From an uncultured Candidatus Saccharibacteria bacterium (GTDB lineage: Bacteria; Patescibacteriota; Minisyncoccia; Phycocordibacterales; JACOZG01), in contig CAZQDR010000004.1 of NCBI GenBank assembly GCA_964591715.1, forward strand, positions 375 to 64,374: a stretch of DNA of 64,000 nucleotides, given 5' to 3'. Shown in pieces: positions 1 through 64,000 of the stretch. The translations under genes and the position numbers were made by a program. Within the stretch, counting starts at the first letter, position 1; each line of letters opens with the position of its first letter. The notes beneath the pieces were generated by a model that did not search any database, had not been told where the DNA came from, and saw only the letters and a list, made by a program, of their open reading frames with translations.

Positions 1-1559
1 AGTCGACCAAGCTTGATGACATGCGGATTGTCATCGATCTCAAAAACGGCGCTTTCCCCCAAAAGATTTTAAACGCGCTTTATAAAAATACCGAGCTGGA
101 GACGATGTTCCACTACAACATGCTGGCGCTAGTGGACGGCGTGCCCAAACTGTTGTCGCTGAAGGGGATTATTGAGGAGTTTATCAGTCACCGCCAAGTG
201 ATTGTGACTCGTCGCGCCAAGTTTGAACTAGCTAAAGCGGAGGATCGCGAGCATATCTTACTGGGTTTGAAGAAGGCGATCGATATTATTGATCAAATCA
301 TCAGCACGATTCGTAAGTCGGCCGACACCGAGGAGGCGCACAAAAATTTGATGAGTAAGTTTAAGTTTACTGATCGTCAATCAACCGCCATTTTGGAAAT
401 GCGTCTGCAAAAGCTGGCTGGTCTCGAAATCAAAAAAGTCATGGACGAATTGGCCGAGAAACAGCAGCTAATTAAAGAACTAAAAGCGCTCTTGGCTGAC
501 TCGAAGAAGGTCTTGAAGGTGGTCCGCGATGAGTTTGAGGAAATCAAAAACAAATATGGCCGCGATCGCCGCACTAAGGTAATCAAATCCGGTGCCAAAG
601 AAATAAATACCGAAGATTTAATCCCCGAGAAGGAGAGTATGTTGGTGGTGACCGCTGGCGGCTATGTTAAGCGCACCGACCCGACCGAATATCGCTCCCA
701 GCGTCGTGGCGGTGTGGGGGTGGTTGATTTAAATATTAAAGAAGAGGATTTTGTGACTATTTTCCTCTCGGCCAATACGCACAATGACTTGTTGTTCTTT
801 ACTAACAAGGGTAAGGCCTATCAAATTAAAATGTATGATGTGCCGGAGGGTAAGCGGGCAACGCGCGGCAAATCTATTATGAACTTCTTGCCGCTCTCGG
901 ATGAGGAGAATGTGACCTCAGTGCTCGCTGTGCCCAAGGAGGTCAAAGGCAAAGCCGCAGCGCTAATGATGGTAACGCGTCAGGGTGTGGCCAAGAAGGT
1001 GGCGATTGGCAGCTTTGCCGATGTTCGCCGCTCGGGCATTATTGCCATCAAGCTTGGCGCTGGTGACGCCTTGCTCTCGGCCCAGCTGGTGGAGAAGGGT
1101 GATGATTTGATTATTGCCTCCAAACTTGGTCAATCAATCCGCTTTAAAGAGTCGGACATTCGCGAGATGGGTCGCGGTGCCGCTGGCGTGCGAGCCATGA
1201 AGTTGGCCAAGGCGGACGAGGTAATGGGCGCGAGCGTCATTAAGCCCGCCAACAAAGTTAGTACCTATTTAATTATGACCGAACACGGTTACGGCAAGAT
1301 GACCAAACTTTCTGAATACAAAACGCAAAAGCGTGGCGGCTCTGGTATTAAGACCGCTAAAATCACATCCAAGACCGGCAAATTAATTGACGGCAAAGTT
1401 ATCTATGAAGACGAATCAGAGATTGTAGCCATGTCTAAGATGGGACAAGTGATTCGCACTAAACTCGACGAGATCCCGGCGCTCGGTCGCCAAACTCAAG
1501 GCGTGCGCATTATGCGGTTGCGTGACGGTGATTCGCTCGCTTCGTTAACATTTCTATAA
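1..1559 (+). CDS. gyrA: DNA gyrase subunit A, C-terminal portion (5' end outside window)
   Basis: The frame is open from the window start. The translation matches the GyrA C-terminal beta-pinwheel region, with repeated G-rich blade motifs such as 'QRRGGVGV', 'ATRGKSIM', 'MGRGAAGVRAM' and 'TQKRGGSGI'. Confidence 0.85.
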   Translation, partial: STKLDDMRIVIDLKNGAFPQKILNALYKNTELETMFHYNMLALVDGVPKLLSLKGIIEEFISHRQVIVTRRAKFELAKAEDREHILLGLKKAIDIIDQIISTIRKSADTEEAHKNLMSKFKFTDRQSTAILEMRLQKLAGLEIKKVMDELAEKQQLIKELKALLADSKKVLKVVRDEFEEIKNKYGRDRRTKVIKSGAKEINTEDLIPEKESMLVVTAGGYVKRTDPTEYRSQRRGGVGVVDLNIKEEDFVTIFLSANTHNDLLFFTNKGKAYQIKMYDVPEGKRATRGKSIMNFLPLSDEENVTSVLAVPKEVKGKAAALMMVTRQGVAKKVAIGSFADVRRSGIIAIKLGAGDALLSAQLVEKGDDLIIASKLGQSIRFKESDIREMGRGAAGVRAMKLAKADEVMGASVIKPANKVSTYLIMTEHGYGKMTKLSEYKTQKRGGSGIKTAKITSKTGKLIDGKVIYEDESEIVAMSKMGQVIRTKLDEIPALGRQTQGVRIMRLRDGDSLASLTFL

Positions 1560-1591
1560 ACATTGCTTTAGAGGTGTAGTATACTTAAAGC

Positions 1592-2098
1592 ATGTTTGCT
1601 GATCCGGAAAAAATAGTTCCGTACCTAGGTTTAGTTGATGGCACATGCGTGGCGGACTTTGGTGCCGGCAGCGGTCATTACTCGTTAGCGATGGCCAAGC
1701 AGGTTGGTGATCGCGGCAAAATTTACGCGATTGATGTGCAGAAGGAACTTTTGGATCGTTTGGCTACGGAGGCGCGTCGAGAGCGACTGCGTAATATTCA
1801 TATCGTCTGGGGCAATATCGAGAAGACGGGTGGCTCCAAGTTGGCTGACGCGGTGGTTGACTGTGTGCTGATTGCCAATGTCTTGCTTTTGACGAACGCT
1901 AAGTACTCAGTGGCACTTGAGGCCAAGCGCTTGCTCCGCCCTGGCGGCAAGGTGGCGGTGATTGATTGGGTTAACGCCCCGGCCGGCGGGTTGACCCCCG
2001 ACGAGGCCAAGCAAATTTTCGCGCAAGCCGGTTTTACCTTTTTAAACGACTTTCCGGCCGGGGCGCAACATTTCGGTCTTTTGTTTCAAAAAAGCTAA
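1592..2098 (+). CDS. Class I SAM-dependent methyltransferase
   Basis: Glycine-rich SAM-binding motif 'VADFGAGSGHYSL', an acidic residue at the end of beta2 ('AIDVQ') and 'LRPGGKVAVIDW', typical of the Rossmann-fold MTase core. Confidence 0.6.
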   Translation: MFADPEKIVPYLGLVDGTCVADFGAGSGHYSLAMAKQVGDRGKIYAIDVQKELLDRLATEARRERLRNIHIVWGNIEKTGGSKLADAVVDCVLIANVLLLTNAKYSVALEAKRLLRPGGKVAVIDWVNAPAGGLTPDEAKQIFAQAGFTFLNDFPAGAQHFGLLFQKS

Positions 2099-2120
2099 TG
2101 GGTTACAATAAACGTATTAT

Positions 2121-3413
2121 ATGAGCACGTTCCAACTTACTCTCATTGGCGTTTTTATTTTTGCGCTAATCGTCGGAGTCTTGGTTTTTGCGGGCATCTT
2201 ACCTGGCTTCCGCGCGCCCGCTGGCGGTACGGGTGGATTAGTCACCTTGTGGGGGACGCTTCCCCAGAACGCGGCCGACTTGGCCCTTAGTCAATTTAAA
2301 AAGGATCATGAGGGGGAGTTTACACTTAACTACGTGGCCAAGGATGCCCGTTCGTTTGAGAGTGAGTTTGTAGAGGCTCTCGCTTCAGGCAATGGACCAG
2401 ATTTGGTGCTGATGCCAAACGAATTAGTAAACAAGCACACTAACAAGCTACGCCTTATTCCGTTTAGCTCCTACAGCGCCACCGACTTCCAGAATAATTT
2501 TATTGACCAAGGACGGTTGTACCTTACGAGTGAGGGCGCTTGGGCCTTGCCGGCGTTGGTTGACCCGCTGGTGATGTATGTTAACCGCGATTTGTTGATT
2601 AGCGCCCGCATTCCTCAGGTGCCTAAGACTTGGACGGAACTCCAGACAGCGGTTAAGAGTTTGTCGGTAGCCGATAATCAAAGCACGCTCAGTCAGTCGG
2701 CGATTGCTCTGGGAACTTTCAAAAATATTACTCACGCTAAAGATATTTTAAGTTTATTAATAATGCAGGCCGGTAACCCAATTGTGACCACCGGTAATAA
2801 TGGTTACGAATCAACCCTTAAAGACTCCTTGGGAAATGTTAAATCACCAGCCGAGGAAGCGCTCGACTTTTTTGGTCGCTTTGTTGATCCAACTAGCGCT
2901 GTCTACTCCTGGAACAGTGCTCAGCCCGAGGCACGGAGCGCCTTCACTCGCGGCACACTGGCCTTTTATCTCGGCTATGCCAGCGAGTTGTCCCGCTTAA
3001 AGCAGCAAAACCCGCAGTTAAATATTGATGTTGCCTTAGTGCCCCAACTGCCGGGTCGCCGCCAACTAACAATGGGTCAGCTCTCGGGTATCTCGTTGGT
3101 TAAAACTTCGCGTAATAGCGCCACCGCCTTCCAAGTGATGGCGCTCCTGACTAGTCGGAGCGCGGCCGAGGCTTTGGCTACCGTGGCCGAGTTGCCCCCC
3201 GCCCGCCGCGATCTCTTGAGACCGGTCGCCAGCGATGCCGTTAAAACCGTCTTTAACGAAGCGGCCATTCTTGCGGCGGGCTGGCCCGATCCCGACCCAC
3301 TGGCGACCGAGGCCATCTTTCGTACCATGGTTGAGGCAATCCAGGTGCGGGGAGTGATCCCAAGCGTGGCGATAATCGAGGCTGATATCCAATTAGATTT
3401 ATTGTTTAGATGA
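2121..3413 (+). CDS. Secreted/membrane-anchored solute-binding-protein-like protein (SBP family 1-like)
   Basis: N-terminal TM/signal helix and a ~400 aa soluble domain whose length and composition fit extracellular solute-binding proteins. The assignment is tentative. Confidence 0.4.
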   Translation: MSTFQLTLIGVFIFALIVGVLVFAGILPGFRAPAGGTGGLVTLWGTLPQNAADLALSQFKKDHEGEFTLNYVAKDARSFESEFVEALASGNGPDLVLMPNELVNKHTNKLRLIPFSSYSATDFQNNFIDQGRLYLTSEGAWALPALVDPLVMYVNRDLLISARIPQVPKTWTELQTAVKSLSVADNQSTLSQSAIALGTFKNITHAKDILSLLIMQAGNPIVTTGNNGYESTLKDSLGNVKSPAEEALDFFGRFVDPTSAVYSWNSAQPEARSAFTRGTLAFYLGYASELSRLKQQNPQLNIDVALVPQLPGRRQLTMGQLSGISLVKTSRNSATAFQVMALLTSRSAAEALATVAELPPARRDLLRPVASDAVKTVFNEAAILAAGWPDPDPLATEAIFRTMVEAIQVRGVIPSVAIIEADIQLDLLFR

Positions 3414-3784
3414 AAAAACTTCGCTTCATTTTGATATTTGTGGTCATGTTTGGTGTTAGCTTGGCACCAGCCTCGGCTGCCGGCCTGGTGCCCGATTGCG
3501 ACTTCTTTGGCTGTGATTTGAGTTACGTGCTGGGTCCAGGTGGATTGGTTGATCGCTTGTTGCAGTGGATGGTTCTCATCTCGGTTCCCTTAACCTCACT
3601 GGTTATCGCTTATTCAGGTATTGAGATGGTGCTATCAGCCGATAATCCAGGCAAGCGGGAGAGTGCCAAGAAAATGCTCAAGACGGCGGCTTGGGGTTTA
3701 GTGCTGGTGTTGGCGTCTTATGTTATCGTTAAGACGATTCTCGACTTCTTCGTTGTATCTCCTTATAATCCTGGGTTAAAATAA
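3410..3784 (+). CDS. Small secreted two-TM protein, VirB2/TrbC-like (T4SS-pilin-like) paralog 1
   Basis: Signal peptide (MKKLRFILIFVVMFGVSLAPASA) followed by two hydrophobic helices separated by the charged loop 'SADNPGKRESAKK'. First of five tandem paralogs. Confidence 0.5.
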   Translation: MKKLRFILIFVVMFGVSLAPASAAGLVPDCDFFGCDLSYVLGPGGLVDRLLQWMVLISVPLTSLVIAYSGIEMVLSADNPGKRESAKKMLKTAAWGLVLVLASYVIVKTILDFFVVSPYNPGLK

Positions 3785-3788
3785 ATAT

Positions 3789-4142
3789 ATGAATTTTATT
3801 AACACTGTTCTTGCGCAACAATCAGGATCAAATCCTCCCGGCGGCGGTCAGGGAGGTTCTAACCCACCAGCTGGATCCGGCATTGGCAATCCGCTTGGCT
3901 CGATTGATACAATCCAAAAGTTAATTATCAAAATTTTAGATCTGGTAGTACAGATTGGCTTACCCGTTATCGTGCTCATGATCATGTATGCCGGTTTTAA
4001 ATACGTCATTGCTCGGGGCGACCCGGGTAAAATCAAAGAGGCCCATCAGGCTTTGCTTTGGACCGTCATCGGTGCCGCAGTTGTTTTGGGTGCCAGTGTC
4101 ATCTCTTACGCCATCCAAAGTACCGTCACCAGCTTAAAATAA
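3789..4142 (+). CDS. VirB2/TrbC-like small membrane protein paralog 2
   Basis: Gly/Pro-rich N-terminal region followed by a two-helix C-terminal module, with a 'RGDPGKIKEAHQALLWTVIGAAVVLGA' loop homologous to paralog 1. Confidence 0.5.
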   Translation: MNFINTVLAQQSGSNPPGGGQGGSNPPAGSGIGNPLGSIDTIQKLIIKILDLVVQIGLPVIVLMIMYAGFKYVIARGDPGKIKEAHQALLWTVIGAAVVLGASVISYAIQSTVTSLK

Positions 4143-4145
4143 AAT

Positions 4146-4595
4146 ATGAATAAATACATTATTATTGCAGTCTTGTTGGTAAACTTCTTTCTCTTACCGC
4201 TAACTTATGCCGCTGGTCCTACTGGTGGACCAGAGGCTCCGGCCGGCACCCCCGCGGCCACTAATTACGGTCAGGTGACCACTAGTTCGGCGGGCAGTTG
4301 CGGCAATATTAAAGATTTTGCCAGTTTTGTTAACTGTATCCGCGACGGAATTATTCAGCCACTTATCTACTTATTGTTCGCCCTGGCTATTGTCTACTTT
4401 TTGTATGGGGTGTTACAATATATCAGGAAAGGTGGTGACGAGGATAGTCAACGCGAGGCTCGCAGTATGATGATCTTCGGCATTATTGCCATTGCAGTAA
4501 TGGTGTCGGTGTGGGGCTTGGTTAACTTTTTAACCAACAGTTTTAAGTTAGACAATGCGTCGCCCATTGTTCCCAAAATTAGTTTATTAAAATAA
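4146..4595 (+). CDS. VirB2/TrbC-like small membrane protein paralog 3
   Basis: Signal peptide, variable region, then the conserved C-terminal module 'LYGVLQYIRKGGDEDSQREARSMMIFGIIAIAVMVSVWGLVNFL'. Confidence 0.5.
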   Translation: MNKYIIIAVLLVNFFLLPLTYAAGPTGGPEAPAGTPAATNYGQVTTSSAGSCGNIKDFASFVNCIRDGIIQPLIYLLFALAIVYFLYGVLQYIRKGGDEDSQREARSMMIFGIIAIAVMVSVWGLVNFLTNSFKLDNASPIVPKISLLK

Positions 4596-4604
4596 GTAGT
4601 TTAT

Positions 4605-4979
4605 ATGATTAAAACAATTAAAAGAGTTGTGCCAGTTACGCTAAGTTTTTTACCTCTCTTGGCTGCCGCTCAGCAGGTGACCAATTTTAGTGATGTTGAT
4701 AGTTCCTTCCAGTCCATAATTGATATTATTAACGTTTACATTATCCCGATTTTGGTTGGTATTGCGGTAGTTTACTTTATGTTGGGAGTGTTGAAGTATG
4801 TTCGAGCCGGGGGTGATGAGACTGCTCGAACGGAAGGACGACACATGATGATCTTCGGCATTATTGCCATTGCGGTTATGGTCTCAATCTGGGGCTTAGT
4901 TAACTTCTTGCGAAATTCCTTTGGTTTGTCTGGGGACCAGACATTACAGGGCGGATTGCCTCAAGTGCCAAGACAATAA
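4605..4979 (+). CDS. VirB2/TrbC-like small membrane protein paralog 4
   Basis: Signal peptide plus the C-terminal module 'MLGVLKYVRAGGDETARTEGRHMMIFGIIAIAVMVSIWGLVNFL', near-identical to paralog 3 at the nucleotide level. Confidence 0.5.
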   Translation: MIKTIKRVVPVTLSFLPLLAAAQQVTNFSDVDSSFQSIIDIINVYIIPILVGIAVVYFMLGVLKYVRAGGDETARTEGRHMMIFGIIAIAVMVSIWGLVNFLRNSFGLSGDQTLQGGLPQVPRQ

Positions 4980-4989
4980 ACTTACCTCT

Positions 4990-5268
4990 GTGTTTAAGTT
5001 TTTTACTGTTGCTGAAGCCGCAACCTCGATTCCACTGCTCGACAAGATTAAAACGAACATTCTTGATCCGTTGGTGTTGTTGATGTTTGCGGTGGCGCTA
5101 CTCGTCTTTCTCTTCGGTGTCTTCCAGATGGTGAGAGGTCAGGGGAGTGGTGAGGCCCGCGAAACGGGTGGACGGCACATTTTGTGGGGAACAGTCGGCA
5201 TGGCGATTATGGTCTCGGTCTACGGCATTCTCCATGTAGTCTGTAACACCTTCAATATCTGCAGCTAG
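4990..5268 (+). CDS. Truncated paralog 5 of the same family (no signal peptide; start uncertain, GTG at 4990 or ATG at 5083)
   Basis: Carries only the conserved C-terminal two-helix module 'LFGVFQMVRGQGSGEARETGGRHILWGTVGMAIMVSVYGIL'. The track ORF at 4921 overlaps the end of paralog 4. Confidence 0.3.
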   Translation: MFKFFTVAEAATSIPLLDKIKTNILDPLVLLMFAVALLVFLFGVFQMVRGQGSGEARETGGRHILWGTVGMAIMVSVYGILHVVCNTFNICS

Positions 5269-5333
5269 AGTAAAAATTGAGCAAAAAAAAGAGGCGAGTA
5301 CCGATTGGTACGCGCCTTTTGGGTTGGGGGCGA

Positions 5334-6050
5334 CTAGCGATGGTCTCGCCAGTACGCCGCTATTCGTTCCTGACTCCAGGGAGTCCAGGTAACAGTTACT
5401 GTCGCCGGTTTCGTTTCAATTTCGTTAGTCCGAAACCGGCAGGGCCCGACGTCCGCGACTGGCGCTACGCCAATGTTGGAACGGTTCTTCGGCCAGATCG
5501 TGTACATCTGACCGCTGGGCGTGATCTTGTCGACCGCGCCCGTGACCTGAATGTCCCAGTCACAGGCTGGTGGGATCTCGATCGCTTCGGTCGAGAATTC
5601 TCCCAGCGGCGCCACCAAGGTTCGCTTTTGCTCGGCGCTACCACTAGTGGTTACTGTCGCTCGGGCAATCGTCGGCGCCGTCAGCCAATCCCGCAGTGTG
5701 GGATAGCTGAACAAGAATAGACCGACAATGACCAGGCCCCAAATGTTCCGTTGAATGGTGGCTGAGCCATACTTGGCAACAACCAAGATGATTATGGCTA
5801 CGGCCAGAAACATCAGGACGGTTGTGCTGGGGAGCCACGAGTGATAGGTCGTCCAGCCACCCAGACTTAGACTGGGTTTGCCAAACGGCCAGAGCCAAAT
5901 TGCCAGCGCAATCACCACCACCGAGGCCGCGATTCCGCCACCCCACTTCATTGCCCGACGATTGACTCCCGCCTTCGACAGGATGCCTAGGAAAACGACT
6001 AGCCCTAAGACTCCCAACAAAGCCGCAATTACCTGAAGTAGCTCACTCAT
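5334..6050 (-). CDS. Hypothetical polytopic membrane protein
   Basis: 238 aa with several N-terminal TM helices and a C-terminal soluble domain. No recognisable family. Confidence 0.45.
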   Translation of the reverse strand: MSELLQVIAALLGVLGLVVFLGILSKAGVNRRAMKWGGGIAASVVVIALAIWLWPFGKPSLSLGGWTTYHSWLPSTTVLMFLAVAIIILVVAKYGSATIQRNIWGLVIVGLFLFSYPTLRDWLTAPTIARATVTTSGSAEQKRTLVAPLGEFSTEAIEIPPACDWDIQVTGAVDKITPSGQMYTIWPKNRSNIGVAPVADVGPCRFRTNEIETKPATVTVTWTPWSQERIAAYWRDHR

Positions 6051-6100
6051 TAATATCCCCTTATTCTTGAACGTGATTTAAAGTCCAGGTTAACGCTACT

Positions 6101-6135
6101 TGACAGTATAGCATATAATATGCTATTGTCAATAC
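6101..6135. promoter_or_regulatory. 35-bp imperfect palindrome (TTGACAGTATAGCATAT/ATATGCTATTGTCAA) overlapping -35/-10-like hexamers in the divergent intergenic region. A third half-site TTGACAGCATA lies at 6165-6175.
   Basis: Read directly from the sequence. Inverted repeat with a TTGACAGyATA half-site present three times between the divergently oriented genes 5334-6050 (-) and 6183-7373 (+). Confidence 0.4.
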
Positions 6136-6182
6136 CAGCAACGTTAACTGTGTCTATTGGCCTTTGACAGCATACAAGGAGC

Positions 6183-7373
6183 ATGAAAATGCTAAGCGGA
6201 ATCGCGTTGATCGTTCTGGCCTTTGGTTTGTTGGTGGTTGGTCTGTATTACGCGGCCAAACTTAAGACCCACGTCACGAATGTGCGGACGGGGAGAATGG
6301 AGCTAGTGGTTGCAGGAGAAACGCTCGTAAAAGTGCTGAGCAATCTGCCAGGGCACCACGCCAAAAGACAGACCGATGGTACCTGGAAGATCGTCCCCAA
6401 TATTGTAGATGGGGAAGGGAATGTGATTGAGGATGGTCATAGAGCCGGACCCTTAGGTTATCTGGAGCGAAAGTGGGGTATTTACTGGGTTAGCTTGTGG
6501 TACCCCTTGCGTCAGGTTCTGAAGTTCAATCTTCCCTTTGCCGACCGCTTGGTCAGCGAATCGAAGTTGAATGCAGACTACAAAGTCAAAGATCGGATTG
6601 AGCACGTAGTTTCAAAACCAGTTGAAGACTTGCTGTGGCAATTTCCTCACCCGGTGTTTGTGCCAGAAGTAGAGTTGGGGGAGGACGGAGCCAAGGCTGA
6701 TTTTGTGGTCAATGCAATCTTGCAGATTGAGGATCCGGGACAAGCGGTGCTTGTCCATGACGCAAAGTTCTTCCTGACCATTAACCAGGTTATCCAGGGG
6801 GTGGTGGGAGACTTTGGCACCAAGCTCACTTACCAGAAGTTGCGTGCGACCCGCAAAGGGTTGGGTAAAAACAACCAACCGTCGACGGATCCCACTCTCG
6901 CCAGTATTGCTCAGCTAGCGATCGAAGCAAACGATCAGCCATCACCTGACGATGAATCACGGAGCGTACGCGAAGTAACTGGCGTTAAGATCATTAACGC
7001 TTGGGTGGTTGACTTCAATCTGACGGGCGCTAGTCTGGAACTCCAAAATGCCGCACAGCAAATGGAGATCCAGAAAAATCTGGCAGCGGCGGCGAAAGAG
7101 CGCGGCAAAGGTGCGGCGGATGAAATTAATGCCAAGGCAAAAGCCGAAGCAGATCGAATCGATATCATTGCCGAAGCCATGAGAAAAAATGGCGCCAGCG
7201 GTGATGCTATCGCAGCGGTGATTGGGACCATTCTTCGCACTGAAAACATCGGTAAGATGACTGGTCTCAGTACCTACATGGAAGGTGGAGGAACGGGGAT
7301 GGTGGCGGTTACGTCAACACCTCGGACGACTCCGCCTCCGGTCGTACCTCCGGCCCCGCCCAGCAATCCTTGA
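6183..7373 (+). CDS. SPFH/band-7-like (flotillin/HflK-like) membrane protein
   Basis: N-terminal TM helix and a C-terminal Ala/Glu/Lys-rich coiled coil 'AAAAKERGKGAADEINAKAKAEADRIDIIAEA', typical of SPFH C-termini. The family call is moderate. Confidence 0.45.
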   Translation: MKMLSGIALIVLAFGLLVVGLYYAAKLKTHVTNVRTGRMELVVAGETLVKVLSNLPGHHAKRQTDGTWKIVPNIVDGEGNVIEDGHRAGPLGYLERKWGIYWVSLWYPLRQVLKFNLPFADRLVSESKLNADYKVKDRIEHVVSKPVEDLLWQFPHPVFVPEVELGEDGAKADFVVNAILQIEDPGQAVLVHDAKFFLTINQVIQGVVGDFGTKLTYQKLRATRKGLGKNNQPSTDPTLASIAQLAIEANDQPSPDDESRSVREVTGVKIINAWVVDFNLTGASLELQNAAQQMEIQKNLAAAAKERGKGAADEINAKAKAEADRIDIIAEAMRKNGASGDAIAAVIGTILRTENIGKMTGLSTYMEGGGTGMVAVTSTPRTTPPPVVPPAPPSNP

Positions 7374-7407
7374 AGTGTTTACGGCCTTCGAGCCACTAAA
7401 CACCCAG

Positions 7408-7438
7408 CCAGCGGAAGCGATTCCGCTGGTTTTTTTTG
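7408..7438 (+). terminator. Rho-independent terminator
   Basis: Perfect 9-bp stem CCAGCGGAA/TTCCGCTGG with GCGA loop followed by T8. Confidence 0.7.
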
Positions 7439-7452
7439 TGCCTAAATTACTA

Positions 7453-7481
7453 TTGACAAATAGTCAAAAGACTGTATTATA
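7453..7481 (+). promoter_or_regulatory. Sigma70-like promoter (TTGACA, 17 bp, TGtATTATA extended -10)
   Basis: Consensus -35 TTGACA at 7453-7458 and extended -10 TGTATTAT at 7473-7480, about 60 bp upstream of the 7539 start. Confidence 0.5.
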
Positions 7482-7538
7482 AACTACGGACTGAACCTAC
7501 TAACTCCTATAAACTTAAAGTAGAAAGGGGGCCAAATC

Positions 7539-8864
7539 ATGGCCAAAAAGAAAACCGTTGCCTACACAAAGAAAGTAACGATCAGTAGTGTCCCGCCGGC
7601 GAAGCGTAAGGCGGTGGGTGCAACTCGAAAGCGGGTCACAAAAACCGCTCCCGTGGCGGCGCCGACAAGCCATACCATCTCCACTACGGTGGCTGGTGGC
7701 AAGGGTGGTCGGATCGAGCCGACGGGAACTTGGCAGCTGGAAGCTGGCAAGAACCAGACGGTGAAGTTCATCCCCGAGCCCGAGCATCGCATCAAGAAGG
7801 TGCTGGTGGACGGCTTTGACCGCGGACCAATCCCAGCGTTCGACATTACGAACGCGCAGGCGAACGCCGTGATCGAGGTGGAGTTTGAAGCGGTCGTTCC
7901 GCCAACTCCGCCGCCGCCTCCGGTCGTGAATCACACGATCACCATCAAGGCTTCAACTGGGGGGACGGTTCTGCCCGACAGTCCGATCACTGTTCCTCAC
8001 GGAGGAAAGCAGCAAATCCGGGTCAAGCCGGAACCTGGCTATCGCCCCAAGTCTCTGATCGTTGATGGCAAGGATATGGGACTGCAAACCGTATTTATGC
8101 TCAGTAACGTCAGGGGCGACCAAGAGGTCGAGGCGATCTTCGAGCCGATCCCGGCGCCGAAGAAGAAGTTCACCTGGGCCTGGCTGCCGTCGTTTCGGAC
8201 CATCGTCGGTCTGGCGGCGCTGCTGATCATCGCCTTAGTGCTGTGGCATTACCGCGGCGCGATCAAGAGCTGGTGGACTGCCACCAAACCGTCGATCAAT
8301 CAATTGGTTGATGGCGGTGAGAGCAAGGGCGACGATGTCCAGAAGCCTGATTCATCCGGCAAGGTGGACAAGGTAAGCGGGGATAAACCGCTCCCGCCAG
8401 CTGCCGCGCCGCTCCTGCCCGTTTTTATCAAGGCTGATGGGCCGGGCTTTACGGCTGATGCTCGGGTGACGGCGGCTGAGGGAGTGGTCGTAAACATCCA
8501 CTCAACACAGCCACCACCAGAACTGAAGGTGGAACGGGTGGAGGTCGTCAAAACCGAAACTCCAACCCCAACGGTTCAGGAGGTCGTGTTGCCCCTACCG
8601 CCAGGCGCCAACATCATCAACAGTGGCGTCCTGCGGAAGAGTATCCGCGTCAGGACGATCACCGGTTACGACCGTTACTGTGGCGCTGGTAGCTCGATCG
8701 CGGTGTTTGAGAAAGGTCCCAGCGGCTGGTTCAAAGCTATCTGCCAGCCCAAGGGTGGTCGACCTCGTTACGGCGAACTCGAAGCCAAGGAGGAGGACTA
8801 CTTCTGGATCTGCCGGCAGCAGTTCCAAGACGCCGTTGGCGGCGTCATCAATTTGAGCCAATAA
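7539..8864 (+). CDS. Hypothetical membrane protein with basic N-terminal tail, two tandem Ig-like/InlB-B-repeat-like modules, one TM helix and a Pro-rich C-terminal domain
   Basis: RBS AAAGGGGG before the ATG. Internal repeat 'TTVAGGKGGRIEPTGTWQ..KKVLVDGFD' // 'ITIKASTGGTVLPDSPITV..KSLIVDGKD'. TM segment 'IVGLAALLIIALVLW'. Confidence 0.5.
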   Translation: MAKKKTVAYTKKVTISSVPPAKRKAVGATRKRVTKTAPVAAPTSHTISTTVAGGKGGRIEPTGTWQLEAGKNQTVKFIPEPEHRIKKVLVDGFDRGPIPAFDITNAQANAVIEVEFEAVVPPTPPPPPVVNHTITIKASTGGTVLPDSPITVPHGGKQQIRVKPEPGYRPKSLIVDGKDMGLQTVFMLSNVRGDQEVEAIFEPIPAPKKKFTWAWLPSFRTIVGLAALLIIALVLWHYRGAIKSWWTATKPSINQLVDGGESKGDDVQKPDSSGKVDKVSGDKPLPPAAAPLLPVFIKADGPGFTADARVTAAEGVVVNIHSTQPPPELKVERVEVVKTETPTPTVQEVVLPLPPGANIINSGVLRKSIRVRTITGYDRYCGAGSSIAVFEKGPSGWFKAICQPKGGRPRYGELEAKEEDYFWICRQQFQDAVGGVINLSQ

Positions 8865-8877
8865 AAAGTTGGTTCGC

Positions 8878-8910
8878 GGGCGCAAGACAGATGTCTTGCG
8901 CCCTTTTTTT
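8878..8910 (+). terminator. Rho-independent terminator
   Basis: Perfect 11-bp stem GGGCGCAAGAC/GTCTTGCGCCC with AGAT loop followed by T7. Confidence 0.75.
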
Positions 8911-8919
8911 GTGAAATTG

Positions 8920-9001
8920 TGGGCGGGAGAGGACTTGAACCTCCACGGATTACTCCACTAGCTCCTAAGGCTAGCGCGTCTGCCAATTTCGCCACCCGCC
9001 C
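8920..9001 (-). tRNA. tRNA-Leu (anticodon TAG)
   Basis: Reverse complement folds as a class II tRNA: acceptor GGGCGGG/CCCGCCC, anticodon stem CTAGC/GCTAG with loop CTTAGGA, long variable arm, T-loop GGTTCAAGTCC. Confidence 0.85.
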
Positions 9002-9048
9002 ATTAGTGGCTTTACGATAACATGTTTTTGGCATAAACTACTAGCATT

Positions 9049-9121
9049 CCGTCCATAGCTCAGTTGGTAGAGCAGTTGCCTCTTAAGCAAACGGTCGGGG
9101 GTTCGAATCCCTCTGGACGGA
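9049..9121 (+). tRNA. tRNA-Lys (anticodon CTT)
   Basis: Acceptor CCGTCCA/TGGACGG, D-arm AGCTCAGTTGGTAGAGC, anticodon loop CTCTTAA, T-loop GGTTCGAATCC. Confidence 0.85.
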
Positions 9122-9133
9122 CTTGACGGATAT

Positions 9134-9215
9134 GCCTGGGTGGTGGAATTGGTATACACGCACGACTTAAAATCGTGTCCCGTCAGGGATGCGGGTTCGA
9201 TTCCCGCCCCAGGCA
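9134..9215 (+). tRNA. tRNA-Leu (anticodon TAA)
   Basis: Acceptor GCCTGGG/CCCAGGC, anticodon stem CACGA/TCGTG with loop CTTAAAA, long variable arm, T-loop GGTTCGATTCC. Confidence 0.85.
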
Positions 9216-9231
9216 CAGCAAAATAAAAAAT

Positions 9232-9303
9232 GGCGCCGTAGCCAAGTGGTAAGGCAAGGGTCTGCAAAACTCTTATACGCGGGTTCGATTCCCACCGGCG
9301 CCT
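9232..9303 (+). tRNA. tRNA-Cys (anticodon GCA); a 3' CCA is encoded at 9304-9306
   Basis: Acceptor GGCGCCG/CGGCGCC, anticodon stem AGGGT/ACTCT with loop CTGCAAA, T-loop GGTTCGATTCC. Confidence 0.85.
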
Positions 9304-9307
9304 CCAA

Positions 9308-9592
9308 CTAGTTTTGGCGTTCTAAGGCAAAGTCGAGATGGGGGACACGCTTAATCCGTAAGTGTTTTTGAATGTAGTCTTTAAGTTCAGTCCGGCGCCG
9401 TTTGGCGAAGTTGAGGGCAGCCTCGGCTTGATGATCGGGTAAAACGCCGATAATAATAATCGCCTGGTGGCCTTTGGCGAGGAGTTTAACATCAAGGACG
9501 GTGATAAGCGACAATCCGTTACCCTCGTGGTTTAAATATTCGGCCGCCAGCCGCTTTAATTGCGAAATTACTTTTTCGTCACGCACCGACAT
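9308..9592 (-). CDS. rbfA: Ribosome-binding factor A
   Basis: 94 aa KH-like protein immediately downstream of infB on the same strand, the conserved infB-rbfA arrangement. Sequence is consistent with RbfA ('ITVLDVKLLAK..'). Confidence 0.65.
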   Translation of the reverse strand: MSVRDEKVISQLKRLAAEYLNHEGNGLSLITVLDVKLLAKGHQAIIIIGVLPDHQAEAALNFAKRRRTELKDYIQKHLRIKRVPHLDFALERQN

Positions 9593-9594
9593 AA

Positions 9595-11094
9595 TTATTT
9601 CGTGGTTACTTCGATTACTTCCAAATAGTCACCGGCGGCGATGCTGACTTTCGACTCTACCATGGCGCCGAACTGGTGATCTTGCAAGACTTCTTTAGCG
9701 GCCAATTTTTGTTCCTGCAATTCAACTAATTTACCGCGGCCAATCTCGGCTTCGCGACGAATAATTTTAAAAGGTTTGTTGGGTTGGATCAGACCAGTGG
9801 TGACCACGCCACCCAAAACTTGTTTGCCCTTGCTCTCACCAAAAAGTTTAAGGACCTTGGCGCGACCAATCGTTTCTTCGGTTTCAATTTTGGGCGTGCG
9901 CTTGGTAATCTCTTCAGCCAGCCACTCCGAGAGTTTATAAATAATATCAAAGGTTTGCACCGGGATATGCAGCTTCTCCGCCAAGTCGGTGGCGGCGCGA
10001 TCCACGCGAACATTAAAGCCCAAGACGATTGAGTTGGGGGAGCCGCTGGCGAGTTTAATGTCATTTTCGGTCACGGCGCCTACTAAGACGGCTAAAATTT
10101 TGAGCTGGACGCGGGGACTGGCCAACTTGTTTAGTTCGCGTTCCACGGCTTCGGCTGAGCCAACGACGTCGGCTTTAATCAAGAGCGGCACCTCGATCAT
10201 ATTTTCACCAATCGGTGAGCTCTGAGCGCGGGCAGCTTTTGCCACCTTCGAGCGCTGTTCAAGTTCTGCAGCTTGCTCGGCCGATTTCTTATCGCTAAAA
10301 GTGCTAAAGCTAGCGCCCACGGGGGGTAATTCGCTAAAGCCGATCACTTGGGCCGGAGCGGAAAAAGTTAACTCTTTGGCGGCCTGGCCGAGGAAGTCGC
10401 GCAAAATTTTAACCTTGCTTAAAACGCCATCCACGACAATCCAGTCGCTCGGGTGGAGCGAACCATTTTTTATAATTAAAGTAGCGGAGATGCCGATCTT
10501 GGGGTCGAGATTGGCTTCCAAAATAAAACCGCTGGCTGGCATGGTTGGTCCACCTTGGAGCGTTTGCAGTTCGGCGACCAACAGCAAGAGATCAAGCAGT
10601 TCAGGTACACCATCGCCGGTTTTGGCCGAGATCTCGGCGGCGGGAATTTGGCCACCGTAACCCTCGATTAAAATTTCATTCTCGGCCAATTCTTGTTTAG
10701 TGCGCTCAATGTTGGCGTTCGGCTTATCAATTTTATTGATCGCGACAATGAAGGGGATCTTGGATTGTAAAATCGCTTTGTAAGCTTCGAGCGTTTGAGG
10801 TTTAACACCATCCTCAGCCGAGACGACTAAAATGGCAATATCAGCAATGCGGGCTCCGCGCTCCCGAATAGCGGTAAAAGCCTCGTGGCCAGGAGTGTCG
10901 AGAAAAGTGATCCGCTCTTTGCCGTGCAAAACCTCATAGGCGCTAACGGCTTGAGTAATACCGCCAGCCTCGCGGGCGACGATATTAGTTTTGCGGATGT
11001 AATCAAGCAGGGTCGATTTACCGTGGTCGATATGACCCATTACCACCACGACGGGCGGGCGCACGATTGTTTTGTTGTTTTGGGTGGTGGGCAT
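9595..11094 (-). CDS. infB: Translation initiation factor IF-2 (short form, G domain at N-terminus)
   Basis: GTPase motifs '[15 protein letters not shown]', 'DTPGHEAF' and 'NKID', followed by the IF-2 domains II-IV ('[11 protein letters not shown]', 'VLGFNVR'). Confidence 0.9.
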
Positions 11095-11115
11095 AATAGG
11101 TAGTCATAAGCACGG

Positions 11116-11568
11116 TTACTTGGCGAGAGACTCTCTCTCCTCGGCCGTTAACTCGTATTCGGAAGTGTACTTAACAATCGGCTTGGCGTAAACCCCGACT
11201 TTGTCGCGGGCATACAAGGTGGAGAGGACGGCACCGTTGCCATGTTCATCGAGGAGGGCGGTGGCAAAACTTTGATTGCCGCCCTGGCCCTCGCCGTGAA
11301 AAGGGTTAAACCGGATCGTCTTAACATGCTGAACGCTGTGCTGGAGACGCTCCTCCATGCTGATCAGGTGCTGTTTAATCTCCTCATTGATCCGATCGGT
11401 CTCGTTGACCTGCTTGCCGAGCTGACTGATCACTTCCTCAAGGCTCATGGCTGACTTGCCACGGAGGAATCGCTTCAGTCTTAACTCCAAACTAATGACC
11501 CAGACAAGAAAAACCACGAGCGCTAAGACTAAAAGCCCGAACACGAGTGTCGTTTGATCGAGGACCAT
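11116..11568 (-). CDS. Hypothetical membrane-anchored coiled-coil protein (possibly DUF4446-like)
   Basis: N-terminal TM helix and a 150 aa coiled-coil region. Only a weak family impression. Confidence 0.4.
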   Translation of the reverse strand: MVLDQTTLVFGLLVLALVVFLVWVISLELRLKRFLRGKSAMSLEEVISQLGKQVNETDRINEEIKQHLISMEERLQHSVQHVKTIRFNPFHGEGQGGNQSFATALLDEHGNGAVLSTLYARDKVGVYAKPIVKYTSEYELTAEERESLAK

Positions 11569-11599
11569 TGCCCTGCTATTATAGCCCGAAAGCTCTAAA

Positions 11600-12733
11600 A
11601 TGGCAAAAATAGCCCGAATTTACTTGGATACCGCCGCCGCCACGCCTCTTGATGGGCGGGTTAAGCGCGCCATGCTGTCGTACTTGGGCAGTCACTTTGG
11701 CAACCCTTCTAGTCTCCATGCCGAGGGCGTGGCGGCAGCGCGGGCGGTGCAAACCGCCCGGCAGCGAGCGGCCGCGGTGCTCGGTGTCCAGCCGGATGAA
11801 ATTATTTTTACCAGCGGCGGGACCGAGAGCAATAACTTGGCGCTGACCGCGGCCGCGGGTGGCGAAATAATCATCTCCGCAATCGAGCACGCTTCGGTTG
11901 TGGCGGCCGCCCCCGCTGCGATAGTGGTCCCCGTCGATGCTCGCGGGGTAATTGATTTGAAAAAGTTTAAATCCAGTCTCACGCCGCAAGCAAAGTTGGT
12001 TAGCGTGATTTATGCCAACAATGAGATTGGCACCATTCAACCCCTGGCGGAGATTGCCAAAATAATTCGCGCCCACCGCAAAATCCATCAGACCGCTTTT
12101 CCTTATCTCCACACCGACGCTTGTCAGGCCACGCGCTTCCTTGAACTTTTCGTACCGCGCTTGGGTGTGGACTTGCTAACCTTAAACGCCGCCAAAATTT
12201 ATGGACCAAAAGGGGTGGGACTGCTCTATGTTAAGCGTGGCGTTAAACTGTTGCCCTTGCAGCAAGGCGGCGGTCAAGAGGCCGGTCGACGCGCCGGCAC
12301 CGAGAACGTCGCCGGTATTATTGGTCTTGCCACGGCGCTTGAGTTGGCCGCCGCCTCGCGCCAGACCGAAGCGAAGCGTCTCGATCCTTTGCGAAATTAT
12401 TTTATTACCGAGCTGCAAAAAATTCCGGGTCTAAAAATTAACGGGACTGGACCCAATCAGTTGCCACATTTAGTGAACGTGACGGTTCCAGGCATCTTGG
12501 CTGAACAGATGGTGATCGAACTTGATGCGCGGGGCATTGCTCTATCCACTGGTTCGGCTTGTGCCATCGCCAGTCACGACGAGTCGTATGTTATAATGGC
12601 GCTAGGTCGGAGTAAAAAAGAAGCGGAACAGTCAGTGCGCTTCAGTTTCGATCGTACTACCACAAGGACGGAACTAAAGTACGTGCTAAAGATGATCAAA
12701 GAGGTGATTAAAAAATATCAAACTATAATCTAA
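11600..12733 (+). CDS. Cysteine desulfurase (class V aminotransferase, NifS/IscS family)
   Basis: 'IIFTSGGTESNNLAL', 'HTDACQA', the PLP-lysine region 'NAAKIYGPKGVGLLYV' and the active-site Cys loop 'STGSACA'. Confidence 0.85.
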   Translation: MAKIARIYLDTAAATPLDGRVKRAMLSYLGSHFGNPSSLHAEGVAAARAVQTARQRAAAVLGVQPDEIIFTSGGTESNNLALTAAAGGEIIISAIEHASVVAAAPAAIVVPVDARGVIDLKKFKSSLTPQAKLVSVIYANNEIGTIQPLAEIAKIIRAHRKIHQTAFPYLHTDACQATRFLELFVPRLGVDLLTLNAAKIYGPKGVGLLYVKRGVKLLPLQQGGGQEAGRRAGTENVAGIIGLATALELAAASRQTEAKRLDPLRNYFITELQKIPGLKINGTGPNQLPHLVNVTVPGILAEQMVIELDARGIALSTGSACAIASHDESYVIMALGRSKKEAEQSVRFSFDRTTTRTELKYVLKMIKEVIKKYQTII

Positions 12734-12739
12734 CACCCC

Positions 12740-13348
12740 ATGCACGAACTACCTTCACTGCCCTACAAATATAGTGACTTGGAACCGCACTTTGATGAGG
12801 AGACAATGCGCTTGCATCACACCAAGCATCACCAGACTTATATTGATAAGCTAAACGCCGCGCTCGAGCCTTATCCAGACCTGGCCGCGAAAGACATTTT
12901 CGTTTTGATGAAGGATTTAAGCGCCGTCCCAGAGGGTATCCGTAACGCTGTCCGCAATCATGGTGGGGGTCATTTAAATCATCTGTTGTGGTGGGAGTGG
13001 CTTTCACCAACACCGACCGAGCCAGGTGAGCAAACAATTGGTGCGCTGGATCAGGCATTTGGCAGTGTGGACGGTTTTAAAAAGCAGTTCACCGAGGCGG
13101 CTCTCGCCCGCTTTGGCTCGGGCTGGACCTGGTTGGTGAAGACCGACGGGGGACTAAAGATTGAAAGTACCGCCAATCAAGATACGCCCGTGAGTGAGGG
13201 TAAGGCGGTCATCTTTGGCGTTGATGTTTGGGAGCACGCTTATTATTTAAAATATCAGAACCGGCGCGCTGACTATTTGGCCGCTCTTTGGTCAATAGTT
13301 AACTGGACAAAGTTTGAGCAAGCGCTTACGGCCTCGGTTGCGAAATGA
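12740..13348 (+). CDS. Fe/Mn superoxide dismutase
   Basis: 'LPYKYSDLEPHFDEETMRLHHTKHHQTYIDKLN', 'FGSGWTWL' and 'DVWEHAYYL' are hallmark SOD metal-ligand motifs. Confidence 0.9.
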   Translation: MHELPSLPYKYSDLEPHFDEETMRLHHTKHHQTYIDKLNAALEPYPDLAAKDIFVLMKDLSAVPEGIRNAVRNHGGGHLNHLLWWEWLSPTPTEPGEQTIGALDQAFGSVDGFKKQFTEAALARFGSGWTWLVKTDGGLKIESTANQDTPVSEGKAVIFGVDVWEHAYYLKYQNRRADYLAALWSIVNWTKFEQALTASVAK

Positions 13349-13376
13349 CCAATAATATTGTATTATTTAAAATTAA

Positions 13377-14207
13377 ATGGAAGAACTAAATAAGAACCAA
13401 ATAGTCTTGCTGGTGCTCCTGGTAAGCTTTGTTACCTCGATTGCCACGGGTATTGTGACTGTTACTTTGATGGACCAGGCGCCGCCAGGCTTAACTCAGA
13501 CGGTTAACCGCGTGGTTGAACATACTATTGAGCGCGTGGTGCCGGGCGAAGTGCGCACCACCACTGTTGTTAAGGAGGTACCAGTTTTAATTACCGAGGA
13601 ACAAATTATTTCTGACTTAGTCCAGAGCGCTTCGCCAGCGATTGTGGAGGTGACCTCTGTTGATGGCTCAAAAGTTTTGGGTAGTGCTTTTATTACTTCA
13701 ACCGCTGGCGAAATAGTCACCGCCGCCCACTTGCTTGGCCCCGGCCTCTCTAATGGCCAAAAGTTTGCGATTGTCTTAAGGCAAGGTCAAAAAATGGATG
13801 TGCAATTAATGAAATTCTCACCCGAAAGTGATATAGCTATCTTGCAGGCTGACGGAAGTAAGCTAGCGGAGATTGCCGCAGCGGCCAAGTCCGCTAACGC
13901 CACCTCAACCGCTAAAGCTTGGACGGCGCTTGAGCTCGCTGAAACGGAAAGCTTCCCTGGTCAGACTGTCGTGACTCTCGGATCATCAGTTGAGGGGCCG
14001 ATCAATGTTACCGGCGGTATCGTCTCATCGATTGTAACATCTGCCTCCTCTCCGGATATTGTATCTATTAAGACCAACGCGGTTAATGAGATCAGTTTGG
14101 GTGGACCTGTACTTAACACCAAAGGCAAAGTTATTGGTGTAAGTACCACAAACGGGTCAGCGGTTGCGACGAGGTCAATTAAGGATTTACTAGCCACTAA
14201 TCCCTAA
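13377..14207 (+). CDS. Membrane-anchored trypsin-like (S1/HtrA-like) protease-domain protein, with atypical catalytic-Ser motif
   Basis: N-terminal TM helix. His motif 'IVTAAHLL', Asp motif 'DIAILQAD', and 'EISLGGPV' where GNSGGP is expected, so Ser is displaced by one position. Confidence 0.5.
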   Translation: MEELNKNQIVLLVLLVSFVTSIATGIVTVTLMDQAPPGLTQTVNRVVEHTIERVVPGEVRTTTVVKEVPVLITEEQIISDLVQSASPAIVEVTSVDGSKVLGSAFITSTAGEIVTAAHLLGPGLSNGQKFAIVLRQGQKMDVQLMKFSPESDIAILQADGSKLAEIAAAAKSANATSTAKAWTALELAETESFPGQTVVTLGSSVEGPINVTGGIVSSIVTSASSPDIVSIKTNAVNEISLGGPVLNTKGKVIGVSTTNGSAVATRSIKDLLATNP

Positions 14208-14218
14208 CCAAAAAATTT

Positions 14219-16912
14219 ATGCCTCCGCCATTCTCAAACTTTACTTCCAAGGCCAAAGAAGTGATTCGCAAAACTCATGAGTTGGCTATTGAACGCGGCC
14301 AAAATCAAGTTGGGCCGGTTCACCTTTTGGCGGCGCTGTTGTTGCAGGATGAGAGCGTTTTCGTTTCTATCCTCGACAAAATCGAGATTGATACGATTAT
14401 GCTGACGGATTTTGTGATTGAAAATCTGGATGGTGGCGAGCCAGCGACCGTTGTCTCCGCTTCGTACCAAATTTATTTAACACCCGAGCTGGTGCGGGTT
14501 TTTGATACCTCCGCCAAGATTGCCACTAACATGAGCGATGAGTTTGTTTCGACCGAGCACTTACTTTTGGCGCTTTTAGAAACACCAAATCAGGCGCACG
14601 AGATCTTGCAGCGTTTCCGGGTTAACAAAGATCGGGTTTTGAAGGTGATCCAGGATTTACGCGAGAACAAAGATCGGGAAGTCGAGCAGCCCAAAAAAAT
14701 GAAATCAATCGAAAAATTTACCAAAAACCTAACTGATCTAGCCCGGCAAGACAAACTTGATCCGGTGATTGGCCGCGAGGAGGAAGTTCAGCGCATTATG
14801 GAAATATTGTCTCGCCGCACAAAGAACAATCCGATTTTGATTGGTGAGGCTGGTGTTGGTAAGACGGCGATTGCTGAAGGTCTAGCGATTAAAATTGCCC
14901 GTGGCGATGTACCCGAGTCATTGCGTGACAAAGAGTTGGTGTCTTTGGATCTGGGCCTTTTGGTTGCCGGCACTAAATATCGCGGTGAGTTTGAGGAGCG
15001 CCTGAAGAATGTCTTAAAAGAGATTGAGAAGGCGGACAATAAAATAATTGTCTTTATTGATGAGATCCACACGATTGTGGGCGCGGGCGCGGCCGAAGGG
15101 GCGATTGATGCTTCAAATATGTTAAAGCCGGCCTTGGCCCGCGGGGAGTTGCGAGCGATTGGTGCCACCACGATTAAGGAGTATCAAAAACATATTGAAC
15201 GGGATCAGGCGCTGACACGACGCTTCCAGCCTGTGTACGTGGAGGAGCCAAGTATTGATGATGCGGTGACCATTTTACGTGGCTTAAAGCCAAAGTACGA
15301 GGCTCATCATGGTATTCATATTACTGACGCGGCCATTGTAGCGGCGGTGACGCTCTCGAGCCGCTATATAACCGACCGATTTTTACCAGACAAAGCCATC
15401 GATTTAATTGATGAGGCTTCATCGGCTTTGCGTTTGCAATTGGAGAACAAGCCTCAGTCGCTGGAAACGGCGGATACGGCCATTATGAAACTGGAAGTTG
15501 AGAAAGAAGCCCTGAAGCGTGAGGTAGCTGGTAATGATGATAAGAAGGCCAAAGCCCGAATTAAAATTATTGACCGGGAGGTGGGTGAGTTGCGCGAGGA
15601 AGTCAGTGAGCTCGAGTTAAAGTGGAAAAATGAGAAGCAAGTTATTGGCGAGCTGAAGACTTTGAAGCGCGATCTTGACCAGTTACGACTGGAGGCAGAT
15701 CACGCGGAAATGCGCGCCGATCTCTCTCGGGCTGCCGAAATTCGCTATGGCAAAATTCCCGAAGTGGAGAAACAGTTAAAGGCTCGCGAAGCTCGCCTTA
15801 AGAAGCTCCAAACTTCGCGGCGGATTTTGAAAGAGGAGATTACCGAAGAGGATATCGCCAGTGTCGTGGCGCGCTGGACGCATATCCCAGTGATGAAGAT
15901 GCTGGAGAGCGAGTCAACAAAGTTATCGCAAATCGATGACGCTTTGCGCTCACGGGTGCGTGGTCAGGATGAAGCGATTCAAAAGATTGCCGAGGCCGTA
16001 AAGCGCTCCCGTGCTGGTGTAGGCGATCCCGACCGACCGATTGGCTCCTTCATGCTCTTAGGCCCAACGGGCGTGGGTAAAACGGAACTTGCTAAGGCGC
16101 TCGCTAATTTTATGTTTAATGATGAGAAGTCGCTCGTCCGTATCGATATGAGCGAATACATGGAGAAGTACTCCGTCTCTAAAATGATTGGGTCGCCGCC
16201 GGGTTATGTTGGTTATGAGGAGGGCGGCTCTCTCACCGAGACCGTGCGCCATCGACCATACTCGGTCCTACTCTTTGATGAAATTGAGAAGGCTCATCCG
16301 GAAGTCTTCAACATTCTCTTGCAGGTACTCGACAACGGTCGCTTAACAGACTCGAAGGGTCGGACCGTCAACTTCAAAAATACGATTATCTTGCTGACCT
16401 CCAACCTAGGTAGCGAGTTCATGACGCGCTTGCAGCGGATCGGCTTCTCGGCGCTGGGTAACACTGGCGACTTTGAGGACGTGAAGACGCGGATTATGGA
16501 AACGCTGAAAGGGCACTTCCGTCCGGAATTCTTGAATCGCTTGGATGATGTGATTATCTTTAATCCGCTTAAGCCAGAAGTGATTCGGGAGATTGTGGAT
16601 CTGCAATTAAATGTGGTGCGCGAGCGGCTCAAGAATAAAAATCTCGAACTGGAGGTGTCATTGGCTGTCGTGGAATACTTGGCCAAGGAGGGCTTTAGTG
16701 CTGAGTATGGCGTCCGCCCGCTCAAACGTTTGATTCAAAATAAAATTCTTAATTTGGTGGCGGAGTTTATTATTGCCCGAAAGGTGGAAAATGGTGGCGT
16801 CTTGGCTGTTGAGCTCAAGAATGGCTTACCCTCGATCGAGATTCGCCGGACCTTTAGAGGGTCAAAGCGCTCCATCCATCGTCCAGCTCCAGTGGGTTCA
16901 CCAGTCAAGTAA
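14219..16912 (+). CDS. clpB: ATP-dependent chaperone ClpB
   Basis: Clp N-domain repeats, NBD1 '[18 protein letters not shown]', long middle coiled-coil, NBD2 '[19 protein letters not shown]' and '[14 protein letters not shown]'. 897 aa. Confidence 0.95.
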
Positions 16913-16916
16913 ACAA

Positions 16917-16945
16917 TTGACGTCTTCATCTTGGTGCGGTAGATT
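16917..16945 (+). promoter_or_regulatory. Putative promoter (TTGACG, 17 bp, TAGATT)
   Basis: Hexamers with 17-bp spacing directly after the clpB stop, heading a GC-rich unit that ends at the 17315 terminator. Confidence 0.35.
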
Positions 16946-16980
16946 AATTTTAGCGCAGACCTTTCATAAGGTGCTAGAGG

Positions 16981-17292
16981 ATGTTGCAAGTAGGTTGTGA
17001 GGATCGTAGTATCGTGACCATAGGTTGGCTCGAGGCCGAATTTGAAGCGGCCGGACAAGTGGAGGGTCCAGGTTGGCTCGTCCTGATCAAGAATCTCAGG
17101 CGAAAGAGGGGAGACAGTTACTTCCTCTTTCAGCGGCTGGGAACCAGCAATGAGGTGCAAAACCTCAAGCAGGAATTAGCCACTTCTCCAAAGCTCAAGC
17201 TGCTAGCCGGCTTCGATCTTGCTGGCCAGAGCCTGACGGAGCAAGTGGCTCGTCTCGACTTTCACTTCCCCCTCGCTTGGGAAGCCGCCTGA
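16981..17292 (+). CDS. Hypothetical protein (103 aa) in a GC-rich segment; coding status uncertain
   Basis: RBS AGAGGA before the ATG. No recognisable family. The unit has a promoter and terminator, so a non-coding RNA is an alternative. Confidence 0.3.
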   Translation: MLQVGCEDRSIVTIGWLEAEFEAAGQVEGPGWLVLIKNLRRKRGDSYFLFQRLGTSNEVQNLKQELATSPKLKLLAGFDLAGQSLTEQVARLDFHFPLAWEAA

Positions 17293-17314
17293 CGCTCGCA
17301 CCCCGACGTTAGGC

Positions 17315-17344
17315 AAAAAGCACCGCCCCTGCGGTGCTTTTTTG
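17315..17344 (+). terminator. Rho-independent terminator
   Basis: AAAAAGCACCGC/GCGGTGCTTTTTT hairpin with CCCT loop and T-run. Confidence 0.7.
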
Positions 17345-17375
17345 ATACCATTCAAAATATAAATCCGGAAATTGG

Positions 17376-17459
17376 TGCGCCGGGTAGGATTCGAACCTAC
17401 GTAGCCCGAAGGGCGACAGATTTACAGTCTGTTGCGATTGACCACTCCGCCACCGACGC
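17376..17459 (-). tRNA. tRNA-Tyr (anticodon GTA); CCA encoded (17373-17375)
   Basis: Reverse complement: acceptor GCGTCGG/CCGGCGC (one G-U pair), anticodon stem ACAGA/TCTGT with loop CTGTAAA, long variable arm, T-loop GGTTCGAATCC. A TGcTATAAT extended -10 lies 7 nt upstream. Confidence 0.8.
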
Positions 17460-17503
17460 GCATAGGGGATTATAGCAAAGTTTGACAAAAAACCAATCTA
17501 AGG

Positions 17504-17532
17504 TTGACATTTAAACTCAACCATGGTAAGAT
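17504..17532 (+). promoter_or_regulatory. Putative promoter (TTGACA, 17 bp, TAAGAT)
   Basis: Consensus -35 with a TAnnnT -10, upstream of the 17602 gene. The track ORF 17523-17873 starts inside this -10 and is therefore discounted. Confidence 0.4.
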
Positions 17533-17601
17533 ATAAGCAGTTGGCTATCGTGGGGATAGCCTTGACCTGCGGGGGCAGGAAGATCTTAAAAAGGGGGAGT
17601 A

Positions 17602-18030
17602 ATGATGTACGAGTTGAAAGAAAGTCTGGAGCGTTGGTCGCGGATCACTCGTCCGGCGTCCGAGCTTCGCTTGGTGGTGAGATTTACTCACCACGAGCTG
17701 ATCAACAAGCTGGTCAGATTAGCGAGTTACGCCGACCAGGTGCAATTCCTGGGACGGTTTGTGCGGCTTTGGCGAGAGGGGCGAACGGAGGAGTTCGTGG
17801 CCCTGATTCCATGGCTGGATCGCAAACACACCCAGAGTTTTCTGGCCTGGGTGGGCAATCCGCTGGCGGTTGATCAATCCGCCAAGGGTAGCCTCGTGAC
17901 CTGTCGGTGTCGGGTTGTCCGGACCGAGATCCCGGCCGATATCCAAGCCGAGCTAGACGCCGAGGCTGCGTTCTACGGCATACTCTTCTGGTGTGCCGGA
18001 AGGACTACTGACATTCCTGTCTTGTGCTGA
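17602..18030 (+). CDS. Hypothetical protein (142 aa)
   Basis: Strong RBS GGGGGAG followed by ATGATG, with a terminator hairpin right after the stop. No recognisable family. Confidence 0.4.
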   Translation: MMYELKESLERWSRITRPASELRLVVRFTHHELINKLVRLASYADQVQFLGRFVRLWREGRTEEFVALIPWLDRKHTQSFLAWVGNPLAVDQSAKGSLVTCRCRVVRTEIPADIQAELDAEAAFYGILFWCAGRTTDIPVLC

Positions 18031-18036
18031 CCTACT

Positions 18037-18074
18037 GCAACCTTGTCGCTTTCGAGCGCGAGGTTGCTTTTTTT
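18037..18074 (+). terminator. Rho-independent terminator
   Basis: GCAACCT...AGGTTGC stem followed by T7. Confidence 0.6.
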
Positions 18075-18099
18075 GTCCAGCTCTAGTACACTATCGCCC

Positions 18100-18258
18100 A
18101 TGTCACAGGATCAATTGATCAAGCTGGCCTGCAGCACTTGTAAGCGCATCAATTATTGGAGCCGCAAGAACCGCAAGCTGGTTGAACGAAAAATCGAACT
18201 CAAGAAGTACTGCAAATGGTGTAAGAAGCACACCAAGCATAAGGAGATCAAAAAATAA
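18100..18258 (+). CDS. rpmG: 50S ribosomal protein L33
   Basis: 'MSQDQLIKLACSTCKRINYWSRKNRKLVERKIELKKYCKWCKKHTKHKEIK' matches the L33 zinc-ribbon pattern (CxxC...CxxC, 'ELKKYC', 'HT.H.E.K'). The track ORF begins earlier at 18043, but the terminator occupies that region. Confidence 0.8.
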   Translation: MSQDQLIKLACSTCKRINYWSRKNRKLVERKIELKKYCKWCKKHTKHKEIKK

Positions 18259-18308
18259 GCCGCTCGGCTTTAGCATTTCTTAATATACAGCAGGAAAGAT
18301 ACGACAGT

Positions 18309-18422
18309 ATGGATGCACTCAAAGGAATTTTAACTGTGGTTTTTTGGCTTTTTTTGGTGGCTATTGGCAAGCTGGGGGAAAGCGTATTTAAGCTCGTCAG
18401 TAGCAACAAAGACAGCAAATAG
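18309..18422 (+). CDS. Small hydrophobic protein (37 aa, one TM) between rpmG and tRNA-Trp, at the position SecE often occupies
   Basis: RBS AGGAAAG 8 nt before the ATG. Translation is 'MDALKGILTVVFWLFLVAIGKLGESVFKLVSSNKDSK'. It is below the track's size cut-off. Confidence 0.3.
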   Translation: MDALKGILTVVFWLFLVAIGKLGESVFKLVSSNKDSK

Positions 18423-18471
18423 ACTGCCCAAGCTTTTTATTTTGCCTCAAATCGGCTACTATAAAACTGCT

Positions 18472-18543
18472 GGGCCTATAGTTTCAATGGTAAAACATCG
18501 GTCTCCAAAACCGAGGTTGCAGGTTCGAGTCCTGCTGGGCCCG
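18472..18543 (+). tRNA. tRNA-Trp (anticodon CCA)
   Basis: Acceptor GGGCCTA/TGGGCCC, anticodon stem TCGGT/ACCGA with loop CTCCAAA, T-loop GGTTCGAGTCC. Confidence 0.85.
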
Positions 18544-18586
18544 CTCTAATATTCCCAAAAAAGTTATCTCTGATATACTGAACCGC

Positions 18587-19375
18587 ATGTCTCAAGAACA
18601 ACCAGCTTCCAACGAAGCCGAATTATCGGGTCGTGAACGTCGTCGTTTGCGCCGTGAGGCCATGCGTAGTGGCGAGAGTGTACCTGGCAGCTCAACTGGA
18701 TTTAAAACGGCCGGCATCTGGATTGCGGTTGTCGTTGTTCTTTTACTTATTGTTGGTGGGATCGTAGCGCTCGTAGCCGGCGGCAGTAAGCCGCCGGTGG
18801 ATATTGGGCTTGCGGTACCAGTGCATGCGGGCGATTGGACCACTGGCGCTTCGTTGGCTACGACAACGGCCACCACCACAACTATCTCGCTGGTGGAGTA
18901 TAGCGACTACCAGTGCCCTGCTTGTGCCTATTATCACCCGTGGGTAAAGCAGCTGCTCACTGATGTTCCTGAACTGGCTTTTACTTATCGACATTTCCCA
19001 CTCTCGCAGATCCACAAAAATGCTGAACCGGCCGCCCGCGCGGCCGAGGCAGCTGGCCGTCAGGGTCGTTATTGGGAGATGCATGATTTGCTTTTTGAAC
19101 ATCAGGCTGAATGGTCGGAGGAGACAGCGCCCAAGGCCGAGGCTATGTTTACGCAGTACGCTGAATCAGTTGGGGTTAATCTAATGGAATTTAAGAAGGA
19201 TATGTCTAGTGATTTTGTGAAGAACAAAGTCTCGAGCGACTTTCAGACCGGTGTTCAGTCGGCAGTCAATGCGACCCCCACCTTCTTCTTGAACGGAAAA
19301 TTTATCAATAATCCTCGCAGCTATAATGAATTTCTCGAGCTTGTTAAAGGCACCAGTACTGCTCCTCGGATTTAG
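18587..19375 (+). CDS. Membrane-anchored DsbA-family thiol:disulfide oxidoreductase
   Basis: N-terminal TM helix and a thioredoxin fold with the CxxC motif 'YQCPACAYYHPW'. 262 aa. Confidence 0.7.
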   Translation: MSQEQPASNEAELSGRERRRLRREAMRSGESVPGSSTGFKTAGIWIAVVVVLLLIVGGIVALVAGGSKPPVDIGLAVPVHAGDWTTGASLATTTATTTTISLVEYSDYQCPACAYYHPWVKQLLTDVPELAFTYRHFPLSQIHKNAEPAARAAEAAGRQGRYWEMHDLLFEHQAEWSEETAPKAEAMFTQYAESVGVNLMEFKKDMSSDFVKNKVSSDFQTGVQSAVNATPTFFLNGKFINNPRSYNEFLELVKGTSTAPRI

Positions 19376-19760
19376 TCTCATTGGTTTTGTTGACGCAACT
19401 TATCTAACGGTTAGCCATTTTACTGGTGCAAATTTGCCTTGCCGACTCTTTGATGGTTGTGACTTGGTAACGACTAGCACTTACTCTACAATTGGTCCGA
19501 TCCCGGTGGCCGTGCTCGGTGTCCTCTTTTACCTGAGTGTTTTTGTTTTGGCACTCGCTTATCTTTTGTATCAAAATCCCAGAATTCCCCAGCTGTTGCT
19601 AGTGATAGGCTCGCTGGGATTTTTGGCTACGCTTTACTTTGTGTCCTTACAGCTGTGGGTGATTAAGGCCATTTGCTTGTATTGCATGATCTCTGCGGTG
19701 CTATCCACTGCCATCTTTCTCACGACCCTGTATAATAAACGCAAAGCCCAAGCGGTATGA
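19326..19760 (+). CDS. Vitamin K epoxide reductase (VKOR) family protein (start uncertain, overlaps upstream gene)
   Basis: Four-TM protein with loop cysteines 'PCRLFDGCD' and the intramembrane CxxC motif 'CLYC', the VKOR signature. Confidence 0.65.
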   Translation: MNFSSLLKAPVLLLGFSLIGFVDATYLTVSHFTGANLPCRLFDGCDLVTTSTYSTIGPIPVAVLGVLFYLSVFVLALAYLLYQNPRIPQLLLVIGSLGFLATLYFVSLQLWVIKAICLYCMISAVLSTAIFLTTLYNKRKAQAV

Positions 19761-21079
19761 GAGAAGACAAAAAGAAAGTAATCATTGTTGGTGCCGGCTT
19801 CGGCGGTCTTGAGTTGGCGCTTGATCTGGCCCGCCAACGTCCCAAGAATCTCGAAATAATTTTAGTTAGCAGCAAGCCTCACTTTGAGTATTATCCGGCT
19901 TTGTACCGGGTAGTCGCTGGTCACTCTGCCTTGGAGACCTGTATTCCACTGGAGGAAATCTTTAAAGGTTTGCCGGTGACCTTGGTGGAAGATACAATCA
20001 ACGCGGTAGATCTGCAGGCTAAAATCCTGCAGGGAAAAAACGGCTATAAAAATAATTTTGATTATTTGGTATTAGCGCTGGGCAGTGAATCAGCTTATTT
20101 TAATATCCCTGGTCTAGCTGATCTGTCCTTCGGCCTTAAATCAACCTATGAGGCGCTGCAGCTGCGCAAGCACGTCGAGGCGATTGTGGCGATGTGTGCC
20201 AGTACCGAGCCAGCTAATCGCGCGATTTTGGGTCAGATTATTATTGTCGGCGGCGGTCCGGCGGGTGTGGAACTGGCTGGTGAGTTGGCCGTATACACGA
20301 GTCGTTTAAGTGCCGCTTATAAGCTCGACACCAATCCGATTACGATTGATCTCTTAGAGGCCGCGCCGCGCTTGGTAGCGATGCTCACCCCGGCTGTCTC
20401 GGAGCGAGTGCGTTTGCGTTTGCACCAGCTCGGCGTTAACATCTTTTTGAATCGCGCCTTATTGAAAGAGGAACTGGATGAGGTTTATTTAAAAGACATG
20501 CAAATGAAAGCGAAGACGGTGGTTTGGACGGCAGGCGTAAAGCCGAATAGCTTCTTCCAAAAAATTTCCGGTCTCACTTTTGATAAGCGGGGGCGAGTAG
20601 TTGTTAACGAGCGCTTACAGCCGCCAGGCTTTACCAATGTCTTTGTGATTGGTGACGGCGCGGCCACCCAATATTCCGGTCTGGCGCAAACGGCCATCGA
20701 TAACGCTAAGTTTGTGGCGCGCCTACTAACTCGCGGTGGCCGCGCCACGCCAATGTATGTCCCGAAGAAGCCCTCAACGGCTATTCCGGTTGGTCCGGGT
20801 TGGGCGGTCACGATTTGGGGCGGCCACACCTATTTTGGCCGCGTTGGTTGGTGGTTGCGCCGCGCGGCTGATCTGCGCTACTTTATGTCGATTTTACCGC
20901 TAGGCAAGGCAATTAAAGCCTACAAGTATGGCTCGACGATTACCAAGTTTTGCCCCATTTGCGTGCCTCCGAAGGAGTCAGCCACAGTAGCTCCCGGTCC
21001 CGTCGCCACCAAGTCAACTGACGCTTCGCATACTGAAGTACCGCCAGCTCCAACTGCACCGCCAGCTCCCGCGCCGTAA
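19757..21079 (+). CDS. Type II NADH:quinone oxidoreductase (NDH-2) family flavoprotein
   Basis: Two dinucleotide-binding motifs, 'KVIIVGAGFGGLELA' and 'IIIVGGGPAGVELAGEL', with NDH-2-like spacing. The C-terminal ~45 aa are low-complexity and overlap miaA convergently. Confidence 0.7.
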   Translation: MREDKKKVIIVGAGFGGLELALDLARQRPKNLEIILVSSKPHFEYYPALYRVVAGHSALETCIPLEEIFKGLPVTLVEDTINAVDLQAKILQGKNGYKNNFDYLVLALGSESAYFNIPGLADLSFGLKSTYEALQLRKHVEAIVAMCASTEPANRAILGQIIIVGGGPAGVELAGELAVYTSRLSAAYKLDTNPITIDLLEAAPRLVAMLTPAVSERVRLRLHQLGVNIFLNRALLKEELDEVYLKDMQMKAKTVVWTAGVKPNSFFQKISGLTFDKRGRVVVNERLQPPGFTNVFVIGDGAATQYSGLAQTAIDNAKFVARLLTRGGRATPMYVPKKPSTAIPVGPGWAVTIWGGHTYFGRVGWWLRRAADLRYFMSILPLGKAIKAYKYGSTITKFCPICVPPKESATVAPGPVATKSTDASHTEVPPAPTAPPAPAP

Positions 21080-21824
21080 TTTTGCCTTGCAAATAAAGCG
21101 CCGCATATTTATACTCTAGCCCCAACGCTTCTAGACGCCGCCAGGACAGACCCTGACGGTTTAATTTTTTAGTTTCCTTAACTAGTCCCTGCTTTAATTG
21201 CTGGCGTGTACGCTTAATAATCTTCTGGCGCAGGACTTCTGGATCATGACCAAGGCCAATTTTAATAAATTGATAAGGCGGGGGATTAGTTACCACTTGG
21301 GGAACGTGGCCGAGAGCCGTGGCAATTTCAATCGCGCGGATTAAGCGTCGGGGATTATTTTGATCAATTTTTTTGGCTCGCTCGGGGTCAAGTTTTTTTA
21401 AAATTTCCAATAGTTCCGGCGCGCTTTTTTGGTTGAGCTCAGTCCGCAGTTTATTATTTGGCGGCACGGCGGGTAAGGCCACCCCAGTGACCACAGCGTC
21501 AACATAAAATCCGGTGCCGCCAACCATAATCGGCAGCTTGCCGCGTTTTAAAATTTCTTTAATTTTTTGGAGGGCCAGTTTTTGGTAGCGACTAACCGAG
21601 AATTGCCGCTTGGGGTCGGCGACATCTAAAAGGTGGTGAGGAATTCCGGCCATCTCCTTTTTCGTTACTTTGCCGGAGCCGATATCCAGGCCGCGATAAA
21701 CCTGCCGTGAGTCGGCCGAAATTATTTCGCCACCCAGCTTTTTAGCCAGCTTAACCGCGAGGGCAGATTTACCGCTGGCGGTCGGTCCGACGATGACTAA
21801 GACTTTGGGTTTATTTTCCACCAC
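20940..21824 (-). CDS. miaA: tRNA dimethylallyltransferase
   Basis: P-loop 'IVGPTASGKSALAV', 'DSRQVYRGLDIGSGK' and C-terminal 'YAKRQLTWWRRD', all MiaA hallmarks. Confidence 0.9.
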   Translation of the reverse strand: MVENKPKVLVIVGPTASGKSALAVKLAKKLGGEIISADSRQVYRGLDIGSGKVTKKEMAGIPHHLLDVADPKRQFSVSRYQKLALQKIKEILKRGKLPIMVGGTGFYVDAVVTGVALPAVPPNNKLRTELNQKSAPELLEILKKLDPERAKKIDQNNPRRLIRAIEIATALGHVPQVVTNPPPYQFIKIGLGHDPEVLRQKIIKRTRQQLKQGLVKETKKLNRQGLSWRRLEALGLEYKYAALYLQGKITARELAVQLELAVLQYAKRQLTWWRRDRELLWLTPSEARKWGKTW

Positions 21825-21909
21825 CTTAACTTAGCTTATTTTAAGAAAAAGAAAAAGCCCACCGTTTATGGCAGTGGGCGATAGTAAGACACTGTTTGGG
21901 GATGACAAC

Positions 21910-22134
21910 CTAGGAAAGTTTCTTAAGTTTCCTGAGTTGTTTCCTCCGTTGGAGGCGATAGTCTTTAATGATCTTTTCTACTGTATCGCCAGTTTTCGCA
22001 TCCAGGGTTATGCCGTGGAATCCGGTCCTGACAAATTCGTAGCCCTGTTTTTCGATCAGGGCCATCATTCCCTCAGCAACTTCCCGAATATTTTTTGCGA
22101 TTTCGGTTTGGTCTGATCGAGCACTAACATTCAT
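21910..22134 (-). CDS. Hypothetical small protein (74 aa)
   Basis: ORF followed on the minus strand by a hairpin and T-run (21857-21880). No recognisable family. Confidence 0.35.
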   Translation of the reverse strand: MNVSARSDQTEIAKNIREVAEGMMALIEKQGYEFVRTGFHGITLDAKTGDTVEKIIKDYRLQRRKQLRKLKKLS

Positions 22135-22160
22135 CGCTTTTGCTCCTACGACCAGGTGGC

Positions 22161-22787
22161 CTACGAATTCAAGTCAATACACTCGACCGGAGCAATCCCA
22201 AGGCTCGCTGGGTCAGCGTCATGCCCATCCTCAACAATTACCCAGCTTTTTCCACGCCATTTTATGAGGCGACCGACAGTAGGGTCTTCTTCAGACAACT
22301 CATCCGTTATTGGCAATACACCTTCTTTTCGGTCCCCATCGCTGATCCTATCAGGAAAGTAATAAAAAATTTGATAGGGGATGTCGAATTTCTCCAGGGC
22401 TCCAAACGTGATGAGCAGATCTTTGCCGCTACTTTCTCTTGCGCCATACTCACCGGCAGATTGGGACCCGGTGTGTTGAAGGATCGACCAAGGTATTGGC
22501 CCGCGCACCTCAGTCTCAGAGAAACATTCGGAAAAAGCGGCAATGATTCTCTGTGTCGATTCATTCTTATTGGCCAGATCGAGAGTGGCGACCACCATCA
22601 TCATCAGGCGATCCTTCTTGCCCAGCTCACAGATTGCGGGCCAGTTCTTGAATTTAGGCCAGCCTTTTTTCTCAAACACGAGCTTTTGCAGGTTGGCGCA
22701 AACACTCTCGAGATGTCTTTTTTCCTCCAGAACGAGTGTCCATAGGGAGATCCACAGCTTCACGATTCGTTCGTAGTCACTACTCAT
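22161..22787 (-). CDS. Hypothetical protein (208 aa)
   Basis: RBS AGGAG 6 nt before the ATG on the minus strand. The competing plus-strand ORFs lack an RBS. No recognisable family. Confidence 0.45.
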   Translation of the reverse strand: MSSDYERIVKLWISLWTLVLEEKRHLESVCANLQKLVFEKKGWPKFKNWPAICELGKKDRLMMMVVATLDLANKNESTQRIIAAFSECFSETEVRGPIPWSILQHTGSQSAGEYGARESSGKDLLITFGALEKFDIPYQIFYYFPDRISDGDRKEGVLPITDELSEEDPTVGRLIKWRGKSWVIVEDGHDADPASLGIAPVECIDLNS

Positions 22788-22909
22788 GACTAACTCCTAA
22801 ACAGTTGCCAAAGACCAGGCACCCACTGCTTATGGGTGGCGATCTTCAACAAGAAGATCACATTTTTAGGCTACAATACTAAATATAAAAGGTCAAGTTT
22901 AAAGTCTGG

Positions 22910-22981
22910 TGTCCCCGACAGGAATCGAACCTGTATCTCCAGCTTCGGAGGCCGGTGTTCTATCCATTAGACTACGGGGAC
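22910..22981 (-). tRNA. tRNA-Arg (anticodon CCG); CCA encoded (22907-22909)
   Basis: Reverse complement: acceptor GTCCCCG/CGGGGAC, anticodon stem CCGGC/GCTGG with loop CTCCGAA, T-loop GGTTCGATTCC. Confidence 0.85.
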
Positions 22982-22982
22982 A

Positions 22983-23006
22983 GGTGTGCCCATCCTAGCA
23001 GAAATT
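22983..23006. repeat. 24-bp direct repeat, copy 1 (AGGTGTGCCCATCCTAGCAGAAAT)
   Basis: Matches 23362-23385 at 22/24 positions. Lies between the 5' end of tRNA-Arg and the stop of gene 23021-23326. Confidence 0.6.
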
Positions 23007-23020
23007 GGGCGAAATAAAAA

Positions 23021-23326
23021 TTAGGCCGCTTTGCGAAGTGAGTCTTCAATCTGGGCAGCCGCGGCCGTGGTTTTGGCTAGTTCTGCCTGCAATTGCTCAA
23101 TGTTCTTTTGAAGAGCTGCCTCGTGATCTTCCAAACTTTTTTGGAGCTTCTCGATTTGGGTCTGGAGAGCGGTGGTTGAAGATTCTATTTTGGCGATCTC
23201 TTGTTGTTTGCGCTCGATTTCTTGTGACTTGGTAGCTAACTCTTTATTTTTGCTTTCCAACTCCTTTTTCTCACCATTAATTTGGCGTTTTAGGCTTTCA
23301 ATACTAGCGGGTGAAATAGGGCTCAT
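23021..23326 (-). CDS. Hypothetical coiled-coil protein (101 aa)
   Basis: Heptad-rich Glu/Lys/Gln sequence ('KELESKNKELATKSQEIERKQQEIAKIES'). Flanked by the 24-bp direct repeats. Confidence 0.4.
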   Translation of the reverse strand: MSPISPASIESLKRQINGEKKELESKNKELATKSQEIERKQQEIAKIESSTTALQTQIEKLQKSLEDHEAALQKNIEQLQAELAKTTAAAAQIEDSLRKAA

Positions 23327-23361
23327 GAAATATGGGGGTGGTTAATTTTTATAAAGTTGTA

Positions 23362-23385
23362 GGTATGCCTATCCTAGCAGAAATC
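23362..23385. repeat. 24-bp direct repeat, copy 2 (AGGTATGCCTATCCTAGCAGAAAT)
   Basis: Second copy, upstream of tRNA-Leu(CAA) and just beyond the start of gene 23021-23326. Confidence 0.6.
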
Positions 23386-23412
23386 TTTGATTTAGGGTAT
23401 ATTAATTGCCAA

Positions 23413-23494
23413 GCCGAAGTGGCGGAATTGGCAGACGCGCACGACTCAAAATCGTGTTCCTTCGGGAGTGTGGGTTCGATTCCCACCTTCGGCA
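23413..23494 (+). tRNA. tRNA-Leu (anticodon CAA)
   Basis: Acceptor GCCGAAG/CTTCGGC, anticodon stem CACGA/TCGTG with loop CTCAAAA, long variable arm, T-loop GGTTCGATTCC. Confidence 0.85.
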
Positions 23495-23552
23495 CAGATT
23501 GGCTAAGGCCAAGTTCGTTCTTTAATTTAGGGTACCCAAAAAGGAGAATCCG

Positions 23553-23978
23553 ATGGAGATAGATTTGAGCTTTCTGTGGGTTCTCGATGATCTGCGCGCT
23601 AAGTTCATGTGGGGATTACGGGCGGTCATTGGGGACAAAATAACGATAGAGCAGTACCGTATTTTAAACATTATTGCCAAGGAGGGAAGAAATGACCTAA
23701 CCTGTGTCGCTATTCGCAAACAGCTGCCGGGTTTTCCTGATCTTACTCGGACAATCGACTGCTTGGTAAAAAAGGGATTGGTTACTCGTCAACGGTCTGA
23801 TGCTGATCGTCGGATGGTCTTGATTAGCCTGACAGGAGAGGGCCGGGCCATCTTCGAGATGGTTGATCAGAGGATCAAGCAGTTATTCGCTATGGGCTTT
23901 AAGGGAAAGGACCTGGATGACTTAAAAAAACTCGTGACGCTTGCCCGGAAGCTAGTCTATCGCTGCAGACCTCACTAG
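23553..23978 (+). CDS. MarR-family transcriptional regulator
   Basis: RBS AAAGGAG. Winged-HTH region 'ITIEQYRILNIIAKEG..LTCVAIRKQLPGFPDLTRTIDCLVKKGLVTRQRSDADRRMVLISLTGEG'. Confidence 0.7.
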   Translation: MEIDLSFLWVLDDLRAKFMWGLRAVIGDKITIEQYRILNIIAKEGRNDLTCVAIRKQLPGFPDLTRTIDCLVKKGLVTRQRSDADRRMVLISLTGEGRAIFEMVDQRIKQLFAMGFKGKDLDDLKKLVTLARKLVYRCRPH

Positions 23979-24043
23979 AGGCTGGGCCCGAGACTTATTT
24001 TTCGGGCCTTTCTTTTGTGCTAAATATGTTAGAATGGTTGTAA

Positions 24044-24985
24044 ATGGCAAACGAGCAGTACAGCAATACGATTTTTTGGATTGAAGTGGATCGGATTCGC
24101 CCTAACCCCTTCCAACCCCGGCATGAATTTGACGAGGATAAGCTTCGGGCCTTGGCTGATTCGATTCGTCAGTACGGTGTGCTCCAGCCGCTGGTGGTGA
24201 CTCGGCAAGAAGTTTTTGATGAGGATGGCAACATGCAGGTTGAATATGAGTTGATTGCCGGTGAGCGCCGTTGGCGAGCCTCCAAGTTAGCGGGCATCTT
24301 CCAGGTGCCGGCGATCATTAAGCAAGGCGAGGAGTCAGACAAACTTAAGTTGGAGATGGCGATTATCGAGAACCTCCAGCGCGAAGATTTAAATCCCGTG
24401 GATCGGGCGCGCGCCTTTAGTCAGTTGGTGGCCGAGTTTGGTCTCAAACATGTGGATGTCGCCAAGCGCGTTGGTAAAAGTCGCGAATATGTTTCTAACT
24501 CTCTGCGCATTCTGGCCTTACCGGAGGTGATGATTCAGGCCTTGGTAGAGCGCAAAATTACCGAGGGTCACACTCGACCTCTGTTGATGTTGGGTGAGCG
24601 CCCAGAGCAGCAGATGACCTTCTTCCAAGAAATGCTGACTAAAAAGATGAGCGTGCGTGAGGCCGAATCAATTGCTCGCCGCATTGCTTACGACAAAGTC
24701 CGCAAAAAGGAATATTTTGTGCCGCCCGAGATTGTGGAACTTGAGCACCAGCTCTCCGAGACACTGGGGACGCGGGTTAAGGTGGAGCGTGGTAGCGCCG
24801 GAGGTAAGGTCACGATCGACTTTTTTACCAACGACGACCTCGAGCAGATTTTGCAATTATTGGCCAAGCAAAAAGATGACAGCCCGGATCCTCTGATTGA
24901 GCAGCAAAATTTGGAGACGGAGTCGGCGATTGACGATTCAACCGAGGACGACGAGATCTACAACGTCCAAAACTTTTCCTTATAA
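24044..24985 (+). CDS. parB: ParB/Spo0J-family partition protein
   Basis: ParB N-terminal box 'LQPLVV' and 'YELIAGERRWRASKLAG', HTH 'HVDVAKRVGKSREYVSNSLRIL', and C-terminal dimerisation region. No parA in the window. Confidence 0.8.
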   Translation: MANEQYSNTIFWIEVDRIRPNPFQPRHEFDEDKLRALADSIRQYGVLQPLVVTRQEVFDEDGNMQVEYELIAGERRWRASKLAGIFQVPAIIKQGEESDKLKLEMAIIENLQREDLNPVDRARAFSQLVAEFGLKHVDVAKRVGKSREYVSNSLRILALPEVMIQALVERKITEGHTRPLLMLGERPEQQMTFFQEMLTKKMSVREAESIARRIAYDKVRKKEYFVPPEIVELEHQLSETLGTRVKVERGSAGGKVTIDFFTNDDLEQILQLLAKQKDDSPDPLIEQQNLETESAIDDSTEDDEIYNVQNFSL

Positions 24986-24999
24986 AAATCTCGAGCCGC

Positions 25000-27192
25000 T
25001 TACTTTTTAAGCTCGGCTAGTTTGTGTGGATTGTGGTTGGGGCAGAGTTTATTTGAACAGCGTTCGGGGATTGTTTTTGTTCCTTCCATCATCAAAGAGC
25101 TGCACATGGGGCAGATTTTACCAGTCGGTTTAGACTTAACAATATTTTTGCACTTCGGATAATTTGAACAGCCGTAGAAGATACCGTAGCGGCCGCGCTT
25201 TTCCACCATGGTGCCTGTTTTGCACAGCGGACAACTAACGCCCGTATCACCCAAACCACCCTTACCACCACTCTCATCTTTTTTAATATGTTTACACTTT
25301 GGATAGTTGGAGCAGGCAATAAATTTACCGAAGCGGCCTTCGCGCTCCATTAGTTGGTGGCCACACTCGGGACACTTTTCCTCTAAAAGTTTTGGTCCTT
25401 CCAATTCCTTACCATCAATCGTTCGGGCGCCCGTACACTCGGGGAACTTGGCACAACTCAAGAAGCGGCCCGATTTGCCCAGTTTAATAATCATCGGACC
25501 CCCACAAACTGGACATTTAATACCTTTGGGACCATCACCCAAGTTAGTGATTTTAGGAATCTTCTTTTTGGAGGCAATGGCTTTGGTGAAAGGACCGTAA
25601 AATTCGCTTAAAGTTTTTACATATTTTTTGGTCCCGTCCGCAATCTCATCCAGCTCATCTTCCATAATGCGGGTAAAGTCGTCGCTGATATAAGTGGCAA
25701 AGTGCTCCTCGAGAAAGCCCGAAACAACTTCGCCGGTGTCGGTGGGTTTTAAACTGCGGCCCTCTTTCTCAACGTAGCCGCGATCAAGAATCGTTTTAAT
25801 AGTGGGGGCGTAAGTTGAAGGTCGGCCAATGCCGCGCTTCTCGAGCTCTTTAACCAAACCAGCTTCCGAGTAGCGCGGTGGCGGCTGCGTTTCCTTGCCG
25901 GTCGAGGTAATCTCCTTCAACTCCAACGGATCGCCAGTCGAGACTTTTGGTAAAACATTTTCCTCGCCGCGGGCGGCCGGGTCAGCTTTGAGCCAACCGT
26001 CAAAAAGCACAACCGAACCATTGGCATGGAAGTCGGGGATATCCTTATTAGCCGCCGCAATAATCTTTGTCTTAAGCAGTCGGGCATCAGCCATTTGGCT
26101 GGAGACCGTGCGCGCCCAGATTAATTGATAGAGCTTTTGCTCCTGCGGCGTTTGGCCAGCCGAGAGTACATCGGCATGGGTCGGTCGAATAGCCTCGTGC
26201 GCCTCCTGAGCGTTCTTGGATTTAGTTGCAAAGACTTGGCGGTGATGATAATTAGCGCCGAATTTTTTGGCTACCACTTGCTCAATTTCTCCCAGCGCCA
26301 TCGTGCTGAGATTTAAACTATCGGTACGCATATAGGTAATATGACCGGACTCGTACAATTTTTGGGCCAAGCGCATTGTTACCGAGGGTGAGTAACCCAG
26401 GCGGGAGGAGGCGTATTGTTGCAGGGTGGAAGTGGTAAAGGGAGGGCGAGCACGACGATTCATCTCACTTTGTTTAATGTCGGCAACTTGCCACTCACTA
26501 ACTTTGGCCTCACGGACAATCTTGTCGGCTTCCGCTTCGGTCTTTGGCTCAATCGCGCAATTAAAGGGGATTTCGGTGCCACTAGCGGTTTTGAAGCTGG
26601 CCTCAATGACCCAGTATTGCTCAGGGATAAAGGCGCGGATTTCCCGTTCGCGCTCGACTAAAATGCGCAACGCTGGCGACTGAACACGGCCCGCCGAGAG
26701 ACCATAGCGAAGCTTTTGCCAAATTAAACCCGAGAGATCATAACCGAAGAGGCGATCCAGCACGCGCCGCGCCTCTTGCGCCGTCTTTAAGTTGTCGTCG
26801 ATGGACCGCGGATGCTTCATTGCCTCTTGTACAGCGTGCTTGGTGATCTCGTGGAAGACAATTCGCTTGGGGTGCTTTAAACCGATGGCCTCTTTTAAAT
26901 GCCAAGCAATCGCCTCACCTTCGCGGTCGGGGTCAGTCGCGAGTAAGACCTCACTCGCTTTTTTAGCAAGGGCTTTTAAATCACTCACCACCTTTTCTTT
27001 ACCCTTTGAGATTTCGTAATGCGGCACAAAGCCTGCCTTAATATCAATGGCATTTTTGTTGGACTTGGGTAAGTCGCGGATGTGACCGACGCTCGCGCGG
27101 ACGGTGTACTCATTGTCGAGGTATTTGGAAATCGTTTTCGCTTTGGCCGGTGACTCAACAATCAATAACTTTTTTCCGGTTGCGTTACTCAT
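25000..27192 (-). CDS. topA: DNA topoisomerase I with C-terminal zinc-ribbon repeats
   Basis: Toprim 'LLIVESPAKAKTISKYL', the active-site Tyr region 'GHITYMRTDS', and multiple CxxC...CxxC zinc ribbons in the C-terminal third. Confidence 0.95.
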   Translation of the reverse strand: MSNATGKKLLIVESPAKAKTISKYLDNEYTVRASVGHIRDLPKSNKNAIDIKAGFVPHYEISKGKEKVVSDLKALAKKASEVLLATDPDREGEAIAWHLKEAIGLKHPKRIVFHEITKHAVQEAMKHPRSIDDNLKTAQEARRVLDRLFGYDLSGLIWQKLRYGLSAGRVQSPALRILVEREREIRAFIPEQYWVIEASFKTASGTEIPFNCAIEPKTEAEADKIVREAKVSEWQVADIKQSEMNRRARPPFTTSTLQQYASSRLGYSPSVTMRLAQKLYESGHITYMRTDSLNLSTMALGEIEQVVAKKFGANYHHRQVFATKSKNAQEAHEAIRPTHADVLSAGQTPQEQKLYQLIWARTVSSQMADARLLKTKIIAAANKDIPDFHANGSVVLFDGWLKADPAARGEENVLPKVSTGDPLELKEITSTGKETQPPPRYSEAGLVKELEKRGIGRPSTYAPTIKTILDRGYVEKEGRSLKPTDTGEVVSGFLEEHFATYISDDFTRIMEDELDEIADGTKKYVKTLSEFYGPFTKAIASKKKIPKITNLGDGPKGIKCPVCGGPMIIKLGKSGRFLSCAKFPECTGARTIDGKELEGPKLLEEKCPECGHQLMEREGRFGKFIACSNYPKCKHIKKDESGGKGGLGDTGVSCPLCKTGTMVEKRGRYGIFYGCSNYPKCKNIVKSKPTGKICPMCSSLMMEGTKTIPERCSNKLCPNHNPHKLAELKK

Positions 27193-27310
27193 TGCCGTAC
27201 ATTAGTACTATGGATTGATTTTTTTTGCAAACACAGCACCAAAAATTTTTAATTTTAAAAAGAAAAAAGCCCCGCGGGTGGCGGAGCGTTGGGGTGTGTG
27301 AGGGCTTGAA

Positions 27311-27502
27311 TTAAATACGCCAAACCAACTGCTGAGGTTCGAAGAAGCAAAGTTCACCAGTTGAGCGGCGGGCATTGACGGTGGCGCCTCGATCTTGCCG
27401 TTCCTCTTTCAGCTTGGAATATCGGGTGGAGTTTTTTGCTTCCCCCGACCTAAAGCCTTCACCTGGATCTAAGTGCTTAAAATAGACCCTGACTTTTTTC
27501 AT
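27311..27502 (-). CDS. Hypothetical small protein (63 aa from the second Met)
   Basis: RBS GGAGGAG precedes the internal Met (MKKVRVYF..). The track ORF starts 11 codons earlier. Confidence 0.35.
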   Translation of the reverse strand: MKKVRVYFKHLDPGEGFRSGEAKNSTRYSKLKEERQDRGATVNARRSTGELCFFEPQQLVWRI

Positions 27503-27809
27503 TGTTTTCTCCTCCAGCTTTGGGCCAGTTATCACACTTCGGAAGTAGCCAGTTTACATGTTCAGTAATTATGTGATACCAAAACCATTGGCCACAATGT
27601 GGACAGTGGATGGTAACGGCACCGATCTTGTTGCTGGTGTATAGGGGTTGCTTATTTGCGGGCAGGTCACGATTGGCGGTGTAGCCTACGCAGTAGCGGG
27701 CGTGTTCGGGTTCATTTCGGCCACACCGGCATTGCCAGTCTGAGGCGTAATAAGCCCCCTTAATACCTTGTCCCCAAGACACCAGTCTCGCGGCTTCTTC
27801 GTCGGTCAT
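27477..27809 (-). CDS. Hypothetical Cys/His-rich (zinc-binding-like) protein, 110 aa
   Basis: RBS AAGGAGGG before the ATG. Motifs 'CRCGRNEPEHARYC' and 'HCPHCG'. Confidence 0.45.
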   Translation of the reverse strand: MTDEEAARLVSWGQGIKGAYYASDWQCRCGRNEPEHARYCVGYTANRDLPANKQPLYTSNKIGAVTIHCPHCGQWFWYHIITEHVNWLLPKCDNWPKAGGENNEKSQGLF

Positions 27810-27840
27810 GACAAGTCCCTCCTTTCTGCTCTAATTTCTA

Positions 27841-28704
27841 TCACACCAGCCGGATCTCGCCTAGAGTCTCTTTAATGATGCCTTTTATCTCCATAATTCC
27901 GAGCAGGGAATTGGCTTCGCTGATTGGTAGGCCAAGCTCGCGGAGCAAATCATCGCGGGTTAACGGTTCGATTTGCAAAATCTCTACTACCTTTCTTTCT
28001 GGCTCGGTTAGGTCGGCTAGATTTAATTTTAGCTGATCAGTGTCGCGCCGTTCAAAGCCGAGAGCTTCTAAAATATCATCGCCGCTCGTGACGGGCGTAG
28101 CGCCTTGGCGGATTAAACGATTGGTGCCAAGGGAGCCACAGGAGAAGATCGAACCAGGAACAGCCAAGACGTCGCGATTGTAATCGGTTGCCATTCGGGC
28201 GGTAATCAAGGTGCCCGACTTCTCTCCCGCTTCTATTATAAGAATCGCTTTGGCGAGGCCGGCCATTAACCGGTTGCGGCGAGGGAAGGTGTGGACCCCC
28301 GCTGGATACTCGGGCTCAAACTCGGAGACAAGGGCGCCGCCGGCCGCGACGATTTCGTCCGCGAGCCGGCGGTTGGAGTGCGGATGCAGGACCTTGCGGT
28401 TTAGTCCGGAGCCGGGGAAGGCGATGGTCTTAAGACGATTTTGAATCGCCGCTTTGTGGGCGATAGTATCAATACCCAGGGCGAGACCCGAGACAATTAC
28501 AATGGGCTGGCCCGCCAGCTCGGCAATTAACTTCTCGCAGACCTCGCGGCCATAATTGGAGTACTTGCGCGAACCTACCACTGTTAAATAGACAAATTCC
28601 GGTTCCGGCAAGCTGCCTTCAAGATAAAGTTCGGCGGGCGGTTGGGGGATTTCGAGCAACGGGGCGGGGATTTTGTCGCCGGTTAGTTTGACCAACGGGC
28701 TCAT
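27841..28704 (-). CDS. dprA: DNA processing protein DprA (SMF family)
   Basis: Rossmann-like 'VVGSRKYSNYGREVCEKLIAELAGQPIVIVSGLALGIDTIAHKAA' and a C-terminal winged helix. The conserved dprA-topA adjacency is present. Confidence 0.85.
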   Translation of the reverse strand: MSPLVKLTGDKIPAPLLEIPQPPAELYLEGSLPEPEFVYLTVVGSRKYSNYGREVCEKLIAELAGQPIVIVSGLALGIDTIAHKAAIQNRLKTIAFPGSGLNRKVLHPHSNRRLADEIVAAGGALVSEFEPEYPAGVHTFPRRNRLMAGLAKAILIIEAGEKSGTLITARMATDYNRDVLAVPGSIFSCGSLGTNRLIRQGATPVTSGDDILEALGFERRDTDQLKLNLADLTEPERKVVEILQIEPLTRDDLLRELGLPISEANSLLGIMEIKGIIKETLGEIRLV

Positions 28705-28760
28705 CCTTACAGTTTAACATTTCCTTTTTCTTTTGGCCAAAACTCTGCTATTGTAGTGGC

Positions 28761-30029
28761 ATGTTAGACATCAAATTTATCCGGGAGAATCCGGATTTGA
28801 TTACGGAGGCCGCTCGCAAAAAGCACCTCACTTTCTCGGTGCAGGATTTGCTAATTTTAGATGAGAAGCGCCTCAAACTCTTAAACGAAGTGGAGCGAAT
28901 GCGCGCCGAGCAAAATACGGTGAGTGAGGAAATGCCCGCCGCCGATAATCATCGTCGCGGCATTTTAATTGAGAGTATGCGCACACTCAAAGCCGCGCTC
29001 CAGGATCGCGAGGCGGAATTAAACGGCGTGCTTAAAGATTGGCAAAAGTTAATGGTTCAGGTGCCAAACGTGCCGGATGTTTCTGTGCCGGAGGGAGCCA
29101 GTGATGCCGAGAATTTAGAAGTGCGCACTTGGGGCGAACCCACCCTGTTCGATTTTACCCCCAAAAACCATGTGGAATTAATGCAGGCGCTCGACCTAGC
29201 GGACTTTGAGCGGGGTACCAAGGTCGCTGGCTTTCGCGGTTATATATTAAAGAATGACGGCGCGGCACTACAGTTTGCTTTGTGGCAATTTACGATCCAG
29301 CATTTCTTGAAGCAGGGTTATCAACTGCTCTCGGTGCCGTCGCTCGTTAAGCGTGAAGCTTTTTTGGGTACTGGTTATTTGCCGCAAGGTGAGGAGGATT
29401 TGTATAAAACCCAGGATGGTGATTATTTGGCCGGCACTGCTGAAGTGGCCACCATGGCCTATCACATGGGTGAGACTTTTGCCGAAGCTGATCTACCAAA
29501 AAAATATTTGGCTTTCTCCCCCTGCTTCCGTCGCGAGGCGGGCAGTCACGGCAAGGATACTAAGGGCTTAATCCGCGTCCACGAGTTTTTCAAATTAGAG
29601 CAGGTCGTTTTGTGCCCAGCCGATCACGAACTGTCGGTTAAATATCACGAGGAGATGACGCGCTTGTCGGAGGAATTATTACAAGCACTTAAATTGCCCT
29701 ATCACGTCGTGGCCAATTGCGGCGGCGATCTGGGTTTGGGTCAGGTTAAAAAGTATGATCTCGAGGCCTGGGTACCATCCGAGAATGCTTATCGCGAGAC
29801 TCACTCGGCTTCCTACTTCCACGACTTCCAGACTCGCCGTTTAAATATTCGTTACAAAGATAGCGAAGGCAAATTGCGCTTTGCGCACTCGCTTAACAAC
29901 ACCGCGCTGGCTACCCCGCGCGTCATTGTTCCCCTAATTGAGAATTATCAACAGGCCGATGGCAGCATTCTTGTTCCGGAAGTCCTCCAACCATATCTGG
30001 GAAAAGAAAAAATTACCCATGCGGCATGA
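28761..30029 (+). CDS. serS: Seryl-tRNA synthetase
   Basis: N-terminal coiled-coil arm and class II motifs 'FRREAGS' and 'GLIRVHEF'. 422 aa, ending with TGA. Confidence 0.95.
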   Translation: MLDIKFIRENPDLITEAARKKHLTFSVQDLLILDEKRLKLLNEVERMRAEQNTVSEEMPAADNHRRGILIESMRTLKAALQDREAELNGVLKDWQKLMVQVPNVPDVSVPEGASDAENLEVRTWGEPTLFDFTPKNHVELMQALDLADFERGTKVAGFRGYILKNDGAALQFALWQFTIQHFLKQGYQLLSVPSLVKREAFLGTGYLPQGEEDLYKTQDGDYLAGTAEVATMAYHMGETFAEADLPKKYLAFSPCFRREAGSHGKDTKGLIRVHEFFKLEQVVLCPADHELSVKYHEEMTRLSEELLQALKLPYHVVANCGGDLGLGQVKKYDLEAWVPSENAYRETHSASYFHDFQTRRLNIRYKDSEGKLRFAHSLNNTALATPRVIVPLIENYQQADGSILVPEVLQPYLGKEKITHAA

Positions 30030-30876
30030 TGATCTGCTCCGCAACTCTCGTCAGCTAAAACAGCGTCGGATCTTCCGGCAATGGCTCTGGTTTGCTAGTA
30101 GTCTCACGGCCTTTTTGGTCATTGTTATCATTATGGCCAACACTAGCCGCTTCGCGATAGGTGAGATCAAGATTAGTGGTGCGCAAACAATTAGAGAGCA
30201 AGATATTGAGACGACGATTAACAGCGTGCTGGATGGACGTTACGGCGGGATATTTCCTCGACGCAATGTTTGGCTCTTCCCGAAGGCGGATGTAGTGGCG
30301 GCGCTAAGAGCCCAGTATCCTAATCTAGCGGCGGTGTCAGTAGCACTGTCAGATAAAACGACGTTAGTGGCCAAGGTGGCCGAGCGAGCTGGCACTGTCC
30401 GCTGGTGTCGCGATGAGACCGAAGTGACCTGCTATTTTGCTGACCAAAATGGATACATCTTTTCCGAATCACCAGAGTTTAGCCGGGGAATATTTTTAAG
30501 TATTGTAAGTGATTTACCAACTGACCCCATTGATCTGGCGCCACTTGAGACCGCCGACTTTAAAATACTGGTCTCATTGCGAGAGGCGATGGCTCGGGCT
30601 TTGTCGTCGAGTAGTCAGTCGCCGGTAAACATCTTTCAAATTCAGCATGAGGAGGGGCGAGACTACGCGCTCATTGCCGAGAGTTCTTCGCCCGAGCGGC
30701 GTTATCGTGTGCGCATTTCGCTTGATCAAGACCTTGATCAAGCAGCCAATAATGCCGCCGCGGCTTTGGCGGCTCCGGCGCTTCAGTCAGAACTAGCAAA
30801 AAAGGAGACCAAGCTCGATTATCTGGATCTTCGATTTGCGCCAAAGATTTTCTATAAATTCCAGCCCGGTATATAA
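30019..30876 (+). CDS. FtsQ/DivIB-like cell-division protein (POTRA domain); start taken at the Met overlapping the serS stop
   Basis: Basic cytoplasmic tail, TM helix 'LTAFLVIVIIMA', then POTRA-like 'IGEIKISGAQTIREQDIETTIN...RNVWLFPKADVVAALRAQYPNLAAVSV'. Confidence 0.55.
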   Translation: MRHDDLLRNSRQLKQRRIFRQWLWFASSLTAFLVIVIIMANTSRFAIGEIKISGAQTIREQDIETTINSVLDGRYGGIFPRRNVWLFPKADVVAALRAQYPNLAAVSVALSDKTTLVAKVAERAGTVRWCRDETEVTCYFADQNGYIFSESPEFSRGIFLSIVSDLPTDPIDLAPLETADFKILVSLREAMARALSSSSQSPVNIFQIQHEEGRDYALIAESSSPERRYRVRISLDQDLDQAANNAAAALAAPALQSELAKKETKLDYLDLRFAPKIFYKFQPGI

Positions 30877-30883
30877 TAAATGA

Positions 30884-31273
30884 ATGCAGTTTGGAACTTT
30901 GCCGTTTCAATATCTCGGTTGGCACTATACGCTCGCCCTTAAAGATTATGCCGTTAATGCCGGCAATATTCTCCGCTTTATTTATCACTTCTTTTCTCTG
31001 CCGACATTAATCAAGACGTTTTTTGCGCCGTGGCGTCGACTGGGCGAGCAGTATCGCAAGGTCTTTGATCCCGGTGCCTGGTTTGAGACCTTTATTTTAA
31101 ACGCGCTGATGCGGTTGCTCGGAATGTTTTTTCGTCTCTGGTTAATTTTAACCGGTCTGGCGGTACTGGCGGTGGCTAGCGTCGCCGCAGTTGTTATCTT
31201 TATATTTTGGTTGATCTTGCCGCTGGCGGTCGCGATCATCTTTCTCGGCGGACTTAACTTGCTCTGGTCATGA
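30884..31273 (+). CDS. Hypothetical membrane protein (129 aa)
   Basis: Two or three hydrophobic helices. No recognisable family. Confidence 0.4.
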   Translation: MQFGTLPFQYLGWHYTLALKDYAVNAGNILRFIYHFFSLPTLIKTFFAPWRRLGEQYRKVFDPGAWFETFILNALMRLLGMFFRLWLILTGLAVLAVASVAAVVIFIFWLILPLAVAIIFLGGLNLLWS

Positions 31274-33675
31274 ACGCCTATGCTAAAATTATTCGCTCCA
31301 GTCGACTCTACCCGGTATTAATTTTGGAGGAGTTAATCTCCAGCGCTGCCCGAAACATCTTGTTGAAAGTAGGCACGCTCGCCATTTTGTTGGTCCTCGG
31401 TGTCTCGTTGCCCAACGGGATTGCTCCGCAAGTTTCTGGATTGTTGCTAATGTTAATTGCGATTCTTTTGATCTTGGCGGCGATCGAGCTTTTCTTCCGC
31501 TCTTATTATTACGAAAGTATTATTACTAATGAGTACACCGATCAGGATATTTTTACTTTTACGGTGGGCCGGATCCTAAGGAATATTCATCACGACAAAA
31601 TCTTAAAGGCCTATCTATACTCACCAACCGGTCGGCAGGTCACGCGACGTCTGGGTCTAGATCGAAATGCCGTTGACGCTTTTTTGGCCAGTCATGCCGC
31701 CTTACCGACCGAGCCGCTCCACTTTGCGGCGGGAGAGGTTTTGACTCTGCGCCAGCTCACTACCTGGTTACTGACAGCTTACCCGGCGTGGCAAGAGTGG
31801 CTACTCACCTTTGACTTGCAGACCGATGACGTTTTGGCCGTCGTTGATTGGGTGGTCAGGGATATTGAGACGGCGGCGCGACGGCGCCGCTGGTGGTCGG
31901 CCGAGCGCCTAGAGCGCGTAGCGCCGATTGCTCAAGACTGGTCCTACGGTGAGACCTTTGGCCTAATGCGTTACAGTAAGGATTTAACCGCTACCGCTAC
32001 GCCAGAAGCGCCCCAGGCGACCATCAGCCAGGAGGTCCAGGCGCTCGAAACCGTTTTAGCTCGTGTTCATGAGGCCAATGCTCTCTTGGTGGGGGCGACG
32101 GCCGAGAATCTTGATTCGGTCTTATGGCGGTTTGCTCGGACGCTTAAAGCTGGTGCCACTTTACCAGCCTTACAAAACAAGCGCTTAATTGTCTTGCACG
32201 TAGCGGACTTTTTAGCCGCCTCCAGTGACCGACAAAATTTAGAACAAGGTCTCAGTAAGTTGCTGGCCGAAGCCGCCGCCGCTGGTAACGTTATTTTGGC
32301 GATTGATAATTTTCCTAACTTACTCCAGGCGGGAGAGGCACTCCAAGCTGACGTGGTCGCCTTACTCGAACCTTATTTAAATAGCGGGACCTTGCAACTG
32401 GTAGCGCTCTCGGAGACCGAAGTCTTTCATCGCGCGCTTGAACCACGAGCCGGTTTGATGACCCGCTTCGAGAAGATCGACGTTAACGAGGGCAATGATG
32501 AGCGGATTATTACCGAGCTAGAAGACTTGGCCGAAGAATTGGAGCGCACTAATCCGGTTGTCATTACTTATCCCGCCCTCCGGATGATTTACACCAATGC
32601 CGAGCAATACTTTCAAACGGATTCTTTAACTGATAAGGCAACTGACTTGTTGATTGAGGCGGTACCATGGGCGCTCGGTCATGGTAAAAGTGTGATTGAT
32701 CGGTCAGTCGTCGAGGCGCTCACCAAAGACAAGACCAGTATTCCGGTCGGTGCCATTGACGCTGGCGAAAAGCAGAAGTTGCTTGGGTTGGAGGCGGCCC
32801 TGCATGCTCGGGTCATTGGCCAAGCGACAGCACTCAAGGCCGTGGCCAATGCCATGCGTCGTGGTCGTACCGGTATCCGTAATCCAAAGCGACCCATGGG
32901 CTCGTTCCTGTTTTTGGGTCCAACTGGTGTTGGTAAGACTGAAACAGCGAAGGCGCTCGCCGCCGTCTTCTTTGGCCGTGAGGATGCGCTCTTGCGTCTG
33001 GATATGTCAGAGTATCAGTCGAGCGATGCTTTGGCTCGATTAATCGGCTCGTTTGGGAGTGGTCAGCCTGGTGTGTTGGCAAATCTCTTGCGTCAAAATC
33101 CTTACGGGGTGCTGTTGCTGGATGAATTTGAAAAGACCAATCGCGAAGTACTGAATTTGTTTTTGCAGATTTTAGATGAGGGTTTCTTTTCAGATATGAA
33201 TGGTAAGCGGGTTAATGCCCGTAATATTATTTTTATTGCCACCTCCAATGCGGGCGCCGAGCTCCTGTGGCAGATGGTCAAGTCGGGCCGTGACCCCGTC
33301 GCGGCCAAGGATGAATTAGTGAACAATTTGGTCAGCCAAGGGATTTATAAGCCGGAACTTTTGAACCGCTTCGACGATGTGATTATCTTCCACCCCTTGT
33401 CCGAGACGGATTTGCTCCAGGTGGCTCGACTGCAATTGGAACGTCTAGCCACGCGCCTCAAAAAACAAGGTATAATGGTCAGCGTTACCGATGAGCTGGT
33501 GGCGACCGTGGTGGCGCAAGGCAGTAACGCGGTATTTGGGGCTCGGCCGATGCAGCGCTTTATTCAAGACGAAGTCGAACAGCGCCTGGCCGAGGCGATG
33601 ATTAAAGGTGAGGTGGGCAGTGGTAGTTATGTTAGCTTCGACGGCGACCTTACGCTGCACGCCAGCAAAAAATAA
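31270..33675 (+). CDS. Membrane-anchored Hsp100/Clp-family AAA+ protein with degenerate NBD1 and intact NBD2
   Basis: N-terminal TM helices. The NBD1-like region aligns to ClpB but Walker A is replaced by 'LLVGATAENLDS' and Walker B by 'ILAIDNF'. NBD2 is intact: '[19 protein letters not shown]', 'VLLLDEFEKTNREV', 'IFIATSN' and 'GARPMQRFI'. Confidence 0.7.
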   Translation: MNAYAKIIRSSRLYPVLILEELISSAARNILLKVGTLAILLVLGVSLPNGIAPQVSGLLLMLIAILLILAAIELFFRSYYYESIITNEYTDQDIFTFTVGRILRNIHHDKILKAYLYSPTGRQVTRRLGLDRNAVDAFLASHAALPTEPLHFAAGEVLTLRQLTTWLLTAYPAWQEWLLTFDLQTDDVLAVVDWVVRDIETAARRRRWWSAERLERVAPIAQDWSYGETFGLMRYSKDLTATATPEAPQATISQEVQALETVLARVHEANALLVGATAENLDSVLWRFARTLKAGATLPALQNKRLIVLHVADFLAASSDRQNLEQGLSKLLAEAAAAGNVILAIDNFPNLLQAGEALQADVVALLEPYLNSGTLQLVALSETEVFHRALEPRAGLMTRFEKIDVNEGNDERIITELEDLAEELERTNPVVITYPALRMIYTNAEQYFQTDSLTDKATDLLIEAVPWALGHGKSVIDRSVVEALTKDKTSIPVGAIDAGEKQKLLGLEAALHARVIGQATALKAVANAMRRGRTGIRNPKRPMGSFLFLGPTGVGKTETAKALAAVFFGREDALLRLDMSEYQSSDALARLIGSFGSGQPGVLANLLRQNPYGVLLLDEFEKTNREVLNLFLQILDEGFFSDMNGKRVNARNIIFIATSNAGAELLWQMVKSGRDPVAAKDELVNNLVSQGIYKPELLNRFDDVIIFHPLSETDLLQVARLQLERLATRLKKQGIMVSVTDELVATVVAQGSNAVFGARPMQRFIQDEVEQRLAEAMIKGEVGSGSYVSFDGDLTLHASKK

Positions 33676-33678
33676 TTT

Positions 33679-34749
33679 ATGCCAAGCAAGTGGTCCTATC
33701 TATGGTCTGTCAGTCTCGCCCTGCTTACGGGTGGTGTTATGGCGTTTGGCTTTTCGTTTGCGACTAATCAGGTGGGAGAGCAATTAGCGCTGGATTTTAT
33801 GGCACGACAGCAGCTTGCCTCACCCGCCATGATTCAAGTTGTGGAGGCGCCAGCCGAGTTGCCGGTGGTTGTGGCCGCGGCCACCGAGCCAGTGTCGCCC
33901 ACCCTCACGCTAACTTTTGTAGGCGACATTATGTTGGATCGTGGGGTGCTTTATAGCGCCAAGAAGAACGGCCAGGGTAATTTTGATTGGTTATTTGAAG
34001 ATATTCCCGAACTGGCCCAAGCTGACATTTTGTACGGCAATTTGGAGGGACCACTCTCGGATCAAGGTCGCGATCTCGGCAATCTCTACTCCTTTCGGAT
34101 GGATCCAGCGGCACTACCGGCTCTTGAGGCGGCCAGCTTTGATGTTTTGCAAATTGCTAATAATCACATCGGCGACTGGGGTCGCGAGGCGATGGTGGAT
34201 ACCATCAGTCGCTTAAGTCAGGCGGGGATTGTCTCGGTTGGTGGTGGAGAAAATAAGGCCGAGGTCTCAGCGGTTAAGATTGTAGAACGACAGGGAATTA
34301 AAATTGGTTTTCTGGCGGCCACTGACGTTGGTCCTAATTGGTTAGCGGCTAGCGACTTGCCTGGCATCCAGCTCGCGTCTGATCCCGCTTGGCCGGAGAT
34401 AATTAGTGAAGCGTCAAAGCAGGTAGATATTTTGGTTGTTGGTTATCATTTTGGTAATGAGTATCAACCTGATCCCAGTGCCCGTCAACGAGAGTTGTCT
34501 CGTTTAGCTATCGATCATGGCGCCAAACTGGTGATCGGATCACATCCACATGTTGTTGAGCCGATTGAAGAGTATGGAGGTGGGGTGATTGCCTACAGTC
34601 TGGGTAATTTTATATTTGATCAAGCCTTCTCGCCCGAAACGATGTCTGGCCTGGCTTTAACGGTGACCTTTGAGGGTCGAGAGCTCCGCTCGGTAGTGAA
34701 GCGGCAAGTTCTCATTGATAAGCAATTTCGGCCGCGTTTAGTTCCCTAA
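33679..34749 (+). CDS. CapA/PgsA-family metallophosphatase-like protein (poly-gamma-glutamate capsule synthesis family)
   Basis: N-terminal TM helix. Motifs 'LTFVGDIMLDRGV', 'NLEGPLSD', 'ANNHIGDWG' and 'GYHFGNEY'. Confidence 0.65.
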   Translation: MPSKWSYLWSVSLALLTGGVMAFGFSFATNQVGEQLALDFMARQQLASPAMIQVVEAPAELPVVVAAATEPVSPTLTLTFVGDIMLDRGVLYSAKKNGQGNFDWLFEDIPELAQADILYGNLEGPLSDQGRDLGNLYSFRMDPAALPALEAASFDVLQIANNHIGDWGREAMVDTISRLSQAGIVSVGGGENKAEVSAVKIVERQGIKIGFLAATDVGPNWLAASDLPGIQLASDPAWPEIISEASKQVDILVVGYHFGNEYQPDPSARQRELSRLAIDHGAKLVIGSHPHVVEPIEEYGGGVIAYSLGNFIFDQAFSPETMSGLALTVTFEGRELRSVVKRQVLIDKQFRPRLVP

Positions 34750-34750
34750 T

Positions 34751-35944
34751 ATGAAGCGCTCGGCCTATCCCTTGATCCTCGTGGCGGCGTTCGCCATTTT
34801 ATTATTTATGGCCAGTGGCGTACCGGGAAGTTCGCCTAGTGAGTTATTGAGTTTGGTCTTTCCTGAGACAATTACCCCCGAGGCTTTAAAGAGCGCGTAT
34901 GCGGGGCGACGACTGCGCGTATTACTTGTCCCTGGACATGACCACGAATATGGCGGTACGGCTTATGGCAAGATAACTGAAGAGCAGTTGAATGTTGAGA
35001 TGGCTCGGGCGCTTTATGACGTTTTAAAGACAGATCCTCACTACGAGGTTACTACTACCCGTGATTTAACCACAAGGGAATATATTCCCGAACTCCAGCG
35101 TTACTTGATCGATAATCGCGAAAAAATAATTAAACGCACTAGTGAACTTAAAACCGCTTTTTACGATTTTGTTGATCGGGGCGAGCTGACTTTGCAAGAG
35201 GGGATGAATCATAAAGTGGCAGCGACCGAAGTCGCGATCCGACTCTATGGCATTAATGCCTGGGCGAATGAGCAGAAGATTGATTTGGCGTTACATATCC
35301 ACTTCAACGATTATGGTGGACGACGGAGAGGGGTAGTCGGACCATATAATGGCTTTGCCATTTATGTACCAGAGGGTCAGTATGCCAATGCTCGAGCTAG
35401 TAAAGAGTTGGGGCTTGCCATTTCGAACGCCTTGCAACAACGCTTGCCGCTAAGCGATTTCCCTCAAGAGAGTTCGCCGGTGACCGAAGACCAAAGTTTA
35501 ATTGCAATTGGCGCTTATGGTTCCCGTGAGGGTGGAGCAATGCTTTTGGAGTATGGTTATATTTACGAATCACAGTGGCAGAGTAAAGCGGTACGTGATT
35601 TGATGCTACCGGAGTTGGCATTAAAGACGGCGGAGGGGATGAAGCGCTATTTTGAACCAACAGCTGGAGCCTTGGCCTCTAAAATCTTGCCCGCGACCAT
35701 TAGCGCTGATTTGAAAAAGTCAGTCACGCCGCTACCAGATGTCCTGCGACTTCAAACTGCCCTGCAACGTGAGGGTTTGTATCCACCCGCGGGAGAGACC
35801 TTGGCCAGCTGTCCACTCTCGGCCGTGTTTGGTCCTTGCACAGCCTTGGCCGTGACAGCCTTCCAGAAAAAATATAGTATCCCTAGTACCGGCCAGGTAG
35901 ATTCAGCGACGCGAGCTCAGTTGAACTCCCTAGTCAGCAGCTAA
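34751..35944 (+). CDS. N-acetylmuramoyl-L-alanine amidase (Amidase_3-like) with C-terminal peptidoglycan-binding domain
   Basis: Signal/TM helix. Amidase_3-like metal site 'VLLVPGHDHEYGG...EEQLNVEMA' and 'HIHFNDYGG'. C-terminal PG-binding fold 'LQTALQREGLY...AVTAFQKKYSIPSTGQVDSATRAQL'. Confidence 0.6.
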   Translation: MKRSAYPLILVAAFAILLFMASGVPGSSPSELLSLVFPETITPEALKSAYAGRRLRVLLVPGHDHEYGGTAYGKITEEQLNVEMARALYDVLKTDPHYEVTTTRDLTTREYIPELQRYLIDNREKIIKRTSELKTAFYDFVDRGELTLQEGMNHKVAATEVAIRLYGINAWANEQKIDLALHIHFNDYGGRRRGVVGPYNGFAIYVPEGQYANARASKELGLAISNALQQRLPLSDFPQESSPVTEDQSLIAIGAYGSREGGAMLLEYGYIYESQWQSKAVRDLMLPELALKTAEGMKRYFEPTAGALASKILPATISADLKKSVTPLPDVLRLQTALQREGLYPPAGETLASCPLSAVFGPCTALAVTAFQKKYSIPSTGQVDSATRAQLNSLVSS

Positions 35945-36909
35945 TGGTTAATAATTTTTGGACTAAATTAAAGAAGCCGATTTTGGTTTTGGCGCCGATG
36001 GCTGATGTCACCGACGCCGCTTTTCGGCGCGTTATTGCTAAGTATGGCAAACCGGCAGTAACCTGGACCGAGTTTGTCTCGGCTGACGGTCTTTGTCATC
36101 CCGAAGGCCGCAAGCGCTTACTGAACGATCTTTTATATACCGCAGCCGAACGGCCGATTGTGGCGCAACTCTTCTCGGCCAATCCGGCCAAAATGCGCGA
36201 GGCGGCGGCGCTAGTACAGTCGCTTGGCGTTGATGGTTTGGATATTAATATTGGTTGTCCCGATAAAACGATTGAGAAGCAGGGAGCGGGTGCGGCCCTC
36301 ATTAAAAACCCAAAACTGGCGCGCGAGGTTTTGCGTGCGGCCAAGGAAGGCGCGCCCCATTTACCCGTCTCGGTGAAGACGCGGGTCGGTTACAACAAAG
36401 ACGAACTAGACCGTTGGCTCCCCGAACTCTTGGCGGAAAATCCAGCCGTGGTCACTATTCATGCGCGGACACGAAAAGAAATGTCTAAAGTGCCAGCTCG
36501 CTGGTCGGATGTGGCTCGGGCAGTAAAAATTCGTGATGATTTAAAAAGTGAGACTTTAATTTTTGGTAACGGCGATGCCCTTAACTTGGCGGATGCGTCC
36601 GACAAGGCCAAGGCCAGCGGTGCCGATGGTGTGATGTTGGGTCGAGCCATTTTTGGTAATCCCTGGCTCTTTAGTGGGGGAGGTAAACCCGCCGTGGCCG
36701 AGCAACTTGAGGTGTTAGTTGAGCACACCAAACTGTTTGCTGAACTTTTAGGCGAGCATAAAAGCTTTGCCGTGATGAAAAAGCACTACAAGGCCTATGT
36801 GGCCGGTTGGGATGGGGCGCACGAGTTGCGCGCTAAGTTAATGGAAGTTAATACGGCCGTCGAAGTGGAGCAAATTATTACCGAGTACTTAAAAAATGGC
36901 TCTATATAG
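35944..36909 (+). CDS. tRNA-dihydrouridine synthase
   Basis: 'LAPMADVTDAAFRRV', 'IDINIGCPDK' and 'VKTRVG' are Dus-family TIM-barrel motifs. Confidence 0.85.
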   Translation: MVNNFWTKLKKPILVLAPMADVTDAAFRRVIAKYGKPAVTWTEFVSADGLCHPEGRKRLLNDLLYTAAERPIVAQLFSANPAKMREAAALVQSLGVDGLDINIGCPDKTIEKQGAGAALIKNPKLAREVLRAAKEGAPHLPVSVKTRVGYNKDELDRWLPELLAENPAVVTIHARTRKEMSKVPARWSDVARAVKIRDDLKSETLIFGNGDALNLADASDKAKASGADGVMLGRAIFGNPWLFSGGGKPAVAEQLEVLVEHTKLFAELLGEHKSFAVMKKHYKAYVAGWDGAHELRAKLMEVNTAVEVEQIITEYLKNGSI

Positions 36910-36949
36910 CCATGGTTAGCCTTCCTTAATCACAACACCTTTAAAAGTA

Positions 36950-36978
36950 TTGACAAGCTGGACGGGGTTTGGTAGTTT
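36950..36978 (+). promoter_or_regulatory. Putative promoter (TTGACA, 17 bp, TAGTTT)
   Basis: Consensus -35 at 36950-36955, about 40 bp after the dus stop. Confidence 0.4.
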
Positions 36979-36984
36979 ATTGGA

Positions 36985-37331
36985 GGAACAGTGGAGTTGT
37001 CTTGGGTCCAGGAACACCACCTGGCGCCCACTTGCCAGCTAGTAGGCTGGAGAAAGGTAAGGATCCCATGATCCGTAACCGTAGCCCTGATCAGAGTTCC
37101 TTTCAGAACAGTATTCTCAATTGCCAATGCAGCATGATCGTCGCGGCCAGCGCCAGCTGATCGTCGGCGGCCCGGCGGCCCTGGAGACGTCACACCAGGT
37201 GACTATCACCGGAGAGGTCTCCAGGGCCCGGGTCCAGGATTGGGAAAGAAGCCAGGACGGGAAAAGCATCGGGGAAAGAAGAAGCAGGACTTTTGTCCGA
37301 TGGGGCACACGCAGCGTGTGCCCTTTTTTTA
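36985..37331 (+). ncRNA. Candidate structured non-coding RNA (~350 nt, GC-rich) ending in a strong terminator immediately upstream of dnaX; SRP RNA (ffs) is suspected from synteny only
   Basis: Promoter at 36950 and terminator GGGCACAC/GTGTGCCC+T7 at 37302-37331. ~58 % GC against a ~49 % backbone. Only short, implausible ORFs, with no RBS and running through the terminator. The motif GGGAAAGAAGCCAGGAC / GGGGAAAGAAGAAGCAGGAC loosely resembles the SRP helix-8 'GGAAGGAAGCAGCC' motif. The ffs-dnaX adjacency is common in bacteria. Confidence 0.35.
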
Positions 37332-37357
37332 TGCCCAAAATAAGATAGAATAGAGCC

Positions 37358-38392
37358 ATGTCCGAGCTTGCTCTCTATCGTAAATACCGCCCTGCCAAAT
37401 TTAGCGAGGTGGTTGGCCAAGATCACGTGATTAGCGTACTTGAAGGAGCGCTCGAGCAGGGTAATGTCTCGCACGCTTATCTTTTTGCTGGTTCTCGCGG
37501 CACGGGTAAAACCAGTGTGGCTCGCATTTTTGCTAAAGTCTTGGGGACCTCACCGAGTGACTTGTACGAAATCGATGCCGCCTCCAGTCGCGGTATTGAT
37601 GAGATCCGCGAACTGCGCGAGGCGGTGCGCACCTTGCCGTTTGAATCAAAATATAAAGTTTACATTATTGATGAGGTGCACATGTTAACCAAGGAGGCTT
37701 TTAATGCTTTGTTAAAAACCTTGGAGGAGCCGCCTGCCCATGTCATTTTTATTTTAGCGACCACCGAGACACACAAGTTGCCCGAGACGATTGTGTCGCG
37801 CTGTCAGGCTTTTACCTTCCGCAAGCCGACCCTGGATGAATTAAAAAAGGTGGTGAGTAAGGTGGCCAAGGCCGAAGGGTTTAGCATTGAACCACTCGCC
37901 GCGGAGCTGGTCGCCTTGCTGGGTGACGGCTCGTATCGCGATACTTTGGGAGCCCTCCAAAAGGCGATGAGCGCCTCCAGTGATAATAAGATTGTTAGCA
38001 AAGAGATTGAGCAGGTTATGGGCGCGCCGAGTAGCCGCTTAGTCTCTGATTTTATTCTGGCGCTTTTGGAGAAAAAGCTGGAGGGTGGGTTGGCGGTAAC
38101 GCGAGAGCTGGTAGCTGGTAATCAGGATTTAAAGTTGTTTTTAAAATTAGTGTTGCGGGATTTTCGTCTAGCGATGCTGGCCAAATTTGCCCCGGCCGTG
38201 GCTAAACCCATGCTGGTACCCCTGGGTGAGGAGGCTGAGAAGAGACTGCAAACCGTGGCGGCGCATGCAAATGCCAAAGACTTGCCACTTATTTTGCGGG
38301 AACTCCTGGCGGTTTACGATCACCTTGGCCGCTCCTATGTGCCCGAGTTACCACTCGAGCTGGCCTTGATCAAACTTAGCGCGGCGGTATAA
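37358..38392 (+). CDS. dnaX: DNA polymerase III subunit gamma/tau (short form, domains I-III)
   Basis: 'LFAGSRGTGKTSVARIFAKVL' (Walker A), 'YIIDEVHML' (Walker B), 'ILATTE' and 'SRCQAF' (sensor motifs). 344 aa. Confidence 0.9.
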   Translation: MSELALYRKYRPAKFSEVVGQDHVISVLEGALEQGNVSHAYLFAGSRGTGKTSVARIFAKVLGTSPSDLYEIDAASSRGIDEIRELREAVRTLPFESKYKVYIIDEVHMLTKEAFNALLKTLEEPPAHVIFILATTETHKLPETIVSRCQAFTFRKPTLDELKKVVSKVAKAEGFSIEPLAAELVALLGDGSYRDTLGALQKAMSASSDNKIVSKEIEQVMGAPSSRLVSDFILALLEKKLEGGLAVTRELVAGNQDLKLFLKLVLRDFRLAMLAKFAPAVAKPMLVPLGEEAEKRLQTVAAHANAKDLPLILRELLAVYDHLGRSYVPELPLELALIKLSAAV

Positions 38393-38418
38393 TCTATTTT
38401 AGAAAGGAGGTGATATTT

Positions 38419-38490
38419 GTGATCACCAAAATTGCAGGGCTCATAACCCTGGCGACTATCGCAATGTTTAGCCTTGTTGGCTGCATTTAA
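38419..38490 (+). pseudogene. 23-codon ORF encoding only a lipoprotein signal peptide (MITKIAGLITLATIAMFSLVGC-I-stop); likely remnant or frameshifted lipoprotein gene
   Basis: Strong RBS AAAGGAGGTG 6 nt before the GTG. Canonical lipobox L-V-G-C, then a stop one codon later. Confidence 0.3.
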
Positions 38491-38636
38491 AGTCGCAGTG
38501 AGTGGAAGACTGTTCGGTTGATTATTCGACTTGGGGCGAGGGCCATATCCCTATCATCAGCTCAAGCCAAGTCATAAAAACCGGCCATTCATACCGCCCC
38601 GATCAACTGATCGGGGCGTTCTTATTGTTCTTAGTT

Positions 38637-39575
38637 TTATTGACTATAGACGAGCGTGGCGCGGATTTGATCGAACAATTTAAGCAGGGCTGGCTGATCA
38701 AATTTGGTAATCGTCCCAGCAGGGTAGTTCTCAAAGACGCTGTAGTGGACCAAGTAGCGAACGGCTAAGCAGGGATTAGTGTCGGGGAAAGCGTAAACGG
38801 TCTCCTCATAGCGATTACCAGCGCCGGCATTGCTGGAGCTGGCGACCGAATAATTTTGACCGGCTAGGGTTTCGATCACCGTTGGATGATTACCATCTAA
38901 AAATAGACTGGCGGAACAGCTGGCCGAAGCGGGCAGGGACTCAAGACTTAAGTAACTGTCGGCGCTCAAGTTAGTGCCGGTGGCCATGGTCTCGGGAATG
39001 GTGAATTTAACGCCAGCGATTTTGAGCGTGGGTGACGCTTGGTAGATATAGGACTCATCCACTTTAAAACTGTCGGGGTAACCCGCCGAACTTGAGGCGA
39101 CTAAGCTTGGGAAGCGAAGAGTGACACCGAGCGAACTGTTAGCGTAAATTTGAGAGAGATTGTCACTGGCGGCATTAGGTGAGACGGCGACGCAGCCAAT
39201 GTAACTCTTCTCGGTATTATTCTCCAGGACCAAGGCGCCATTACCCTTGCTCCAAAAGACGAAGGCCTCATCGGTAGTGGCGTAACGGGCGCCATCGGCG
39301 GAAATGGTTTGGGCCAGGGTGAGATTACGGCCGTCACTTAGGTTAAGCTCAACGTGACCACCGGAAACTGGGGGTTGGTCGCCAACGGCCAGAGTTGAGG
39401 ATCCCGCAAAATAGCTGGCGGTTAAAGTTTTACCAGCGTCACAAGCGTATTGGACGGTGATTAGGGGTTTGTCATTGGTTGCTACTGGTTCTGTAAAAAG
39501 GGGACGATAAGGACTAAACCAACCAATTAGCAGCACGACGACCACCAGCCCTAAAAGCAAGATAAATTTTTTCAT
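38637..39575 (-). CDS. Hypothetical secreted/membrane-anchored Ser/Thr/Asn-rich protein (312 aa)
   Basis: N-terminal hydrophobic helix 'MKKFILLLGLVVVVLLIGW', a low-complexity extracytoplasmic domain and many N-x-S/T sites. A hairpin follows the stop. Confidence 0.5.
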   Translation of the reverse strand: MKKFILLLGLVVVVLLIGWFSPYRPLFTEPVATNDKPLITVQYACDAGKTLTASYFAGSSTLAVGDQPPVSGGHVELNLSDGRNLTLAQTISADGARYATTDEAFVFWSKGNGALVLENNTEKSYIGCVAVSPNAASDNLSQIYANSSLGVTLRFPSLVASSSAGYPDSFKVDESYIYQASPTLKIAGVKFTIPETMATGTNLSADSYLSLESLPASASCSASLFLDGNHPTVIETLAGQNYSVASSSNAGAGNRYEETVYAFPDTNPCLAVRYLVHYSVFENYPAGTITKFDQPALLKLFDQIRATLVYSQ

Positions 39576-39588
39576 ATTTGATTTTGTT

Positions 39589-40002
39589 TTAATTTAAGAC
39601 TTTAACTGAATCGGTCACGGAGAGGATGCCCTTAATGGGGTAAATGCGCCAGTGGGTCGTGCTCAACATTTCCGTAGGCGTCAAAATACCTTTAACACTC
39701 AGACGGTCGCCCGTTTTGAAATTGGGTACCCCCTGGGAAACTAAATTGAAGTCGAGGGCATAATAATCACCGTTGTCGGTTTGGAGCCCTAAGGCGCACT
39801 CTAAGGTTTGGGGGCCGCTGGTGTCGCGATGCGGTAAGCACAAATAAGTACCAGTTAAGGTCGTGGGAGTTCGCACAATATCGCGCGGCTCGGGTTTGAC
39901 CGGCTGATTTTGCGCCGACCAGACCATTAGCCCAGCCAGAGCCAGAGCAATCACAATCAGAATAAATTCTCGTCGGTGGCGTTTGGATTGAAAAAAGCTC
40001 AT
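39589..40002 (-). CDS. Hypothetical membrane-anchored protein (137 aa)
   Basis: N-terminal TM helix. No recognisable family. Confidence 0.4.
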   Translation of the reverse strand: MSFFQSKRHRREFILIVIALALAGLMVWSAQNQPVKPEPRDIVRTPTTLTGTYLCLPHRDTSGPQTLECALGLQTDNGDYYALDFNLVSQGVPNFKTGDRLSVKGILTPTEMLSTTHWRIYPIKGILSVTDSVKVLN

Positions 40003-40004
40003 AG

Positions 40005-40256
40005 TTATTGATTATTTTCTTTACCCCACTGCCAGCGAGGGGCCTCACCTTTTTTGTAAGCCAGACGAATAAACATCCCAGTTAGAATAGCTACCGGGAG
40101 AATAAAGGTGAAGGCAATGTCTTGTGGGGTGGCTTTGTTATCGAGAGTAAAGGAAAAGGTGATTAATAAAAGCACGTAGATTGCCGTGGCTAACCAGCCC
40201 TGCCAAGTGACCGGCGTCCAGCCCCAACCATAAGTTTTGCGCTTAAACCAAATCAT
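40005..40256 (-). CDS. Hypothetical small two-TM membrane protein (83 aa)
   Basis: Two hydrophobic helices with Trp-rich termini. Confidence 0.4.
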   Translation of the reverse strand: MIWFKRKTYGWGWTPVTWQGWLATAIYVLLLITFSFTLDNKATPQDIAFTFILPVAILTGMFIRLAYKKGEAPRWQWGKENNQ

Positions 40257-40265
40257 GGATAAGGA

Positions 40266-40721
40266 TTAGTTTTTACTCTCGGCGAGCGCCTTCAAATCTT
40301 GCAAGGCCTTAGGCCACATTTGACTGAACATTTCCTTGTGTTCGTCGGCAACATCAATGTCCACAACCAATTCGGTGCCGCCCGCCACTTCGTTGAAAGT
40401 GTAGTTCTCGTGCGCGGGTGTCCAGGCTTTAACCTTATCACTGGTGGTATCAATCACACCGTTTTCAATCATGCCCAGGTGTTCGATCGAGACAAACTCT
40501 GGGGGTCGGCTCTCTTTGATGCGACTATACATTCCGCCCTCCTTACCTTCAGCATCGGTACCAATGAATTTGATCTCGGCGCCCTCCTCCCAACTGCCTT
40601 CGTAACGGGAGCTGGGATCAAAAGCGTTCGTCCACTGCCGATAAGTCTCCTGATCAAGCATGGTGTGCCATACCTTCTCTCGGGGAGCGTCGATTTGAAT
40701 CGTAAATGTTATTTTTTGCAT
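40266..40721 (-). CDS. SRPBCC-superfamily protein (AHSA1/polyketide-cyclase-like)
   Basis: 'IQIDAPREKVWHTMLDQETYRQWT' and the overall ~150 aa pattern are typical of the Activator-of-Hsp90-ATPase-homolog-like SRPBCC fold. Confidence 0.6.
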   Translation of the reverse strand: MQKITFTIQIDAPREKVWHTMLDQETYRQWTNAFDPSSRYEGSWEEGAEIKFIGTDAEGKEGGMYSRIKESRPPEFVSIEHLGMIENGVIDTTSDKVKAWTPAHENYTFNEVAGGTELVVDIDVADEHKEMFSQMWPKALQDLKALAESKN

Positions 40722-40769
40722 CCCGCCATTATACCAAACTTAGATTAAAAACCAGTGAGGCTAAAGTTG

Positions 40770-40840
40770 TTGCCGGACTTGGATTCGAACCAAGATACTC
40801 GCCTCCAAAGGGCGATGTCCTACCATTAGACGATCCGGCA
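40770..40840 (-). tRNA. tRNA-Gln (anticodon TTG)
   Basis: Reverse complement: acceptor TGCCGGA/TCCGGCA (U1-A72, as in bacterial tRNA-Gln), anticodon stem TCGCC/GGCGA with loop CTTTGGA, T-loop GGTTCGAATCC. Confidence 0.85.
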
Positions 40841-40983
40841 ATTATCTGACAATGGTCACTTTATACCATGTTTGGCCCGCTTTAGTCTATTCGTTCTCTA
40901 ATCCTTTGACTAAGGTAAATAATTGTGGTAGTTCTTGAGTTGGGTTCGAAAATAATCATTAGATCCTTTCAGAAAGGGACAAC

Positions 40984-41415
40984 ATGACGCGAATTTCTAT
41001 TACGGTACAGTCCAGGCACGGATCCCACCAGTTTGAGGCGGAGATCCACGAACACGCGAATCTGGCCGACTTCCACCTTGACCCGGAAACTTTTTACCGC
41101 GAGTGGGGGAGCAAGGTGCCGGAATTGCCTCATCACGAAATTGAGATTGTCGTACCTGGCAGTGATTTCTTCTCGACGCGGGTGCTGCACATGCATCGAT
41201 CTCGCAAAAGCGAAGCACTGTTCGTTTGCTTCCCTCACCGCATCGCCACAATCGAAGCGGCTGGCCGAATTTTCCGGACCTGGTGTCTGGGTTCGGTGGC
41301 GACCATCGTGGAGGATGTTGATCTCAACACTCTTTACGCGGAGTGTGGCGTTCGCCTGGAAGTGGTCGTCGGTGAGCGCTATGGGATTATGATCCAACAC
41401 TTCGCCGTGGCGTAG
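40984..41415 (+). CDS. Hypothetical protein (143 aa) in GC-rich segment
   Basis: ORF with a weak RBS. The opposite-strand ORF looks non-protein-like. No recognisable family. Confidence 0.3.
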   Translation: MTRISITVQSRHGSHQFEAEIHEHANLADFHLDPETFYREWGSKVPELPHHEIEIVVPGSDFFSTRVLHMHRSRKSEALFVCFPHRIATIEAAGRIFRTWCLGSVATIVEDVDLNTLYAECGVRLEVVVGERYGIMIQHFAVA

Positions 41416-41604
41416 ACTGGAGTAAACCTATCGATAATTTGTTTGGCTTGTGACGTTGTCACGGGCTTTTTTCTTGTCCAAAATTCCCCTGAGCAGCCTA
41501 TAGAAGTTTAAATAAGTCAGTCTTGACGAACTGATTCATAAGTACTAGTTTTTGAGTAGTACTTAGTGTCAATGTTTAGTCCTTTAACTGTTAAGGGGGC
41601 CAAA

Positions 41605-42252
41605 ATGCTAGTAATTTCCCGATGCTTGAACGCGGGCATCAGAATCGGGGAAGACACCGAAGTTAAGGTGCTGCGACTGGGAACTCGCCGGGTGACGCTT
41701 GGGGTGGAGTGTCCCCCTGGGATACCAGTTTTCCGCAGCGAAGTAGCGCCGGAAATGTCGTCACCAGAGTCGCAAGCCCCGCCGCTAGACATCCGGGTTT
41801 TGATTGTTGAGGACATCCCCGTGCACGGACTTTTGATCGAGCGAAGCTTGTGCAAAAAGGGAGTCAGCCAGATTGAGAAGGTGACAAGCGCTGAAGATGC
41901 GATCAGGCTTCTGGAATCAATTCAGCAGAAGGAGCTGACACGGCCCGATTTGGTTTTGCTTGACCTTGGTTTACCGGGCGTGTCCGGCCTTGAGGTGCTC
42001 AAGAAGATCAGATCAGCGTTCGGTTGGGAAATCGCGGTGGTGGTTCTGACCTGCAGTAACCTCGCCGAGGATTACCGCCAGGCTATGGCGGCGGGTGCCA
42101 ACGCTTTCGTCTCCAAGGGCGAGAGTTACGAAGCTTTTAGACAGCAGCTTTTGTCGATCATCAACTTTTGGGGTAAGGTGGCCTATCGCTTTCGGTATGG
42201 CTTGGGCTCGGCGCGCGCCGAGCCTTTTTTGATCAGTGCGGAGCGCTGGTAA
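41605..42252 (+). CDS. CsrA-like RNA-binding domain fused to a response-regulator receiver (REC) domain
   Basis: RBS AAGGGGG before ATG 41605. The N-terminus 'MLVISRCLNAGIRIGEDTEVKVLRLGTRRVTLGVECPPGIPVFRSEV' aligns with CsrA 'MLILTRRVGE..IGDD..V.VL...G.QVRIGI.APK.V.V.REEI'. The C-terminus is a REC domain with the phospho-acceptor region 'LVLLDLGLPGVSG', T/S 'VVVLTCS' and K 'AFVSKG'. Confidence 0.6.
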   Translation: MLVISRCLNAGIRIGEDTEVKVLRLGTRRVTLGVECPPGIPVFRSEVAPEMSSPESQAPPLDIRVLIVEDIPVHGLLIERSLCKKGVSQIEKVTSAEDAIRLLESIQQKELTRPDLVLLDLGLPGVSGLEVLKKIRSAFGWEIAVVVLTCSNLAEDYRQAMAAGANAFVSKGESYEAFRQQLLSIINFWGKVAYRFRYGLGSARAEPFLISAERW

Positions 42253-42273
42253 ATTTGGTAAAATATTAGTCAT

Positions 42274-43185
42274 ATGCAAATCGCAATCTTTGGTTTAGGA
42301 CGTATGGGTGGGCAGATTGCCCGCCGGCTGAAGCATAATAATTTTAACGTGGTGGCCTGGAACCGTAGCCCAGAGCCGGTGGCGGCGTTTAAACAATTTG
42401 GCGGCTGGGCTTCCGGTGATTTGGCGGCCGTCGTGGGTGAGCTTAAGGAGAGCTCGCGAATTTTTTGGGTCATGTTGCCTCAAGGTTTGGTGGATGATTT
42501 TATTCTCGGTCCCGATCAACTCGGACCCCATTTAAAGGCGGGCGACATTGTGATTGACGGCGGTAATTCATTTTATAAAGACAGCCAACGTCGCGGCCAA
42601 GAATTAAAAAAGAAGGGGATTCACTTTTTTGACTGCGGGACATCTGGTGGTGTTTGGGGTGAGGCGAACGGTTTTGCTCTGATGGTTGGCGGACCGAAGG
42701 ACGAGTGGCCCAAGATCGAACCATTCATAAAGGCGCTGTCCGCCGGCGATAATTATGCCTGGGTCGGCGAGAGTGGTGCTGGTCACTTTGTTAAAATGGT
42801 CCACAACGGTATTGAGTACGGCATGATGGAGGCGATTGCGGAGGGTTACGCTGTCTTGGAGGCCAGCCCATTTAAATTAAATCTAAAGGATGTGACGCGG
42901 GTTTATCAGCAAGGTTCGGTTATCCGGAGTTGGCTGGTTGATCTCTGTCGCAATATTTTTGAGAGCGAGGATGTAGTCGCGACTAGTGGCAAAATTGATG
43001 CCACGGGCGAGGGGGAGTGGACGGTTAACGCTGGCCGTGAGTTTGGTGTTGATGTGCGGGTAATTGCCGACGCCCTGGAGGTGCGTCGTGAGTCAGCGGA
43101 GGCGAAAAACCAAACTAAATTTTCCAATAAAATCGTCGCGCTGTTGCGCAAACAATTTGGCGGTCATGCGATTCATAAGGAGTAA
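42274..43185 (+). CDS. gnd: 6-phosphogluconate dehydrogenase (decarboxylating), short ~300 aa form
   Basis: NAD(P) fingerprint 'MQIAIFGLGRMGGQIARRL', 'FDCGTSGGVWGEANG', and the substrate loop 'AGHFVKMVHNGIEYGMMEAIAEGY'. Confidence 0.8.
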   Translation: MQIAIFGLGRMGGQIARRLKHNNFNVVAWNRSPEPVAAFKQFGGWASGDLAAVVGELKESSRIFWVMLPQGLVDDFILGPDQLGPHLKAGDIVIDGGNSFYKDSQRRGQELKKKGIHFFDCGTSGGVWGEANGFALMVGGPKDEWPKIEPFIKALSAGDNYAWVGESGAGHFVKMVHNGIEYGMMEAIAEGYAVLEASPFKLNLKDVTRVYQQGSVIRSWLVDLCRNIFESEDVVATSGKIDATGEGEWTVNAGREFGVDVRVIADALEVRRESAEAKNQTKFSNKIVALLRKQFGGHAIHKE

Positions 43186-43831
43186 CGATCCCAGCTTGGG
43201 TGAGGCCGCGCTCGCTCACCGTCTCAAAATGTCTCTGGCCGCGGGCGAGCACGTTTTATGGCTGGTCTCTGGCGGCTCCAACATTGCCACTTCGGTAGCG
43301 GTTATGGCGGAGCTACAGCGGGATTTGCCGGCGGCGCTACCGCGCCTAACGGTCATGCTCACGGATGAGCGTTTTGGTCCCGTGGGACACGCTGACTCCA
43401 ATTGGCAACAACTAATCGAGACTGGTTTTAATTTTGAGAAAGTTTTAGCGATTCCGGTCTTGCTAGGCTCACCGCTTGAGGTTACGGTCGAGAAGTATGC
43501 CGAAGAAGTTGCCAAAAATTTTTCGGCTGCGGATGTGGTTATTGCCCAGTTTGGTATTGGGGCCGATGGTCATATTGGCGGTGTCTTACCGCATTCTCCT
43601 GCAACCGAAAGTTCAGCTTTAGTGGCCGGTTATGAGGCGGGCCCCTTTACTAGGATTACGCTGACGCCGGTTGCGCTTGGTCGAGTTGATATTGCCTTTG
43701 CCTTAGCGTTTGGCGAAAGCAAAAAAGTGGCTTTAGCTAATTTACAAAATCACGACGCGTCGCTTACCGCCGAGCCCTGCCAAATTTTAAAACAACTACC
43801 CGAGGCTTATCTTTTTACGGATCAGTCTTAA
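43166..43831 (+). CDS. pgl: 6-phosphogluconolactonase / glucosamine-6-phosphate isomerase family protein (start uncertain)
   Basis: 'HVLWLVSGGSNIAT' and 'LTVMLTDERFGPVGHADSNW' match the Pgl/NagB-fold signature (SGGS...DER). Confidence 0.6.
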   Translation: MRFIRSNDPSLGEAALAHRLKMSLAAGEHVLWLVSGGSNIATSVAVMAELQRDLPAALPRLTVMLTDERFGPVGHADSNWQQLIETGFNFEKVLAIPVLLGSPLEVTVEKYAEEVAKNFSAADVVIAQFGIGADGHIGGVLPHSPATESSALVAGYEAGPFTRITLTPVALGRVDIAFALAFGESKKVALANLQNHDASLTAEPCQILKQLPEAYLFTDQS

Positions 43832-43932
43832 TCAAAACTTAATGTCGCGCCAGCTTATAATGAGGTAGACCTATTGTTCTTTTGTGTGCTCTTTCACAAC
43901 TTAACTAGTTATCTGGGCCAAGGAGGAAACCC

Positions 43933-45219
43933 ATGCCCCTACCACCGCTGTTTACCGGCATTGAGAGTACTCGAATTTGTGGATCATCGGCTGGTGCAGA
44001 GCCCGTCGATGTCATGGATCTGACTGGGCATACCAAATGCTATCAGGAGGATTTGTCTCTGGTTAGAGCGTCGCATATTAGCTTAATTCGCTGTCCGATT
44101 CGTTGGCACGAGATTGAGCGCTGTCGGGGCACTTTTGACTGGACCTTTACCGATGGCTATCTCAAGTGTCTACGGGATCTGGGGATTGAGCCGATCGTTG
44201 ATCTGCTCCACCACACCAGTTTTCCCGACTGGCTTGGTGACGGCTTTCGCGATCAAAGTTTCGTCTCATCATTCGTCGGCTTCTACCGAGCATTCCAGGA
44301 GCGCTATCCTTGGGTACGCAAGTACACGCCCATCAATGAGCCGTTCGTGACCGCCTTTTTCTGTGGCTACACGGGGGACTGGTATCCTCACGGTGAAAGC
44401 CAAGAGGATTTTGTTCAGATTCTGCGGAATTTTGCGGAGGCCTACTGCCTCATTGCGTCGCTGGTGAAAGCGGCTGGCGGTGAGATTGTCCACGTTGATA
44501 GCTGTGAGCATCATCTGGCGGTCGATGGCCAATCAGAGAGATTTGTTGCCGAGCGCAATGAACTTAGGTTCATTTTTGCGGACCTGGTGCTGGGACGACT
44601 TTTGCCCGGGGATTTCAATTACGAGTACCTGGCCGAAGTTCTCCCGGTGGAACAATTGGCTTGGTTTCAAAACCATGCCGCGACCATTGATGTTTTTGGT
44701 CTCGACTTCTATGCTCACAGCCAGATCTGCTGGGCCAAGGGTGGGACTAAACGGGTCGCCCTGACCGAACCGTGGGGCTTTGCGCGAATTGCTACGGGCT
44801 ACTACGAGCGTTACGGCTTGCCGTTAATGCTGTCCGAGACGAATATTCGGGATCCGCATACGGACACCCAAGCAGTTCGCCTGATTTGGTTGCGCCATAT
44901 GCTGGAGGAGTGCGAGCGGCTGACCATTAAGGGCATTCCTTTGCGGGGGTTTTGTTGGTTTCCCTGGATCGATACGGTGGGCTGGAGTGGTTTGGTGACC
45001 GAGGTGACAGATGTGGTTGACCCACAGGGTATCATTAGCTTGAGTCGCCGGTCTACTGGCGAGCTTGAGCTGCAGCGGCACACTACGACGCTAACGGAAC
45101 TTTTTGGCCGCTTAGCTCGAGGAGAACTCCAATCCTCGAGAGACATTCCGGTGCCAAACTTAAACCTGGCGGATTACGGAGACGCAGCGCCGTACGCTTG
45201 CCGGATGGCCCACTGGTAA
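43933..45219 (+). CDS. Glycoside hydrolase family 1-like protein
   Basis: 'IRWHEIE..GTFDW..DGYLKCLRDLGIEPIVDLLHHTSFPDWL' parallels the GH1 'RFSISWSRI..G..N..GL.FY..LID.L...GI.P.VTL.HWDLPQ.L'. Acid/base motif 'INEP' and nucleophile region 'LMLSETN'. Confidence 0.55.
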   Translation: MPLPPLFTGIESTRICGSSAGAEPVDVMDLTGHTKCYQEDLSLVRASHISLIRCPIRWHEIERCRGTFDWTFTDGYLKCLRDLGIEPIVDLLHHTSFPDWLGDGFRDQSFVSSFVGFYRAFQERYPWVRKYTPINEPFVTAFFCGYTGDWYPHGESQEDFVQILRNFAEAYCLIASLVKAAGGEIVHVDSCEHHLAVDGQSERFVAERNELRFIFADLVLGRLLPGDFNYEYLAEVLPVEQLAWFQNHAATIDVFGLDFYAHSQICWAKGGTKRVALTEPWGFARIATGYYERYGLPLMLSETNIRDPHTDTQAVRLIWLRHMLEECERLTIKGIPLRGFCWFPWIDTVGWSGLVTEVTDVVDPQGIISLSRRSTGELELQRHTTTLTELFGRLARGELQSSRDIPVPNLNLADYGDAAPYACRMAHW

Positions 45220-45291
45220 CTAAGGAGAGAGAAATGAAACGAGACAAACCCCAGCACGACGCCGGGGTTTTATTTTGTTACACTAAAAGTA

Positions 45292-46383
45292 ATGAAGCAG
45301 GCGTGGCAGCAGCTTAAAAGTTTGTATTGGCGTTACGAGCGGCATCTCTCATCAGTCTCTCTTTTAGCCGGTTTCGTTTTTGATGCGGTGGCCTTGAAAC
45401 GTGTCGATTTGTTTATTGAAAATTTTTGGATTATCGTTCACTTGTTAATGGCGGCCGTCGGTATTATTTTGCTAAATCTTTACGAGAACCGTCGTCCTGG
45501 TACTTGGCGGACCAGCGTCGTTCACTTTTGGCTGGTAATTCTGATTCAGTTCGCCTTTGGTGGGTTGTTCTCCACCTTTCTCGTCTTCTACTTCCGCAGT
45601 GCAACCTTGGCGGTTAGCTGGCCTTTCTTGGCGCTCTTGGCTGGCTGTTTGATCGCCAACGAATTATTTAAGGAGCACTATATCCGGCTGGTCTATCAGG
45701 TTTTTATTTTCTTTCTTTCGCTATTTTCTTTTGCCATTTATTTTGTGCCCGTGGTTCTGCACAAAATTGGACCGGCGATCTTCGTTTTGAGCGGCTTATT
45801 TAGTCTACTGGGTTTGGCTTTATTTTTGTGGCTACTTTCAGTTATTGCTAAAGAGCGTTTTAAAAAGAGTCGGCGTTTGTTGTGGTTTAGTTTGGGTGGC
45901 GTTTATCTTTTGGTTAATCTGCTTTATTTTACTAATCTAATTCCGCCGCTCCCACTAGCCTTGAAGGATGCCGGCGTTTATCACTCGCTTGAGCGTAGTC
46001 GGGCGGGGGATTACATTGTGGAAGCCGAGCCCAGCGACTGGCGTAATTACTTTAAACTAAATCAGCCATTTACGACGACTGGGCCGGGGACGGTTTACGC
46101 CTTTAGTGCCATTTTTTCACCGACTAAATTGGATATTTCGATTGTTCACGATTGGCAGCATTTCAATGAGACGACCCGTAGCTGGCAAACCATCAGCCGG
46201 GTAACTTTGCCGATTGTGGGCGGCCGCGAGGAGGGTTATCGAACGTACTCCACTTATAACCAGCTTAGCGCCGGCCACTGGCGAATTAACGTGACGACTG
46301 GTCGGGGCCAGGTGCTTGGACGAATCCGCCTCTTGGTCACGAAAGCGCCCACTTTGCCGGCGCTGGTTCGCGAGACTCACTAG
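45292..46383 (+). CDS. Hypothetical polytopic membrane protein with C-terminal soluble domain (363 aa)
   Basis: Six or more hydrophobic helices followed by a ~140 aa domain. No recognisable family. Confidence 0.5.
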   Translation: MKQAWQQLKSLYWRYERHLSSVSLLAGFVFDAVALKRVDLFIENFWIIVHLLMAAVGIILLNLYENRRPGTWRTSVVHFWLVILIQFAFGGLFSTFLVFYFRSATLAVSWPFLALLAGCLIANELFKEHYIRLVYQVFIFFLSLFSFAIYFVPVVLHKIGPAIFVLSGLFSLLGLALFLWLLSVIAKERFKKSRRLLWFSLGGVYLLVNLLYFTNLIPPLPLALKDAGVYHSLERSRAGDYIVEAEPSDWRNYFKLNQPFTTTGPGTVYAFSAIFSPTKLDISIVHDWQHFNETTRSWQTISRVTLPIVGGREEGYRTYSTYNQLSAGHWRINVTTGRGQVLGRIRLLVTKAPTLPALVRETH

Positions 46384-46482
46384 CGAGGCTAATTGACAAA
46401 AACAGCCATAAATGCTAGCCTGTTGGGGTAAGTTTCCTCTCGTGTTTTTAATTAATCGGGGCGCCTTACATCATCAATTCTA

Positions 46483-47661
46483 ATGTTTAAACGATATCCG
46501 CCCCGTGGGCGTTCATTTAGTGCTTCGCGTTCTCGACCTAGCCGCTCCGGTGGCCGGAGTCAGCATATTGACGTGTCCAAATTTATAAATAAAGCCGTCG
46601 TTACTGAAACGGCGCCTTTCGTGCCTCAACACTCTTTTGCCGACTTTGCGATTGACGAACGACTGAAGAAAAATATTATTACCCAACGCTATACTCAGCC
46701 AACGCCAATTCAGGACAAGGCGATCCCTCATGTCTTGCAGGGCGCTGATGTGGTGGGTATTGCTAACACGGGTACCGGAAAAACGGCCGCCTTTTTGGTG
46801 CCGCTTTTGCATAAGGTTTTAACCGATCAACAGCAAAATATTCTCGTCGTGGTGCCGACTCGTGAATTAGCCATCCAGATTAATCAGGAGCTAGTTAAGT
46901 TTAGTTATGGTCTTGGGATTTGGTCCGTCTGTGCCGTAGGTGGCGCGCCGATCGGCCGTCAGATTTACGACCTCCGTGGTCGCCACAACTTCGTGATTGG
47001 TACGCCGGGCCGACTTAAAGATTTAATTGAGCGCAAGTGTTTATCCTTAGCTCGCTTCAAGACGATCGTCTTAGATGAAGCTGATCGGATGCTCGATATG
47101 GGTTTTATTCAAGATATGCGCTTTTTGGTGGCGGGTATGCCACCCGAGCGCCAGACGCTCTTCTTTACCGCTACTATGTCCCACGATATCGAGCGCTTGA
47201 TTAAGGAGTTTCTTAAAAATCACGTCACGATCTCCGTTAAGACGGGCGATACCTCCAAGAACGTTGACCAAGACGTTGTGCGACTCATTCGCGGCGACGC
47301 TAAGATTGAGGTGCTTCACGAAATGTTAAACAAGCCTGAGTTCTTAAAGGTTTTAATTTTCGGCAAAACTAAGCACGGCGTTGAGCGTCTCTCTCAAACT
47401 CTAATTGATCGTGGTTTCAAAGCGGCTTCAATTCATGGTGACAAAAATCATTCGCATCGTCAGCGCGCACTTAAAGCGTTTAAAGACAGTGAAGCCAAGA
47501 TCTTAGTGGCTACCGACGTGGCAGCTCGCGGTTTAGATATCCCTGATGTTAGTCACGTCATTAACTATGATTTGCCTGCCACCTTCGACGATTACATCCA
47601 CCGCATCGGCCGAACGGGTCGCGGCAACAAGAAGGGTAAAGCTTTGACGTTTATTGACTAA
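46483..47661 (+). CDS. DEAD-box ATP-dependent RNA helicase
   Basis: Q-motif 'FADFAI...TQPTPIQ', motif I 'ANTGTGKTAAF', 'PTRELA', 'VLDEADRMLDMGF' (DEAD), 'FTAT' (SAT-like) and 'HRIGRTGRGNKKG'. Arg/Ser-rich N-terminal tail. Confidence 0.9.
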   Translation: MFKRYPPRGRSFSASRSRPSRSGGRSQHIDVSKFINKAVVTETAPFVPQHSFADFAIDERLKKNIITQRYTQPTPIQDKAIPHVLQGADVVGIANTGTGKTAAFLVPLLHKVLTDQQQNILVVVPTRELAIQINQELVKFSYGLGIWSVCAVGGAPIGRQIYDLRGRHNFVIGTPGRLKDLIERKCLSLARFKTIVLDEADRMLDMGFIQDMRFLVAGMPPERQTLFFTATMSHDIERLIKEFLKNHVTISVKTGDTSKNVDQDVVRLIRGDAKIEVLHEMLNKPEFLKVLIFGKTKHGVERLSQTLIDRGFKAASIHGDKNHSHRQRALKAFKDSEAKILVATDVAARGLDIPDVSHVINYDLPATFDDYIHRIGRTGRGNKKGKALTFID

Positions 47662-48312
47662 TCACAATCCTTCGTTAAAAATCTTTAAGTCGCGTTTAAA
47701 GATAAAACGCGCGAGATGGTAAATGGTAAAGGTGATGAAGAAGGCGGCGACGACATCAATTGAATAGTGGAGGTGGCCCATCAGTACCACTACACCAAAG
47801 AAAATAGCGGCGGCACTAAAGAAGATTAGGAGCCGCCGATTTTCGTGGAAAATCAAACCCAGCAGAAAGGGCTGACCAGTGTGACCGGAGAAGAATAAAT
47901 CACCGCCGAAGGTAAACTTTTCGATCAGCTGTGAGGTGTAATCAATCACGGTTCGGTCGGGGAAAGGTCCAATGTGAGTAAGGGTAATAAATAGTGAGCG
48001 GATCAAAATAAATAGTGCCAGCGAGTTTAGTACGAATGGTAGCCGCCGCGGCTCCGAGAAGCAAAGCCAAGCCGCAATTGCAAAAACGACGATTGGTCCG
48101 TAAACAAAGGGTAGGTCGACATTATAGACAGGGATGTTGTCGAGAATGACGTCAGTGACATAATTGCTCGCATGAGTGGTGGCAAAACTGCCGGCATAGA
48201 AGTTTACAATTAAACTGAAGAGGAAGAGCAGGGTGGCCATGGTGGTGGCCATGACAAAGCGACGATTCGAGAAGTAGCGACGATAACTTGGATTTAGGTT
48301 TTTATCCTGCAT
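47662..48312 (-). CDS. PAP2-like (phosphatidic-acid-phosphatase type 2 superfamily) integral membrane protein
   Basis: Polytopic. 'FFSGHTG' (PSGH-like) and 'HLHYSIDVVAA' (H-x3-D) resemble PAP2 motifs 2 and 3. Motif 1 is unclear. Confidence 0.45.
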   Translation of the reverse strand: MQDKNLNPSYRRYFSNRRFVMATTMATLLFLFSLIVNFYAGSFATTHASNYVTDVILDNIPVYNVDLPFVYGPIVVFAIAAWLCFSEPRRLPFVLNSLALFILIRSLFITLTHIGPFPDRTVIDYTSQLIEKFTFGGDLFFSGHTGQPFLLGLIFHENRRLLIFFSAAAIFFGVVVLMGHLHYSIDVVAAFFITFTIYHLARFIFKRDLKIFNEGL

Positions 48313-48318
48313 ATTGTG

Positions 48319-49038
48319 TTAGCGAATTTCCTTCCACTCCTTGCTGTATGATTTTTTAAATAAAGTAACCGAGAGGGAATTGATGGCCCAAATTGAGAGC
48401 AGTTTGGGCCAGCCAACACTGTGTGGTCGGCGGCCGGTGTGATAAACCGTTAAGTCCCGGATCACCCGTGTTTTACCGACCAGTGAAAGTCGGCGGAAGA
48501 ACTCAAAATCTTCCCCGGCTACATACTGATGGTTGTAGCCACCCAGTTGGCGGTACTTTTGGGTGCGCATCATTTGGAACTCGCCCGCCGCCATACCAAT
48601 CCCGCAGAAATTATTAAAAAAGAGCAGATAGTAACCAAAGCACCAAAATACCAATCGATCAAAAAAAGTTTCCATTTCTGGTAGTACGCGAATGAACGGA
48701 GCAATCGCCACCAACTTTTCGTCCGCCGCAAACAGCTTGAGCGCCTTCGCAAAAAACTCGTCCGGATTGGGGATGGTGACGTCGGCATCAAGAAAGAGCA
48801 AAAAGTCGCCTGTGGCCAGAGCGGCGCCGGCATTGCGACCGCCCGCAATGGTTTGTCGGGCGGAGTCATGATCAAGCGCAATCTTATTGGTATAGCGGCG
48901 GGCGATGGCAACGGTTTGGTCGGTGCTCTTGCCGTCGGAGACGATAATTTCGTGGGGGCCGGTATACTCGGCTAGATTTTTAAGCGTCTTCTCAATGATC
49001 TTCTCCTCATCAAGAGTTGGAATAATAATGGAAATCAT
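48319..49038 (-). CDS. Family 2 glycosyltransferase (DPM1/GtrB/ArnC-like)
   Basis: 'ISIIIPTLDEE', 'VSDGKSTDQT', 'LFLDADV' (DxD), about 240 aa with no TM helices. Confidence 0.8.
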   Translation of the reverse strand: MISIIIPTLDEEKIIEKTLKNLAEYTGPHEIIVSDGKSTDQTVAIARRYTNKIALDHDSARQTIAGGRNAGAALATGDFLLFLDADVTIPNPDEFFAKALKLFAADEKLVAIAPFIRVLPEMETFFDRLVFWCFGYYLLFFNNFCGIGMAAGEFQMMRTQKYRQLGGYNHQYVAGEDFEFFRRLSLVGKTRVIRDLTVYHTGRRPHSVGWPKLLSIWAINSLSVTLFKKSYSKEWKEIR

Positions 49039-49631
49039 GAAGTTAAAATTTTATTCTTAAAATAACGGGACAAGCCATAAGTGGCGGCTCCGACCAAGAC
49101 GATGACTGAGATAACGAAGACGATCTTTAAATCACCGCTGATACGAGTGTACACTTCACCAAAGAAGTAGCCAATAGCGAGTAGTCCCGAGACGAGGATA
49201 ACTTCGCCGAGGAAATTTAAGAGCATGTAGGTTCGGAAGGGGACGCGGGTGGCGCCAGCGGCAATCACCGTGGCCAAAGCCATCCCAAAACCAATTGTGA
49301 CTTTGGAGATAAAAAGAATCTTCGCCTCGTATCGACGGAAGAGCTCCTTCGCTACAACAAACTTCTCTGGTGTCAGACCAAAAAAGTGGCCATAGCGACG
49401 GATGAGCGGTTCTGCAAAATAATAGCCAACGAAGTACCAAAAAATATCCGCCAACAGATCACCAATCACGAGTGCTAGGAATAGTGGCACCAAGGCAAAG
49501 ATGCCGGTACGAAGCATGATACCGGAGGCGACCATAATAACGGGACCCTCAATGATTGCACCGGCGATTAGGAGCGGATAACGCCAAGCGCTAGCAAAGG
49601 TTAAAATGTAAGTGAGAAAAGGTGGCGGCAT
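49035..49631 (-). CDS. DedA/VTT-domain family membrane protein
   Basis: 'GAIIEGPVIMVASGIM', the re-entrant region 'FGLTPEKFVVAKELFRRYEAKILFISKVTIGFG' and the overall 198 aa topology are typical of DedA proteins. Confidence 0.7.
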   Translation of the reverse strand: MPPPFLTYILTFASAWRYPLLIAGAIIEGPVIMVASGIMLRTGIFALVPLFLALVIGDLLADIFWYFVGYYFAEPLIRRYGHFFGLTPEKFVVAKELFRRYEAKILFISKVTIGFGMALATVIAAGATRVPFRTYMLLNFLGEVILVSGLLAIGYFFGEVYTRISGDLKIVFVISVIVLVGAATYGLSRYFKNKILTS

Positions 49632-49637
49632 AAAAGT

Positions 49638-50357
49638 TTAGCTTCCGGAAGACTCATGATATGGTCGACCAAAGAAGGTTACCCAGAGATAATTAATAAC
49701 GTAGCGCCAAGTTAAACGCAGGACACCAAGTCGGTTGAAGCGACGGGCCGATGATTCGACGACCAGGTCATTTTGGAATAGCACCTTGCCTACCTTGGCC
49801 AGTTGTCGGGCGAGCTCAGTATCATCGCCGTGAAATACGAAACTGGTATCATAGCCCCCGATCTTCTCCAGAGCGCTGGCGCGCATTACCACATTGCCCC
49901 CAACCATCACCAAGCCGCGACGGAAGAGGTGGTAGTTGACCGTGCTTACCCAATTGTAAACTATCTTTTGCGATAGTGTCGTCCAAAAAGCAAACCAGCG
50001 GCCGCGATCGTAATAGTGGTAGGGTCCAGTCACGGCGACCACGTTTGGGTTGGCGAAATAGCGGCCGGCGCGCTTCAACCAGTCGGTTGGCGGTAGGCAA
50101 TCGGCATCCAGATTGGCAATTAGTTCGCCAGTGGCTGCTTGCCGACCGCACTCCCGGGCAAACTGCGTGCCCCGGCGCGACTCGTGCAAAAGTTTAACGG
50201 CGGGGAAGGCCGCCACCTTACCGGCCGTGTCATCCGTGCTGTTGTTATCGACCACTATTACCTCGTAGTCGGGAAAGTCGAGCCGGAAGACAGCCTCAAG
50301 CGTGGCAGTAATAAAATTAGACTCATTGTGGGCCGGGATAATTATGGAAACCTTCAT
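49638..50357 (-). CDS. Family 2 glycosyltransferase
   Basis: 'VSIIIPAHNE', 'VVDNNSTDDT', 'ANLDADC' (DxD). Confidence 0.8.
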   Translation of the reverse strand: MKVSIIIPAHNESNFITATLEAVFRLDFPDYEVIVVDNNSTDDTAGKVAAFPAVKLLHESRRGTQFARECGRQAATGELIANLDADCLPPTDWLKRAGRYFANPNVVAVTGPYHYYDRGRWFAFWTTLSQKIVYNWVSTVNYHLFRRGLVMVGGNVVMRASALEKIGGYDTSFVFHGDDTELARQLAKVGKVLFQNDLVVESSARRFNRLGVLRLTWRYVINYLWVTFFGRPYHESSGS

Positions 50358-50393
50358 ATAGCTATGTTGAGCTGGGTATAGTATACTAAAAAT

Positions 50394-50873
50394 ATGAATA
50401 ACAAAACATTAGTTTCCCTTATTGTAATTATTGTTATTATCATTGGCGCGGTGTGGTATTTTAACCGCCCAGCGCCAGTAGTCTCTGAACCAATTATCCC
50501 AACACCAAGCGAGATGGCGACCACCACCCTGCCTTTACCAACTGGCACTTCCACTGTAAGCACGAGCACCAGTTCGGTCCCGACTGCTACCACAACACCT
50601 AAGGTGTTAACGGTCACTGGTTCCAATTTTGCTTTCGCTCCCACTCAACTAACGGTCAAAAAGGGCGAGACCGTAACAATCAACTTCGAAAATACTGGCG
50701 GTTTGCATGACTGGAAGATTGATGAGTTTAATGCCGCCACTAAAAAGATTAACGGCGGCCAAACCGATTCTGTTACTTTCGTTGCTGACAAAGCTGGCTC
50801 GTTTGAGTATTACTGTTCGGTCGGAACGCATCGCCAAATGGGTATGCGTGGTACCCTTATCGTGACGCCGTAA
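50394..50873 (+). CDS. Membrane-anchored cupredoxin (type-1 blue-copper, plastocyanin/azurin-like) protein
   Basis: N-terminal TM helix, Thr/Ser/Pro linker, then a cupredoxin domain with the ligand pattern 'LHDW' ... 'YYCSVGTHRQMGM' (His, Cys, His, Met). Confidence 0.7.
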   Translation: MNNKTLVSLIVIIVIIIGAVWYFNRPAPVVSEPIIPTPSEMATTTLPLPTGTSTVSTSTSSVPTATTTPKVLTVTGSNFAFAPTQLTVKKGETVTINFENTGGLHDWKIDEFNAATKKINGGQTDSVTFVADKAGSFEYYCSVGTHRQMGMRGTLIVTP

Positions 50874-50888
50874 GTTTAATTTTTCAGA

Positions 50889-52175
50889 ATGTTTCGTCGC
50901 CCCGTTCTCTACGCTTTATTTTTTATCAACTTGGGAATTGTCGGCTTCATCTGGTGGAGCGGTTCCCACTCTCTTTTGGTCAACCAAAGCGGTGTCGCCA
51001 TTGCCTTCGGTCGCTTGGCGGGATTGCTGATGGAGTATTTTATTTTGGTCCAGCTCGTATTGATTGGTCGGATCAGACCAGTGGAGCGAGAGTTTGGTCA
51101 TGATAAATTAAATCGGGTTCATCGGACACTCGGATACAGTTTGGCGGCGGTTTTGCTCCTTCACCCATTTTTGTTGACGCTCGGTTACGCCTGGCAGAGT
51201 AATCGTTCGCTGATTGGTCAATTCTCAAATTTCCTCACTAGTTGGGATGATGTGGCTAAAGCGGCCGCCGCCCTAGTTATCTTTGTTGTTATTATCGGCA
51301 TTTCCGTGGCGATCGTTCGTCGCAAACTGCGATACGAGACTTGGTACTTTAGCCACCTGTCACTATACGTGGCAATTTTCTTGGCGTTTGATCATCAAAC
51401 CAAAACGGCCGACGTGAGTTTTGGTTGGCCGCTCTACTATTGGCTTGGCTTAAACTACTTGGTGTTTGGCCTGTTGCTTGCTTATCGCTTTCTCCGGCCA
51501 CTCTACCTCTTCAATCGTCATCGCTTTACTGTAGAGAAAGTGGTACCCGAGACACACGATGTTCAGTCCGTTTATATTCGCGGACGTAAACTCGAGCGCT
51601 ATCGGTTTGAGGCGGGGCAGTTTGTTAATGTTACCTTCCTGCGACGAGGGATGTGGTACACGCATCCATTCTCCTTTTCGGCGGCGCCCAACGGTAAGTA
51701 TCTCCGGCTGTCCATTAAGCGCAGCGGGGACTTTACCTCGCAGATTCAGAATATTAAGCCAGGCACTAAAGTGATTTTAGATGGTCCGCTCGGCCGCTTC
51801 ACCACGCGCGCGGCTACTCGCTCCAAGTTTTTGCTAATCGCTGGTGGTATCGGAATTACGCCGCTGCGTTCGTTAACCGAGGAACTAGCGGCAGCGAAGA
51901 AGGATTTTATATTATTGTTTGCGAATAAAACGGAAGCGGATGTGGTTTTTAAAACTGAACTGGAGCAATTGGCGCTGGGGGACCGCTGGCACAATCTATT
52001 CTCGAGTCAGGGTCAATATGTCGACGCCGCACAAATTAAAACTATCGCAGCAGATTTTATGGAGCGCGAAGTTTACTTATGCGGCCCGCCACCAATGTTG
52101 AAGGGGGTGCGAAAAGTACTCTTGGATCTTGGTTTGCCGGCGGAGCAGCTCCACTACGAAATCTTTGCTTACTAG
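50889..52175 (+). CDS. Ferric-reductase/NOX-family membrane flavocytochrome (6-TM heme domain + FAD + NAD(P)H domains)
   Basis: TM His pairs ('HRTLGY...LLLHPF', 'FSHLSLY...FDHQ'), FAD-binding 'HPFSFSA', NAD-binding 'LLIAGGIGITPLRS', and C-terminal 'CGPPPM'. Confidence 0.7.
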   Translation: MFRRPVLYALFFINLGIVGFIWWSGSHSLLVNQSGVAIAFGRLAGLLMEYFILVQLVLIGRIRPVEREFGHDKLNRVHRTLGYSLAAVLLLHPFLLTLGYAWQSNRSLIGQFSNFLTSWDDVAKAAAALVIFVVIIGISVAIVRRKLRYETWYFSHLSLYVAIFLAFDHQTKTADVSFGWPLYYWLGLNYLVFGLLLAYRFLRPLYLFNRHRFTVEKVVPETHDVQSVYIRGRKLERYRFEAGQFVNVTFLRRGMWYTHPFSFSAAPNGKYLRLSIKRSGDFTSQIQNIKPGTKVILDGPLGRFTTRAATRSKFLLIAGGIGITPLRSLTEELAAAKKDFILLFANKTEADVVFKTELEQLALGDRWHNLFSSQGQYVDAAQIKTIAADFMEREVYLCGPPPMLKGVRKVLLDLGLPAEQLHYEIFAY

Positions 52176-52238
52176 TTTGACAAGGTTGGGGATTGGCATA
52201 AAGTAAAACTAGTCACCCATTTTTGAAAGGGGGTTCTT

Positions 52239-52679
52239 TTGAAAACTAATCAAAGGCTGTGGCGCCTGCCACTAGAGGTCCCGCGCCAGGCAATGACTAG
52301 CCGCGAACGATTTTGGTATTCTCGCCCGCGCTTGCGCCGTTGGCTCAAGCACAATTGCTGGTTCTTGGTCTACGGTGTTCATGCCGTCTTCGCGGCCAGC
52401 GTATTTGCTTGGCTGATGCTTAGGGATGAATTTGTTCTGGCGTTCCTAGCCTTGACGATTCAAATGCTGGTTTATCTGGCAACGAGCTACATTATCGTCA
52501 ACTTGCTTGAGCCATTCTTTGAGGTCGGGGATTTTCGCTACTGTCCCAAGTGCGAGGCGGCGGTGCGACCCCACTTTAGCTCACCGTTCTTTGGGTGGCG
52601 TCGGCGAGTGAGTTGTCCCAACGAAGACTGTGGCCATGTCTTCCATTGCGAAAGCGCCAAATTATCAGCTGATCCGTAG
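52239..52679 (+). CDS. Hypothetical membrane protein with C-terminal zinc-ribbon (CPKC...CPNEDCGH)
   Basis: Two TM helices, then a Cys4-type ribbon. No recognisable family. Confidence 0.4.
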   Translation: MKTNQRLWRLPLEVPRQAMTSRERFWYSRPRLRRWLKHNCWFLVYGVHAVFAASVFAWLMLRDEFVLAFLALTIQMLVYLATSYIIVNLLEPFFEVGDFRYCPKCEAAVRPHFSSPFFGWRRRVSCPNEDCGHVFHCESAKLSADP

Positions 52680-52788
52680 TCACTTAAGGCCCTCCACTCG
52701 GAGGGTCTTTTCTATACTCAAAATTAGTGTTAGATTCTAAATGGCGTTTAAATAGTCGGATCTAACCTTCTATAAGTAGGAGCAACCA

Positions 52789-53262
52789 ATGCAGCCGTCT
52801 ATTGAGGCGATTCAGGATGTCTTCTTTTGTGGGATGAGGGAAGGCTGGGCTTTTGGTTATGAGCCGGCCCAGAAAGGGCCCGAGCAATTTTACCGGTATG
52901 TCACTGGCAGCTGGGAACTCATAGACGGTTATGAGGCTGGTTTACCAGACCACTACAGTGTTGGGCAAACCACTATCCGGTATTGCGGGGTTCCGGTGTG
53001 GGTGATGCATTATTTTGGTTATTACCATCCGGCGGTGATCGATTGCGTGAAGCTGGCTCTTCGAGATTGTTACGTACGAAATTTCTTTTGGGGTGGGCGT
53101 GGTCCAGCAAAGTTTACTCACCTAGGCCTCACCTATCTCAACCATGTGTCTTTGGCTGCTTTGGAATTCCAGCGATTCTCGGGACAAGAAGAGGTGCTTC
53201 ATCCTCACGGATTCCAGTTAGGCTTTCATTGCTACCACGGTGGCGTCCTTTTTGCTCATTGA
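52789..53262 (+). CDS. Hypothetical protein (157 aa)
   Basis: RBS AGGAG before the ATG, with the strong terminator 53276-53312 right after the stop. No recognisable family. Confidence 0.45.
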   Translation: MQPSIEAIQDVFFCGMREGWAFGYEPAQKGPEQFYRYVTGSWELIDGYEAGLPDHYSVGQTTIRYCGVPVWVMHYFGYYHPAVIDCVKLALRDCYVRNFFWGGRGPAKFTHLGLTYLNHVSLAALEFQRFSGQEEVLHPHGFQLGFHCYHGGVLFAH

Positions 53263-53275
53263 AGCGACGACAAAC

Positions 53276-53312
53276 TAAACCCCCGACTGCGCCCGCAGTC
53301 GGGGGTTATTTT
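53276..53312. terminator. Bidirectional rho-independent terminator
   Basis: CCCCCGACTGCG/CGCAGTCGGGGG stem (12 bp) with CCCG loop and T-rich tracts on both sides, between convergent genes. Confidence 0.75.
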
Positions 53313-53319
53313 TTAATAA

Positions 53320-53697
53320 TTAGTGAGCTAGACTGCCAATTTTGAAGTTGGCCAGGGCAGCCTCGGGCTGGGGTTGGCCACCGTGTTGATTAGTGAAGGC
53401 GCTGGAGCCATCAGTACCGCACAGGCCCAAGATGGCTTGACTGCCGCCTGGGTGATCACTAATCCAACTGGTCAGATCGTAAACTGAACCATTAACGGCG
53501 GCGTAGCAACTGGTGGCACTGTTATGCTTGGCGATTTCGGCCAAACTAATCTCGTCCGCAGCGACCGGCGTACTGGTTGCTATTGGTTCTGGGGTAGGGG
53601 TCACCGGAGCGGAAGTACCCTGATTGTAATTAAAGGCGACGGCACCAATAATAATCAAAACAATAACGATAATAGAAATAAGTAAGGTTTTATTCAT
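53320..53697 (-). CDS. Membrane-anchored cytochrome b5-like heme-binding domain protein
   Basis: TM helix 'LLISIIVIVLIIIGAVAF'. Cyt-b5-like 'ISLAEIAKHNSATSCYAAVNGSVYDLTSWISDHPGGSQAIL' carries the HPGG motif, with a second His in 'FTNQHGG'. Start taken at MNKTLL. Confidence 0.5.
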   Translation of the reverse strand: MNKTLLISIIVIVLIIIGAVAFNYNQGTSAPVTPTPEPIATSTPVAADEISLAEIAKHNSATSCYAAVNGSVYDLTSWISDHPGGSQAILGLCGTDGSSAFTNQHGGQPQPEAALANFKIGSLAH

Positions 53698-53704
53698 AAA
53701 TATT

Positions 53705-54121
53705 TTATTGGCGATTAAATGGTGCGGTTGATGAGGCGGGGCGGATTTGAATTGCTTGGGCGCTAACACTGCCGTCTTGGTTAGGGCTACCGGTGACGGA
53801 AATTTGTTGACCCACCTGCAAGTCGGTAACCGATCCCGCAGTCATTTTGGTGACAGCGGTAGAGGAACTGAAGAAGATAATTTTTGAACCAGCCTCACGC
53901 AGTTTGAGGGTAATACTTTGATTGTCGGCGCTCATAATTTCGCCAGCCGTTACGGCGCCTTGAGGCAGCCCCATTGTGGCGCGGTTAAAGTTGCGGTTGG
54001 CGTTTTGTCCGGCCAGTCCCGCGGCCGCGGGACTGGCGGCCGCTTTGCTGCCGCTATAGTAGCCGGCCAAACCGCCGACAGCTAGAGCAATAATAAGATA
54101 AGTGATGATTTGTTTGTTCAT
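53705..54121 (-). CDS. Hypothetical membrane-anchored protein (138 aa)
   Basis: N-terminal TM helix and an Ala/Ser/Gly-rich extracytoplasmic domain. Confidence 0.4.
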   Translation of the reverse strand: MNKQIITYLIIALAVGGLAGYYSGSKAAASPAAAGLAGQNANRNFNRATMGLPQGAVTAGEIMSADNQSITLKLREAGSKIIFFSSSTAVTKMTAGSVTDLQVGQQISVTGSPNQDGSVSAQAIQIRPASSTAPFNRQ

Positions 54122-54134
54122 GATGATAATTATT

Positions 54135-55346
54135 TTATTCGTAACGCAGGGCCTGGATCGGGTTTAGTCCCGCGGCGCGTCGCGCCGGGTAGTAACCAAA
54201 CAAGATCCCAATGGCCGCTGAGACACCGAAGGCCAACAGCACCGAACTTAGCGATACCTTAGTTTGGATAATACCGGTGCTGGTGACAATAAATGATATC
54301 AGCCAGCCCAAAAGTACGCCAATCAGTCCGCCGACAAAGGTGAGCATCACCGCCTCGATTAGGAACTGGAGATTAATATCGCGGCGCTTGGCCCCAATCG
54401 CTTTGCGCAAGCCGATCTCCTTGGTCCGCTCGGTGACAGTGGTGAGCATCATATTCATAATACCGATACCACCAACGACGAGCGAAATGCCAGCAATCGA
54501 GGCCAGAAAGAGCGTGAAGGTGTTTACCACTTGCGAGAGTGTGCCCAAGATATCTTGCTGGGAGATAATGGAAAAGTCAGCTTCGTCCACGCGGTGTTTC
54601 TCGAGCAGGGCATCAGTAATGACTTGCTGGACAGCGCTGATGTTATCTTTGTCGGTAACCGAGACTGAAATAGTTGATAGGTAGTCCACGCCACTTAAAA
54701 CTTTTTGCATTGTTGAGAGGGGGACGATTACCATATCGTCAGGACCAGAGAAGCCCGCCCCACCCTTGGACTCAAGAACGCCGACAACGCGGAAGATGCT
54801 GCCGTTAATGCGCAGACTTTTACCGATCGGGTCGTCCTCACCGAAGAGGTCCGTTGCGACTGTGGCACCGAGCACCGCCTCGCGGCCAATGTTTCTTAGC
54901 GAAGCGTCCGAAATAAATGAGCCGTTACTTAAATTTAAATTTCTTAGCGTTAGGTAGCTTGGGTTAACGCCGTTAACCGTGGTGTTGGTGTTGTTGCCGG
55001 TGCCGGCCGCGATCTGGAAGCGGCGTGAGAGTTCGGGCGAAATCAAAGAGACACCCTCAATGGCCTCAATCACTCCAACATCCTCGTTCAATAATGTTTG
55101 GGCCGAGCCGCGTCCAGAGGAGACAATGCCGCGGCCGGGTTGGACGACACCTGGCAGAATGGTCAGCAAATTGGAGCCCAAGCCCTCGATGCTCGACTGG
55201 ATTTGGGCCTTGGCCCCCTCGCCAATTGATACCATGGCAATAACTGAGCTGATACCAATAACGATACCGAGCATGGTTAAACCCGAACGGACTTTGTTGG
55301 CTGAGAGGGCGGTATAAGTCTCGTGGAAGATGTCGCGGATGGTCAT
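54135..55346 (-). CDS. ABC transporter permease, MacB/FtsX family
   Basis: N-terminal TM helix, large periplasmic MacB-type domain, and C-terminal FtsX four-helix bundle ('LRKAIGAKRRDI'). Confidence 0.85.
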   Translation of the reverse strand: MTIRDIFHETYTALSANKVRSGLTMLGIVIGISSVIAMVSIGEGAKAQIQSSIEGLGSNLLTILPGVVQPGRGIVSSGRGSAQTLLNEDVGVIEAIEGVSLISPELSRRFQIAAGTGNNTNTTVNGVNPSYLTLRNLNLSNGSFISDASLRNIGREAVLGATVATDLFGEDDPIGKSLRINGSIFRVVGVLESKGGAGFSGPDDMVIVPLSTMQKVLSGVDYLSTISVSVTDKDNISAVQQVITDALLEKHRVDEADFSIISQQDILGTLSQVVNTFTLFLASIAGISLVVGGIGIMNMMLTTVTERTKEIGLRKAIGAKRRDINLQFLIEAVMLTFVGGLIGVLLGWLISFIVTSTGIIQTKVSLSSVLLAFGVSAAIGILFGYYPARRAAGLNPIQALRYE

Positions 55347-56026
55347 AATTTTTTATCTTGAATAATTTCGCCGTCACGCAAATAAATAATTCGGCGGGCA
55401 TGCTGGGCAACGTCGAGCTCGTGAGTAATTAACACAATGGTTCGGCCAAGTTCCTCGTTAAGTTTTTTGAAAGTGTCCAAAACAATTTCGCCCGTTTTAG
55501 TATCGAGGTTGCCGGTTGGCTCATCCGCTAGGATTAGCGAAGGATTGTTAACTAAAGCGCGGGCGATAGCCACGCGCTGAATTTGACCACCCGAGAGCTG
55601 GTTGGAGCGATGGTAAAAGTGAGCCTCATCCAAGCCGGCGGCGGTCAGAGCCGCCTTGGCCCGCTTAACTCGCTCTACGTCGCTAACGCCCGCATAAACG
55701 AGCGGTAACATGGCGTTCCTTAGCACTGTGGTGCGGGGCAAGAGGTTGAAGGACTGAAAGACGAAACCAATTTTATCGCGGCGAATGTCGGCCAGTTCAT
55801 CGTCGCTTAAAGTCGAAACATCTTTGCCGTCTAAAAGATACGTTCCCGCGGTTGGCGTATCAAGAGCGCCTAAAATATGCATTAGCGTTGATTTGCCCGA
55901 GCCCGACGGTCCCATGATCGCCACAAACTCGCCGTCATCAATCGTAAAGCTCGCACCCTTGAGCGCCTGGAAGGGTAAGGTCCCGATGGAGTCGTAGGTT
56001 TTGCTGATATTGGTTACTTGGATCAT
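55343..56026 (-). CDS. ABC transporter ATP-binding protein (MacB/LolD-type)
   Basis: Walker A 'GPSGSGKSTLMHILG', signature 'LSGGQIQRVAIARAL', Walker B 'LILADEPTGNLD'. Start taken at the internal Met (MIQVTN) to avoid a 50-nt overlap with the adaptor gene. Confidence 0.9.
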   Translation of the reverse strand: MIQVTNISKTYDSIGTLPFQALKGASFTIDDGEFVAIMGPSGSGKSTLMHILGALDTPTAGTYLLDGKDVSTLSDDELADIRRDKIGFVFQSFNLLPRTTVLRNAMLPLVYAGVSDVERVKRAKAALTAAGLDEAHFYHRSNQLSGGQIQRVAIARALVNNPSLILADEPTGNLDTKTGEIVLDTFKKLNEELGRTIVLITHELDVAQHARRIIYLRDGEIIQDKKL

Positions 56027-56027
56027 T

Positions 56028-57677
56028 TTAACGAGTCGTTGCGCGAGGAGCGGCGGTGGTGCGGTTGTTACCACCAAAGAGGCTCGGGCTACTGGCGGGC
56101 GCTGCTGCTGCCGTCGCCGAGATAGTTCGCGAAACTACCTGATCGCCCTCGCTTAAGCCTGAAAGAATCTCGGTGTCCGAGTCGCTGGTGCTGCCCACTA
56201 CGACCACCTTCTCTGTTGGCACCATTGCGGAGCTCACACCAACTGTCCCAGCTGGGCCCTCAGGTAGTGGGGGATCAAAGACTAAAACATAGCGGGATTC
56301 GCCGCTGGACTTAACCGCGCCATTGGGCACGGTTAGAACATTTGATTTAACCTCAGTAATAATCGCCGCGGTAACACTCATACCCGGTTTGATCCGGACA
56401 TCATCAGTATCAAAAACTATTTTGACGTTGTAAGTCACGACCCCTTGGTCAACGGTGCCCACTTGGTCAACCTCGCTCACCTCGCCGCTAATCGTTAAGC
56501 CCTCGATCGCGTCAAAGGTGAGAGTGGCTTTGTTACCAACGCTTATTTTGGAGACATCCACCTCGTTGAGTGAGATGTCGGCAATTTTTTTAGCGCTCAC
56601 CACTGTCGCCACGACAGTACTGCCACTCACCGAGTCGGCGACCTTCACATTCATTTTGCCAACAATGCCCGCAAACGGCGCGCGGATAAAGTAATCATTA
56701 TAAGCTTGTTCTTTTTGACGGAGAGCAAGTTGCTGTGAGGCGATATCCAAGCTATCAGCACCCTCAACAAGATCAGACAAGGCATTTTTACTGTTGGTGA
56801 GAGAATTGATGGCGGAAATGATGCTGGAAGAGTTCTCGTTTATGGTGGTGGACCAGGTGTTCACATTGTTGCCCGCCGTGGTAGCGGCCGCAGGTTGGTA
56901 GGTAGGCTCATTGGTGGCCAAGAAGACGATGGCCGAACGGGCATCCTTTAAACTCTCGGCGTAGTATTGGGCTAACTGGGCAGTGTCGCTAAGAAAAGAC
57001 TCGATATTCTCGGCGGTGCTTGTCCGAGAGAGCGTACTGTATTTGATCAGGGAGGAGTTGTAAAACTTTTCCGCTCTGTCAAAGTTGCGAGCGGCGCGGT
57101 CGCGATAGTCGCGGGCCGTCACATTGCTCGAAAAGACGCCCCCGCCGTTATTGTTAAGGTAACCACTTGTTCCGTATAAGAGATCTTTTAGGCCGCTGTT
57201 AACGACCGGCAAATCTAAAAAGGTTCCGGTGATGGCGTTCCAGGCATCGTTATAACTTTTGTTGACTGAGTCGCGAGCGGCGACCAAATCCTTGGCGTCG
57301 GCTGGCTTAACCAACTTTTGGTAGGCGATCCGGGCTGTCTCTAAAGCAATCTCGGCGTCGCGCGCATCAATTTGAGCTAAGAGCTGGCCGGCGCCCACTG
57401 TTTGGCCGGTGGTAGCACCAATCGCCACCACGTCACCGGAGACCTTACTTTTAACATCAAGCTGGCTGGAGCCCGACACTTGTCCAGTGCCGGAGATGGA
57501 GCTGATCAGGTTGCCTCTCGTTGCGGTCGTTAAAACATACCGGGGTTGGCCGCTGGTGCTAGTGGCCGAGCGGATACTATAGTAGGCGATAGCCGCGATG
57601 ACTAAAACCAAAATACTGCTTAAAATCAGGTGGGCCCGAACCCAAGTCTTGGCACGATAAAAAAATGTAGTGTTCAT
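56028..57677 (-). CDS. Periplasmic adaptor (HlyD/MacA membrane-fusion family) protein
   Basis: N-terminal TM helix, biotin-lipoyl-like 'DVKSKVSGDVVAIGATTGQTVGAGQLLAQID', a long coiled-coil, and a C-terminal beta-barrel region. Confidence 0.7.
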   Translation of the reverse strand: MNTTFFYRAKTWVRAHLILSSILVLVIAAIAYYSIRSATSTSGQPRYVLTTATRGNLISSISGTGQVSGSSQLDVKSKVSGDVVAIGATTGQTVGAGQLLAQIDARDAEIALETARIAYQKLVKPADAKDLVAARDSVNKSYNDAWNAITGTFLDLPVVNSGLKDLLYGTSGYLNNNGGGVFSSNVTARDYRDRAARNFDRAEKFYNSSLIKYSTLSRTSTAENIESFLSDTAQLAQYYAESLKDARSAIVFLATNEPTYQPAAATTAGNNVNTWSTTINENSSSIISAINSLTNSKNALSDLVEGADSLDIASQQLALRQKEQAYNDYFIRAPFAGIVGKMNVKVADSVSGSTVVATVVSAKKIADISLNEVDVSKISVGNKATLTFDAIEGLTISGEVSEVDQVGTVDQGVVTYNVKIVFDTDDVRIKPGMSVTAAIITEVKSNVLTVPNGAVKSSGESRYVLVFDPPLPEGPAGTVGVSSAMVPTEKVVVVGSTSDSDTEILSGLSEGDQVVSRTISATAAAAPASSPSLFGGNNRTTAAPRATTR

Positions 57678-57782
57678 TGATTAGTAGTTTATCACTTTTA
57701 GAACAAAACTCCACCTGGTATATCTCTGAGGCTGTTTCGGTGTATAATATGAAGGTGAAGGTTCTATTACTATAAATAACTT

Positions 57783-57941
57783 ATGACTATGGACGAAGAG
57801 ACAATGCAGCAGGACAGCGTAGTTTGTCCTGAGTGCGGTAGCGACATGAAGAAGGATGGAGAAATGATGACTTGCGAGAAGTGTGGTCACACTATGCCAG
57901 CTGGCGAGGGCAGCAGCGAGGACAAGGAGGAGATGGTCTAA
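57783..57941 (+). CDS. Small zinc-ribbon protein (52 aa)
   Basis: 'CPECGSDMKK...CEKCGHTM' and an acidic tail. TATAAAT 7 nt upstream (possibly leaderless) and a strong terminator right after the stop. Below the track's size cut-off. Confidence 0.35.
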   Translation: MTMDEETMQQDSVVCPECGSDMKKDGEMMTCEKCGHTMPAGEGSSEDKEEMV

Positions 57942-57961
57942 GCCCGAACCGAACGCAACCA

Positions 57962-58004
57962 CAAAAAGGGTGCTATACTCAAGGAGTAGAGCACCCTTTT
58001 TAGT
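57962..58004 (+). terminator. Rho-independent terminator
   Basis: AAAAAGGGTGCTATACTC...GAGTAGAGCACCCTTTTT hairpin. Confidence 0.7.
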
Positions 58005-58017
58005 CTGCAAACTCATT

Positions 58018-58596
58018 ATGAATAATACTCCCATTACGGAATCAATAGTGCTCGGCGGCGGCTGCTTTTGGTGTACCGAAGCGGTGTTTAAAATGTTGCG
58101 CGGCGTTAAGTCGGTAATGCCGGGCTATGCGGGCGGTACCAATACCAAGTCGGGCCAGTCGCCAACCTATGAGGAAGTCTCAACGGGTAAGACGGGTCAC
58201 GCCGAGGCGGTTAAAATTGTTTACGATCCACTCCTAATTAAGCTTGAGGATTTACTGACTGTCTTTTTTGCCACTCACGATCCGACCACGCCCGACCGCC
58301 AGGGTAATGACATTGGTCCCCAGTATCGCTCAATTATTTTGTATAACACGTCCGAGCAGAGAGTGGCAGCTGAAATGTTTATTAAAGAATTAAATGCCAG
58401 TAGCGCGAGTGGGGCGCCGATTGTGACCGAGCTTAAGCCGCTTAAGAACTTTTATGAAGCCGAGGACTATCACCAGGATTATTACGCCAAGAACTCGCGG
58501 CAGATGTATTGTCAGGTGGTGATCAATCCCAAGCTTGAGAAAGTCCAGCAAAAGTTTGGCGCCCTACTTGATCGCCCCGAGGAGCACGTGCGCTAA
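58018..58596 (+). CDS. msrA: Peptide methionine sulfoxide reductase MsrA
   Basis: 'ESIVLGGGCFWCTEAVF' (the active-site GCFWC) and 'YHQDYY'. Start taken at MNNTPI after the terminator. The track ORF starts upstream. Confidence 0.9.
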   Translation: MNNTPITESIVLGGGCFWCTEAVFKMLRGVKSVMPGYAGGTNTKSGQSPTYEEVSTGKTGHAEAVKIVYDPLLIKLEDLLTVFFATHDPTTPDRQGNDIGPQYRSIILYNTSEQRVAAEMFIKELNASSASGAPIVTELKPLKNFYEAEDYHQDYYAKNSRQMYCQVVINPKLEKVQQKFGALLDRPEEHVR

Positions 58597-58607
58597 TTTA
58601 AATTGTC

Positions 58608-60185
58608 ATGAGTTTAGTCCGCGCGAAAAATATCTATAAAAGTTACAACGAGCATCCGGTGTTGGCGGATGTCAGTTTTAGTTTGGAGCCCGGGCAAAAA
58701 GTGGCCCTGGTTGGACCCAACGGCACGGGCAAGACCACGCTCTTAAAGATTATTGCGGGATTGGAGGAAATGGAGAAAGGATCGCTCCAGTTTGCCAAAA
58801 ACTTACGCATTGGCTACCTGGCCCAAGACACTAGCCTGGCCGGCCAAGAGACGGTAGCCGAGTATTTGCGCGGCCGCCAAGAGCGCGGCGAGCCGGATTA
58901 TCACTGGCAAGTGATGCTGGCCGGTTTTGGCCTTCTAGACGAGACCCACGGGCGGCCGCTGCAAGAGCTAAGCAGTGGTCAAAAAAGCAAAGTGGCCTTG
59001 GCGGGCATCTTGCTGCGCGGCGCCGACTTATTATTGCTCGACGAACCAACCAATAATTTGGATTTGCCGGCGCTGATTTGGCTGGAGGACTTTTTGCTTA
59101 AGTCGGAGGCGGCCGCACTGGTTGTCTCGCATGACCGCCGCTTCCTTGACCGGGTGGTGCGCAAAATTTTTGAACTCGACTGGGAAACGCGCGGGCTCAA
59201 AATCAGCGGCGGTAGTTACAGCGATTATTTAATGATGGAGGTTAAGCGGCTCAATCGTCGCAAAGAGGAGTATCGCCTGCAACAGGAGGAGATTGCGCGG
59301 CTTAAAAGTGCCGTGGTGGAGAAGCGCGAGGATGCCGAGGCGGGCGCGCGCTTTGTGGGTACCGACAACGATAAATTGATTCGCGGCTTCTTTCGTGATC
59401 GGGCCAAGGGTTCGGCGCGCACGGCAACCGTCATCAATCGTCGCATTAAACGGATTAAGCGGGTGGATGATCCGGAGGAGCGTGAGCCGCTGGTGTTGGA
59501 GGTAGCCGCGGATCGCGGCACGGGCGAACTAGATTTGGCGGCGCAAAAAGTGCTGGCCGGTTACCCCGATGGTTTTAAACTCGGACCGGTAACGCTCGAC
59601 ATCCGCTTTGGTACGCGCGTGGGTATTATGGGTTTAAATGGCTCGGGCAAATCAACACTTTTAAAAACGCTGACGGGGGAGCTCGCACCGCTGGCCGGTA
59701 ACGTGAGTGTGGGCTCGGGAGTGCGTTTTGGCAACATGATGCAAGAGCACGAGAGTTTAAATCGGGAGCAGACACCGCTCGAATTTTTGCAGGCGAAGAC
59801 GACGCTCCGAGTGCAAGATATTTTTAATTTGTTAGTAAAATTTAATTTTGACGAACCGCAGATCAAAGCCGCGATTGGTACCTTAAGTCCAGGTGGTCGG
59901 GCGCGATTGCTCCTGGCCCTCTTCTCAGCCCAAGGTGTTAACACGCTGGCGCTCGATGAGCCGACTAATCATTTGGATATTGATGCCCAAGCGGCGCTTG
60001 AGGCCATGCTCGCCAGTTATGAGGGGACAGTGCTTTTGGTCTCGCACGATCGCTACTTTATTGAGCAAGCCAAATTGGATTATGTTTACGTGCTCGAAGA
60101 TAACACTTTGCATAAAATTGGCGACTACGCCGAGTATGTAGCTAAGGCCGAGGAACGGGCCAAACGCCTGTTGCGCCTCCTGTAG
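58608..60185 (+). CDS. ABC-F family ATPase (two fused ABC domains, no TM segments)
   Basis: Two Walker A motifs ('GPNGTGKTTLL', 'GLNGSGKSTLL'), two signatures ('LSSGQKSKVALA', 'LSPGGRARLLLA'), and an inter-domain linker with a coiled-coil. Confidence 0.9.
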   Translation: MSLVRAKNIYKSYNEHPVLADVSFSLEPGQKVALVGPNGTGKTTLLKIIAGLEEMEKGSLQFAKNLRIGYLAQDTSLAGQETVAEYLRGRQERGEPDYHWQVMLAGFGLLDETHGRPLQELSSGQKSKVALAGILLRGADLLLLDEPTNNLDLPALIWLEDFLLKSEAAALVVSHDRRFLDRVVRKIFELDWETRGLKISGGSYSDYLMMEVKRLNRRKEEYRLQQEEIARLKSAVVEKREDAEAGARFVGTDNDKLIRGFFRDRAKGSARTATVINRRIKRIKRVDDPEEREPLVLEVAADRGTGELDLAAQKVLAGYPDGFKLGPVTLDIRFGTRVGIMGLNGSGKSTLLKTLTGELAPLAGNVSVGSGVRFGNMMQEHESLNREQTPLEFLQAKTTLRVQDIFNLLVKFNFDEPQIKAAIGTLSPGGRARLLLALFSAQGVNTLALDEPTNHLDIDAQAALEAMLASYEGTVLLVSHDRYFIEQAKLDYVYVLEDNTLHKIGDYAEYVAKAEERAKRLLRLL

Positions 60186-60255
60186 AGCTTTGTTAGAGTA
60201 AATACGGATAGTTGCTCGGACATCGATTCGCACTTACCACTGTGAAAGGGGCGGT

Positions 60256-60672
60256 ATGAGTGAAGTGATGCCAGATTTTTATACAGGAAAAGTTGGGTGG
60301 CGGAGTTGGTTGAAGCGACGTTACACCTGCGGCCATCGCGCCAGTCGGTCATTCGTGATCATCTTGCCTGGAGAGGATCGAAGATGCATCTCGCAGAGGC
60401 AGTTTTGTCCGGAGTGTTACCTGGCCGACCTGAAGAATCGGAGACCCCAAGCCCGCTGTGGCCGTTGTGGGGCCGAGATCTTGCCGGGCGATTCGGTGGC
60501 ACTTTGCTCGGCCAAGCTGCCGGGCTTGCGGCCGGATGTCACTATAGTGAACGGCGCTCATGCCTTGCTGTGTCTCAAAATGGAATGCTCATTCCCCGGA
60601 CACGCTGGTGGTTACTGGACACTGACTGGCTACCACCCGGTTTGCGAAACTATGGCTCTCGCTCAAGTTTGA
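60256..60672 (+). CDS. Hypothetical Cys-rich protein (138 aa) in GC-rich segment
   Basis: RBS AAAGGGG before the ATG, with a strong terminator at 60688-60722. No recognisable family. An overlapping alternative frame (60297-60737) also exists. Confidence 0.3.
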   Translation: MSEVMPDFYTGKVGWRSWLKRRYTCGHRASRSFVIILPGEDRRCISQRQFCPECYLADLKNRRPQARCGRCGAEILPGDSVALCSAKLPGLRPDVTIVNGAHALLCLKMECSFPGHAGGYWTLTGYHPVCETMALAQV

Positions 60673-60687
60673 GCCAAGCGGCTCACA

Positions 60688-60722
60688 GAAAAAGCCGCCT
60701 GCGTCGCAGGCGGCTTTATTTT
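60688..60722. terminator. Bidirectional rho-independent terminator
   Basis: AAAGCCGCCTGCG/CGCAGGCGGCTTT stem with T-run, between convergent genes. Confidence 0.75.
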
Positions 60723-60733
60723 TGGTCCAGTTT

Positions 60734-60925
60734 TTAGTCTGCGTCTTGCTCGATTTTGGGCGGGAAGGCGAAGACGAGTAAACTGATCGCACAGGCGATA
60801 AAGACCACGGTACCAAAGGTCGAGTGAGCCGGCCTCAATAGACAGCCCACAACATCGAAGTGGCCAAGCATCGTCACCGCAACGATAATGCCGGGCAACC
60901 ATCGCCACCGCACTGGCTTGTACAT
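60734..60925 (-). CDS. Hypothetical small membrane protein (63 aa from MYKPV)
   Basis: RBS AGAGGAGG before the internal ATG. Two hydrophobic segments. Confidence 0.35.
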   Translation of the reverse strand: MYKPVRWRWLPGIIVAVTMLGHFDVVGCLLRPAHSTFGTVVFIACAISLLVFAFPPKIEQDAD

Positions 60926-61054
60926 AGGCACCTCCTCTTTTTTAACGATACCACAAATCACGAGAGAGTCAATTGCCGGCCGCCCGCTTGCATTTTGGGC
61001 GGCCGGCTCTAGTATAAACGGCAGATTCCTCTAGCTATTTGAAAGGAGATAACG

Positions 61055-61870
61055 ATGGGACGAGTCTTTACGCCAACCGAGTTGGCGAAGCGTCAGTGGC
61101 CGCACCCGAGCGAGTTTACCCGGATCTTGAGCACGACAGACGGAGCACTCAAGGAGGCGCGGTCAATTGTTGCGACTTTGATCTTCGGTTCTCTGTGTTA
61201 CGAGGGTGATGATCTGCGGAGCGACATTGACTGGTTGGTGATTTACCACGACAAGAAGGCGCACGAGGCGCGAGAGCTGTTGACCACGTTGGCGCAAGCG
61301 GCGCGGGAGGCCTATGTTCCGCTTGATCTGCTTATCTTGAGTAAGCGCCAGGCGGAGAAGGGCGTGCACTCGATCGGCCCGCTCTTCCTCGGTCATCTGG
61401 CCAAGGTGGAAAAGAGCGGTGGTCACAAGGGCCAGCCGCTCCAGCTCATTAAGCCGACGGGGATTACGGCCTATCATGAGACCCAGCTGTACTTAGGTCA
61501 CAAGCTGGCAAGCTTGGAGAAGCAGTCAGTCAATCTCAATTGGGAGGATGAGAAAGCGCTGGTGACCTTGCTCCAAAAAGCGCTCGAGGCGCCGATCCAG
61601 GTGGCGCGCAAGGTGATGTCCACGCTGACGGGCGTCGAGCTTGGCGGTAAGAAAGAGGTGCTAAGCGAGTACAGCGCTCGCTTTGGTGATCAAACCAATC
61701 ACGCGTTGCGTGAGTTGGTAAATGCTGATCGGCATTATGACAATGAGTTAAAAGTCTTGCGTCGCGACTACTCTGACGAGAAGTATCGCCAGTTGCTGCG
61801 CGAGCTTTTGGACGAGGTGCCGCGCGTGCTCGACTTTCTCCAGCTCAATGCCAAAATCCTGGCGGGTTAA
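61055..61870 (+). CDS. Pol-beta-superfamily nucleotidyltransferase domain protein with C-terminal helical domain (ANT/Lnu-like architecture)
   Basis: Minimal NTase motif 'LIFGSLCYEGDDLRSDIDWLVIY' (GS..x..D.D), then ~190 aa of predicted helices. 271 aa. Confidence 0.55.
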   Translation: MGRVFTPTELAKRQWPHPSEFTRILSTTDGALKEARSIVATLIFGSLCYEGDDLRSDIDWLVIYHDKKAHEARELLTTLAQAAREAYVPLDLLILSKRQAEKGVHSIGPLFLGHLAKVEKSGGHKGQPLQLIKPTGITAYHETQLYLGHKLASLEKQSVNLNWEDEKALVTLLQKALEAPIQVARKVMSTLTGVELGGKKEVLSEYSARFGDQTNHALRELVNADRHYDNELKVLRRDYSDEKYRQLLRELLDEVPRVLDFLQLNAKILAG

Positions 61871-61881
61871 TTACTCGCCTC

Positions 61882-61905
61882 GGCCCTCCTCGGAGGGCCT
61901 TTTTC
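61882..61905 (+). terminator. Rho-independent terminator
   Basis: GGCCCTC/GAGGGCC stem with T5. Confidence 0.55.
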
Positions 61906-62183
61906 GTCTTTACAAAATCCGAGCTCGGGCGTACGCTTAAAGCAGACCTTGATCCATCTGGGCCCAAGCATGATAGGAGGTGAAAAAGTTCTTACTCCAA
62001 AAATTATTTGCGAGGACTGTTCACATCGCAGCCTCGCTTGCACTAAGAGGGATGTGGCGGAAGGTGGCCCAGCCGCCACTCCTACTTTTTAAGGAATCAC
62101 CCTTTGCCGTGTTGGCAATCAAACTTCAGTTGTGCGGGGAGGCTCAAGTTCCATCAAGCAAGCGCGTCCCTCCTCGCCAGCAG

Positions 62184-62214
62184 CCCCAGAGCAGTTCACG
62201 CTCTGGGGTTTTTT
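62184..62214 (+). terminator. Rho-independent terminator without an obvious upstream gene
   Basis: Perfect 9-bp stem CCCCAGAGC/GCTCTGGGG with T6. Confidence 0.6.
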
Positions 62215-62287
62215 ATAACTTCATTTAGCTTTTGCATAGTAATCACTTCGTTGGGTTGGCGTGTCTTCCGCGATGTGCCACCAACAG

Positions 62288-62314
62288 CCCGGGATATCGT
62301 GTCCCGGGTTTTTT
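62288..62314 (+). terminator. Rho-independent terminator without an obvious upstream gene
   Basis: CCCGGGA/TCCCGGG stem with T6. Confidence 0.55.
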
Positions 62315-62343
62315 ATAAAAAAACGGACCACAATTGTGGTCCG
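62315..62343 (-). terminator. Rho-independent terminator for the 62354-62674 gene
   Basis: Perfect 20-bp palindrome CGGACCACAATTGTGGTCCG, followed on the minus strand by T7. Confidence 0.65.
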
Positions 62344-62353
62344 GCCGAGGCGC

Positions 62354-62674
62354 TTAGCTGAGGTGATACTTGAGGATGTACAGTGAGCCCCAAAACAAGA
62401 CGAGGCCAATCACGACGGCCCAGCTACTGCCGGTTAAGAGGGAAAGGTTGTCGGCCACCTTGGCCTCCAAGGCCTCGAAGCGTCCAAAGTCAAAACCGGG
62501 GGGCGCGACGGGGCGCGTGTCGTACTGGTGGAGAGCGTACATGTTTTGTTGCTCCTGCTTGAGTTGAGACTTGCCGAGTCGCGCCAAAACCCAGATACAC
62601 GCGCCGATCATGACCGCGAGACCACTGCCAACCAGCACTGCCGTCACCACCCAGTAGAGCAAATCCTGCAGCAT
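62354..62674 (-). CDS. Hypothetical two-TM membrane protein (106 aa)
   Basis: Hydrophobic helices at both termini. Terminator immediately downstream. Confidence 0.45.
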   Translation of the reverse strand: MLQDLLYWVVTAVLVGSGLAVMIGACIWVLARLGKSQLKQEQQNMYALHQYDTRPVAPPGFDFGRFEALEAKVADNLSLLTGSSWAVVIGLVLFWGSLYILKYHLS

Positions 62675-62801
62675 GAGCTGTCCTCCCGCTTAGAGTCAAC
62701 GTGAAAGAAAGACCAGTTAAATTCGCTTATACAGTAGCACCGAGCAAATGAGTGGTCAATAAAAAAACACTGGGCCGAGACCAGTGCTTTTTAGGACCAT
62801 T

Positions 62802-63407
62802 TTACTTCTGATCCAAGAAGTTCTTTTTGTACTCCTGCCACAGCGGCAGCCACTCCTCGCGAAAGACGGCCATCATAATGTCATCAATGTAGCGACCGCA
62901 GCGAAAGTGTTGGGCCTTCTTGATGCCCTCCACTTTGTAGCCACACTTCTCCAAGCAACGCTTACTGCCCAGATTGTAGTCGTAGACGACCGAACCAATC
63001 TTGCGCAGATTGAGCGTGTTGAAGGCGTAGTCGAGCAACAACATCTTGGCCTCGGTGCCGTAGCCCTTGCCCCACAGATCCTTGCGGCCAATGATCGAGC
63101 CCGTGGCCGCCGTGCCGTGCTGGAAGCTCACATTGTGCAAGCCCATGACGCCAATGTACTCGTCGGTGTGGGCGAGCGTGAGAGCCAGGATAATGTCGCC
63201 ATCCTCGGGCCGGTTGATCTTCTTCAGATACTCCTCCTCGCGATCCAGTGTCATGGGGAACGAGATGGCAAGTCCAAGAGTGATCTCCGGGTCGTTGATC
63301 TGCTGCTGCATGGCGGGCAGGTAAGCCCGCTGGACAACCGAAAGATTGACACGCTTGCCGCGACGGAAGATAACCGCCGGCGGCGATTTTGCGGATTCGT
63401 TGTTCAT
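62802..63407 (-). CDS. GNAT-family N-acetyltransferase (RimJ/RimL-like)
   Basis: Acetyl-CoA-binding motif 'IIGRKDLWGKGYGTEAKMLLLDYAF' and 'LRKIGSVVYDYNLGSKRCLEKCGY'. About 60 % GC. Confidence 0.75.
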   Translation of the reverse strand: MNNESAKSPPAVIFRRGKRVNLSVVQRAYLPAMQQQINDPEITLGLAISFPMTLDREEEYLKKINRPEDGDIILALTLAHTDEYIGVMGLHNVSFQHGTAATGSIIGRKDLWGKGYGTEAKMLLLDYAFNTLNLRKIGSVVYDYNLGSKRCLEKCGYKVEGIKKAQHFRCGRYIDDIMMAVFREEWLPLWQEYKKNFLDQK

Positions 63408-63691
63408 ACCTTTTTCCTTGTGTTAGTGAGTAAAAGACCAATTGCTGAAACGAAAAAAACTCGGCTTCCGTTCAGCCGAGAGTTGTGGAGTGGGAGTAAT
63501 TTAGAATCTACAAATCACGGCTAAATATAAGCGCTGGGGCGTCGACGGAGGCGGACACGTAAAAAGCGCCGTCCTGCCAACGCGTAATATCCTGCGTATT
63601 TAGCTGGTGATTCATTTGTTGCATACGTATTTAGATTACTACAATAGATGAGAGTGGTCAACGATTAACGGACTCTGGTATAATATTGTTA

Positions 63692-64000
63692 ATGCCGGTC
63701 TCTTATCACGTTTATGTGTTTATTGATGCTTCAAATCTGTGGGAGGCCCAAAAATCGAAGGGCCACTTTCTCGATTATGCCAAAATTATTGAATATATTA
63801 GGAAAGAGTTTGCCGCCACTAGTTTAAAGTTGTTTTACTATACAGCTTATCCAAAAGATGGCACCAGAAGTTACAGCTTAGATGATCGACATAAATTTTA
63901 TACTTATCTCAAAAAGGGCTTAAACATTGCTGTTATAAAAAAGCCACTTAAACGCATTCATAAAGAGGGGGAAAGTGGTGAGGTAATTGAGGAAAAGGGT
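63692..64000 (+). CDS. NYN/LabA-like (PIN-fold) domain protein, 5' part (continues beyond window)
   Basis: 'YHVYVFIDASNLWEA' is the NYN N-terminal acidic motif. TGgTATAAT extended -10 lies 7 nt upstream (possibly leaderless). Low GC (~38 %). Confidence 0.45.
   Translation, partial: MPVSYHVYVFIDASNLWEAQKSKGHFLDYAKIIEYIRKEFAATSLKLFYYTAYPKDGTRSYSLDDRHKFYTYLKKGLNIAVIKKPLKRIHKEGESGEVIEEKG

Follow-up and report, generated by a model that had tools for sequence, protein, structure and literature searches.

A conserved operon of an SBP-fold gene and five T4SS_pilin-family paralogues in a Paceibacteria genome

Introduction

Patescibacteria are monoderms, and to our knowledge a VirB2-type pilus has not been visualised in any of them. 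In this group, 441 VirB2-like arrays of 2-11 genes have been described in 383 assemblies (Quinonero-Coronel et al. 2025, PMC12102498). These arrays are defined as two to eleven PF18895 or PF04956 genes, in tandem or one gene apart. Their paralogues share a mean identity of 25% and a maximum of 54%, and the arrays are most abundant in Microgenomatia and Saccharimonadia (PMC12102498). VirB2 paralogues that arose by tandem duplication and divergence are also found in the host-dependent bacteria Bartonella and Anaplasma, and antigenic variation has been raised as an idea for the Patescibacteria arrays (PMC12102498). In Southlakia epibionticum ML1, an array of six genes (SEML1_0014-0019) is essential by Tn-seq (Wang et al. 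2023, PMC10633639). Polymerisation of the Patescibacteria pilin-like proteins into a pilus is not demonstrated in either study (PMC12102498, PMC10633639).

The array described here lies in a 64 kb stretch of DNA, referred to as the window. Its five contiguous genes, with 14-55% identity between paralogues, fall within the published array definition (PMC12102498).

Results

Locus organization

Five same-strand genes are packed tightly at 3410-5268, and each ends in a helix-loop-helix membrane module. They are p1 (slot 1, 3410-3784, 124 aa), p2 (slot 2, 3789-4142, 117 aa), p3 (slot 3, 4146-4595, 149 aa), p4 (slot 4, 4605-4979, 124 aa), and p5 (slot 5, 4990-5268, 92 aa), all on the forward strand with intergenic gaps of 3-10 nt. 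Directly upstream, at 2121-3413 (+), is a gene for a membrane-anchored SBP-fold protein that matches the Pfam families SBP_bac_8 (E 4.6e-20) and SBP_bac_1 (E 1e-17). Its stop overlaps the p1 start by 4 nt (ATGA). The SBP gene is adjoined upstream by a SAM-dependent methyltransferase gene (1592-2098, +), assigned by methyltransferase family matches. This gene appears to be conserved context only and does not imply a functional link to the SBP or the array.

A GC-rich hairpin with A-run and U-run flanks lies at 5289-5320, between p5 and the convergent gene at 5334-6050 (-). Its predicted folding energy is -23.1 kcal/mol (z -4.2), and none of 200 shuffled sequences folds as well. A simple terminator consensus scan missed this hairpin. 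It probably closes the operon as an intrinsic terminator acting in both directions. The 3-10 nt gaps, the SBP/p1 overlap, and the hairpin after p5 indicate that the SBP gene and the five pilin-like genes are one operon. A custom HMM run against all window ORFs of at least 45 aa recovered exactly these five genes, so their shared module is not a product of chance, and no extra copies of the array genes were found elsewhere in the 64 kb.

The p5 start is most likely GTG 4990, because the resulting protein matches a called gene of 92 aa in the close relative L078 (95.7% identity, dN/dS 0.03). The alternative TTG start at 4921 would overlap p4.

The five proteins

A hydropathy scan found two C-terminal transmembrane (TM) segments in all five proteins. 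AlphaFold (AF2) models place the hairpin helices at residues 42-74 and 79-116 in p2 (pLDDT 78-91) and at 58-94 and 99-132 in p3 (pLDDT 83-89). The original prediction of five consecutive same-strand genes with a C-terminal two-helix module is borne out by the ORFs, the hydropathy, and the AlphaFold models, and the five loop strings that it quoted are each present verbatim in the translations. Its size range of 93-149 aa needs one correction, as the fifth protein most likely has 92 residues. Paralogue identity reaches 55% over 89 aa between p3 and p4 (BLASTP), and the slot-2 and slot-4 families are homologous by profile-profile comparison (probability 98.5%, E 4e-15).

p1 has a signal peptide (ending in APASA, followed by AG), then an LVPDC...C Cys pair and a helix-loop-helix with the loop SADNPGKRE. 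It is 86% identical to its L078 orthologue (dN/dS 0.04, dS ~2.2). In the slot-1 alignment, the Cys pair is conserved and encloses an insert whose length varies. p2 begins with a 10-aa leader (MNFINTVLAQ) and a Gly/Pro/Asn-rich stretch that ends in a conserved NPL motif, followed by a module with the loop RGDPGKIKE. L078 and L074 share this short leader, whereas most slot-2 orthologues have a full signal peptide. p2 is 95.7% identical to its L078 counterpart (dN/dS 0.03). p3 consists of a signal peptide, a disordered Pro/Thr/Gly-rich stretch, a Cys pair (SCGN...NC), a helix-loop-helix with the loop RKGGDEDSQRE, and a C-terminal tail. Its N-terminal ~45 aa cannot be aligned with L078, where nucleotide identity falls to 26% at 4201-4300, and its C-terminal 103 aa are 88% identical. 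p4 has a signal peptide (ending in LLAAAQ) and a module with the loop RAGGDETARTE (dN/dS 0.12 vs L078). p5 has a module with the loop RGQGSGEARE and a C-terminal CNTFNIC Cys pair. A DsbA-like gene is also present in the window, which fits with extracytoplasmic Cys pairs.

Four of the five proteins had been credited with cleavable signal peptides. By inspection, canonical Sec signal peptides are found only in p1, p3, and p4; p2 carries its 10-residue leader and p5 carries none. In slot 5 this is the rule, with 33 of 34 orthologues lacking a signal peptide and 33 of 34 having only two TM segments.

Family membership and relation to VirB2/TrbC

The PF18895 (T4SS_pilin) gathering score of 26.6 bits is exceeded by p1 (40 bits), p2 (51.2), p3 (30.2), and p4 (33.0). 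p5 scores below it (21.7-22.5 bits), and its slot-5 orthologues all match the family at E<=0.01 (29/29, best E 2.2e-11), as do all slot-1 orthologues (27/27). The alignments run from profile positions 3-12 to 70-71 of 71, and the array proteins contain the PF18895-type hairpin of ~70 residues, in which two helices are joined by a short charged loop. By these profile matches, the array belongs to the PF18895 family, as had been proposed, and is a conserved and fairly ordinary member of it. Their homologues carry spurious database names, such as hemolysin III or cytochrome subunits. Four of the five proteins also have sub-threshold matches to NF045849, a pilin-like conjugal transfer protein of Mycoplasma ICEs.

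A match to the classical VirB2/TrbC fold had been claimed as well, and the sequence comparisons leave this homology borderline. In its favor, p2 just passes PF04956 TrbC/VirB2 (28.1 bits vs a gathering score of 27.9), with no match for the other four proteins, and 17/27 slot-1 and 6/29 slot-5 orthologues match PF04956 at E<=0.01. Against it, hhalign comparison of the slot-2 and slot-4 profiles with eight genuine plasmid MPF_T VirB2/TrbC proteins gave probabilities of 1.5% and 12%. A PDB profile search recovered pKM101 TraM (8cw4) only at E 0.003, a level that designed TM proteins reach as well, and the slot-4 profile matches de novo designed channels more strongly than it matches any real pilin. 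Foldseek was uninformative, with no PDB match at E below 1, because a helical hairpin is too generic.

Conservation across Paceibacteria

At about 65 Paceibacteria loci, a gyrA-methyltransferase-SBP block precedes a pilin-gene array, usually of five. The SBPs of these loci share only 30-43% identity with that of the window. Among the 63 Patescibacteria loci with DNA on both sides of the SBP gene, 62 have a pilin-like gene immediately 3' of it on the same strand. A methyltransferase homologue is found directly 5' of the SBP gene at 66 of 72 related loci, and gyrA is conserved nearby at 61 of 72. The 51 complete arrays mostly have five genes (34), with others of six (8) or four (6) and a range of 2 to 7. 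The slot-to-slot best-hit matrix is strongly diagonal, such that the positions are one-to-one orthologous across distant genomes. Slot-specific motifs (NPL, the LVPDC Cys pair, and a GDEE...G(R/K) loop) recur in ~65 genomes. In some relatives, slot-1 proteins have N-terminal extensions of 350-966 aa fused to the same C-terminal module, and the 966-aa and 766-aa extensions were confirmed to contain FN3-type repeats. These extensions fit with an outward-facing, adhesin-like N-terminus.

The statement that no T4SS core gene is nearby holds beyond this genome. Pfam searches of 44 large ORFs across the window gave no match to VirB4, VirB6, or VirD4, and no T4SS gene was found among the recurrent gene clusters within 10 kb at ~70 related loci. 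The Vogelbacteria genome that holds the related locus L008 is listed as VirB4-positive (PMC12102498 Table S1).

Variation and selection

L078 was compared with the window on the alignable parts of each gene. dN/dS for p1-p5 is 0.03-0.20, which indicates purifying selection on all five. GyrA and IF2 are 99% identical between the two genomes, and p2 and p5, at 95.7% identity, are comparable to housekeeping neighbors. The SBP and p1 genes share a raised dS of ~2, vs 0.3-0.6 in neighboring genes, and because they share it they may have been exchanged as a unit.

The N-termini had been called hypervariable. It is indeed the ectodomain stretches N-terminal to helix 1 that vary, and only these; they are 12-17% identical among orthologues vs 42-48% for the hairpin. 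However, the p1 and p3 Cys pairs are conserved in relatives, the p2 Gly/Pro-rich stretch is identical in L078, and a true replacement between close relatives is seen only at the p3 N-terminus. The locus contains no repeats, inverted repeats or invertible segments, or silent cassettes.

Discussion

The best explanation, which we consider somewhat better than an even bet, is that the operon encodes a membrane-anchored SBP-fold protein and five PF18895 paralogues that are assembled by a T4SS into a host-contacting surface structure. The data show that the five genes belong to the family, encode hairpins, and lie in an operon, and that the array is deeply conserved, with orthologous slots under purifying selection; T4SS assembly, filament formation, a host-contact role, and any partnership with the SBP are inferred. 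Each product is predicted to insert in the cytoplasmic membrane as an alpha-helical hairpin whose two ends, an N-terminal ectodomain and a C-terminal tail, lie outside, the short charged loop being in the cytoplasm. Slot 1 supplies a Cys-loop or adhesin-bearing subunit, slot 2 the subunit with the NPL motif, slots 3 and 4 near-twins, and slot 5 a short, leaderless protein. By analogy with the essential Southlakia epibionticum array, an MPF-FATA-like T4SS with its genes elsewhere in the genome would extract the subunits and either polymerise them or build a channel or stalk from them. The surface structure so formed would touch the host cell and display the variable ectodomains outside. Points against this explanation are the lack of T4SS core genes among the window ORFs tested and among the recurrent gene clusters of related loci, the weak homology to characterised pilins, the monoderm envelope of Patescibacteria, and the missing canonical signal peptides of p2 and p5. 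Host attachment by the array products, as originally suggested, is plausible.

Two other readings concern the nature of the five genes. They could be generic small hydrophobic proteins or non-genes whose Pfam matches reflect TM composition only. Hydrophobic hairpins do attract compositional matches, as the preference of the slot-4 profile for designed channels, the sub-threshold p5 score, and the spurious homologue names illustrate. With the conservation and dN/dS data at hand, this reading can effectively be dismissed: all five genes are under purifying selection, their orthologues in ~65 genomes keep slot-specific motifs, and four of five exceed the curated gathering score. A PHROG search gave no matches, so holin-type phage proteins are unlikely. 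The original prediction also offered an antigenic-variation locus; in this reading, or its host-range counterpart, interchangeable, fast-evolving paralogues would be swapped or alternately expressed so that the displayed surface changes, as proposed for Bartonella and Anaplasma. The poorly conserved ectodomains, the p3 N-terminus replaced between genomes with 99% identical GyrA and IF2, a slot-1 Cys loop of 4 to about 60 residues, array sizes from 2 to 7, and the literature on Patescibacteria arrays (PMC12102498) all lend it some appeal. However, the slots remain one-to-one across genomes with SBPs only 30-43% identical to the window's, dN/dS is low for every gene, and p2 and p5 diverge from L078 like housekeeping neighbors. 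Long DNA repeats, invertible segments, and silent copies are absent from the locus, and further copies are absent from the window. In addition, because the five genes are in a single tight operon, co-expression is implied rather than alternation. We regard such a locus as highly improbable; slot orthology, dN/dS of 0.03-0.20, and the lack of switching repeats point to a fixed set of non-redundant subunits.

A more serious rival keeps the fixed subunits and dispenses with the T4SS. In it, the TM-anchored SBP and the five hairpins would build a membrane or surface apparatus of their own, perhaps a channel for uptake or sensing that the SBP feeds, or a stalk that assembles itself, and the pilin label would then reflect only a distant family resemblance. 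The SBP-array adjacency (62/63 loci) persists in 4 loci without the upstream methyltransferase, the SBP and p1 genes overlap and share their raised dS, perhaps as a unit of exchange, and the number of orthologous slots is fixed. Moreover, no T4SS gene is among the recurrent gene clusters within 10 kb at related loci, neither hhalign nor Foldseek gives significant similarity to classical pilins, and no ABC permease partner for the SBP was found by Pfam among the window ORFs tested. On the other side, synteny alone does not prove a functional SBP-array link, because gyrA and the methyltransferase are conserved beside the SBP almost as often. The PF18895 family also occurs within the essential S. 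epibionticum T4SS cluster, where there is no SBP, and a Campbellbacteria locus has the SBP without the array. Family-1 SBPs normally partner ABC permeases, not hairpin proteins. A T4SS-independent apparatus seems unlikely, though it is the strongest competitor to T4SS assembly. Its fullest form is less probable again: the SBP and five slots would be a single T4SS-free envelope apparatus, widespread among the sampled Paceibacteria lineages, in which, for instance, a heteromeric stalk, pilus, or channel works with a solute-binding receptor that captures host-derived metabolites and slot 1 is an exchangeable adhesin position. If this is right, genome-reduced episymbionts would possess a surface or uptake machine of a new, SBP-dependent type.

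Comparison with known systems

Like the published Patescibacteria arrays (PMC12102498), the window array is chromosomal and consists of same-strand tandem genes of low identity within the PF18895/PF04956 definition, and many of the pilin genes in that survey also do not lie near virB4. It differs in that it sits in a Paceibacteria lineage. Tandem arrays themselves were already known; what appears new is the gyrA-methyltransferase-SBP-array context and the five orthologous slots, neither of which is in the main text of that paper, where solute, substrate-binding, and gyrA are unmentioned.

The Southlakia epibionticum ML1 array is the only one with functional data. It is likewise a run of PF18895 proteins of ~120-140 aa with divergent sequences and similar structures. 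However, it has six genes and no SBP and lies inside a T4SS cluster, by VirB6-, PrgI-, and VirB4-like genes, whereas the window array has five genes, no T4SS gene among the ORFs tested in the 64 kb, and a translationally coupled SBP gene upstream.

The array proteins share with classical VirB2/TrbC/TraA (MPF-T, MPF-F) a signal peptide (canonical in p1, p3, and p4), two hydrophobic helices, a short charged loop, an A-x-A|Q type cleavage site, and the marginal PF04956 pass of p2. They differ in the insignificant hhalign comparison with eight genuine proteins, the monoderm host, and the longer ectodomains with Cys pairs. Five paralogues are co-encoded instead of one major pilin, and virB1, virB3, or virB4, adjacent in every plasmid example compared, is not found beside the window array.

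The Bartonella and Anaplasma VirB2 arrays are also tandemly duplicated, diverged pilin genes in host-dependent bacteria, but the window copies are ancient, positionally orthologous, under purifying selection, and free of recombination substrates. Finally, the 80-residue hairpin profile of the Mbov_0395 family from Mycoplasma ICEs (NF045849) aligns end to end with the C-terminal module of p1-p4. That family comes from an MPF-FATA-type system of a wall-less monoderm, as a single gene inside an ICE, and at 21-29 bits vs a cutoff of 40 the array proteins are not members of it.

A conserved five-gene pilin-like operon

Five consecutive genes on the plus strand, p1 to p5, form the pilin-like array that the original prediction had correctly recognized, and every loop string quoted for them is found in the window ORFs. 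The genes p1 (3410-3784) and p4 (4605-4979) encode 124 aa each, p2 (3789-4142) encodes 117 aa, and p3 (4146-4595) encodes 149 aa. Read at its greatest length, from a TTG at 4921, the fifth ORF runs into p4. From the GTG at 4990 to 5268, p5 is 92 aa, and L078, a locus from a close relative, has a called gene of 92 aa at this position too. The five genes are spaced by 3-10 nt, and p1 shares a 4-base overlap (ATGA) with the upstream gene (2121-3413, plus strand). This gene encodes a family-1 solute-binding-protein (SBP) fold (SBP_bac_8, E 4.6e-20) with an N-terminal transmembrane anchor; no permease partner for it is found in the window. A scan for consensus promoters and terminators gave nothing convincing and missed a hairpin that was later revealed by folding. 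This GC-rich element of 32 nt (5289-5320), with an A-run on its 5' side and a U-run on its 3' side, is positioned between p5 and a convergent gene. Its RNA fold has an energy of -23.1 kcal/mol (z -4.2), and a bidirectional terminator is its probable role.

Identity among the paralogues ranges from 14% to 55%, and p3 and p4 resemble each other most. A custom HMM made from ten pilin-like sequences recovers only p1-p5 among all window ORFs of ≥45 aa.

Family assignment and fold

The four proteins p1 to p4 score above the gathering score of the Pfam T4SS_pilin model PF18895 (40, 51.2, 30.2, and 33.0 bits, respectively, against 26.6), and p5 falls below it at 21.7-22.5 bits. Among orthologues scanned singly, PF18895 is matched by 29/29 proteins at the fifth position and 27/27 at the first. 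The TrbC/VirB2 model, PF04956, is narrowly exceeded by p2 (28.1 vs 27.9) and is matched by 6/29 and 17/27 of these orthologues, respectively. NF045849, the NCBIfam model of a Mycoplasma ICE pilin-like conjugal transfer protein, aligns end-to-end with p1-p4 at sub-threshold scores. Phage holins and other phage families were considered, and PHROGs gave zero matches.

The helical hairpin expected of these proteins is predicted by AlphaFold in p2 (residues 42-74/79-116) and p3 (58-94/99-132), with the region ahead of helix 1 disordered in both. Profile comparison with hhalign indicates that the families at the second and fourth positions are clearly homologous to one another (probability 98.5%, E 4e-15). 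Searched against PDB sequences, these two profiles gave compositional or borderline matches only, with pKM101 TraM at E 0.003, level with designed transmembrane proteins. Against genuine VirB2/TrbC from Ti-type and other MPF-T plasmids, hhalign probabilities of 1.5% and 12% were not significant, which counts as weak negative evidence because the reference alignment is narrow, at eight alphaproteobacterial sequences. Foldseek against the PDB returned zero matches with E < 1, as a helical hairpin is too generic for a usable match. Judged by profile scores, PF18895 membership is solid. Strict VirB2/TrbC membership is borderline, since the profile and fold bridge to experimentally characterized pilins is weak.

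Five fixed positions across related loci

An SBP-alignment scan with one genome per species gave 68 Patescibacteria loci, labeled Vogel-, Nomura-, Zambryskii-, Campbell-, Adlerbacteria, Paceibacterota, and others, and protein look-ups added 10 related metagenome loci. The SBPs of the 68 loci are only 30-43% identical to that of the window, which is placed in Paceibacteria solely on the strength of its relatives. Same-strand pilin-like ORFs follow the SBP gene in 66/72 loci, and the array is present in 62 of the 63 Patescibacteria loci that have both flanks, giant fusions of the first gene included. The sole exception is a Campbellbacteria locus (L050:5152-7669) that keeps gyrA, the methyltransferase, and the SBP; a convergent multi-TM gene stands downstream of the SBP in place of the array. 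Upstream, the methyltransferase is conserved in 66 and gyrA in 61 of the 72 loci. Downstream conservation is weaker (RbfA in 22 loci, IF-2 in 24).

Five genes make up 34 of the 51 complete arrays, six genes 8, and four genes 6. In five-gene arrays, the best match of each protein in another genome lies mostly at the same ordinal position, or slot (705-989 counts on the diagonal vs 0-356 off it), and partial interchange is limited to the slot pairs 3/4 and 1/2. Each slot has its own character. Slot 1 carries a conserved LVP(D)C…C Cys pair with an insert of 4 to ~60 residues, slot 2 an NPL motif ahead of helix 1, and slots 3 and 4 a GDEE…G(R/K) loop, while slot 5 is short, with the signal peptide absent in 33/34. 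The leader of p2 (window 3789-3820) is just 10 residues, MNFINTVLAQ, and resembles the tail of the full signal peptide carried by most slot-2 orthologues; this short form is kept in L078 and in the more distant locus L074. A similar short …A-x-A leader is found in slot-5 proteins.

In 13 loci, the Cys-pair region of slot 1 is replaced by an N-terminal extension of 350-966 aa. The two giants that were scanned (L027:4808-7708 and L022:11314-13614) both have N-terminal repeats of the FN3/purple-acid-phosphatase-N type and a C-terminal PF18895 hairpin; the others are the first array genes of L017, L021, L023, L025, L033, L036, L043, L055, L058, L061, and L069. The domain composition of the giant slot-1 protein suggests a fusion between an adhesin and a pilin module. 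In L058, L061, and L069, the array (at ~11.2-16.5 kb) is divided 3+3 by two opposite-strand genes without assigned function.

The locus shows that the five positions of the Paceibacteria array are fixed within an ancient operon, which is joined to an SBP-fold gene and has no linkage to the T4SS core. The array is thus no loose, fast-turning paralogue family.

Divergence and selection

The main comparison partner, L078, is a JGI contig of 68 kb whose gene order matches that of the window; close relatives are present in the JGI samples 3300045333 and 3300014208. Amino acid identity between the two is 98.8% for GyrA and 99.0% for IF-2, 85% for the SBP, 86% for p1, 95.7% for both p2 and p5, 90% for p4, and 88% for p3, the last over the alignable C-terminal 103 residues only. 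Every array gene is under purifying selection, with dN/dS of 0.03-0.20, which argues for expressed genes under constraint. In the SBP and p1 (window 2200-3700), dS reaches ~2 vs 0.3-0.6 in most neighbors, and dN/dS is low. At window 4100-4300, the p3 N-terminus has been swapped entirely: its first ~45 residues are unalignable, and nucleotide identity drops to 26% at 4201-4300. This mosaic suggests that predicted surface-exposed parts have undergone allelic replacement by recombination among close lineages.

The genes p1-p5 also pair one to one with orthologues in L074 (GyrA 87.5%), and their 48-67% identity is close to that of the SBP (50.5%) and the methyltransferase (61.5%). Across orthologues, identity is 12-17% in the ectodomain stretch vs 42-48% in the hairpin.

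Genomic surroundings

Across the 64-kb window, a Pfam scan of 44 large ORFs identified housekeeping and envelope genes, among them GyrA, IF-2, two ClpB-like proteins, TopA, SerRS, DprA, ParB, Dus, DnaX, SOD, and MacAB-like ABC components. The earlier statement that no T4SS core gene lies nearby holds, as VirB4, VirB6, VirD4, and a type IV pilus ATPase are absent from these 44 ORFs and no T4SS genes occur among recurrent neighbor clusters in the 10-kb flanks of ~70 related loci.

Several other genes were observed. A DsbA-like thioredoxin (Thioredoxin_4/DSBA; 18587-19375, plus strand), overlapped by a 144-aa ORF (19326-19760, plus strand), would provide extracytoplasmic disulfide machinery suited to the Cys pairs in p1, p3, and p5. 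In one ORF (41566-42252, plus strand), an RNA-binding regulator, the CsrA domain (PF02599, residues 14-63), is fused to a phospho-receiver of the response-regulator type (residues 78-193), an uncommon combination. The second ClpB-like protein (31270-33675, plus strand; 801 aa) has Pfam matches to the second AAA module and the D2-small domain only, and is preceded by two ORFs without a Pfam match (29938-30876 and 30884-31273). A 311-aa protein (38637-39575, minus strand) has an MliC domain (membrane-bound inhibitor of C-type lysozyme). Directly past the array, genes differ between the window (5334-7373) and L078 (11225-12871). In L078, this stretch holds a membrane protein of 216 aa and a Band_7/SPFH gene on the minus strand. 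In the window, it holds a protein of 238 aa (63% identity across 164 aa) and, on the plus strand, a protein of 396 aa that lacks a Pfam match and does not truly resemble the Band_7 gene.

Proposed function and comparison with known systems

The reading we favor, with somewhat better than even confidence, is that the operon encodes five non-redundant VirB2-like subunits and an SBP-fold partner or neighbor. The subunits would be built into a surface structure, possibly a filament, by a T4SS encoded elsewhere, and this structure would be used in host contact. The main competing explanation, which we consider improbable, makes the SBP and the five hairpins parts of an apparatus independent of any T4SS. 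The very tight linkage of the SBP to the array and neighborhoods devoid of T4SS genes speak for it; however, gyrA and the methyltransferase accompany the SBP in nearly as many loci, and Southlakia epibionticum carries this protein family within its T4SS cluster.

Antigenic variation, also raised by the original prediction, is very unlikely for the array taken in its entirety. Three parts of the locus do show the behavior of variable surfaces, namely the N-terminus of p3, the slot-1 loop, and the SBP-p1 segment. Recombination-based switching was rejected because the array has no meaningful direct or inverted DNA repeats able to drive cassette switching. For assembly by a distant T4SS, the Vogelbacteria genome of locus L008 is listed as VirB4-positive (Table S1 of PMC12102498), so the T4SS ATPase is encoded elsewhere in at least one genome that has this operon.

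Few envelope systems have been shown to be essential to the epibiotic life of a cultivated Patescibacterium, and VirB2-like pilin arrays belong to that small group. The fixed positions, the joining to the SBP, and the unlinking from the T4SS core narrow hypotheses towards a heteromeric structure with specialized subunits. The slot-1 Cys loop and FN3 fusions, a likely contact surface, and the SBP, a possible partner of the array, are nominated as targets for structural and genetic work.

Patescibacteria are already known to carry tandem VirB2-like arrays: with the same two Pfam models, 441 of them, each with 2-11 genes, were reported from 383 assemblies, at a mean identity of 25% and a maximum of 54% (PMC12102498). 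That survey places pilin genes close to virB4 in just 1,135/1,948 assemblies, and the SBP/gyrA context is unmentioned in its main text. The locus is modest as a finding because both the family and the array phenomenon are in the literature; it adds a fixed organization into five slots, coupling to the SBP, and slot-1 variants fused to FN3-type repeats, which are testable leads on what such arrays build. In S. epibionticum, six PF18895 genes (SEML1_0014-0019) are essential by Tn-seq (PMC10633639; reviewed in PMC12857230). That array lies inside a T4SS cluster, whereas the array described here sits in 64 kb from which T4SS core genes are absent.

Follow-up and report, generated by a model that had tools for sequence, protein, structure and literature searches.

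The window analyzed here, a 64,000-nucleotide stretch of DNA from an uncultured Candidatus Saccharibacteria bacterium, encodes a membrane-anchored Hsp100 paralog of 801 aa, which we refer to as mClp (31270..33675, plus strand). It is additional to the canonical ClpB of the same window, and its gene is obligately paired with that of a small membrane protein of 129 aa, the partner (30884..31273, plus strand). Judged from its alignments, mClp is a derivative of the class-I Hsp100 proteins with two tandem AAA+ modules, D1 and D2.

The mClp ORF starts with ATG and encodes its 801 aa without interruption. In phmmer searches, D1 of ClpB (residues 159-398) aligns with mClp residues 230-465 (64.7 bits, E 5e-17) and D2 of ClpB with mClp residues 474-789 (262 bits), while the M-domain (ClpB residues 398-530) is skipped. 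A gap of ~125 columns in the mClp family relative to ClpB P0024 is found at the M-domain position of our multiple alignment (A1), and the AF2 model of mClp contains no long coiled coil. Similarly, the NCBIfam model of ClpA matches mClp in a single stretch across residues 228-789. The only Pfam domains found in mClp are AAA_2 (PF07724, residues 541-703, E 2.7e-40) and ClpB_D2-small (PF10431, residues 710-788, E 2.2e-20); no peptidase domain, including that of the M41 metalloproteases, is found by Pfam. With TIGR03346, the ClpB equivalog model, mClp reaches 390.6 bits, the cutoff being 1232.1, and its scores are also far below the family cutoffs for ClpA, ClpC and ClpE. The canonical ClpB of 897 aa (14219..16912, plus strand) scores 1162.8 bits with the same model, just under the cutoff, with residues 8-869 aligned to positions 1-848 of 853. 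The AF2 model of mClp has a mean pLDDT of 83.7 and is matched by Foldseek to hexamer chains of ClpC and ClpB with E-values of 1e-39 to 1e-46 and TMt of 0.74-0.79, the best matches being ClpC and ClpC1 chains. The ClpP-docking loop, [LIV]-G-[FL] after sensor-1, is absent in mClp (columns ~945-955 of alignment A1), where QMVKSGRDP is found at the site of VGF in P0027 and IGF in P0028, both ClpC/E-like. No clpP gene is found within the window.

The D1 module (residues 255-470; 32032..32679, plus strand), as delimited by alignment to ClpB D1, is predicted to be a pseudo-ATPase. At its Walker A site, which retains the remnant GATAENLDS (32092-32118, plus strand), mClp has LLVGATAENLDS where ClpB has LIGEPGVGKT, and at its Walker B site the remnant ILAIDNF (32293-32313, plus strand) replaces ILFIDELH of ClpB, so that the Glu is gone (IDN). 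The D1 pore loop KYRG is changed to SDRQ. These losses are found throughout the family, for which 165 members were examined for motif statistics: the canonical D1 P-loop is kept in two of them and a Glu at the Walker B position in about 10, the P-loop never occurs together with a DE Walker B (0/165), 102 members are without any P-loop in D1 and none has the pore-loop Tyr. Residues of structural importance in D1 (L263, N270, E325, G339, N340, F400 and E425) are at least 92% conserved among the same 165 members. By these motifs, D1 of mClp is a module whose AAA+ fold is kept and whose catalytic residues are lost.

The D2 module (residues 500-706; 32767..33387, plus strand) and its small domain (33388..33639, plus strand) display the complete catalytic set. 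Walker A (GPTGVGKT, 32917-32940, plus strand), Walker B (LLLDEFEK, 33112-33135, plus strand), sensor-1 (TSN), the Arg finger (NRFD, R700) and sensor-2 (GARP, in the small domain) are all invariant in the family, as is R759 of the small domain. On this evidence, D2 is predicted to be a fully equipped ATPase module and the only catalytic one in mClp. Its pore loop is altered: the canonical GYVG region is replaced by GSFGSGQPG (33046-33072, plus strand), which is four residues shorter. In 162 of the 165 members, it is shortened by 4-6 residues relative to the canonical loop; in the other three, it is shorter still, probably through alignment gaps. No member has GYVG in this loop, while 102 of the 165 have an aromatic residue somewhere in it and a Phe is retained in most. 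That the canonical aromatic residues of the pore loops are missing from both rings, as read from the alignment, argues against any threading of polypeptides.

Residues 1 to ~229 of mClp do not align to any Clp. They contain a conserved motif predicted to be cytoplasmic, SRLYPVLxLE, which is followed by a TM hairpin (residues 25-84; 31342..31521, plus strand) with AF2 helices at 25-46 and 53-84 and hydropathy segments spanning 25-81; this topology is that predicted by Kyte-Doolittle hydropathy and AF2. N-terminal hydrophobic segments are found in 162 of the 165 members. The outside loop between the two helices is short (SLPNGIAPQ) and variable across the family, and a conserved external domain is absent. 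The hairpin is followed by a helical domain of 115 aa built of two repeats of a helix pattern (residues 95-206; 31552..31887, plus strand; pLDDT 88-97) and which occupies the position of Clp_N. Profile comparison with Pfam does not find Clp_N (PF02861) in the N-terminal regions of 23 members at E<=10; hhalign gives probabilities of 1.6-2.8% for the N-domain against Clp_N, and Foldseek gives weak matches only (E 4-9), including the N-domains of Hsp104 and PfHsp101. In P0343, a member of the clade, TM helices are combined with Clp_N at the equivalent position (PF02861, 25.3 bits; cutoff 20.7), and the helical N-domain of mClp is probably a strongly diverged Clp_N. A Trp-rich linker (residues 207-240; 31888..31989, plus strand) connects to D1 and is the best-conserved stretch of the N-terminal half, with the motif RRWWSxExLxR...DWSYGxTxxLxxYSxDL. 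Among the 165 members W209 is conserved in 98%, L214 and G227 each in 97% and L232 in 94%, and mean pairwise identity is 0.43 in the linker compared with 0.23 in the flanking N-domain. The linker, in which AF2 confidence is low (pLDDT<50 over residues 208-226), may serve as an interaction or membrane-interface motif.

A preliminary description of this DNA had presented mClp as a membrane-anchored Hsp100 paralog beside a canonical clpB, with a dead NBD1, an intact NBD2, no middle coiled-coil and no obvious IGF/L loop for ClpP, and each of these points is borne out above. Its statement that the protein aligns with ClpB and ClpC along its length holds from residue ~230 onward, and TM helices are indeed present, although they precede a helical domain rather than standing in place of the Clp N-domain. 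That mClp is an extra, specialized paralog is supported; unfoldase activity had been assumed, and both canonical pore-loop tyrosines, whose absence the description does not mention, are lost in 165 of 165 members.

The TGA stop codon of the partner gene overlaps the ATG of mClp (ATGA). The partner has an N-terminal WxY motif, followed by the motif FSLxxLxxTFFAPWRR and a C-terminal two-helix hydrophobic hairpin, its hydrophobic segment spanning residues 70-129. Its family comprises 709 clusters at E<=1e-3, all of ~120-135 aa, in which no Pfam domain is found; in the searches made, neither the partner nor the mClp N-domain matches anything of established function. A partner homolog is located directly upstream of the mClp gene at all 20 testable sites, while none is found at 73 canonical clp loci. 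The pair is documented in at least five genomic contexts, and at every locus examined it is present in one copy with uniform orientation and tight spacing. The mClp family consists of at least 150 clusters at 50% identity, whose representatives align over their full length with identical architecture. The pair is found widely among the ultrasmall bacteria of the CPR, and mClp homologs are present in Saccharibacteria records. The family also extends beyond records labeled CPR: four loci labeled Gammaproteobacteria (labels as recorded) have a sister version. No description of the pair was found in the literature searched.

In the window, the pair follows an FtsQ/DivIB-like gene for a single-pass membrane protein (30016..30876, plus strand) and precedes genes for a CapA/PGA_cap protein (33679-34749, plus strand; Pfam, E 9e-70) and a protein with Amidase_3 and PG_binding_1 domains by Pfam (34751-35944, plus strand), giving the operon order FtsQ-like, partner, mClp, PGA_cap, amidase. 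The downstream genes (33679..35944) are tightly packed with junctions of 0-3 nt and are followed by dus, and the first strong terminator downstream is at 37302-37324. The TTG start listed for the FtsQ-like gene (29938) probably lies too far upstream, as the alignment of its homologs begins at the Met codon at 30016; the protein of the long ORF has a TM segment at residues 48-77. The NCBIfam FtsQ model (E 3e-4), a profile match to FtsQ in the PDB (E 4e-4 over positions 92-274), POTRA_1 in four of six homologs (best E 3e-4) and FtsQ_DivIB_C in two of six (E 0.015), the Pfam matches all being below the Pfam cutoffs, are weakly consistent with an FtsQ assignment. The mClp gene and the partner are the only genes common to all 16 sites compared. 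The FtsQ-like gene adjoins the pair at six of these, all of one syntenic sublineage (serS...dus), to which the neighbors serS, dprA and dus are also restricted. In one locus (L089), it has moved to the downstream side of the pair. The PGA_cap and amidase genes are not among the neighbors common to paired loci. PGA_cap-containing genes are found downstream of mClp in L082 and the P0008 contig, and peptidoglycan-enzyme genes are seen in some loci of the FtsQ-bearing sublineage only. The neighbors of the pair in other lineages are rplJ/TPR, a DUF8128/DUF87 ATPase, a P-type ATPase or RecO, and mClp is followed by a DUF87/TrwB-like ATPase gene in L084 and L086. Envelope and division neighbors are thus lineage-specific and say little about ancestral function. 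The neighbors named in the preliminary description are confirmed for CapA and the amidase and weakly for the ftsQ-like gene, whereas the cell-envelope or division role drawn from them rests on a context limited to one sublineage; the conserved feature is not ftsQ but the small membrane protein that it also listed.

The explanation that we favor, with a confidence slightly on the positive side of even, is that mClp and the partner form a two-component, D2-driven motor for remodeling or extraction at the membrane face, independent of ClpP and DnaK. This function is inferred from the observed architecture, motif states, family-wide conservation and obligate gene pairing; that the genes are packed in one operon with envelope genes in this lineage also speaks for it. 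The two-gene module (30884-33675) comprises a large subunit with hairpin, N-domain, Trp-rich linker, dead D1 and active D2, in this order, and a translationally coupled small subunit of ~125 aa, whose N-terminal part is predicted to be cytoplasmic and whose C-terminal part forms a membrane hairpin. A hexamer would be expected for mClp from the invariance of its trans-acting D2 Arg finger and from a fold that matches the protomers of Hsp100 hexamers. In Hsp100s, the substrate enters at the N/D1 face and passes towards D2. Given this polarity and the N-terminal anchor, the mClp ring would have its entry face next to the membrane on the cytoplasmic side, an arrangement like that of FtsH and Msp1; the argument is based on the established topology of Hsp100 and FtsH. 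With its entry face there, mClp would act on membrane-embedded or membrane-associated clients, and the partner, through a predicted contact, may be a co-anchor, an adaptor or itself a client. All motor activity would come from D2, with D1 as a passive collar. Lack of the M-domain suggests independence of DnaK, and lack of the IGF/L loop suggests independence of ClpP. With neither pore-loop tyrosine kept and a D2 loop that is short and varies among members, mClp would be expected to remodel or dislocate a dedicated client over a short range, and not to unfold many substrates processively.

A related possibility is a Torsin-like switch, in which ATP hydrolysis by D2 would assemble, disassemble or gate an mClp-partner membrane complex (e.g., a channel or scaffold of TM hairpins) with no polypeptide passing through the pore. 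Torsins are AAA+ proteins of the Hsp100-D2 type that work at the membrane without aromatic pore-loop residues and depend on small TM partners, LAP1/LULL1 (PMC5425593), and the absence of canonical pore-loop tyrosines in every mClp member examined, the short and variable D2 loop and the obligate small TM partner would all suit such a switch. The likeness is one of functional analogy, and the parallel in TM cofactors is drawn from gene pairing. However, Torsins are single-module proteins of the ER lumen without an Arg finger of their own, whereas mClp has two modules, is predicted to be cytoplasmic and has invariant R700, sensor-1 and sensor-2; its activity should therefore need no cofactor-supplied Arg. 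The Phe retained in the D2 loop of most members, together with a full double-ring scaffold that includes the conserved D1 collar, as a pore-based machine needs, also speaks against the switch, which we consider improbable though deserving of attention. The earlier idea of a division or peptidoglycan factor, which would remodel the divisome via the FtsQ-like protein or control the adjacent CapA, amidase or L,D-transpeptidase, draws on the operon order in the window, on the FtsQ-like gene that is still adjacent after rearrangement in L089 and on the peptidoglycan enzymes downstream in L082 and the P0008 contig. With adjacency confined to 6/16 paired sites of one sublineage, where simple inheritance could explain the co-linearity, and with quite different neighbors elsewhere, we regard this role as unlikely.

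By analogy with HSP101-EXP2 of the Plasmodium PTEX, mClp might instead be a protein-export motor that pushes substrates through a pore of TM hairpins. An Hsp100-type ring would sit on membrane helices (up to 24 per 6:6 complex, if the partner is stoichiometric), CPR cells are epibionts that need outward protein delivery and a DUF87/TrwB-like ATPase follows mClp in the two loci mentioned. But the N-terminal anchor puts the D1 entry face at the membrane, so that export would require reversed, D2-to-D1 translocation against the Hsp100 polarity, and neither pore-loop tyrosines nor a conserved external domain beyond the short, variable outside loop is present; this is very unlikely. An anti-phage defense pair of ATPase and small TM effector, a common layout among defense systems, is suggested by matches of the D2 region to the PADLOC models DolB and PDC-M37B (E 1e-33 to 1e-26). 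These matches are limited to the generic AAA_2 domain (mClp residues 484-664) and are not full-length: of the 375 positions of the DolB model, 119-278 are covered, by residues 493-661. For the partner, neither PADLOC nor PHROG gives a match, and the conserved housekeeping synteny (topA, dprA, serS, dus, dnaX) and uniform single copy at examined loci make a defense role highly improbable. Finally, the loss of D1 catalytic motifs could be viewed as decay of a clp gene, whether frameshift-fused or pseudogenized, or the protein as a soluble ClpB/ClpC with a hydrophobic leader, and a split ortholog (539 aa and 237 aa) does exist in one Vogelbacteria MAG. We give this almost no credence: the ORF is intact, the family conserves the fold residues of D1 as well as every D2 motif, AF2 models the protein with confidence, TM segments recur in 162 of 165 members and at least 150 full-length representatives share the architecture. 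A frameshift or fusion artifact was accordingly rejected on family-wide conservation.

Returning to the D2-driven motor at the membrane face, a broader form of this proposal is put forward tentatively and with more doubt than belief. In this form, mClp and the partner may together be a core machine of Patescibacteria that has so far gone undescribed and that might have relatives in other groups. mClp would be the first integral-membrane Hsp100, with a dead D1 collar, a D2 motor without canonical tyrosine loops and a small TM subunit; it could dislocate membrane proteins or remodel membrane complexes in the manner of Torsins and may even be essential for envelope biogenesis or division in genomes as reduced as these.

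Among known systems, ClpB/Hsp104 is the best sequence and fold match to mClp (Foldseek TMt ~0.76) and shares AAA_2 plus ClpB_D2-small, a complete D2 catalytic set and the lack of a ClpP loop, whereas mClp differs in having no M-domain and hence no DnaK coupling, an unrecognizable Clp_N, a dead D1, no pore tyrosines and a membrane anchor. ClpA, ClpC and ClpE resemble mClp in their two contiguous modules without a long coiled coil, but mClp lacks their ClpP-docking loop and GYVG and has a dead D1 and a TM anchor. FtsH, Msp1/ATAD1 and Yme1 also have an N-terminal TM anchor and an entry face at the membrane, and FtsH has the same two-TM hairpin layout; unlike mClp, they are single-ring proteins of the classical AAA+ clade without a pseudo-D1 and with the aromatic pore loop kept, and FtsH and Yme1 possess a protease domain of a kind that Pfam does not find in mClp. 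A non-hydrolyzing scaffold ring beside a working one is known from D2 of NSF and D1 of Pex1/Pex6 and p97, which belong to clades unrelated to mClp; the inactive rings of NSF and p97 still bind nucleotide, whereas the majority of mClp members (102 of 165) lack a P-loop in D1 altogether. Skd3 (human CLPB), which is matched by the mClp query at E ~1e-35, is likewise an Hsp100 derivative in which a D2-type module alone works without M-domain or ClpP, but its D1 is replaced by ankyrin repeats, its pore-loop Tyr is kept and it occurs as a soluble protein of the mitochondrial intermembrane space.

The Hsp100/Clp proteins are among the best-studied protein machines, and their mechanics are defined by a pair of active rings, by pore loops with tyrosine and by an output through either an M-domain or a ClpP loop. 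In the large and conserved mClp family, the Hsp100 scaffold is retained and each of these defining mechanical features is changed. If mClp is a dislocase or remodeler, it would represent a new membrane proteostasis system alongside FtsH, offer a parallel in bacteria to the problem of how ATPases of the Torsin type function with no aromatic residues in their pore loops and assign a function to two widespread CPR genes that are now hypothetical or mis-annotated. Cultivated Saccharibacteria are now genetically tractable, and if they carry the pair, the question of mClp function is directly testable. In public annotation, mClp genes are labeled ClpA or ClpC, and the partner is annotated as 'hypothetical' in CPR records.

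The Clp-like gene, mClp, is an uninterrupted ORF at 31270-33675(+) that starts with ATG and encodes 801 aa. Only the C-terminal module is recognized by Pfam, as AAA_2 at residues 541-703 (E 2.7e-40) and ClpB_D2-small at residues 710-788 (E 2.2e-20), and the NCBIfam models of ClpB, ClpA, ClpG, ClpV and ClpK all match mClp with scores far under their cutoffs (390.6 versus 1232.1 for ClpB). The NCBIfam ClpA model, which is without the middle coiled-coil (M-domain) of ClpB, gives a single continuous alignment over mClp residues 228-789. A PDB sequence search aligned the first AAA+ module (D1) of E. coli ClpB (residues 159-398) with mClp residues 230-465 (64.7 bits, E 5e-17) and the second (D2, residues 530-845) with mClp residues 474-789 (262 bits), while the M-domain (ClpB residues 398-530) has no equivalent in mClp, in agreement with the preliminary description. 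The AlphaFold2 (AF2) model of mClp, with 18 homologs as input, is confident (mean pLDDT 83.7) and matches the protomers of the ClpC, ClpC1 and ClpB hexamers in Foldseek (E 1e-39 to 1e-46, TMt 0.74-0.79). By fold and by D2, mClp belongs to the Clp/Hsp100 superfamily. It differs from ClpB in the M-domain and the score cutoff, from ClpA/C/E/X in the ClpP loop, from FtsH in the protease domain and from Torsin, which has a single module and no Arg finger, in both of these respects.

Because a canonical ClpB of 897 aa is also encoded in the window at 14219-16912 (1162.8 bits with TIGR03346 over its full length, just below the 1232.1 cutoff), mClp is an additional paralog, as had been recognized from the start. 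This clpB lies in an apparent stress operon at 11600-16912(+), together with genes for a NifS-like cysteine desulfurase, a Mn/Fe superoxide dismutase and a short, HtrA-like serine protease of 276 aa in which PDZ was not detected. ClpP, FtsH and DnaK are not encoded within the 64-kb window.

The family was explored with a profile of 18 full-length homologs in a set of 1.84 billion representatives. Among the best matches listed, at least 150 family members, nearly all of ~780-860 aa, score at least 760 bits and align over virtually the entire profile. A fusion artifact of a frameshifted clp gene, which the preliminary description had raised, or a pseudogene is therefore ruled out by this family-wide conservation and by the intact ORF. 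An ordinary soluble ClpB or ClpC is rejected as well, given the hydrophobic segments at the N-terminus of 162 of the 165 members aligned for motif statistics. Members of the family are publicly annotated as 'ClpA', 'ClpC' or 'hypothetical'. An ortholog in a Candidatus Vogelbacteria MAG (P0072/P0073, in the cluster of P0006) is recorded as a 539-aa 'hypothetical' protein plus a 237-aa 'Clp protease ATP-binding subunit'; this split, an exception in the family, is probably an assembly frameshift and illustrates how annotation masks the family.

At the D1 Walker A position mClp has LLVGATAENLDS where ClpB has LIGEPGVGKT, and at the Walker B position it has ILAIDNF where ClpB has ILFIDELH; its D2 retains both Walker motifs, sensor-1 TSN, the Arg finger NRFD and sensor-2 GARP. 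The comparison with ClpB and the alignments show that Walker A of D1 had been correctly called replaced, Walker B of D1 degenerate and the D2 motifs kept. Across the 165 members, the D1 P-loop GxxGxGK[ST] is retained in two, GxxGxGK is followed by M, L or R in 37, and the P-loop has disappeared without trace in 102; Glu is found at the D1 Walker B position in about 10, and the P-loop and a DE Walker B never occur in the same protein (0/165). The D2 catalytic residues are all invariant in two smaller curated alignments, which include distant relatives and canonical Clp references. Conservation of the D1 residues L263, N270, E325, G339, N340, F400 and E425 is at least 92%, and mean pairwise identity amounts to 0.57 in D2, 0.32 in D1 and 0.23 in the N-domain. 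Constraint acts on the D1 fold. Few family-specific signature residues were found in D2 by comparison with a canonical set dominated by ClpV.

The substrate-gripping pore loops are gone in both D1 and D2 of mClp. The D1 loop KYRGEFE of ClpB is replaced by SDRQNLE, and the D2 loop (GSFGSGQPG) is shorter than the canonical one. No member has Tyr at the D1 pore-loop position (0/165), the D2 loop is 4-6 residues below canonical length in 162/165 and even shorter, probably through alignment gaps, in the remaining three, and an aromatic residue is present at any D2-loop position in 102/165. The preliminary description, which proposed an extra unfoldase, overlooked the loss of these tyrosines; the extra Hsp100 paralog stands, its unfoldase activity is putative. 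It had also found no obvious ClpP-binding loop, and the docking tripeptide is indeed missing from mClp: at the position of VGF or IGF in the aligned ClpC/E-like sequences, it reads QMVKSGRDP.

The AF2 models of full-length mClp and of its isolated N-terminus place two short helices with a conserved SRLYPVLxLE motif at residues 3-22, followed by a hydrophobic helical hairpin (residues 25-46 and 53-84) joined by a short neutral loop (residues 47-52). Positive charge on both cytoplasmic flanks of the hairpin indicates an N-in, C-in topology. Behind the hairpin lies an all-helical domain of two similar helix sets (residues 95-206, pLDDT 88-97), and then a Trp-rich segment, RRWWSxExLxR...DWSYG (residues 207-240, window 31888-31989), which is the best-conserved stretch of the N-terminal half (W209 98%, L214 97%, G227 97%) and is without counterpart in canonical Hsp100s. 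Its AF2 confidence is low (pLDDT <50 over residues 208-226), and such a combination of high conservation and low confidence is typical of an interaction motif, for which the segment is a candidate.

The preliminary description held that TM helices had taken the place of the Hsp100 N-domain (Clp_N, PF02861). The hairpin is borne out, the replacement is not. Comparison of the 95-206 domain with the Clp_N alignment by hhalign gave a probability of 1.6-1.9%, PF02861 was not found by Pfam at E<=10 in the N-terminal regions of 23 members, and Foldseek with the N-terminal model returned no significant match; the N-domains of Hsp104 or PfHsp101 account for three of the few domain-sized weak matches (E 4-9). 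The two repeats of the domain are weakly similar to each other (E 0.003, probability 10%). P0343, a clade relative that shares 37% identity with mClp over residues 236-782 (E 3e-98) and also lacks the M-domain and GYVG, has two TM segments followed at the equivalent position by a Clp_N repeat that scores 25.3 bits against a Pfam threshold of 20.7, and the family profile aligns weakly with P0343 (E 0.016), in register over both repeats. We conclude that the hairpin is likely to have been added ahead of the N-domain, not substituted for it, and that the 95-206 domain is probably a Clp_N diverged past recognition.

Directly upstream of mClp, a 129-aa small membrane protein, the partner, is encoded at 30884-31273(+), and its TGA stop overlaps the mClp ATG (ATGA). 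In each of the six loci of the first comparison, the gene for a homologous small protein directly precedes the Clp-like gene; two of these loci come from distant relatives (27-31% identity), and their surrounding genes are unrelated. In the reverse direction, the gene that follows each of four diverse partner genes is a Clp-like gene of ~800-840 aa, 2-31 nt off. As a negative control, 80 loci from a genome scan with the full-length profile were used, which represent generic AAA patterns and mostly canonical Clp genes. The partner HMM matched only six of them (L001-L004, L007 and L023), all Patescibacteria, Parcubacteria or Saccharibacteria records, each time with a TM-type Clp gene as the next gene downstream in the same orientation, and was without a match in all 73 scan loci lacking a TM-type N-terminus. 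When neighbours were compared all-against-all, just the partner and the Clp-like gene were common to all 16 sites, and in total the pair is found in 20/20 testable sites, L010 being left out as it is cut at a contig edge. The partner family comprises 709 clusters at E<=1e-3, all of about 120-135 aa; named homologs are 'hypothetical protein' of Paceibacterota, Nomurabacteria, Campbellbacteria and similar groups. For the partner itself, Pfam, NCBIfam, PADLOC and PHROGs gave no match.

In a more divergent version of the pair, the partner has FPxWWY ... LFVPMYG ... GR..S..R ahead of a TM hairpin, and its stop codon and the start codon of the Clp gene overlap. This version occurs in L090, the locus of P0343, and in L006, L019 and L060, MAGs that are Gammaproteobacteria by label only. 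These three and L010, labelled likewise, represent a sister branch: their Hsp100s are TM-anchored and lack GYVG, and three of the four loci have the divergent partner upstream. The D1 P-loop is intact in L010 (GPPGVGKS) and L019 (GPEGAGKT). At its N-terminus (about 190-290 of L010), ahead of the TM segments, the L010 Clp-like protein also begins with two DnaJ-type CxxCxGxG zinc-finger motifs (CPQCHGSGKK...CDNCQGMG), a hint of possible contact between protein clients and this end. In L084 (5525-7957) and L086 (5472-7879), which belong to a single CPR branch, a DUF8128/DUF87/TrwB-like (HerA/VirD4-type) ATPase of ~810 aa comes after the pair and a domain-less protein of 331-450 aa before it, an arrangement that may represent a larger membrane system.

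The ORF upstream of the partner, which ends at 30876(+), weakly but consistently resembles FtsQ/DivIB. Its listed TTG start at 29938 overlaps serS by 92 nt, and its homologs align only from residue 33 on, so that the Met at 30016 is the likelier start. The ftsQ-like context had been read as a clue to function; the gene adjoins the pair in 6/16 sites, all of one syntenic sublineage (topA, dprA, serS, [FtsQ-like], partner, mClp, ..., dus, dnaX), and is outside the universal module, in which the partner is the constant neighbour. In L089 the FtsQ-like gene is downstream of the pair, which hints at a genuine link within the sublineage. Past mClp, the operon continues with genes for a PGA_cap protein, an amidase and dus at junctions of 0-3 nt, and the first strong terminator downstream is at 37302-37324.

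From its protomer fold and its Arg finger, which is invariant and acts in trans, mClp would be expected to form a ring, most likely a hexamer. Hsp100s engage substrates at the N/D1 face and move them towards D2; with an N-terminal anchor, this polarity would make the entry face abut the membrane on its cytoplasmic side, an arrangement shared with FtsH and Msp1. We propose that D1 serves as a passive collar and D2 as the sole motor, and that, because both the M-domain and the ClpP loop are missing, the output would be distinct from DnaK-coupled disaggregation and from proteolysis. The role of co-anchor, adaptor or client would most obviously fall to the partner. Loss of the pore-loop tyrosines argues against a processive general unfoldase and is consistent with a machine that remodels or dislocates a dedicated membrane client over a short range. 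It would alternatively fit the main rival, a Torsin-like switch that does not thread its substrate. Other rivals fare worse: protein export of the PTEX type fits poorly, as it would require reversed polarity, and a role of the pair in defence is unsupported, since PADLOC matches only the generic AAA_2 core of mClp and nothing in the partner.

Full-text searches of the literature, including the main text of recent Patescibacteria genetics and perspective papers, returned no membrane-anchored Hsp100 and no such pair, and the main text of the Southlakia Tn-seq paper does not mention Clp or AAA proteins. From sequence comparison, the mClp family appears to be a large, conserved and undescribed Hsp100 sub-architecture with an obligate partner of no recognized fold.

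Other genes in the window include one at 41566-42252(+) for an unusual 228-aa fusion protein in which an RNA-binding CsrA domain (residues 14-63) precedes a receiver domain as in response regulators (residues 78-193), an ORF of 110 aa between dprA and topA (27477-27809, -) that is rich in Cys and has several CxxC pairs, and one for a 312-aa protein with a MliC (membrane-bound lysozyme inhibitor) domain (38637-39575, -). A MacB-type permease (MacB_PCD and FtsX), an ABC ATPase and a 549-aa HlyD-like membrane-fusion protein are encoded at 54135-57677(-) in the layout of a tripartite pump, in a CPR cell that presumably has a single membrane.

Follow-up and report, generated by a model that had tools for sequence, protein, structure and literature searches.

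An orphan promoter-to-terminator unit upstream of dnaX in a Patescibacteria genome: a candidate lineage-specific non-coding RNA gene

What occupies the GC-rich intergenic sequence ahead of dnaX in this genome, and does it encode an RNA of a known family? The window, by which we mean the whole 64-kb stretch of DNA that was analysed, carries on its + strand a gene for the tRNA-dihydrouridine synthase Dus (35944..36909; Pfam PF01207, E = 2e-61), followed on the same strand by dnaX for the DNA polymerase III gamma/tau subunit (37358..38392; Pfam PF13177, PF00004 and PF12169), which specifies a short form of the protein of 344 aa. Homologues of this dnaX are named as Patescibacteria dnaX, and its placement is within the Paceibacteria, near Vogelbacteria. 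Downstream of dnaX, in place of the ybaB-recR pair known from Bacillus, lies an opposite-strand gene whose product has a lysozyme-inhibitor (MliC) domain. Between Dus and dnaX there is a gap of 448 nt, for which a first-pass annotation had proposed a structured RNA, possibly the SRP RNA, enclosed by a promoter and a terminator and with a GC content of about 58% in a genome of about 49%. The enrichment itself stands, at 57.1% for positions 36975-37335, while the figure given for the genome does not, the window as a whole being 50.8% GC.

Direct reading of the sequence bears out the promoter claimed at 36950. This predicted sigma-70-type site (36950..36978, + strand) comprises a -35 element TTGACA (36950-36955), a 17-nt spacer ending in TGG, as in an extended -10 region, and a -10 hexamer TAGTTT (36973-36978), and from its position transcription is predicted to start at about 36984-36986. 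A generic promoter scan made no call here because TAGTTT matches TATAAT at only three of six positions, and both the weak hexamer and the missed call count against reading the gap as an RNA gene. The strict pattern TTG[AT]CA-N13-15-TGn-TAnnnT, however, has only five matches in the 128 kb that the two strands of the window comprise, with a chance expectation of about 0.02 for the + strand of the 448-nt gap; the four other copies precede protein genes with a Shine-Dalgarno sequence. Based on this rarity, together with the recurrence of the pattern right after Dus in relatives (see below), we consider the promoter at 36950 credible. Elsewhere in the window, at 6095-6140, two promoters of the strict class lie back to back within a near-perfect palindrome (TTGACAGTATAGCATATAATATGCTATTGTCAA), one serving a gene at 6183 (+) and the other a divergent gene at 6050 (-); the palindrome may act as an operator or control region for both.

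At the other end of the gap, a terminator scan recovers the strong terminator that had been noticed by eye, as an intrinsic terminator on the + strand (37302..37330) with a 10-pair stem at 37302-37324, GGGGCACACGC A GCGUGUGCCC(U), which includes seven G-C pairs and leads into a run of seven U (the T-run 37324-37330). The ATG of dnaX at 37358 follows 27 nt past this T-run, precisely as had been stated. The sequence enclosed by the two signals on the + strand would give a transcript of about 345 nt, for which folding predicts three parts. The 5' domain (36985..37131) is modelled, in both minimum-free-energy and consensus folds, as a closing helix around three hairpins, at about 37003-37028, 37035-37050 and 37056-37080, accompanied by a fourth, weaker one. 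The GC-rich 3' domain (37132..37239) is dominated by a long near-perfect hairpin with arms at 37177-37191 and 37214-37228, an inverted repeat (I1) of 15 nt and 93% complementarity, which is extended outward via GGCCCGG/CCGGGUCC pairing. The third part is a purine-rich tract (37240..37301) holding the tandem repeat CCAGGAUUGGGAAAGAAG / CCAGGACGGGAAAAGCAU (direct repeat D2) and the inverted repeat I12; in the predicted fold it is mostly unpaired, with its 3' end forming a CAUCGG...CCGAUG stem.

The + strand folds at -151.9 kcal/mol, with z = -4.6 against dinucleotide shuffles, as compared to z = -3.1 for the - strand. Ranked against the 361-nt windows of the genome itself with correction for GC, the + strand comes 18th of 850 (z ~ -2.0) and the - strand 183rd, from which we conclude that the element is structured and strand-asymmetric, though not extreme; that it folds only about two standard deviations better than windows of the same GC from its own genome is a point against the RNA-gene reading. 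As no homologue was found (see below), the predicted fold is a single-sequence prediction without covariation support. Taken together, the flanking signals, the fold relative to shuffles and the lack of any coding match support the earlier proposal of a structured non-coding unit on the + strand between promoter and terminator. A second non-coding gap in the window, at 61871-62353, looks like an orphan unit of the same kind: it has a TTTACA-17-TACGCT box near 61910, a strong fold, a possible 40-aa Cys-rich ORF from 61971, and tandem + strand terminators at 62182-62210 and 62286-62310, which come after the upstream gene's own terminator at 61882-61899.

We then considered the identity that had been suggested for the RNA. 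Like the element, the SRP RNA gene (ffs or scr) can lie immediately 5' of dnaX, has a dedicated promoter and terminator and specifies a structured, GC-rich RNA, and the proposal further drew on GGAA- and AGCAG-like strings in the sequence. Both of the purine-rich strings are indeed present (37243-37259 and 37272-37291), but their identification with SRP RNA fails, as an Rfam search of 36850-37420 gave no match to any SRP model, even with the combined E-value relaxed to 10. Nor did any other Rfam family attain its gathering score in this region. The same region gave no match at E<=10 to the RNase P, tmRNA or 6S models, in agreement with the absence of RNase P RNA and tmRNA already remarked upon; its sole listing at this threshold was a chance match of 15.5 bits between a plant microRNA model and the long hairpin. 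Across the whole 64-kb window, there was no SRP RNA match at the gathering scores, which are 40 bits for the small (RF00169) and 60 bits for the large (RF01854) type.

As positive controls, the same models recovered SRP RNA directly 5' of dnaX in the Bacillota, namely Peribacillus (L070, 239 bits) and Eubacteriaceae (L021, 208 bits), and in Coprothermobacter (L031, 57 bits). Among Patescibacteria, in contrast, they found none within 3 kb of dnaX in 13 relatives' loci at the gathering score, and none near dnaX in the loci of six closer relatives at E<=1. Thus, the synteny argument holds in the control lineages and in no Patescibacteria locus scanned, and is not transferable to this phylum. Furthermore, SRP RNA is a universal molecule with a strongly conserved protein-binding domain IV; the element, being missing from the closest relatives and conserved in no other, is incompatible with such a universal RNA. 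At about 345 nt, it is also longer than either bacterial type, the models of which have 97 and 256 positions. In light of this, a divergent SRP RNA in its usual place upstream of dnaX appears exceedingly improbable to us. Our literature search turned up nothing of use on the SRP RNA of this phylum or on its leaderless genes.

The surroundings of dnaX in other Patescibacteria display a different RNA gene. A tRNA of 71 nt is found directly 3' of dnaX in many loci (among them L001, L003, L004, L008, L012 and L013, at ~4070-4210), and the window has its own copy at 40770-40840 (-), 2.4 kb from dnaX on the opposite strand, with UUG (Gln) in the anticodon loop. The copies in L081, L082 and L083, for which the sequence was shown, closely resemble that of the window. 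In Patescibacteria, the linkage of dnaX seems to be with this tRNA rather than with ffs.

Another reading is that the element encodes a small protein, either a 24-26 aa ORF or one of the ORFs of 63-94 aa. The first-pass annotation held that no ORF in the region is preceded by a ribosome-binding site and that the available ORFs run through the terminator. Both statements are true of the longer ORFs, and both overlook the 24-26 aa ORF, which starts at a TTG at 36997 or a GTG at 36991, is short and is preceded by GGAGGA (36982-36987), 9 nt upstream of the TTG. This ORF, however, has no relatives, and the predicted transcription start falls within the GGAGGA itself. The longer ORFs, besides having no ribosome-binding site and crossing the terminator, are rich in W, R, P and S, a composition typical of GC-rich non-coding DNA. 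No ORF of the gap has a Pfam match, and a six-frame probe with every stop-to-stop segment retrieved nothing at E<=10 from 5.8 billion protein clusters. We accordingly judge it very unlikely that the element is a protein-coding gene.

If the product is an RNA, its size of about 345 nt, its terminal intrinsic terminator and its repeated CAGGA-like motifs recall the protein-sponge RNAs of the CsrB/RsmZ type, which carry many GGA motifs. GGA occurs 13 times in the element against a mean of 4.1 for windows of the genome, none of which reaches 13, and CAGGA occurs four times (P = 0.0135 against dinucleotide shuffles, for motifs chosen after viewing the sequence). Nevertheless, once the composition of the element itself is taken into account, the excess of GGA is marginal (P = 0.066, dinucleotide shuffles), most of the GGA motifs are placed by the predicted fold in stems rather than hairpin loops, and Rfam offers no match to a Csr/Rsm family. 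A sponge of this kind is hence a highly improbable identity for the element.

A promoter followed by a structured stretch of 350 nt, a terminator and, 27 nt further on, a gene is also the classic layout of a leader, and the element could in principle be a long 5' leader of dnaX with conditional termination, as in a riboswitch or attenuator. The start region of dnaX speaks against this. A candidate -10 box, TAGAAT (37346..37351, + strand), lies 6 nt before the ATG, which suggests that the dnaX mRNA would be leaderless. We surveyed the dnaX starts of the window and of L001-L013, L057, L084-L092, L164, L167, L168, L174, L082 and L083 for TAnnnT boxes matching TATAAT in at least 5/6 positions, using random ATGs from the same loci for comparison. 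Such a box is located 5-9 nt before the dnaX ATG in 22 of 27 Patescibacteria loci, as against 3.1% of random ATGs, and a Shine-Dalgarno-like core precedes dnaX in none of the 27; other genes of the window do carry clear Shine-Dalgarno sequences. These start-site signals suggest leaderless dnaX mRNAs throughout the Patescibacteria. A gene with its own promoter has no need of the element as its leader, and a read-through transcript would, phylum-wide, bring no Shine-Dalgarno sequence to dnaX. Moreover, Rfam yields no riboswitch family match, the element is unconserved in relatives, and no alternative anti-terminator pairing was identified. The leader reading is consequently quite unlikely.

In every relative that has a gap at this position, the T-run of the final terminator runs straight into the dnaX promoter. 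This abutment argues that the terminator also insulates dnaX from upstream transcription. The element resembles terminator-based insulators in its strong terminator, the T-run of which borders directly on the promoter of dnaX, a module that recurs in the gapped relatives; such an insulator, however, accounts only for the last ~40 nt, and not for the promoter or the 300-nt structured body.

Searches for relatives of the element itself were uniformly negative. No relative was detected at the level of DNA, translated frames or structure models in 174 related loci; blastn and nhmmer against 163 related loci returned chance matches only, and blastn against the closer Dus-dnaX gaps returned nothing. 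Phage and plasmid collections gave a single chance match of 41 nt, two exact-pattern scans of viral contigs gave no match, and there is no second copy within the 64-kb window. Among the closest relatives, in L081 (dnaX 83% identical), the element is absent and a different gene abuts dnaX; in P0003 (dnaX 78% identical), it is likewise absent and Dus ends 4 nt before the dnaX start. Scans of genomes and metagenomes with generic dnaX motifs had relatives of at most 58% identity among the matches listed. The element is thus an orphan, with no recognizable relative in the collections searched.

More distant relatives, in which Dus or dnaX is 70-76% identical, do have gaps of 290-967 nt at the same junction: L164 (3464-3753), L168 (3463-4314), L082 (557-1034), L167 (3298-4263), L174 (3467-3761) and L083 (2587-3000). 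These gaps consist of one to three tandem units, each with a promoter-like site, a structured stretch and a terminator. L164, L168, L082 and L167 each have exactly one copy of the strict promoter pattern, located on the + strand immediately 3' of Dus, and the first units of these four fold with z of -3.1 to -4.7 against shuffles and are followed by a terminator. Within this subgroup the distance between Dus and dnaX is hypervariable, from 4 nt in P0003 up to 967 nt. The gap of L083 is filled instead by a 99-aa ORF on the opposite strand. In that of L167, positions 4028-4195 hold a 55-aa Cys-rich, zinc-ribbon-like ORF with a strong ribosome-binding site (GGAGGTAAATGTG); small protein genes, therefore, also land at the Dus-dnaX site.

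The bodies of these units are unrelated in sequence. Every pairwise local alignment between units has z<3 against shuffles, shared k-mers are no commoner than in shuffles, a covariance model built on the window's 5' domain retrieved nothing but that domain from 241 kb of related loci, and an Rfam scan of the relatives' gaps gave no relevant match. To the eye, the window, L168 and L164 had seemed to share an RNA family marked by GAACAGU at the 5' end, a core rich in GC, a purine tract and a GGAC-N4-GUCC hairpin. We rejected this family in view of the alignment and k-mer values just given, a poor MAFFT alignment and the failure of the 5'-domain covariance model to find anything other than itself.

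One way to accommodate both the recurring signals and the unrelated bodies is to regard the Dus-dnaX spacer in one Paceibacteria subgroup as a maintained slot, which holds in each lineage one to three strongly expressed, well-folding RNAs under the same promoter class, with complete turnover of their sequence. We regard this as unlikely. Were it true, the slot would hold a class of very fast-evolving RNAs, for instance in host or phage interaction of these symbiotic bacteria, or else what counts would be the act of transcribing and terminating at this site, whatever the RNA sequence.

The borders of the gap provide a hint as to its origin. It is bracketed by the two copies of an 11-nt direct repeat (family D4) on the + strand, 446 nt apart: the left copy ATATAGCCATG (36904..36914) holds the Dus stop codon TAG and then a stray ATG, and the right copy ATAGAGCCATG (37350..37360) holds the true dnaX start codon. 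The Dus stop codon is spanned by a small hairpin (ATGGCTCTA / TATAGCCAT, 36896..36913), and the left arm of this hairpin (36896-36905) also finds a perfect complement in 37350-37359 (inverted repeats I13 and I5); L082 has a comparable ATGGCT...AGCCAT hairpin at its Dus end. Joining the two halves would give a palindromic junction, TAG-AGCC-ATG, with the same 4-nt spacing as in P0003. The flanking repeat and the tight junction of P0003 favour an insertion, and we posit that the 446-nt stretch most likely entered a formerly tight junction of Dus stop and dnaX start. If this insertion proceeded with target duplication, the empty site would read ...CTATATAGAGCCATG... The spacing could equally reflect a deletion between direct repeats in P0003 rather than an insertion in the present genome. 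Were the stretch a transposable or miniature inverted-repeat element, the 11-nt flanking repeat could be read as its target-site duplication; no terminal inverted repeats were seen at the ends of the element when compared by eye, and it is single-copy within the window.

An origin of this type also bears on the most serious competitor to a functional RNA, namely that the RNA body is functionless inserted or leftover DNA that drifts freely, with only the signals mattering: the terminator, and perhaps the promoter, would protect the leaderless dnaX promoter against transcription reading through from the Dus operon. Consistent with this, the bodies are unrelated between lineages while the module of terminator, -10 box and ATG recurs, the closest relative with Dus beside dnaX (P0003) makes do with 4 nt between them, a direct repeat flanks the stretch, and the fold is only moderately unusual for the genome. 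As the unit bodies of the relatives share nothing beyond chance, the RNA sequence itself could be unimportant. On the other hand, a terminator alone needs about 40 nt and not 350, a pure spacer leaves unexplained why in five lineages the gap opens with a strong promoter of the strict class, and all first units fold significantly better than shuffles. We consider a functionless body possible, though doubtful.

Weighing these points, we favour, at roughly even confidence, the interpretation that the gap is a self-contained, lineage-specific non-coding RNA gene of about 345 nt whose terminator also serves to insulate dnaX. As is expected of a free-standing small RNA gene, a dedicated promoter and an intrinsic terminator, both predicted on the same strand, enclose non-coding sequence. 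Ordinary bacterial small RNA genes have a sigma-70 promoter and an intrinsic terminator and are conserved only within a genus or so. Like free-standing bacterial small RNAs, the element is a compact intergenic promoter-to-terminator unit with no coding potential, a structured body, a single-stranded tract before the terminator and a narrow phylogenetic range; it differs in that about 345 nt is at the long end of their range and in that it may be a recent insertion.

Under the RNA-gene interpretation, the sigma-70-type promoter (TTGACA, 17-nt spacer, TGg, TAGTTT) would start transcription near 36985, and the transcript would fold into the multi-hairpin 5' domain, the GC-rich 3' domain and the mostly single-stranded purine-rich tract before ending at the intrinsic terminator 37302-37330. 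This terminator would thus perform a double duty, finishing the small RNA and shielding the dnaX promoter from upstream transcription, and dnaX would lie outside the transcript, with its own promoter and a leaderless mRNA. The exposed purine-rich tract at 37240-37301 would be the most plausible surface for interactions in trans. That the RNA is actually made and acts in trans is what we infer from these signals and the predicted fold.

With regard to annotation, the SRP RNA label is not to be assigned here from synteny alone, and ffs-dnaX linkage should not be assumed in Patescibacteria. To our knowledge, hardly any work has been done on non-coding RNA in this reduced and uncultured group of bacteria, and an orphan RNA unit that is compact, probably transcribed at a high level and adjacent to an essential replication gene would be a reasonable target for metatranscriptomes. 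We see the element itself as a peculiarity of one lineage and not as a major discovery; the apparently leaderless expression of dnaX and the Dus-dnaX junction as a hotspot for the gain of such units are probably of broader use than the element.
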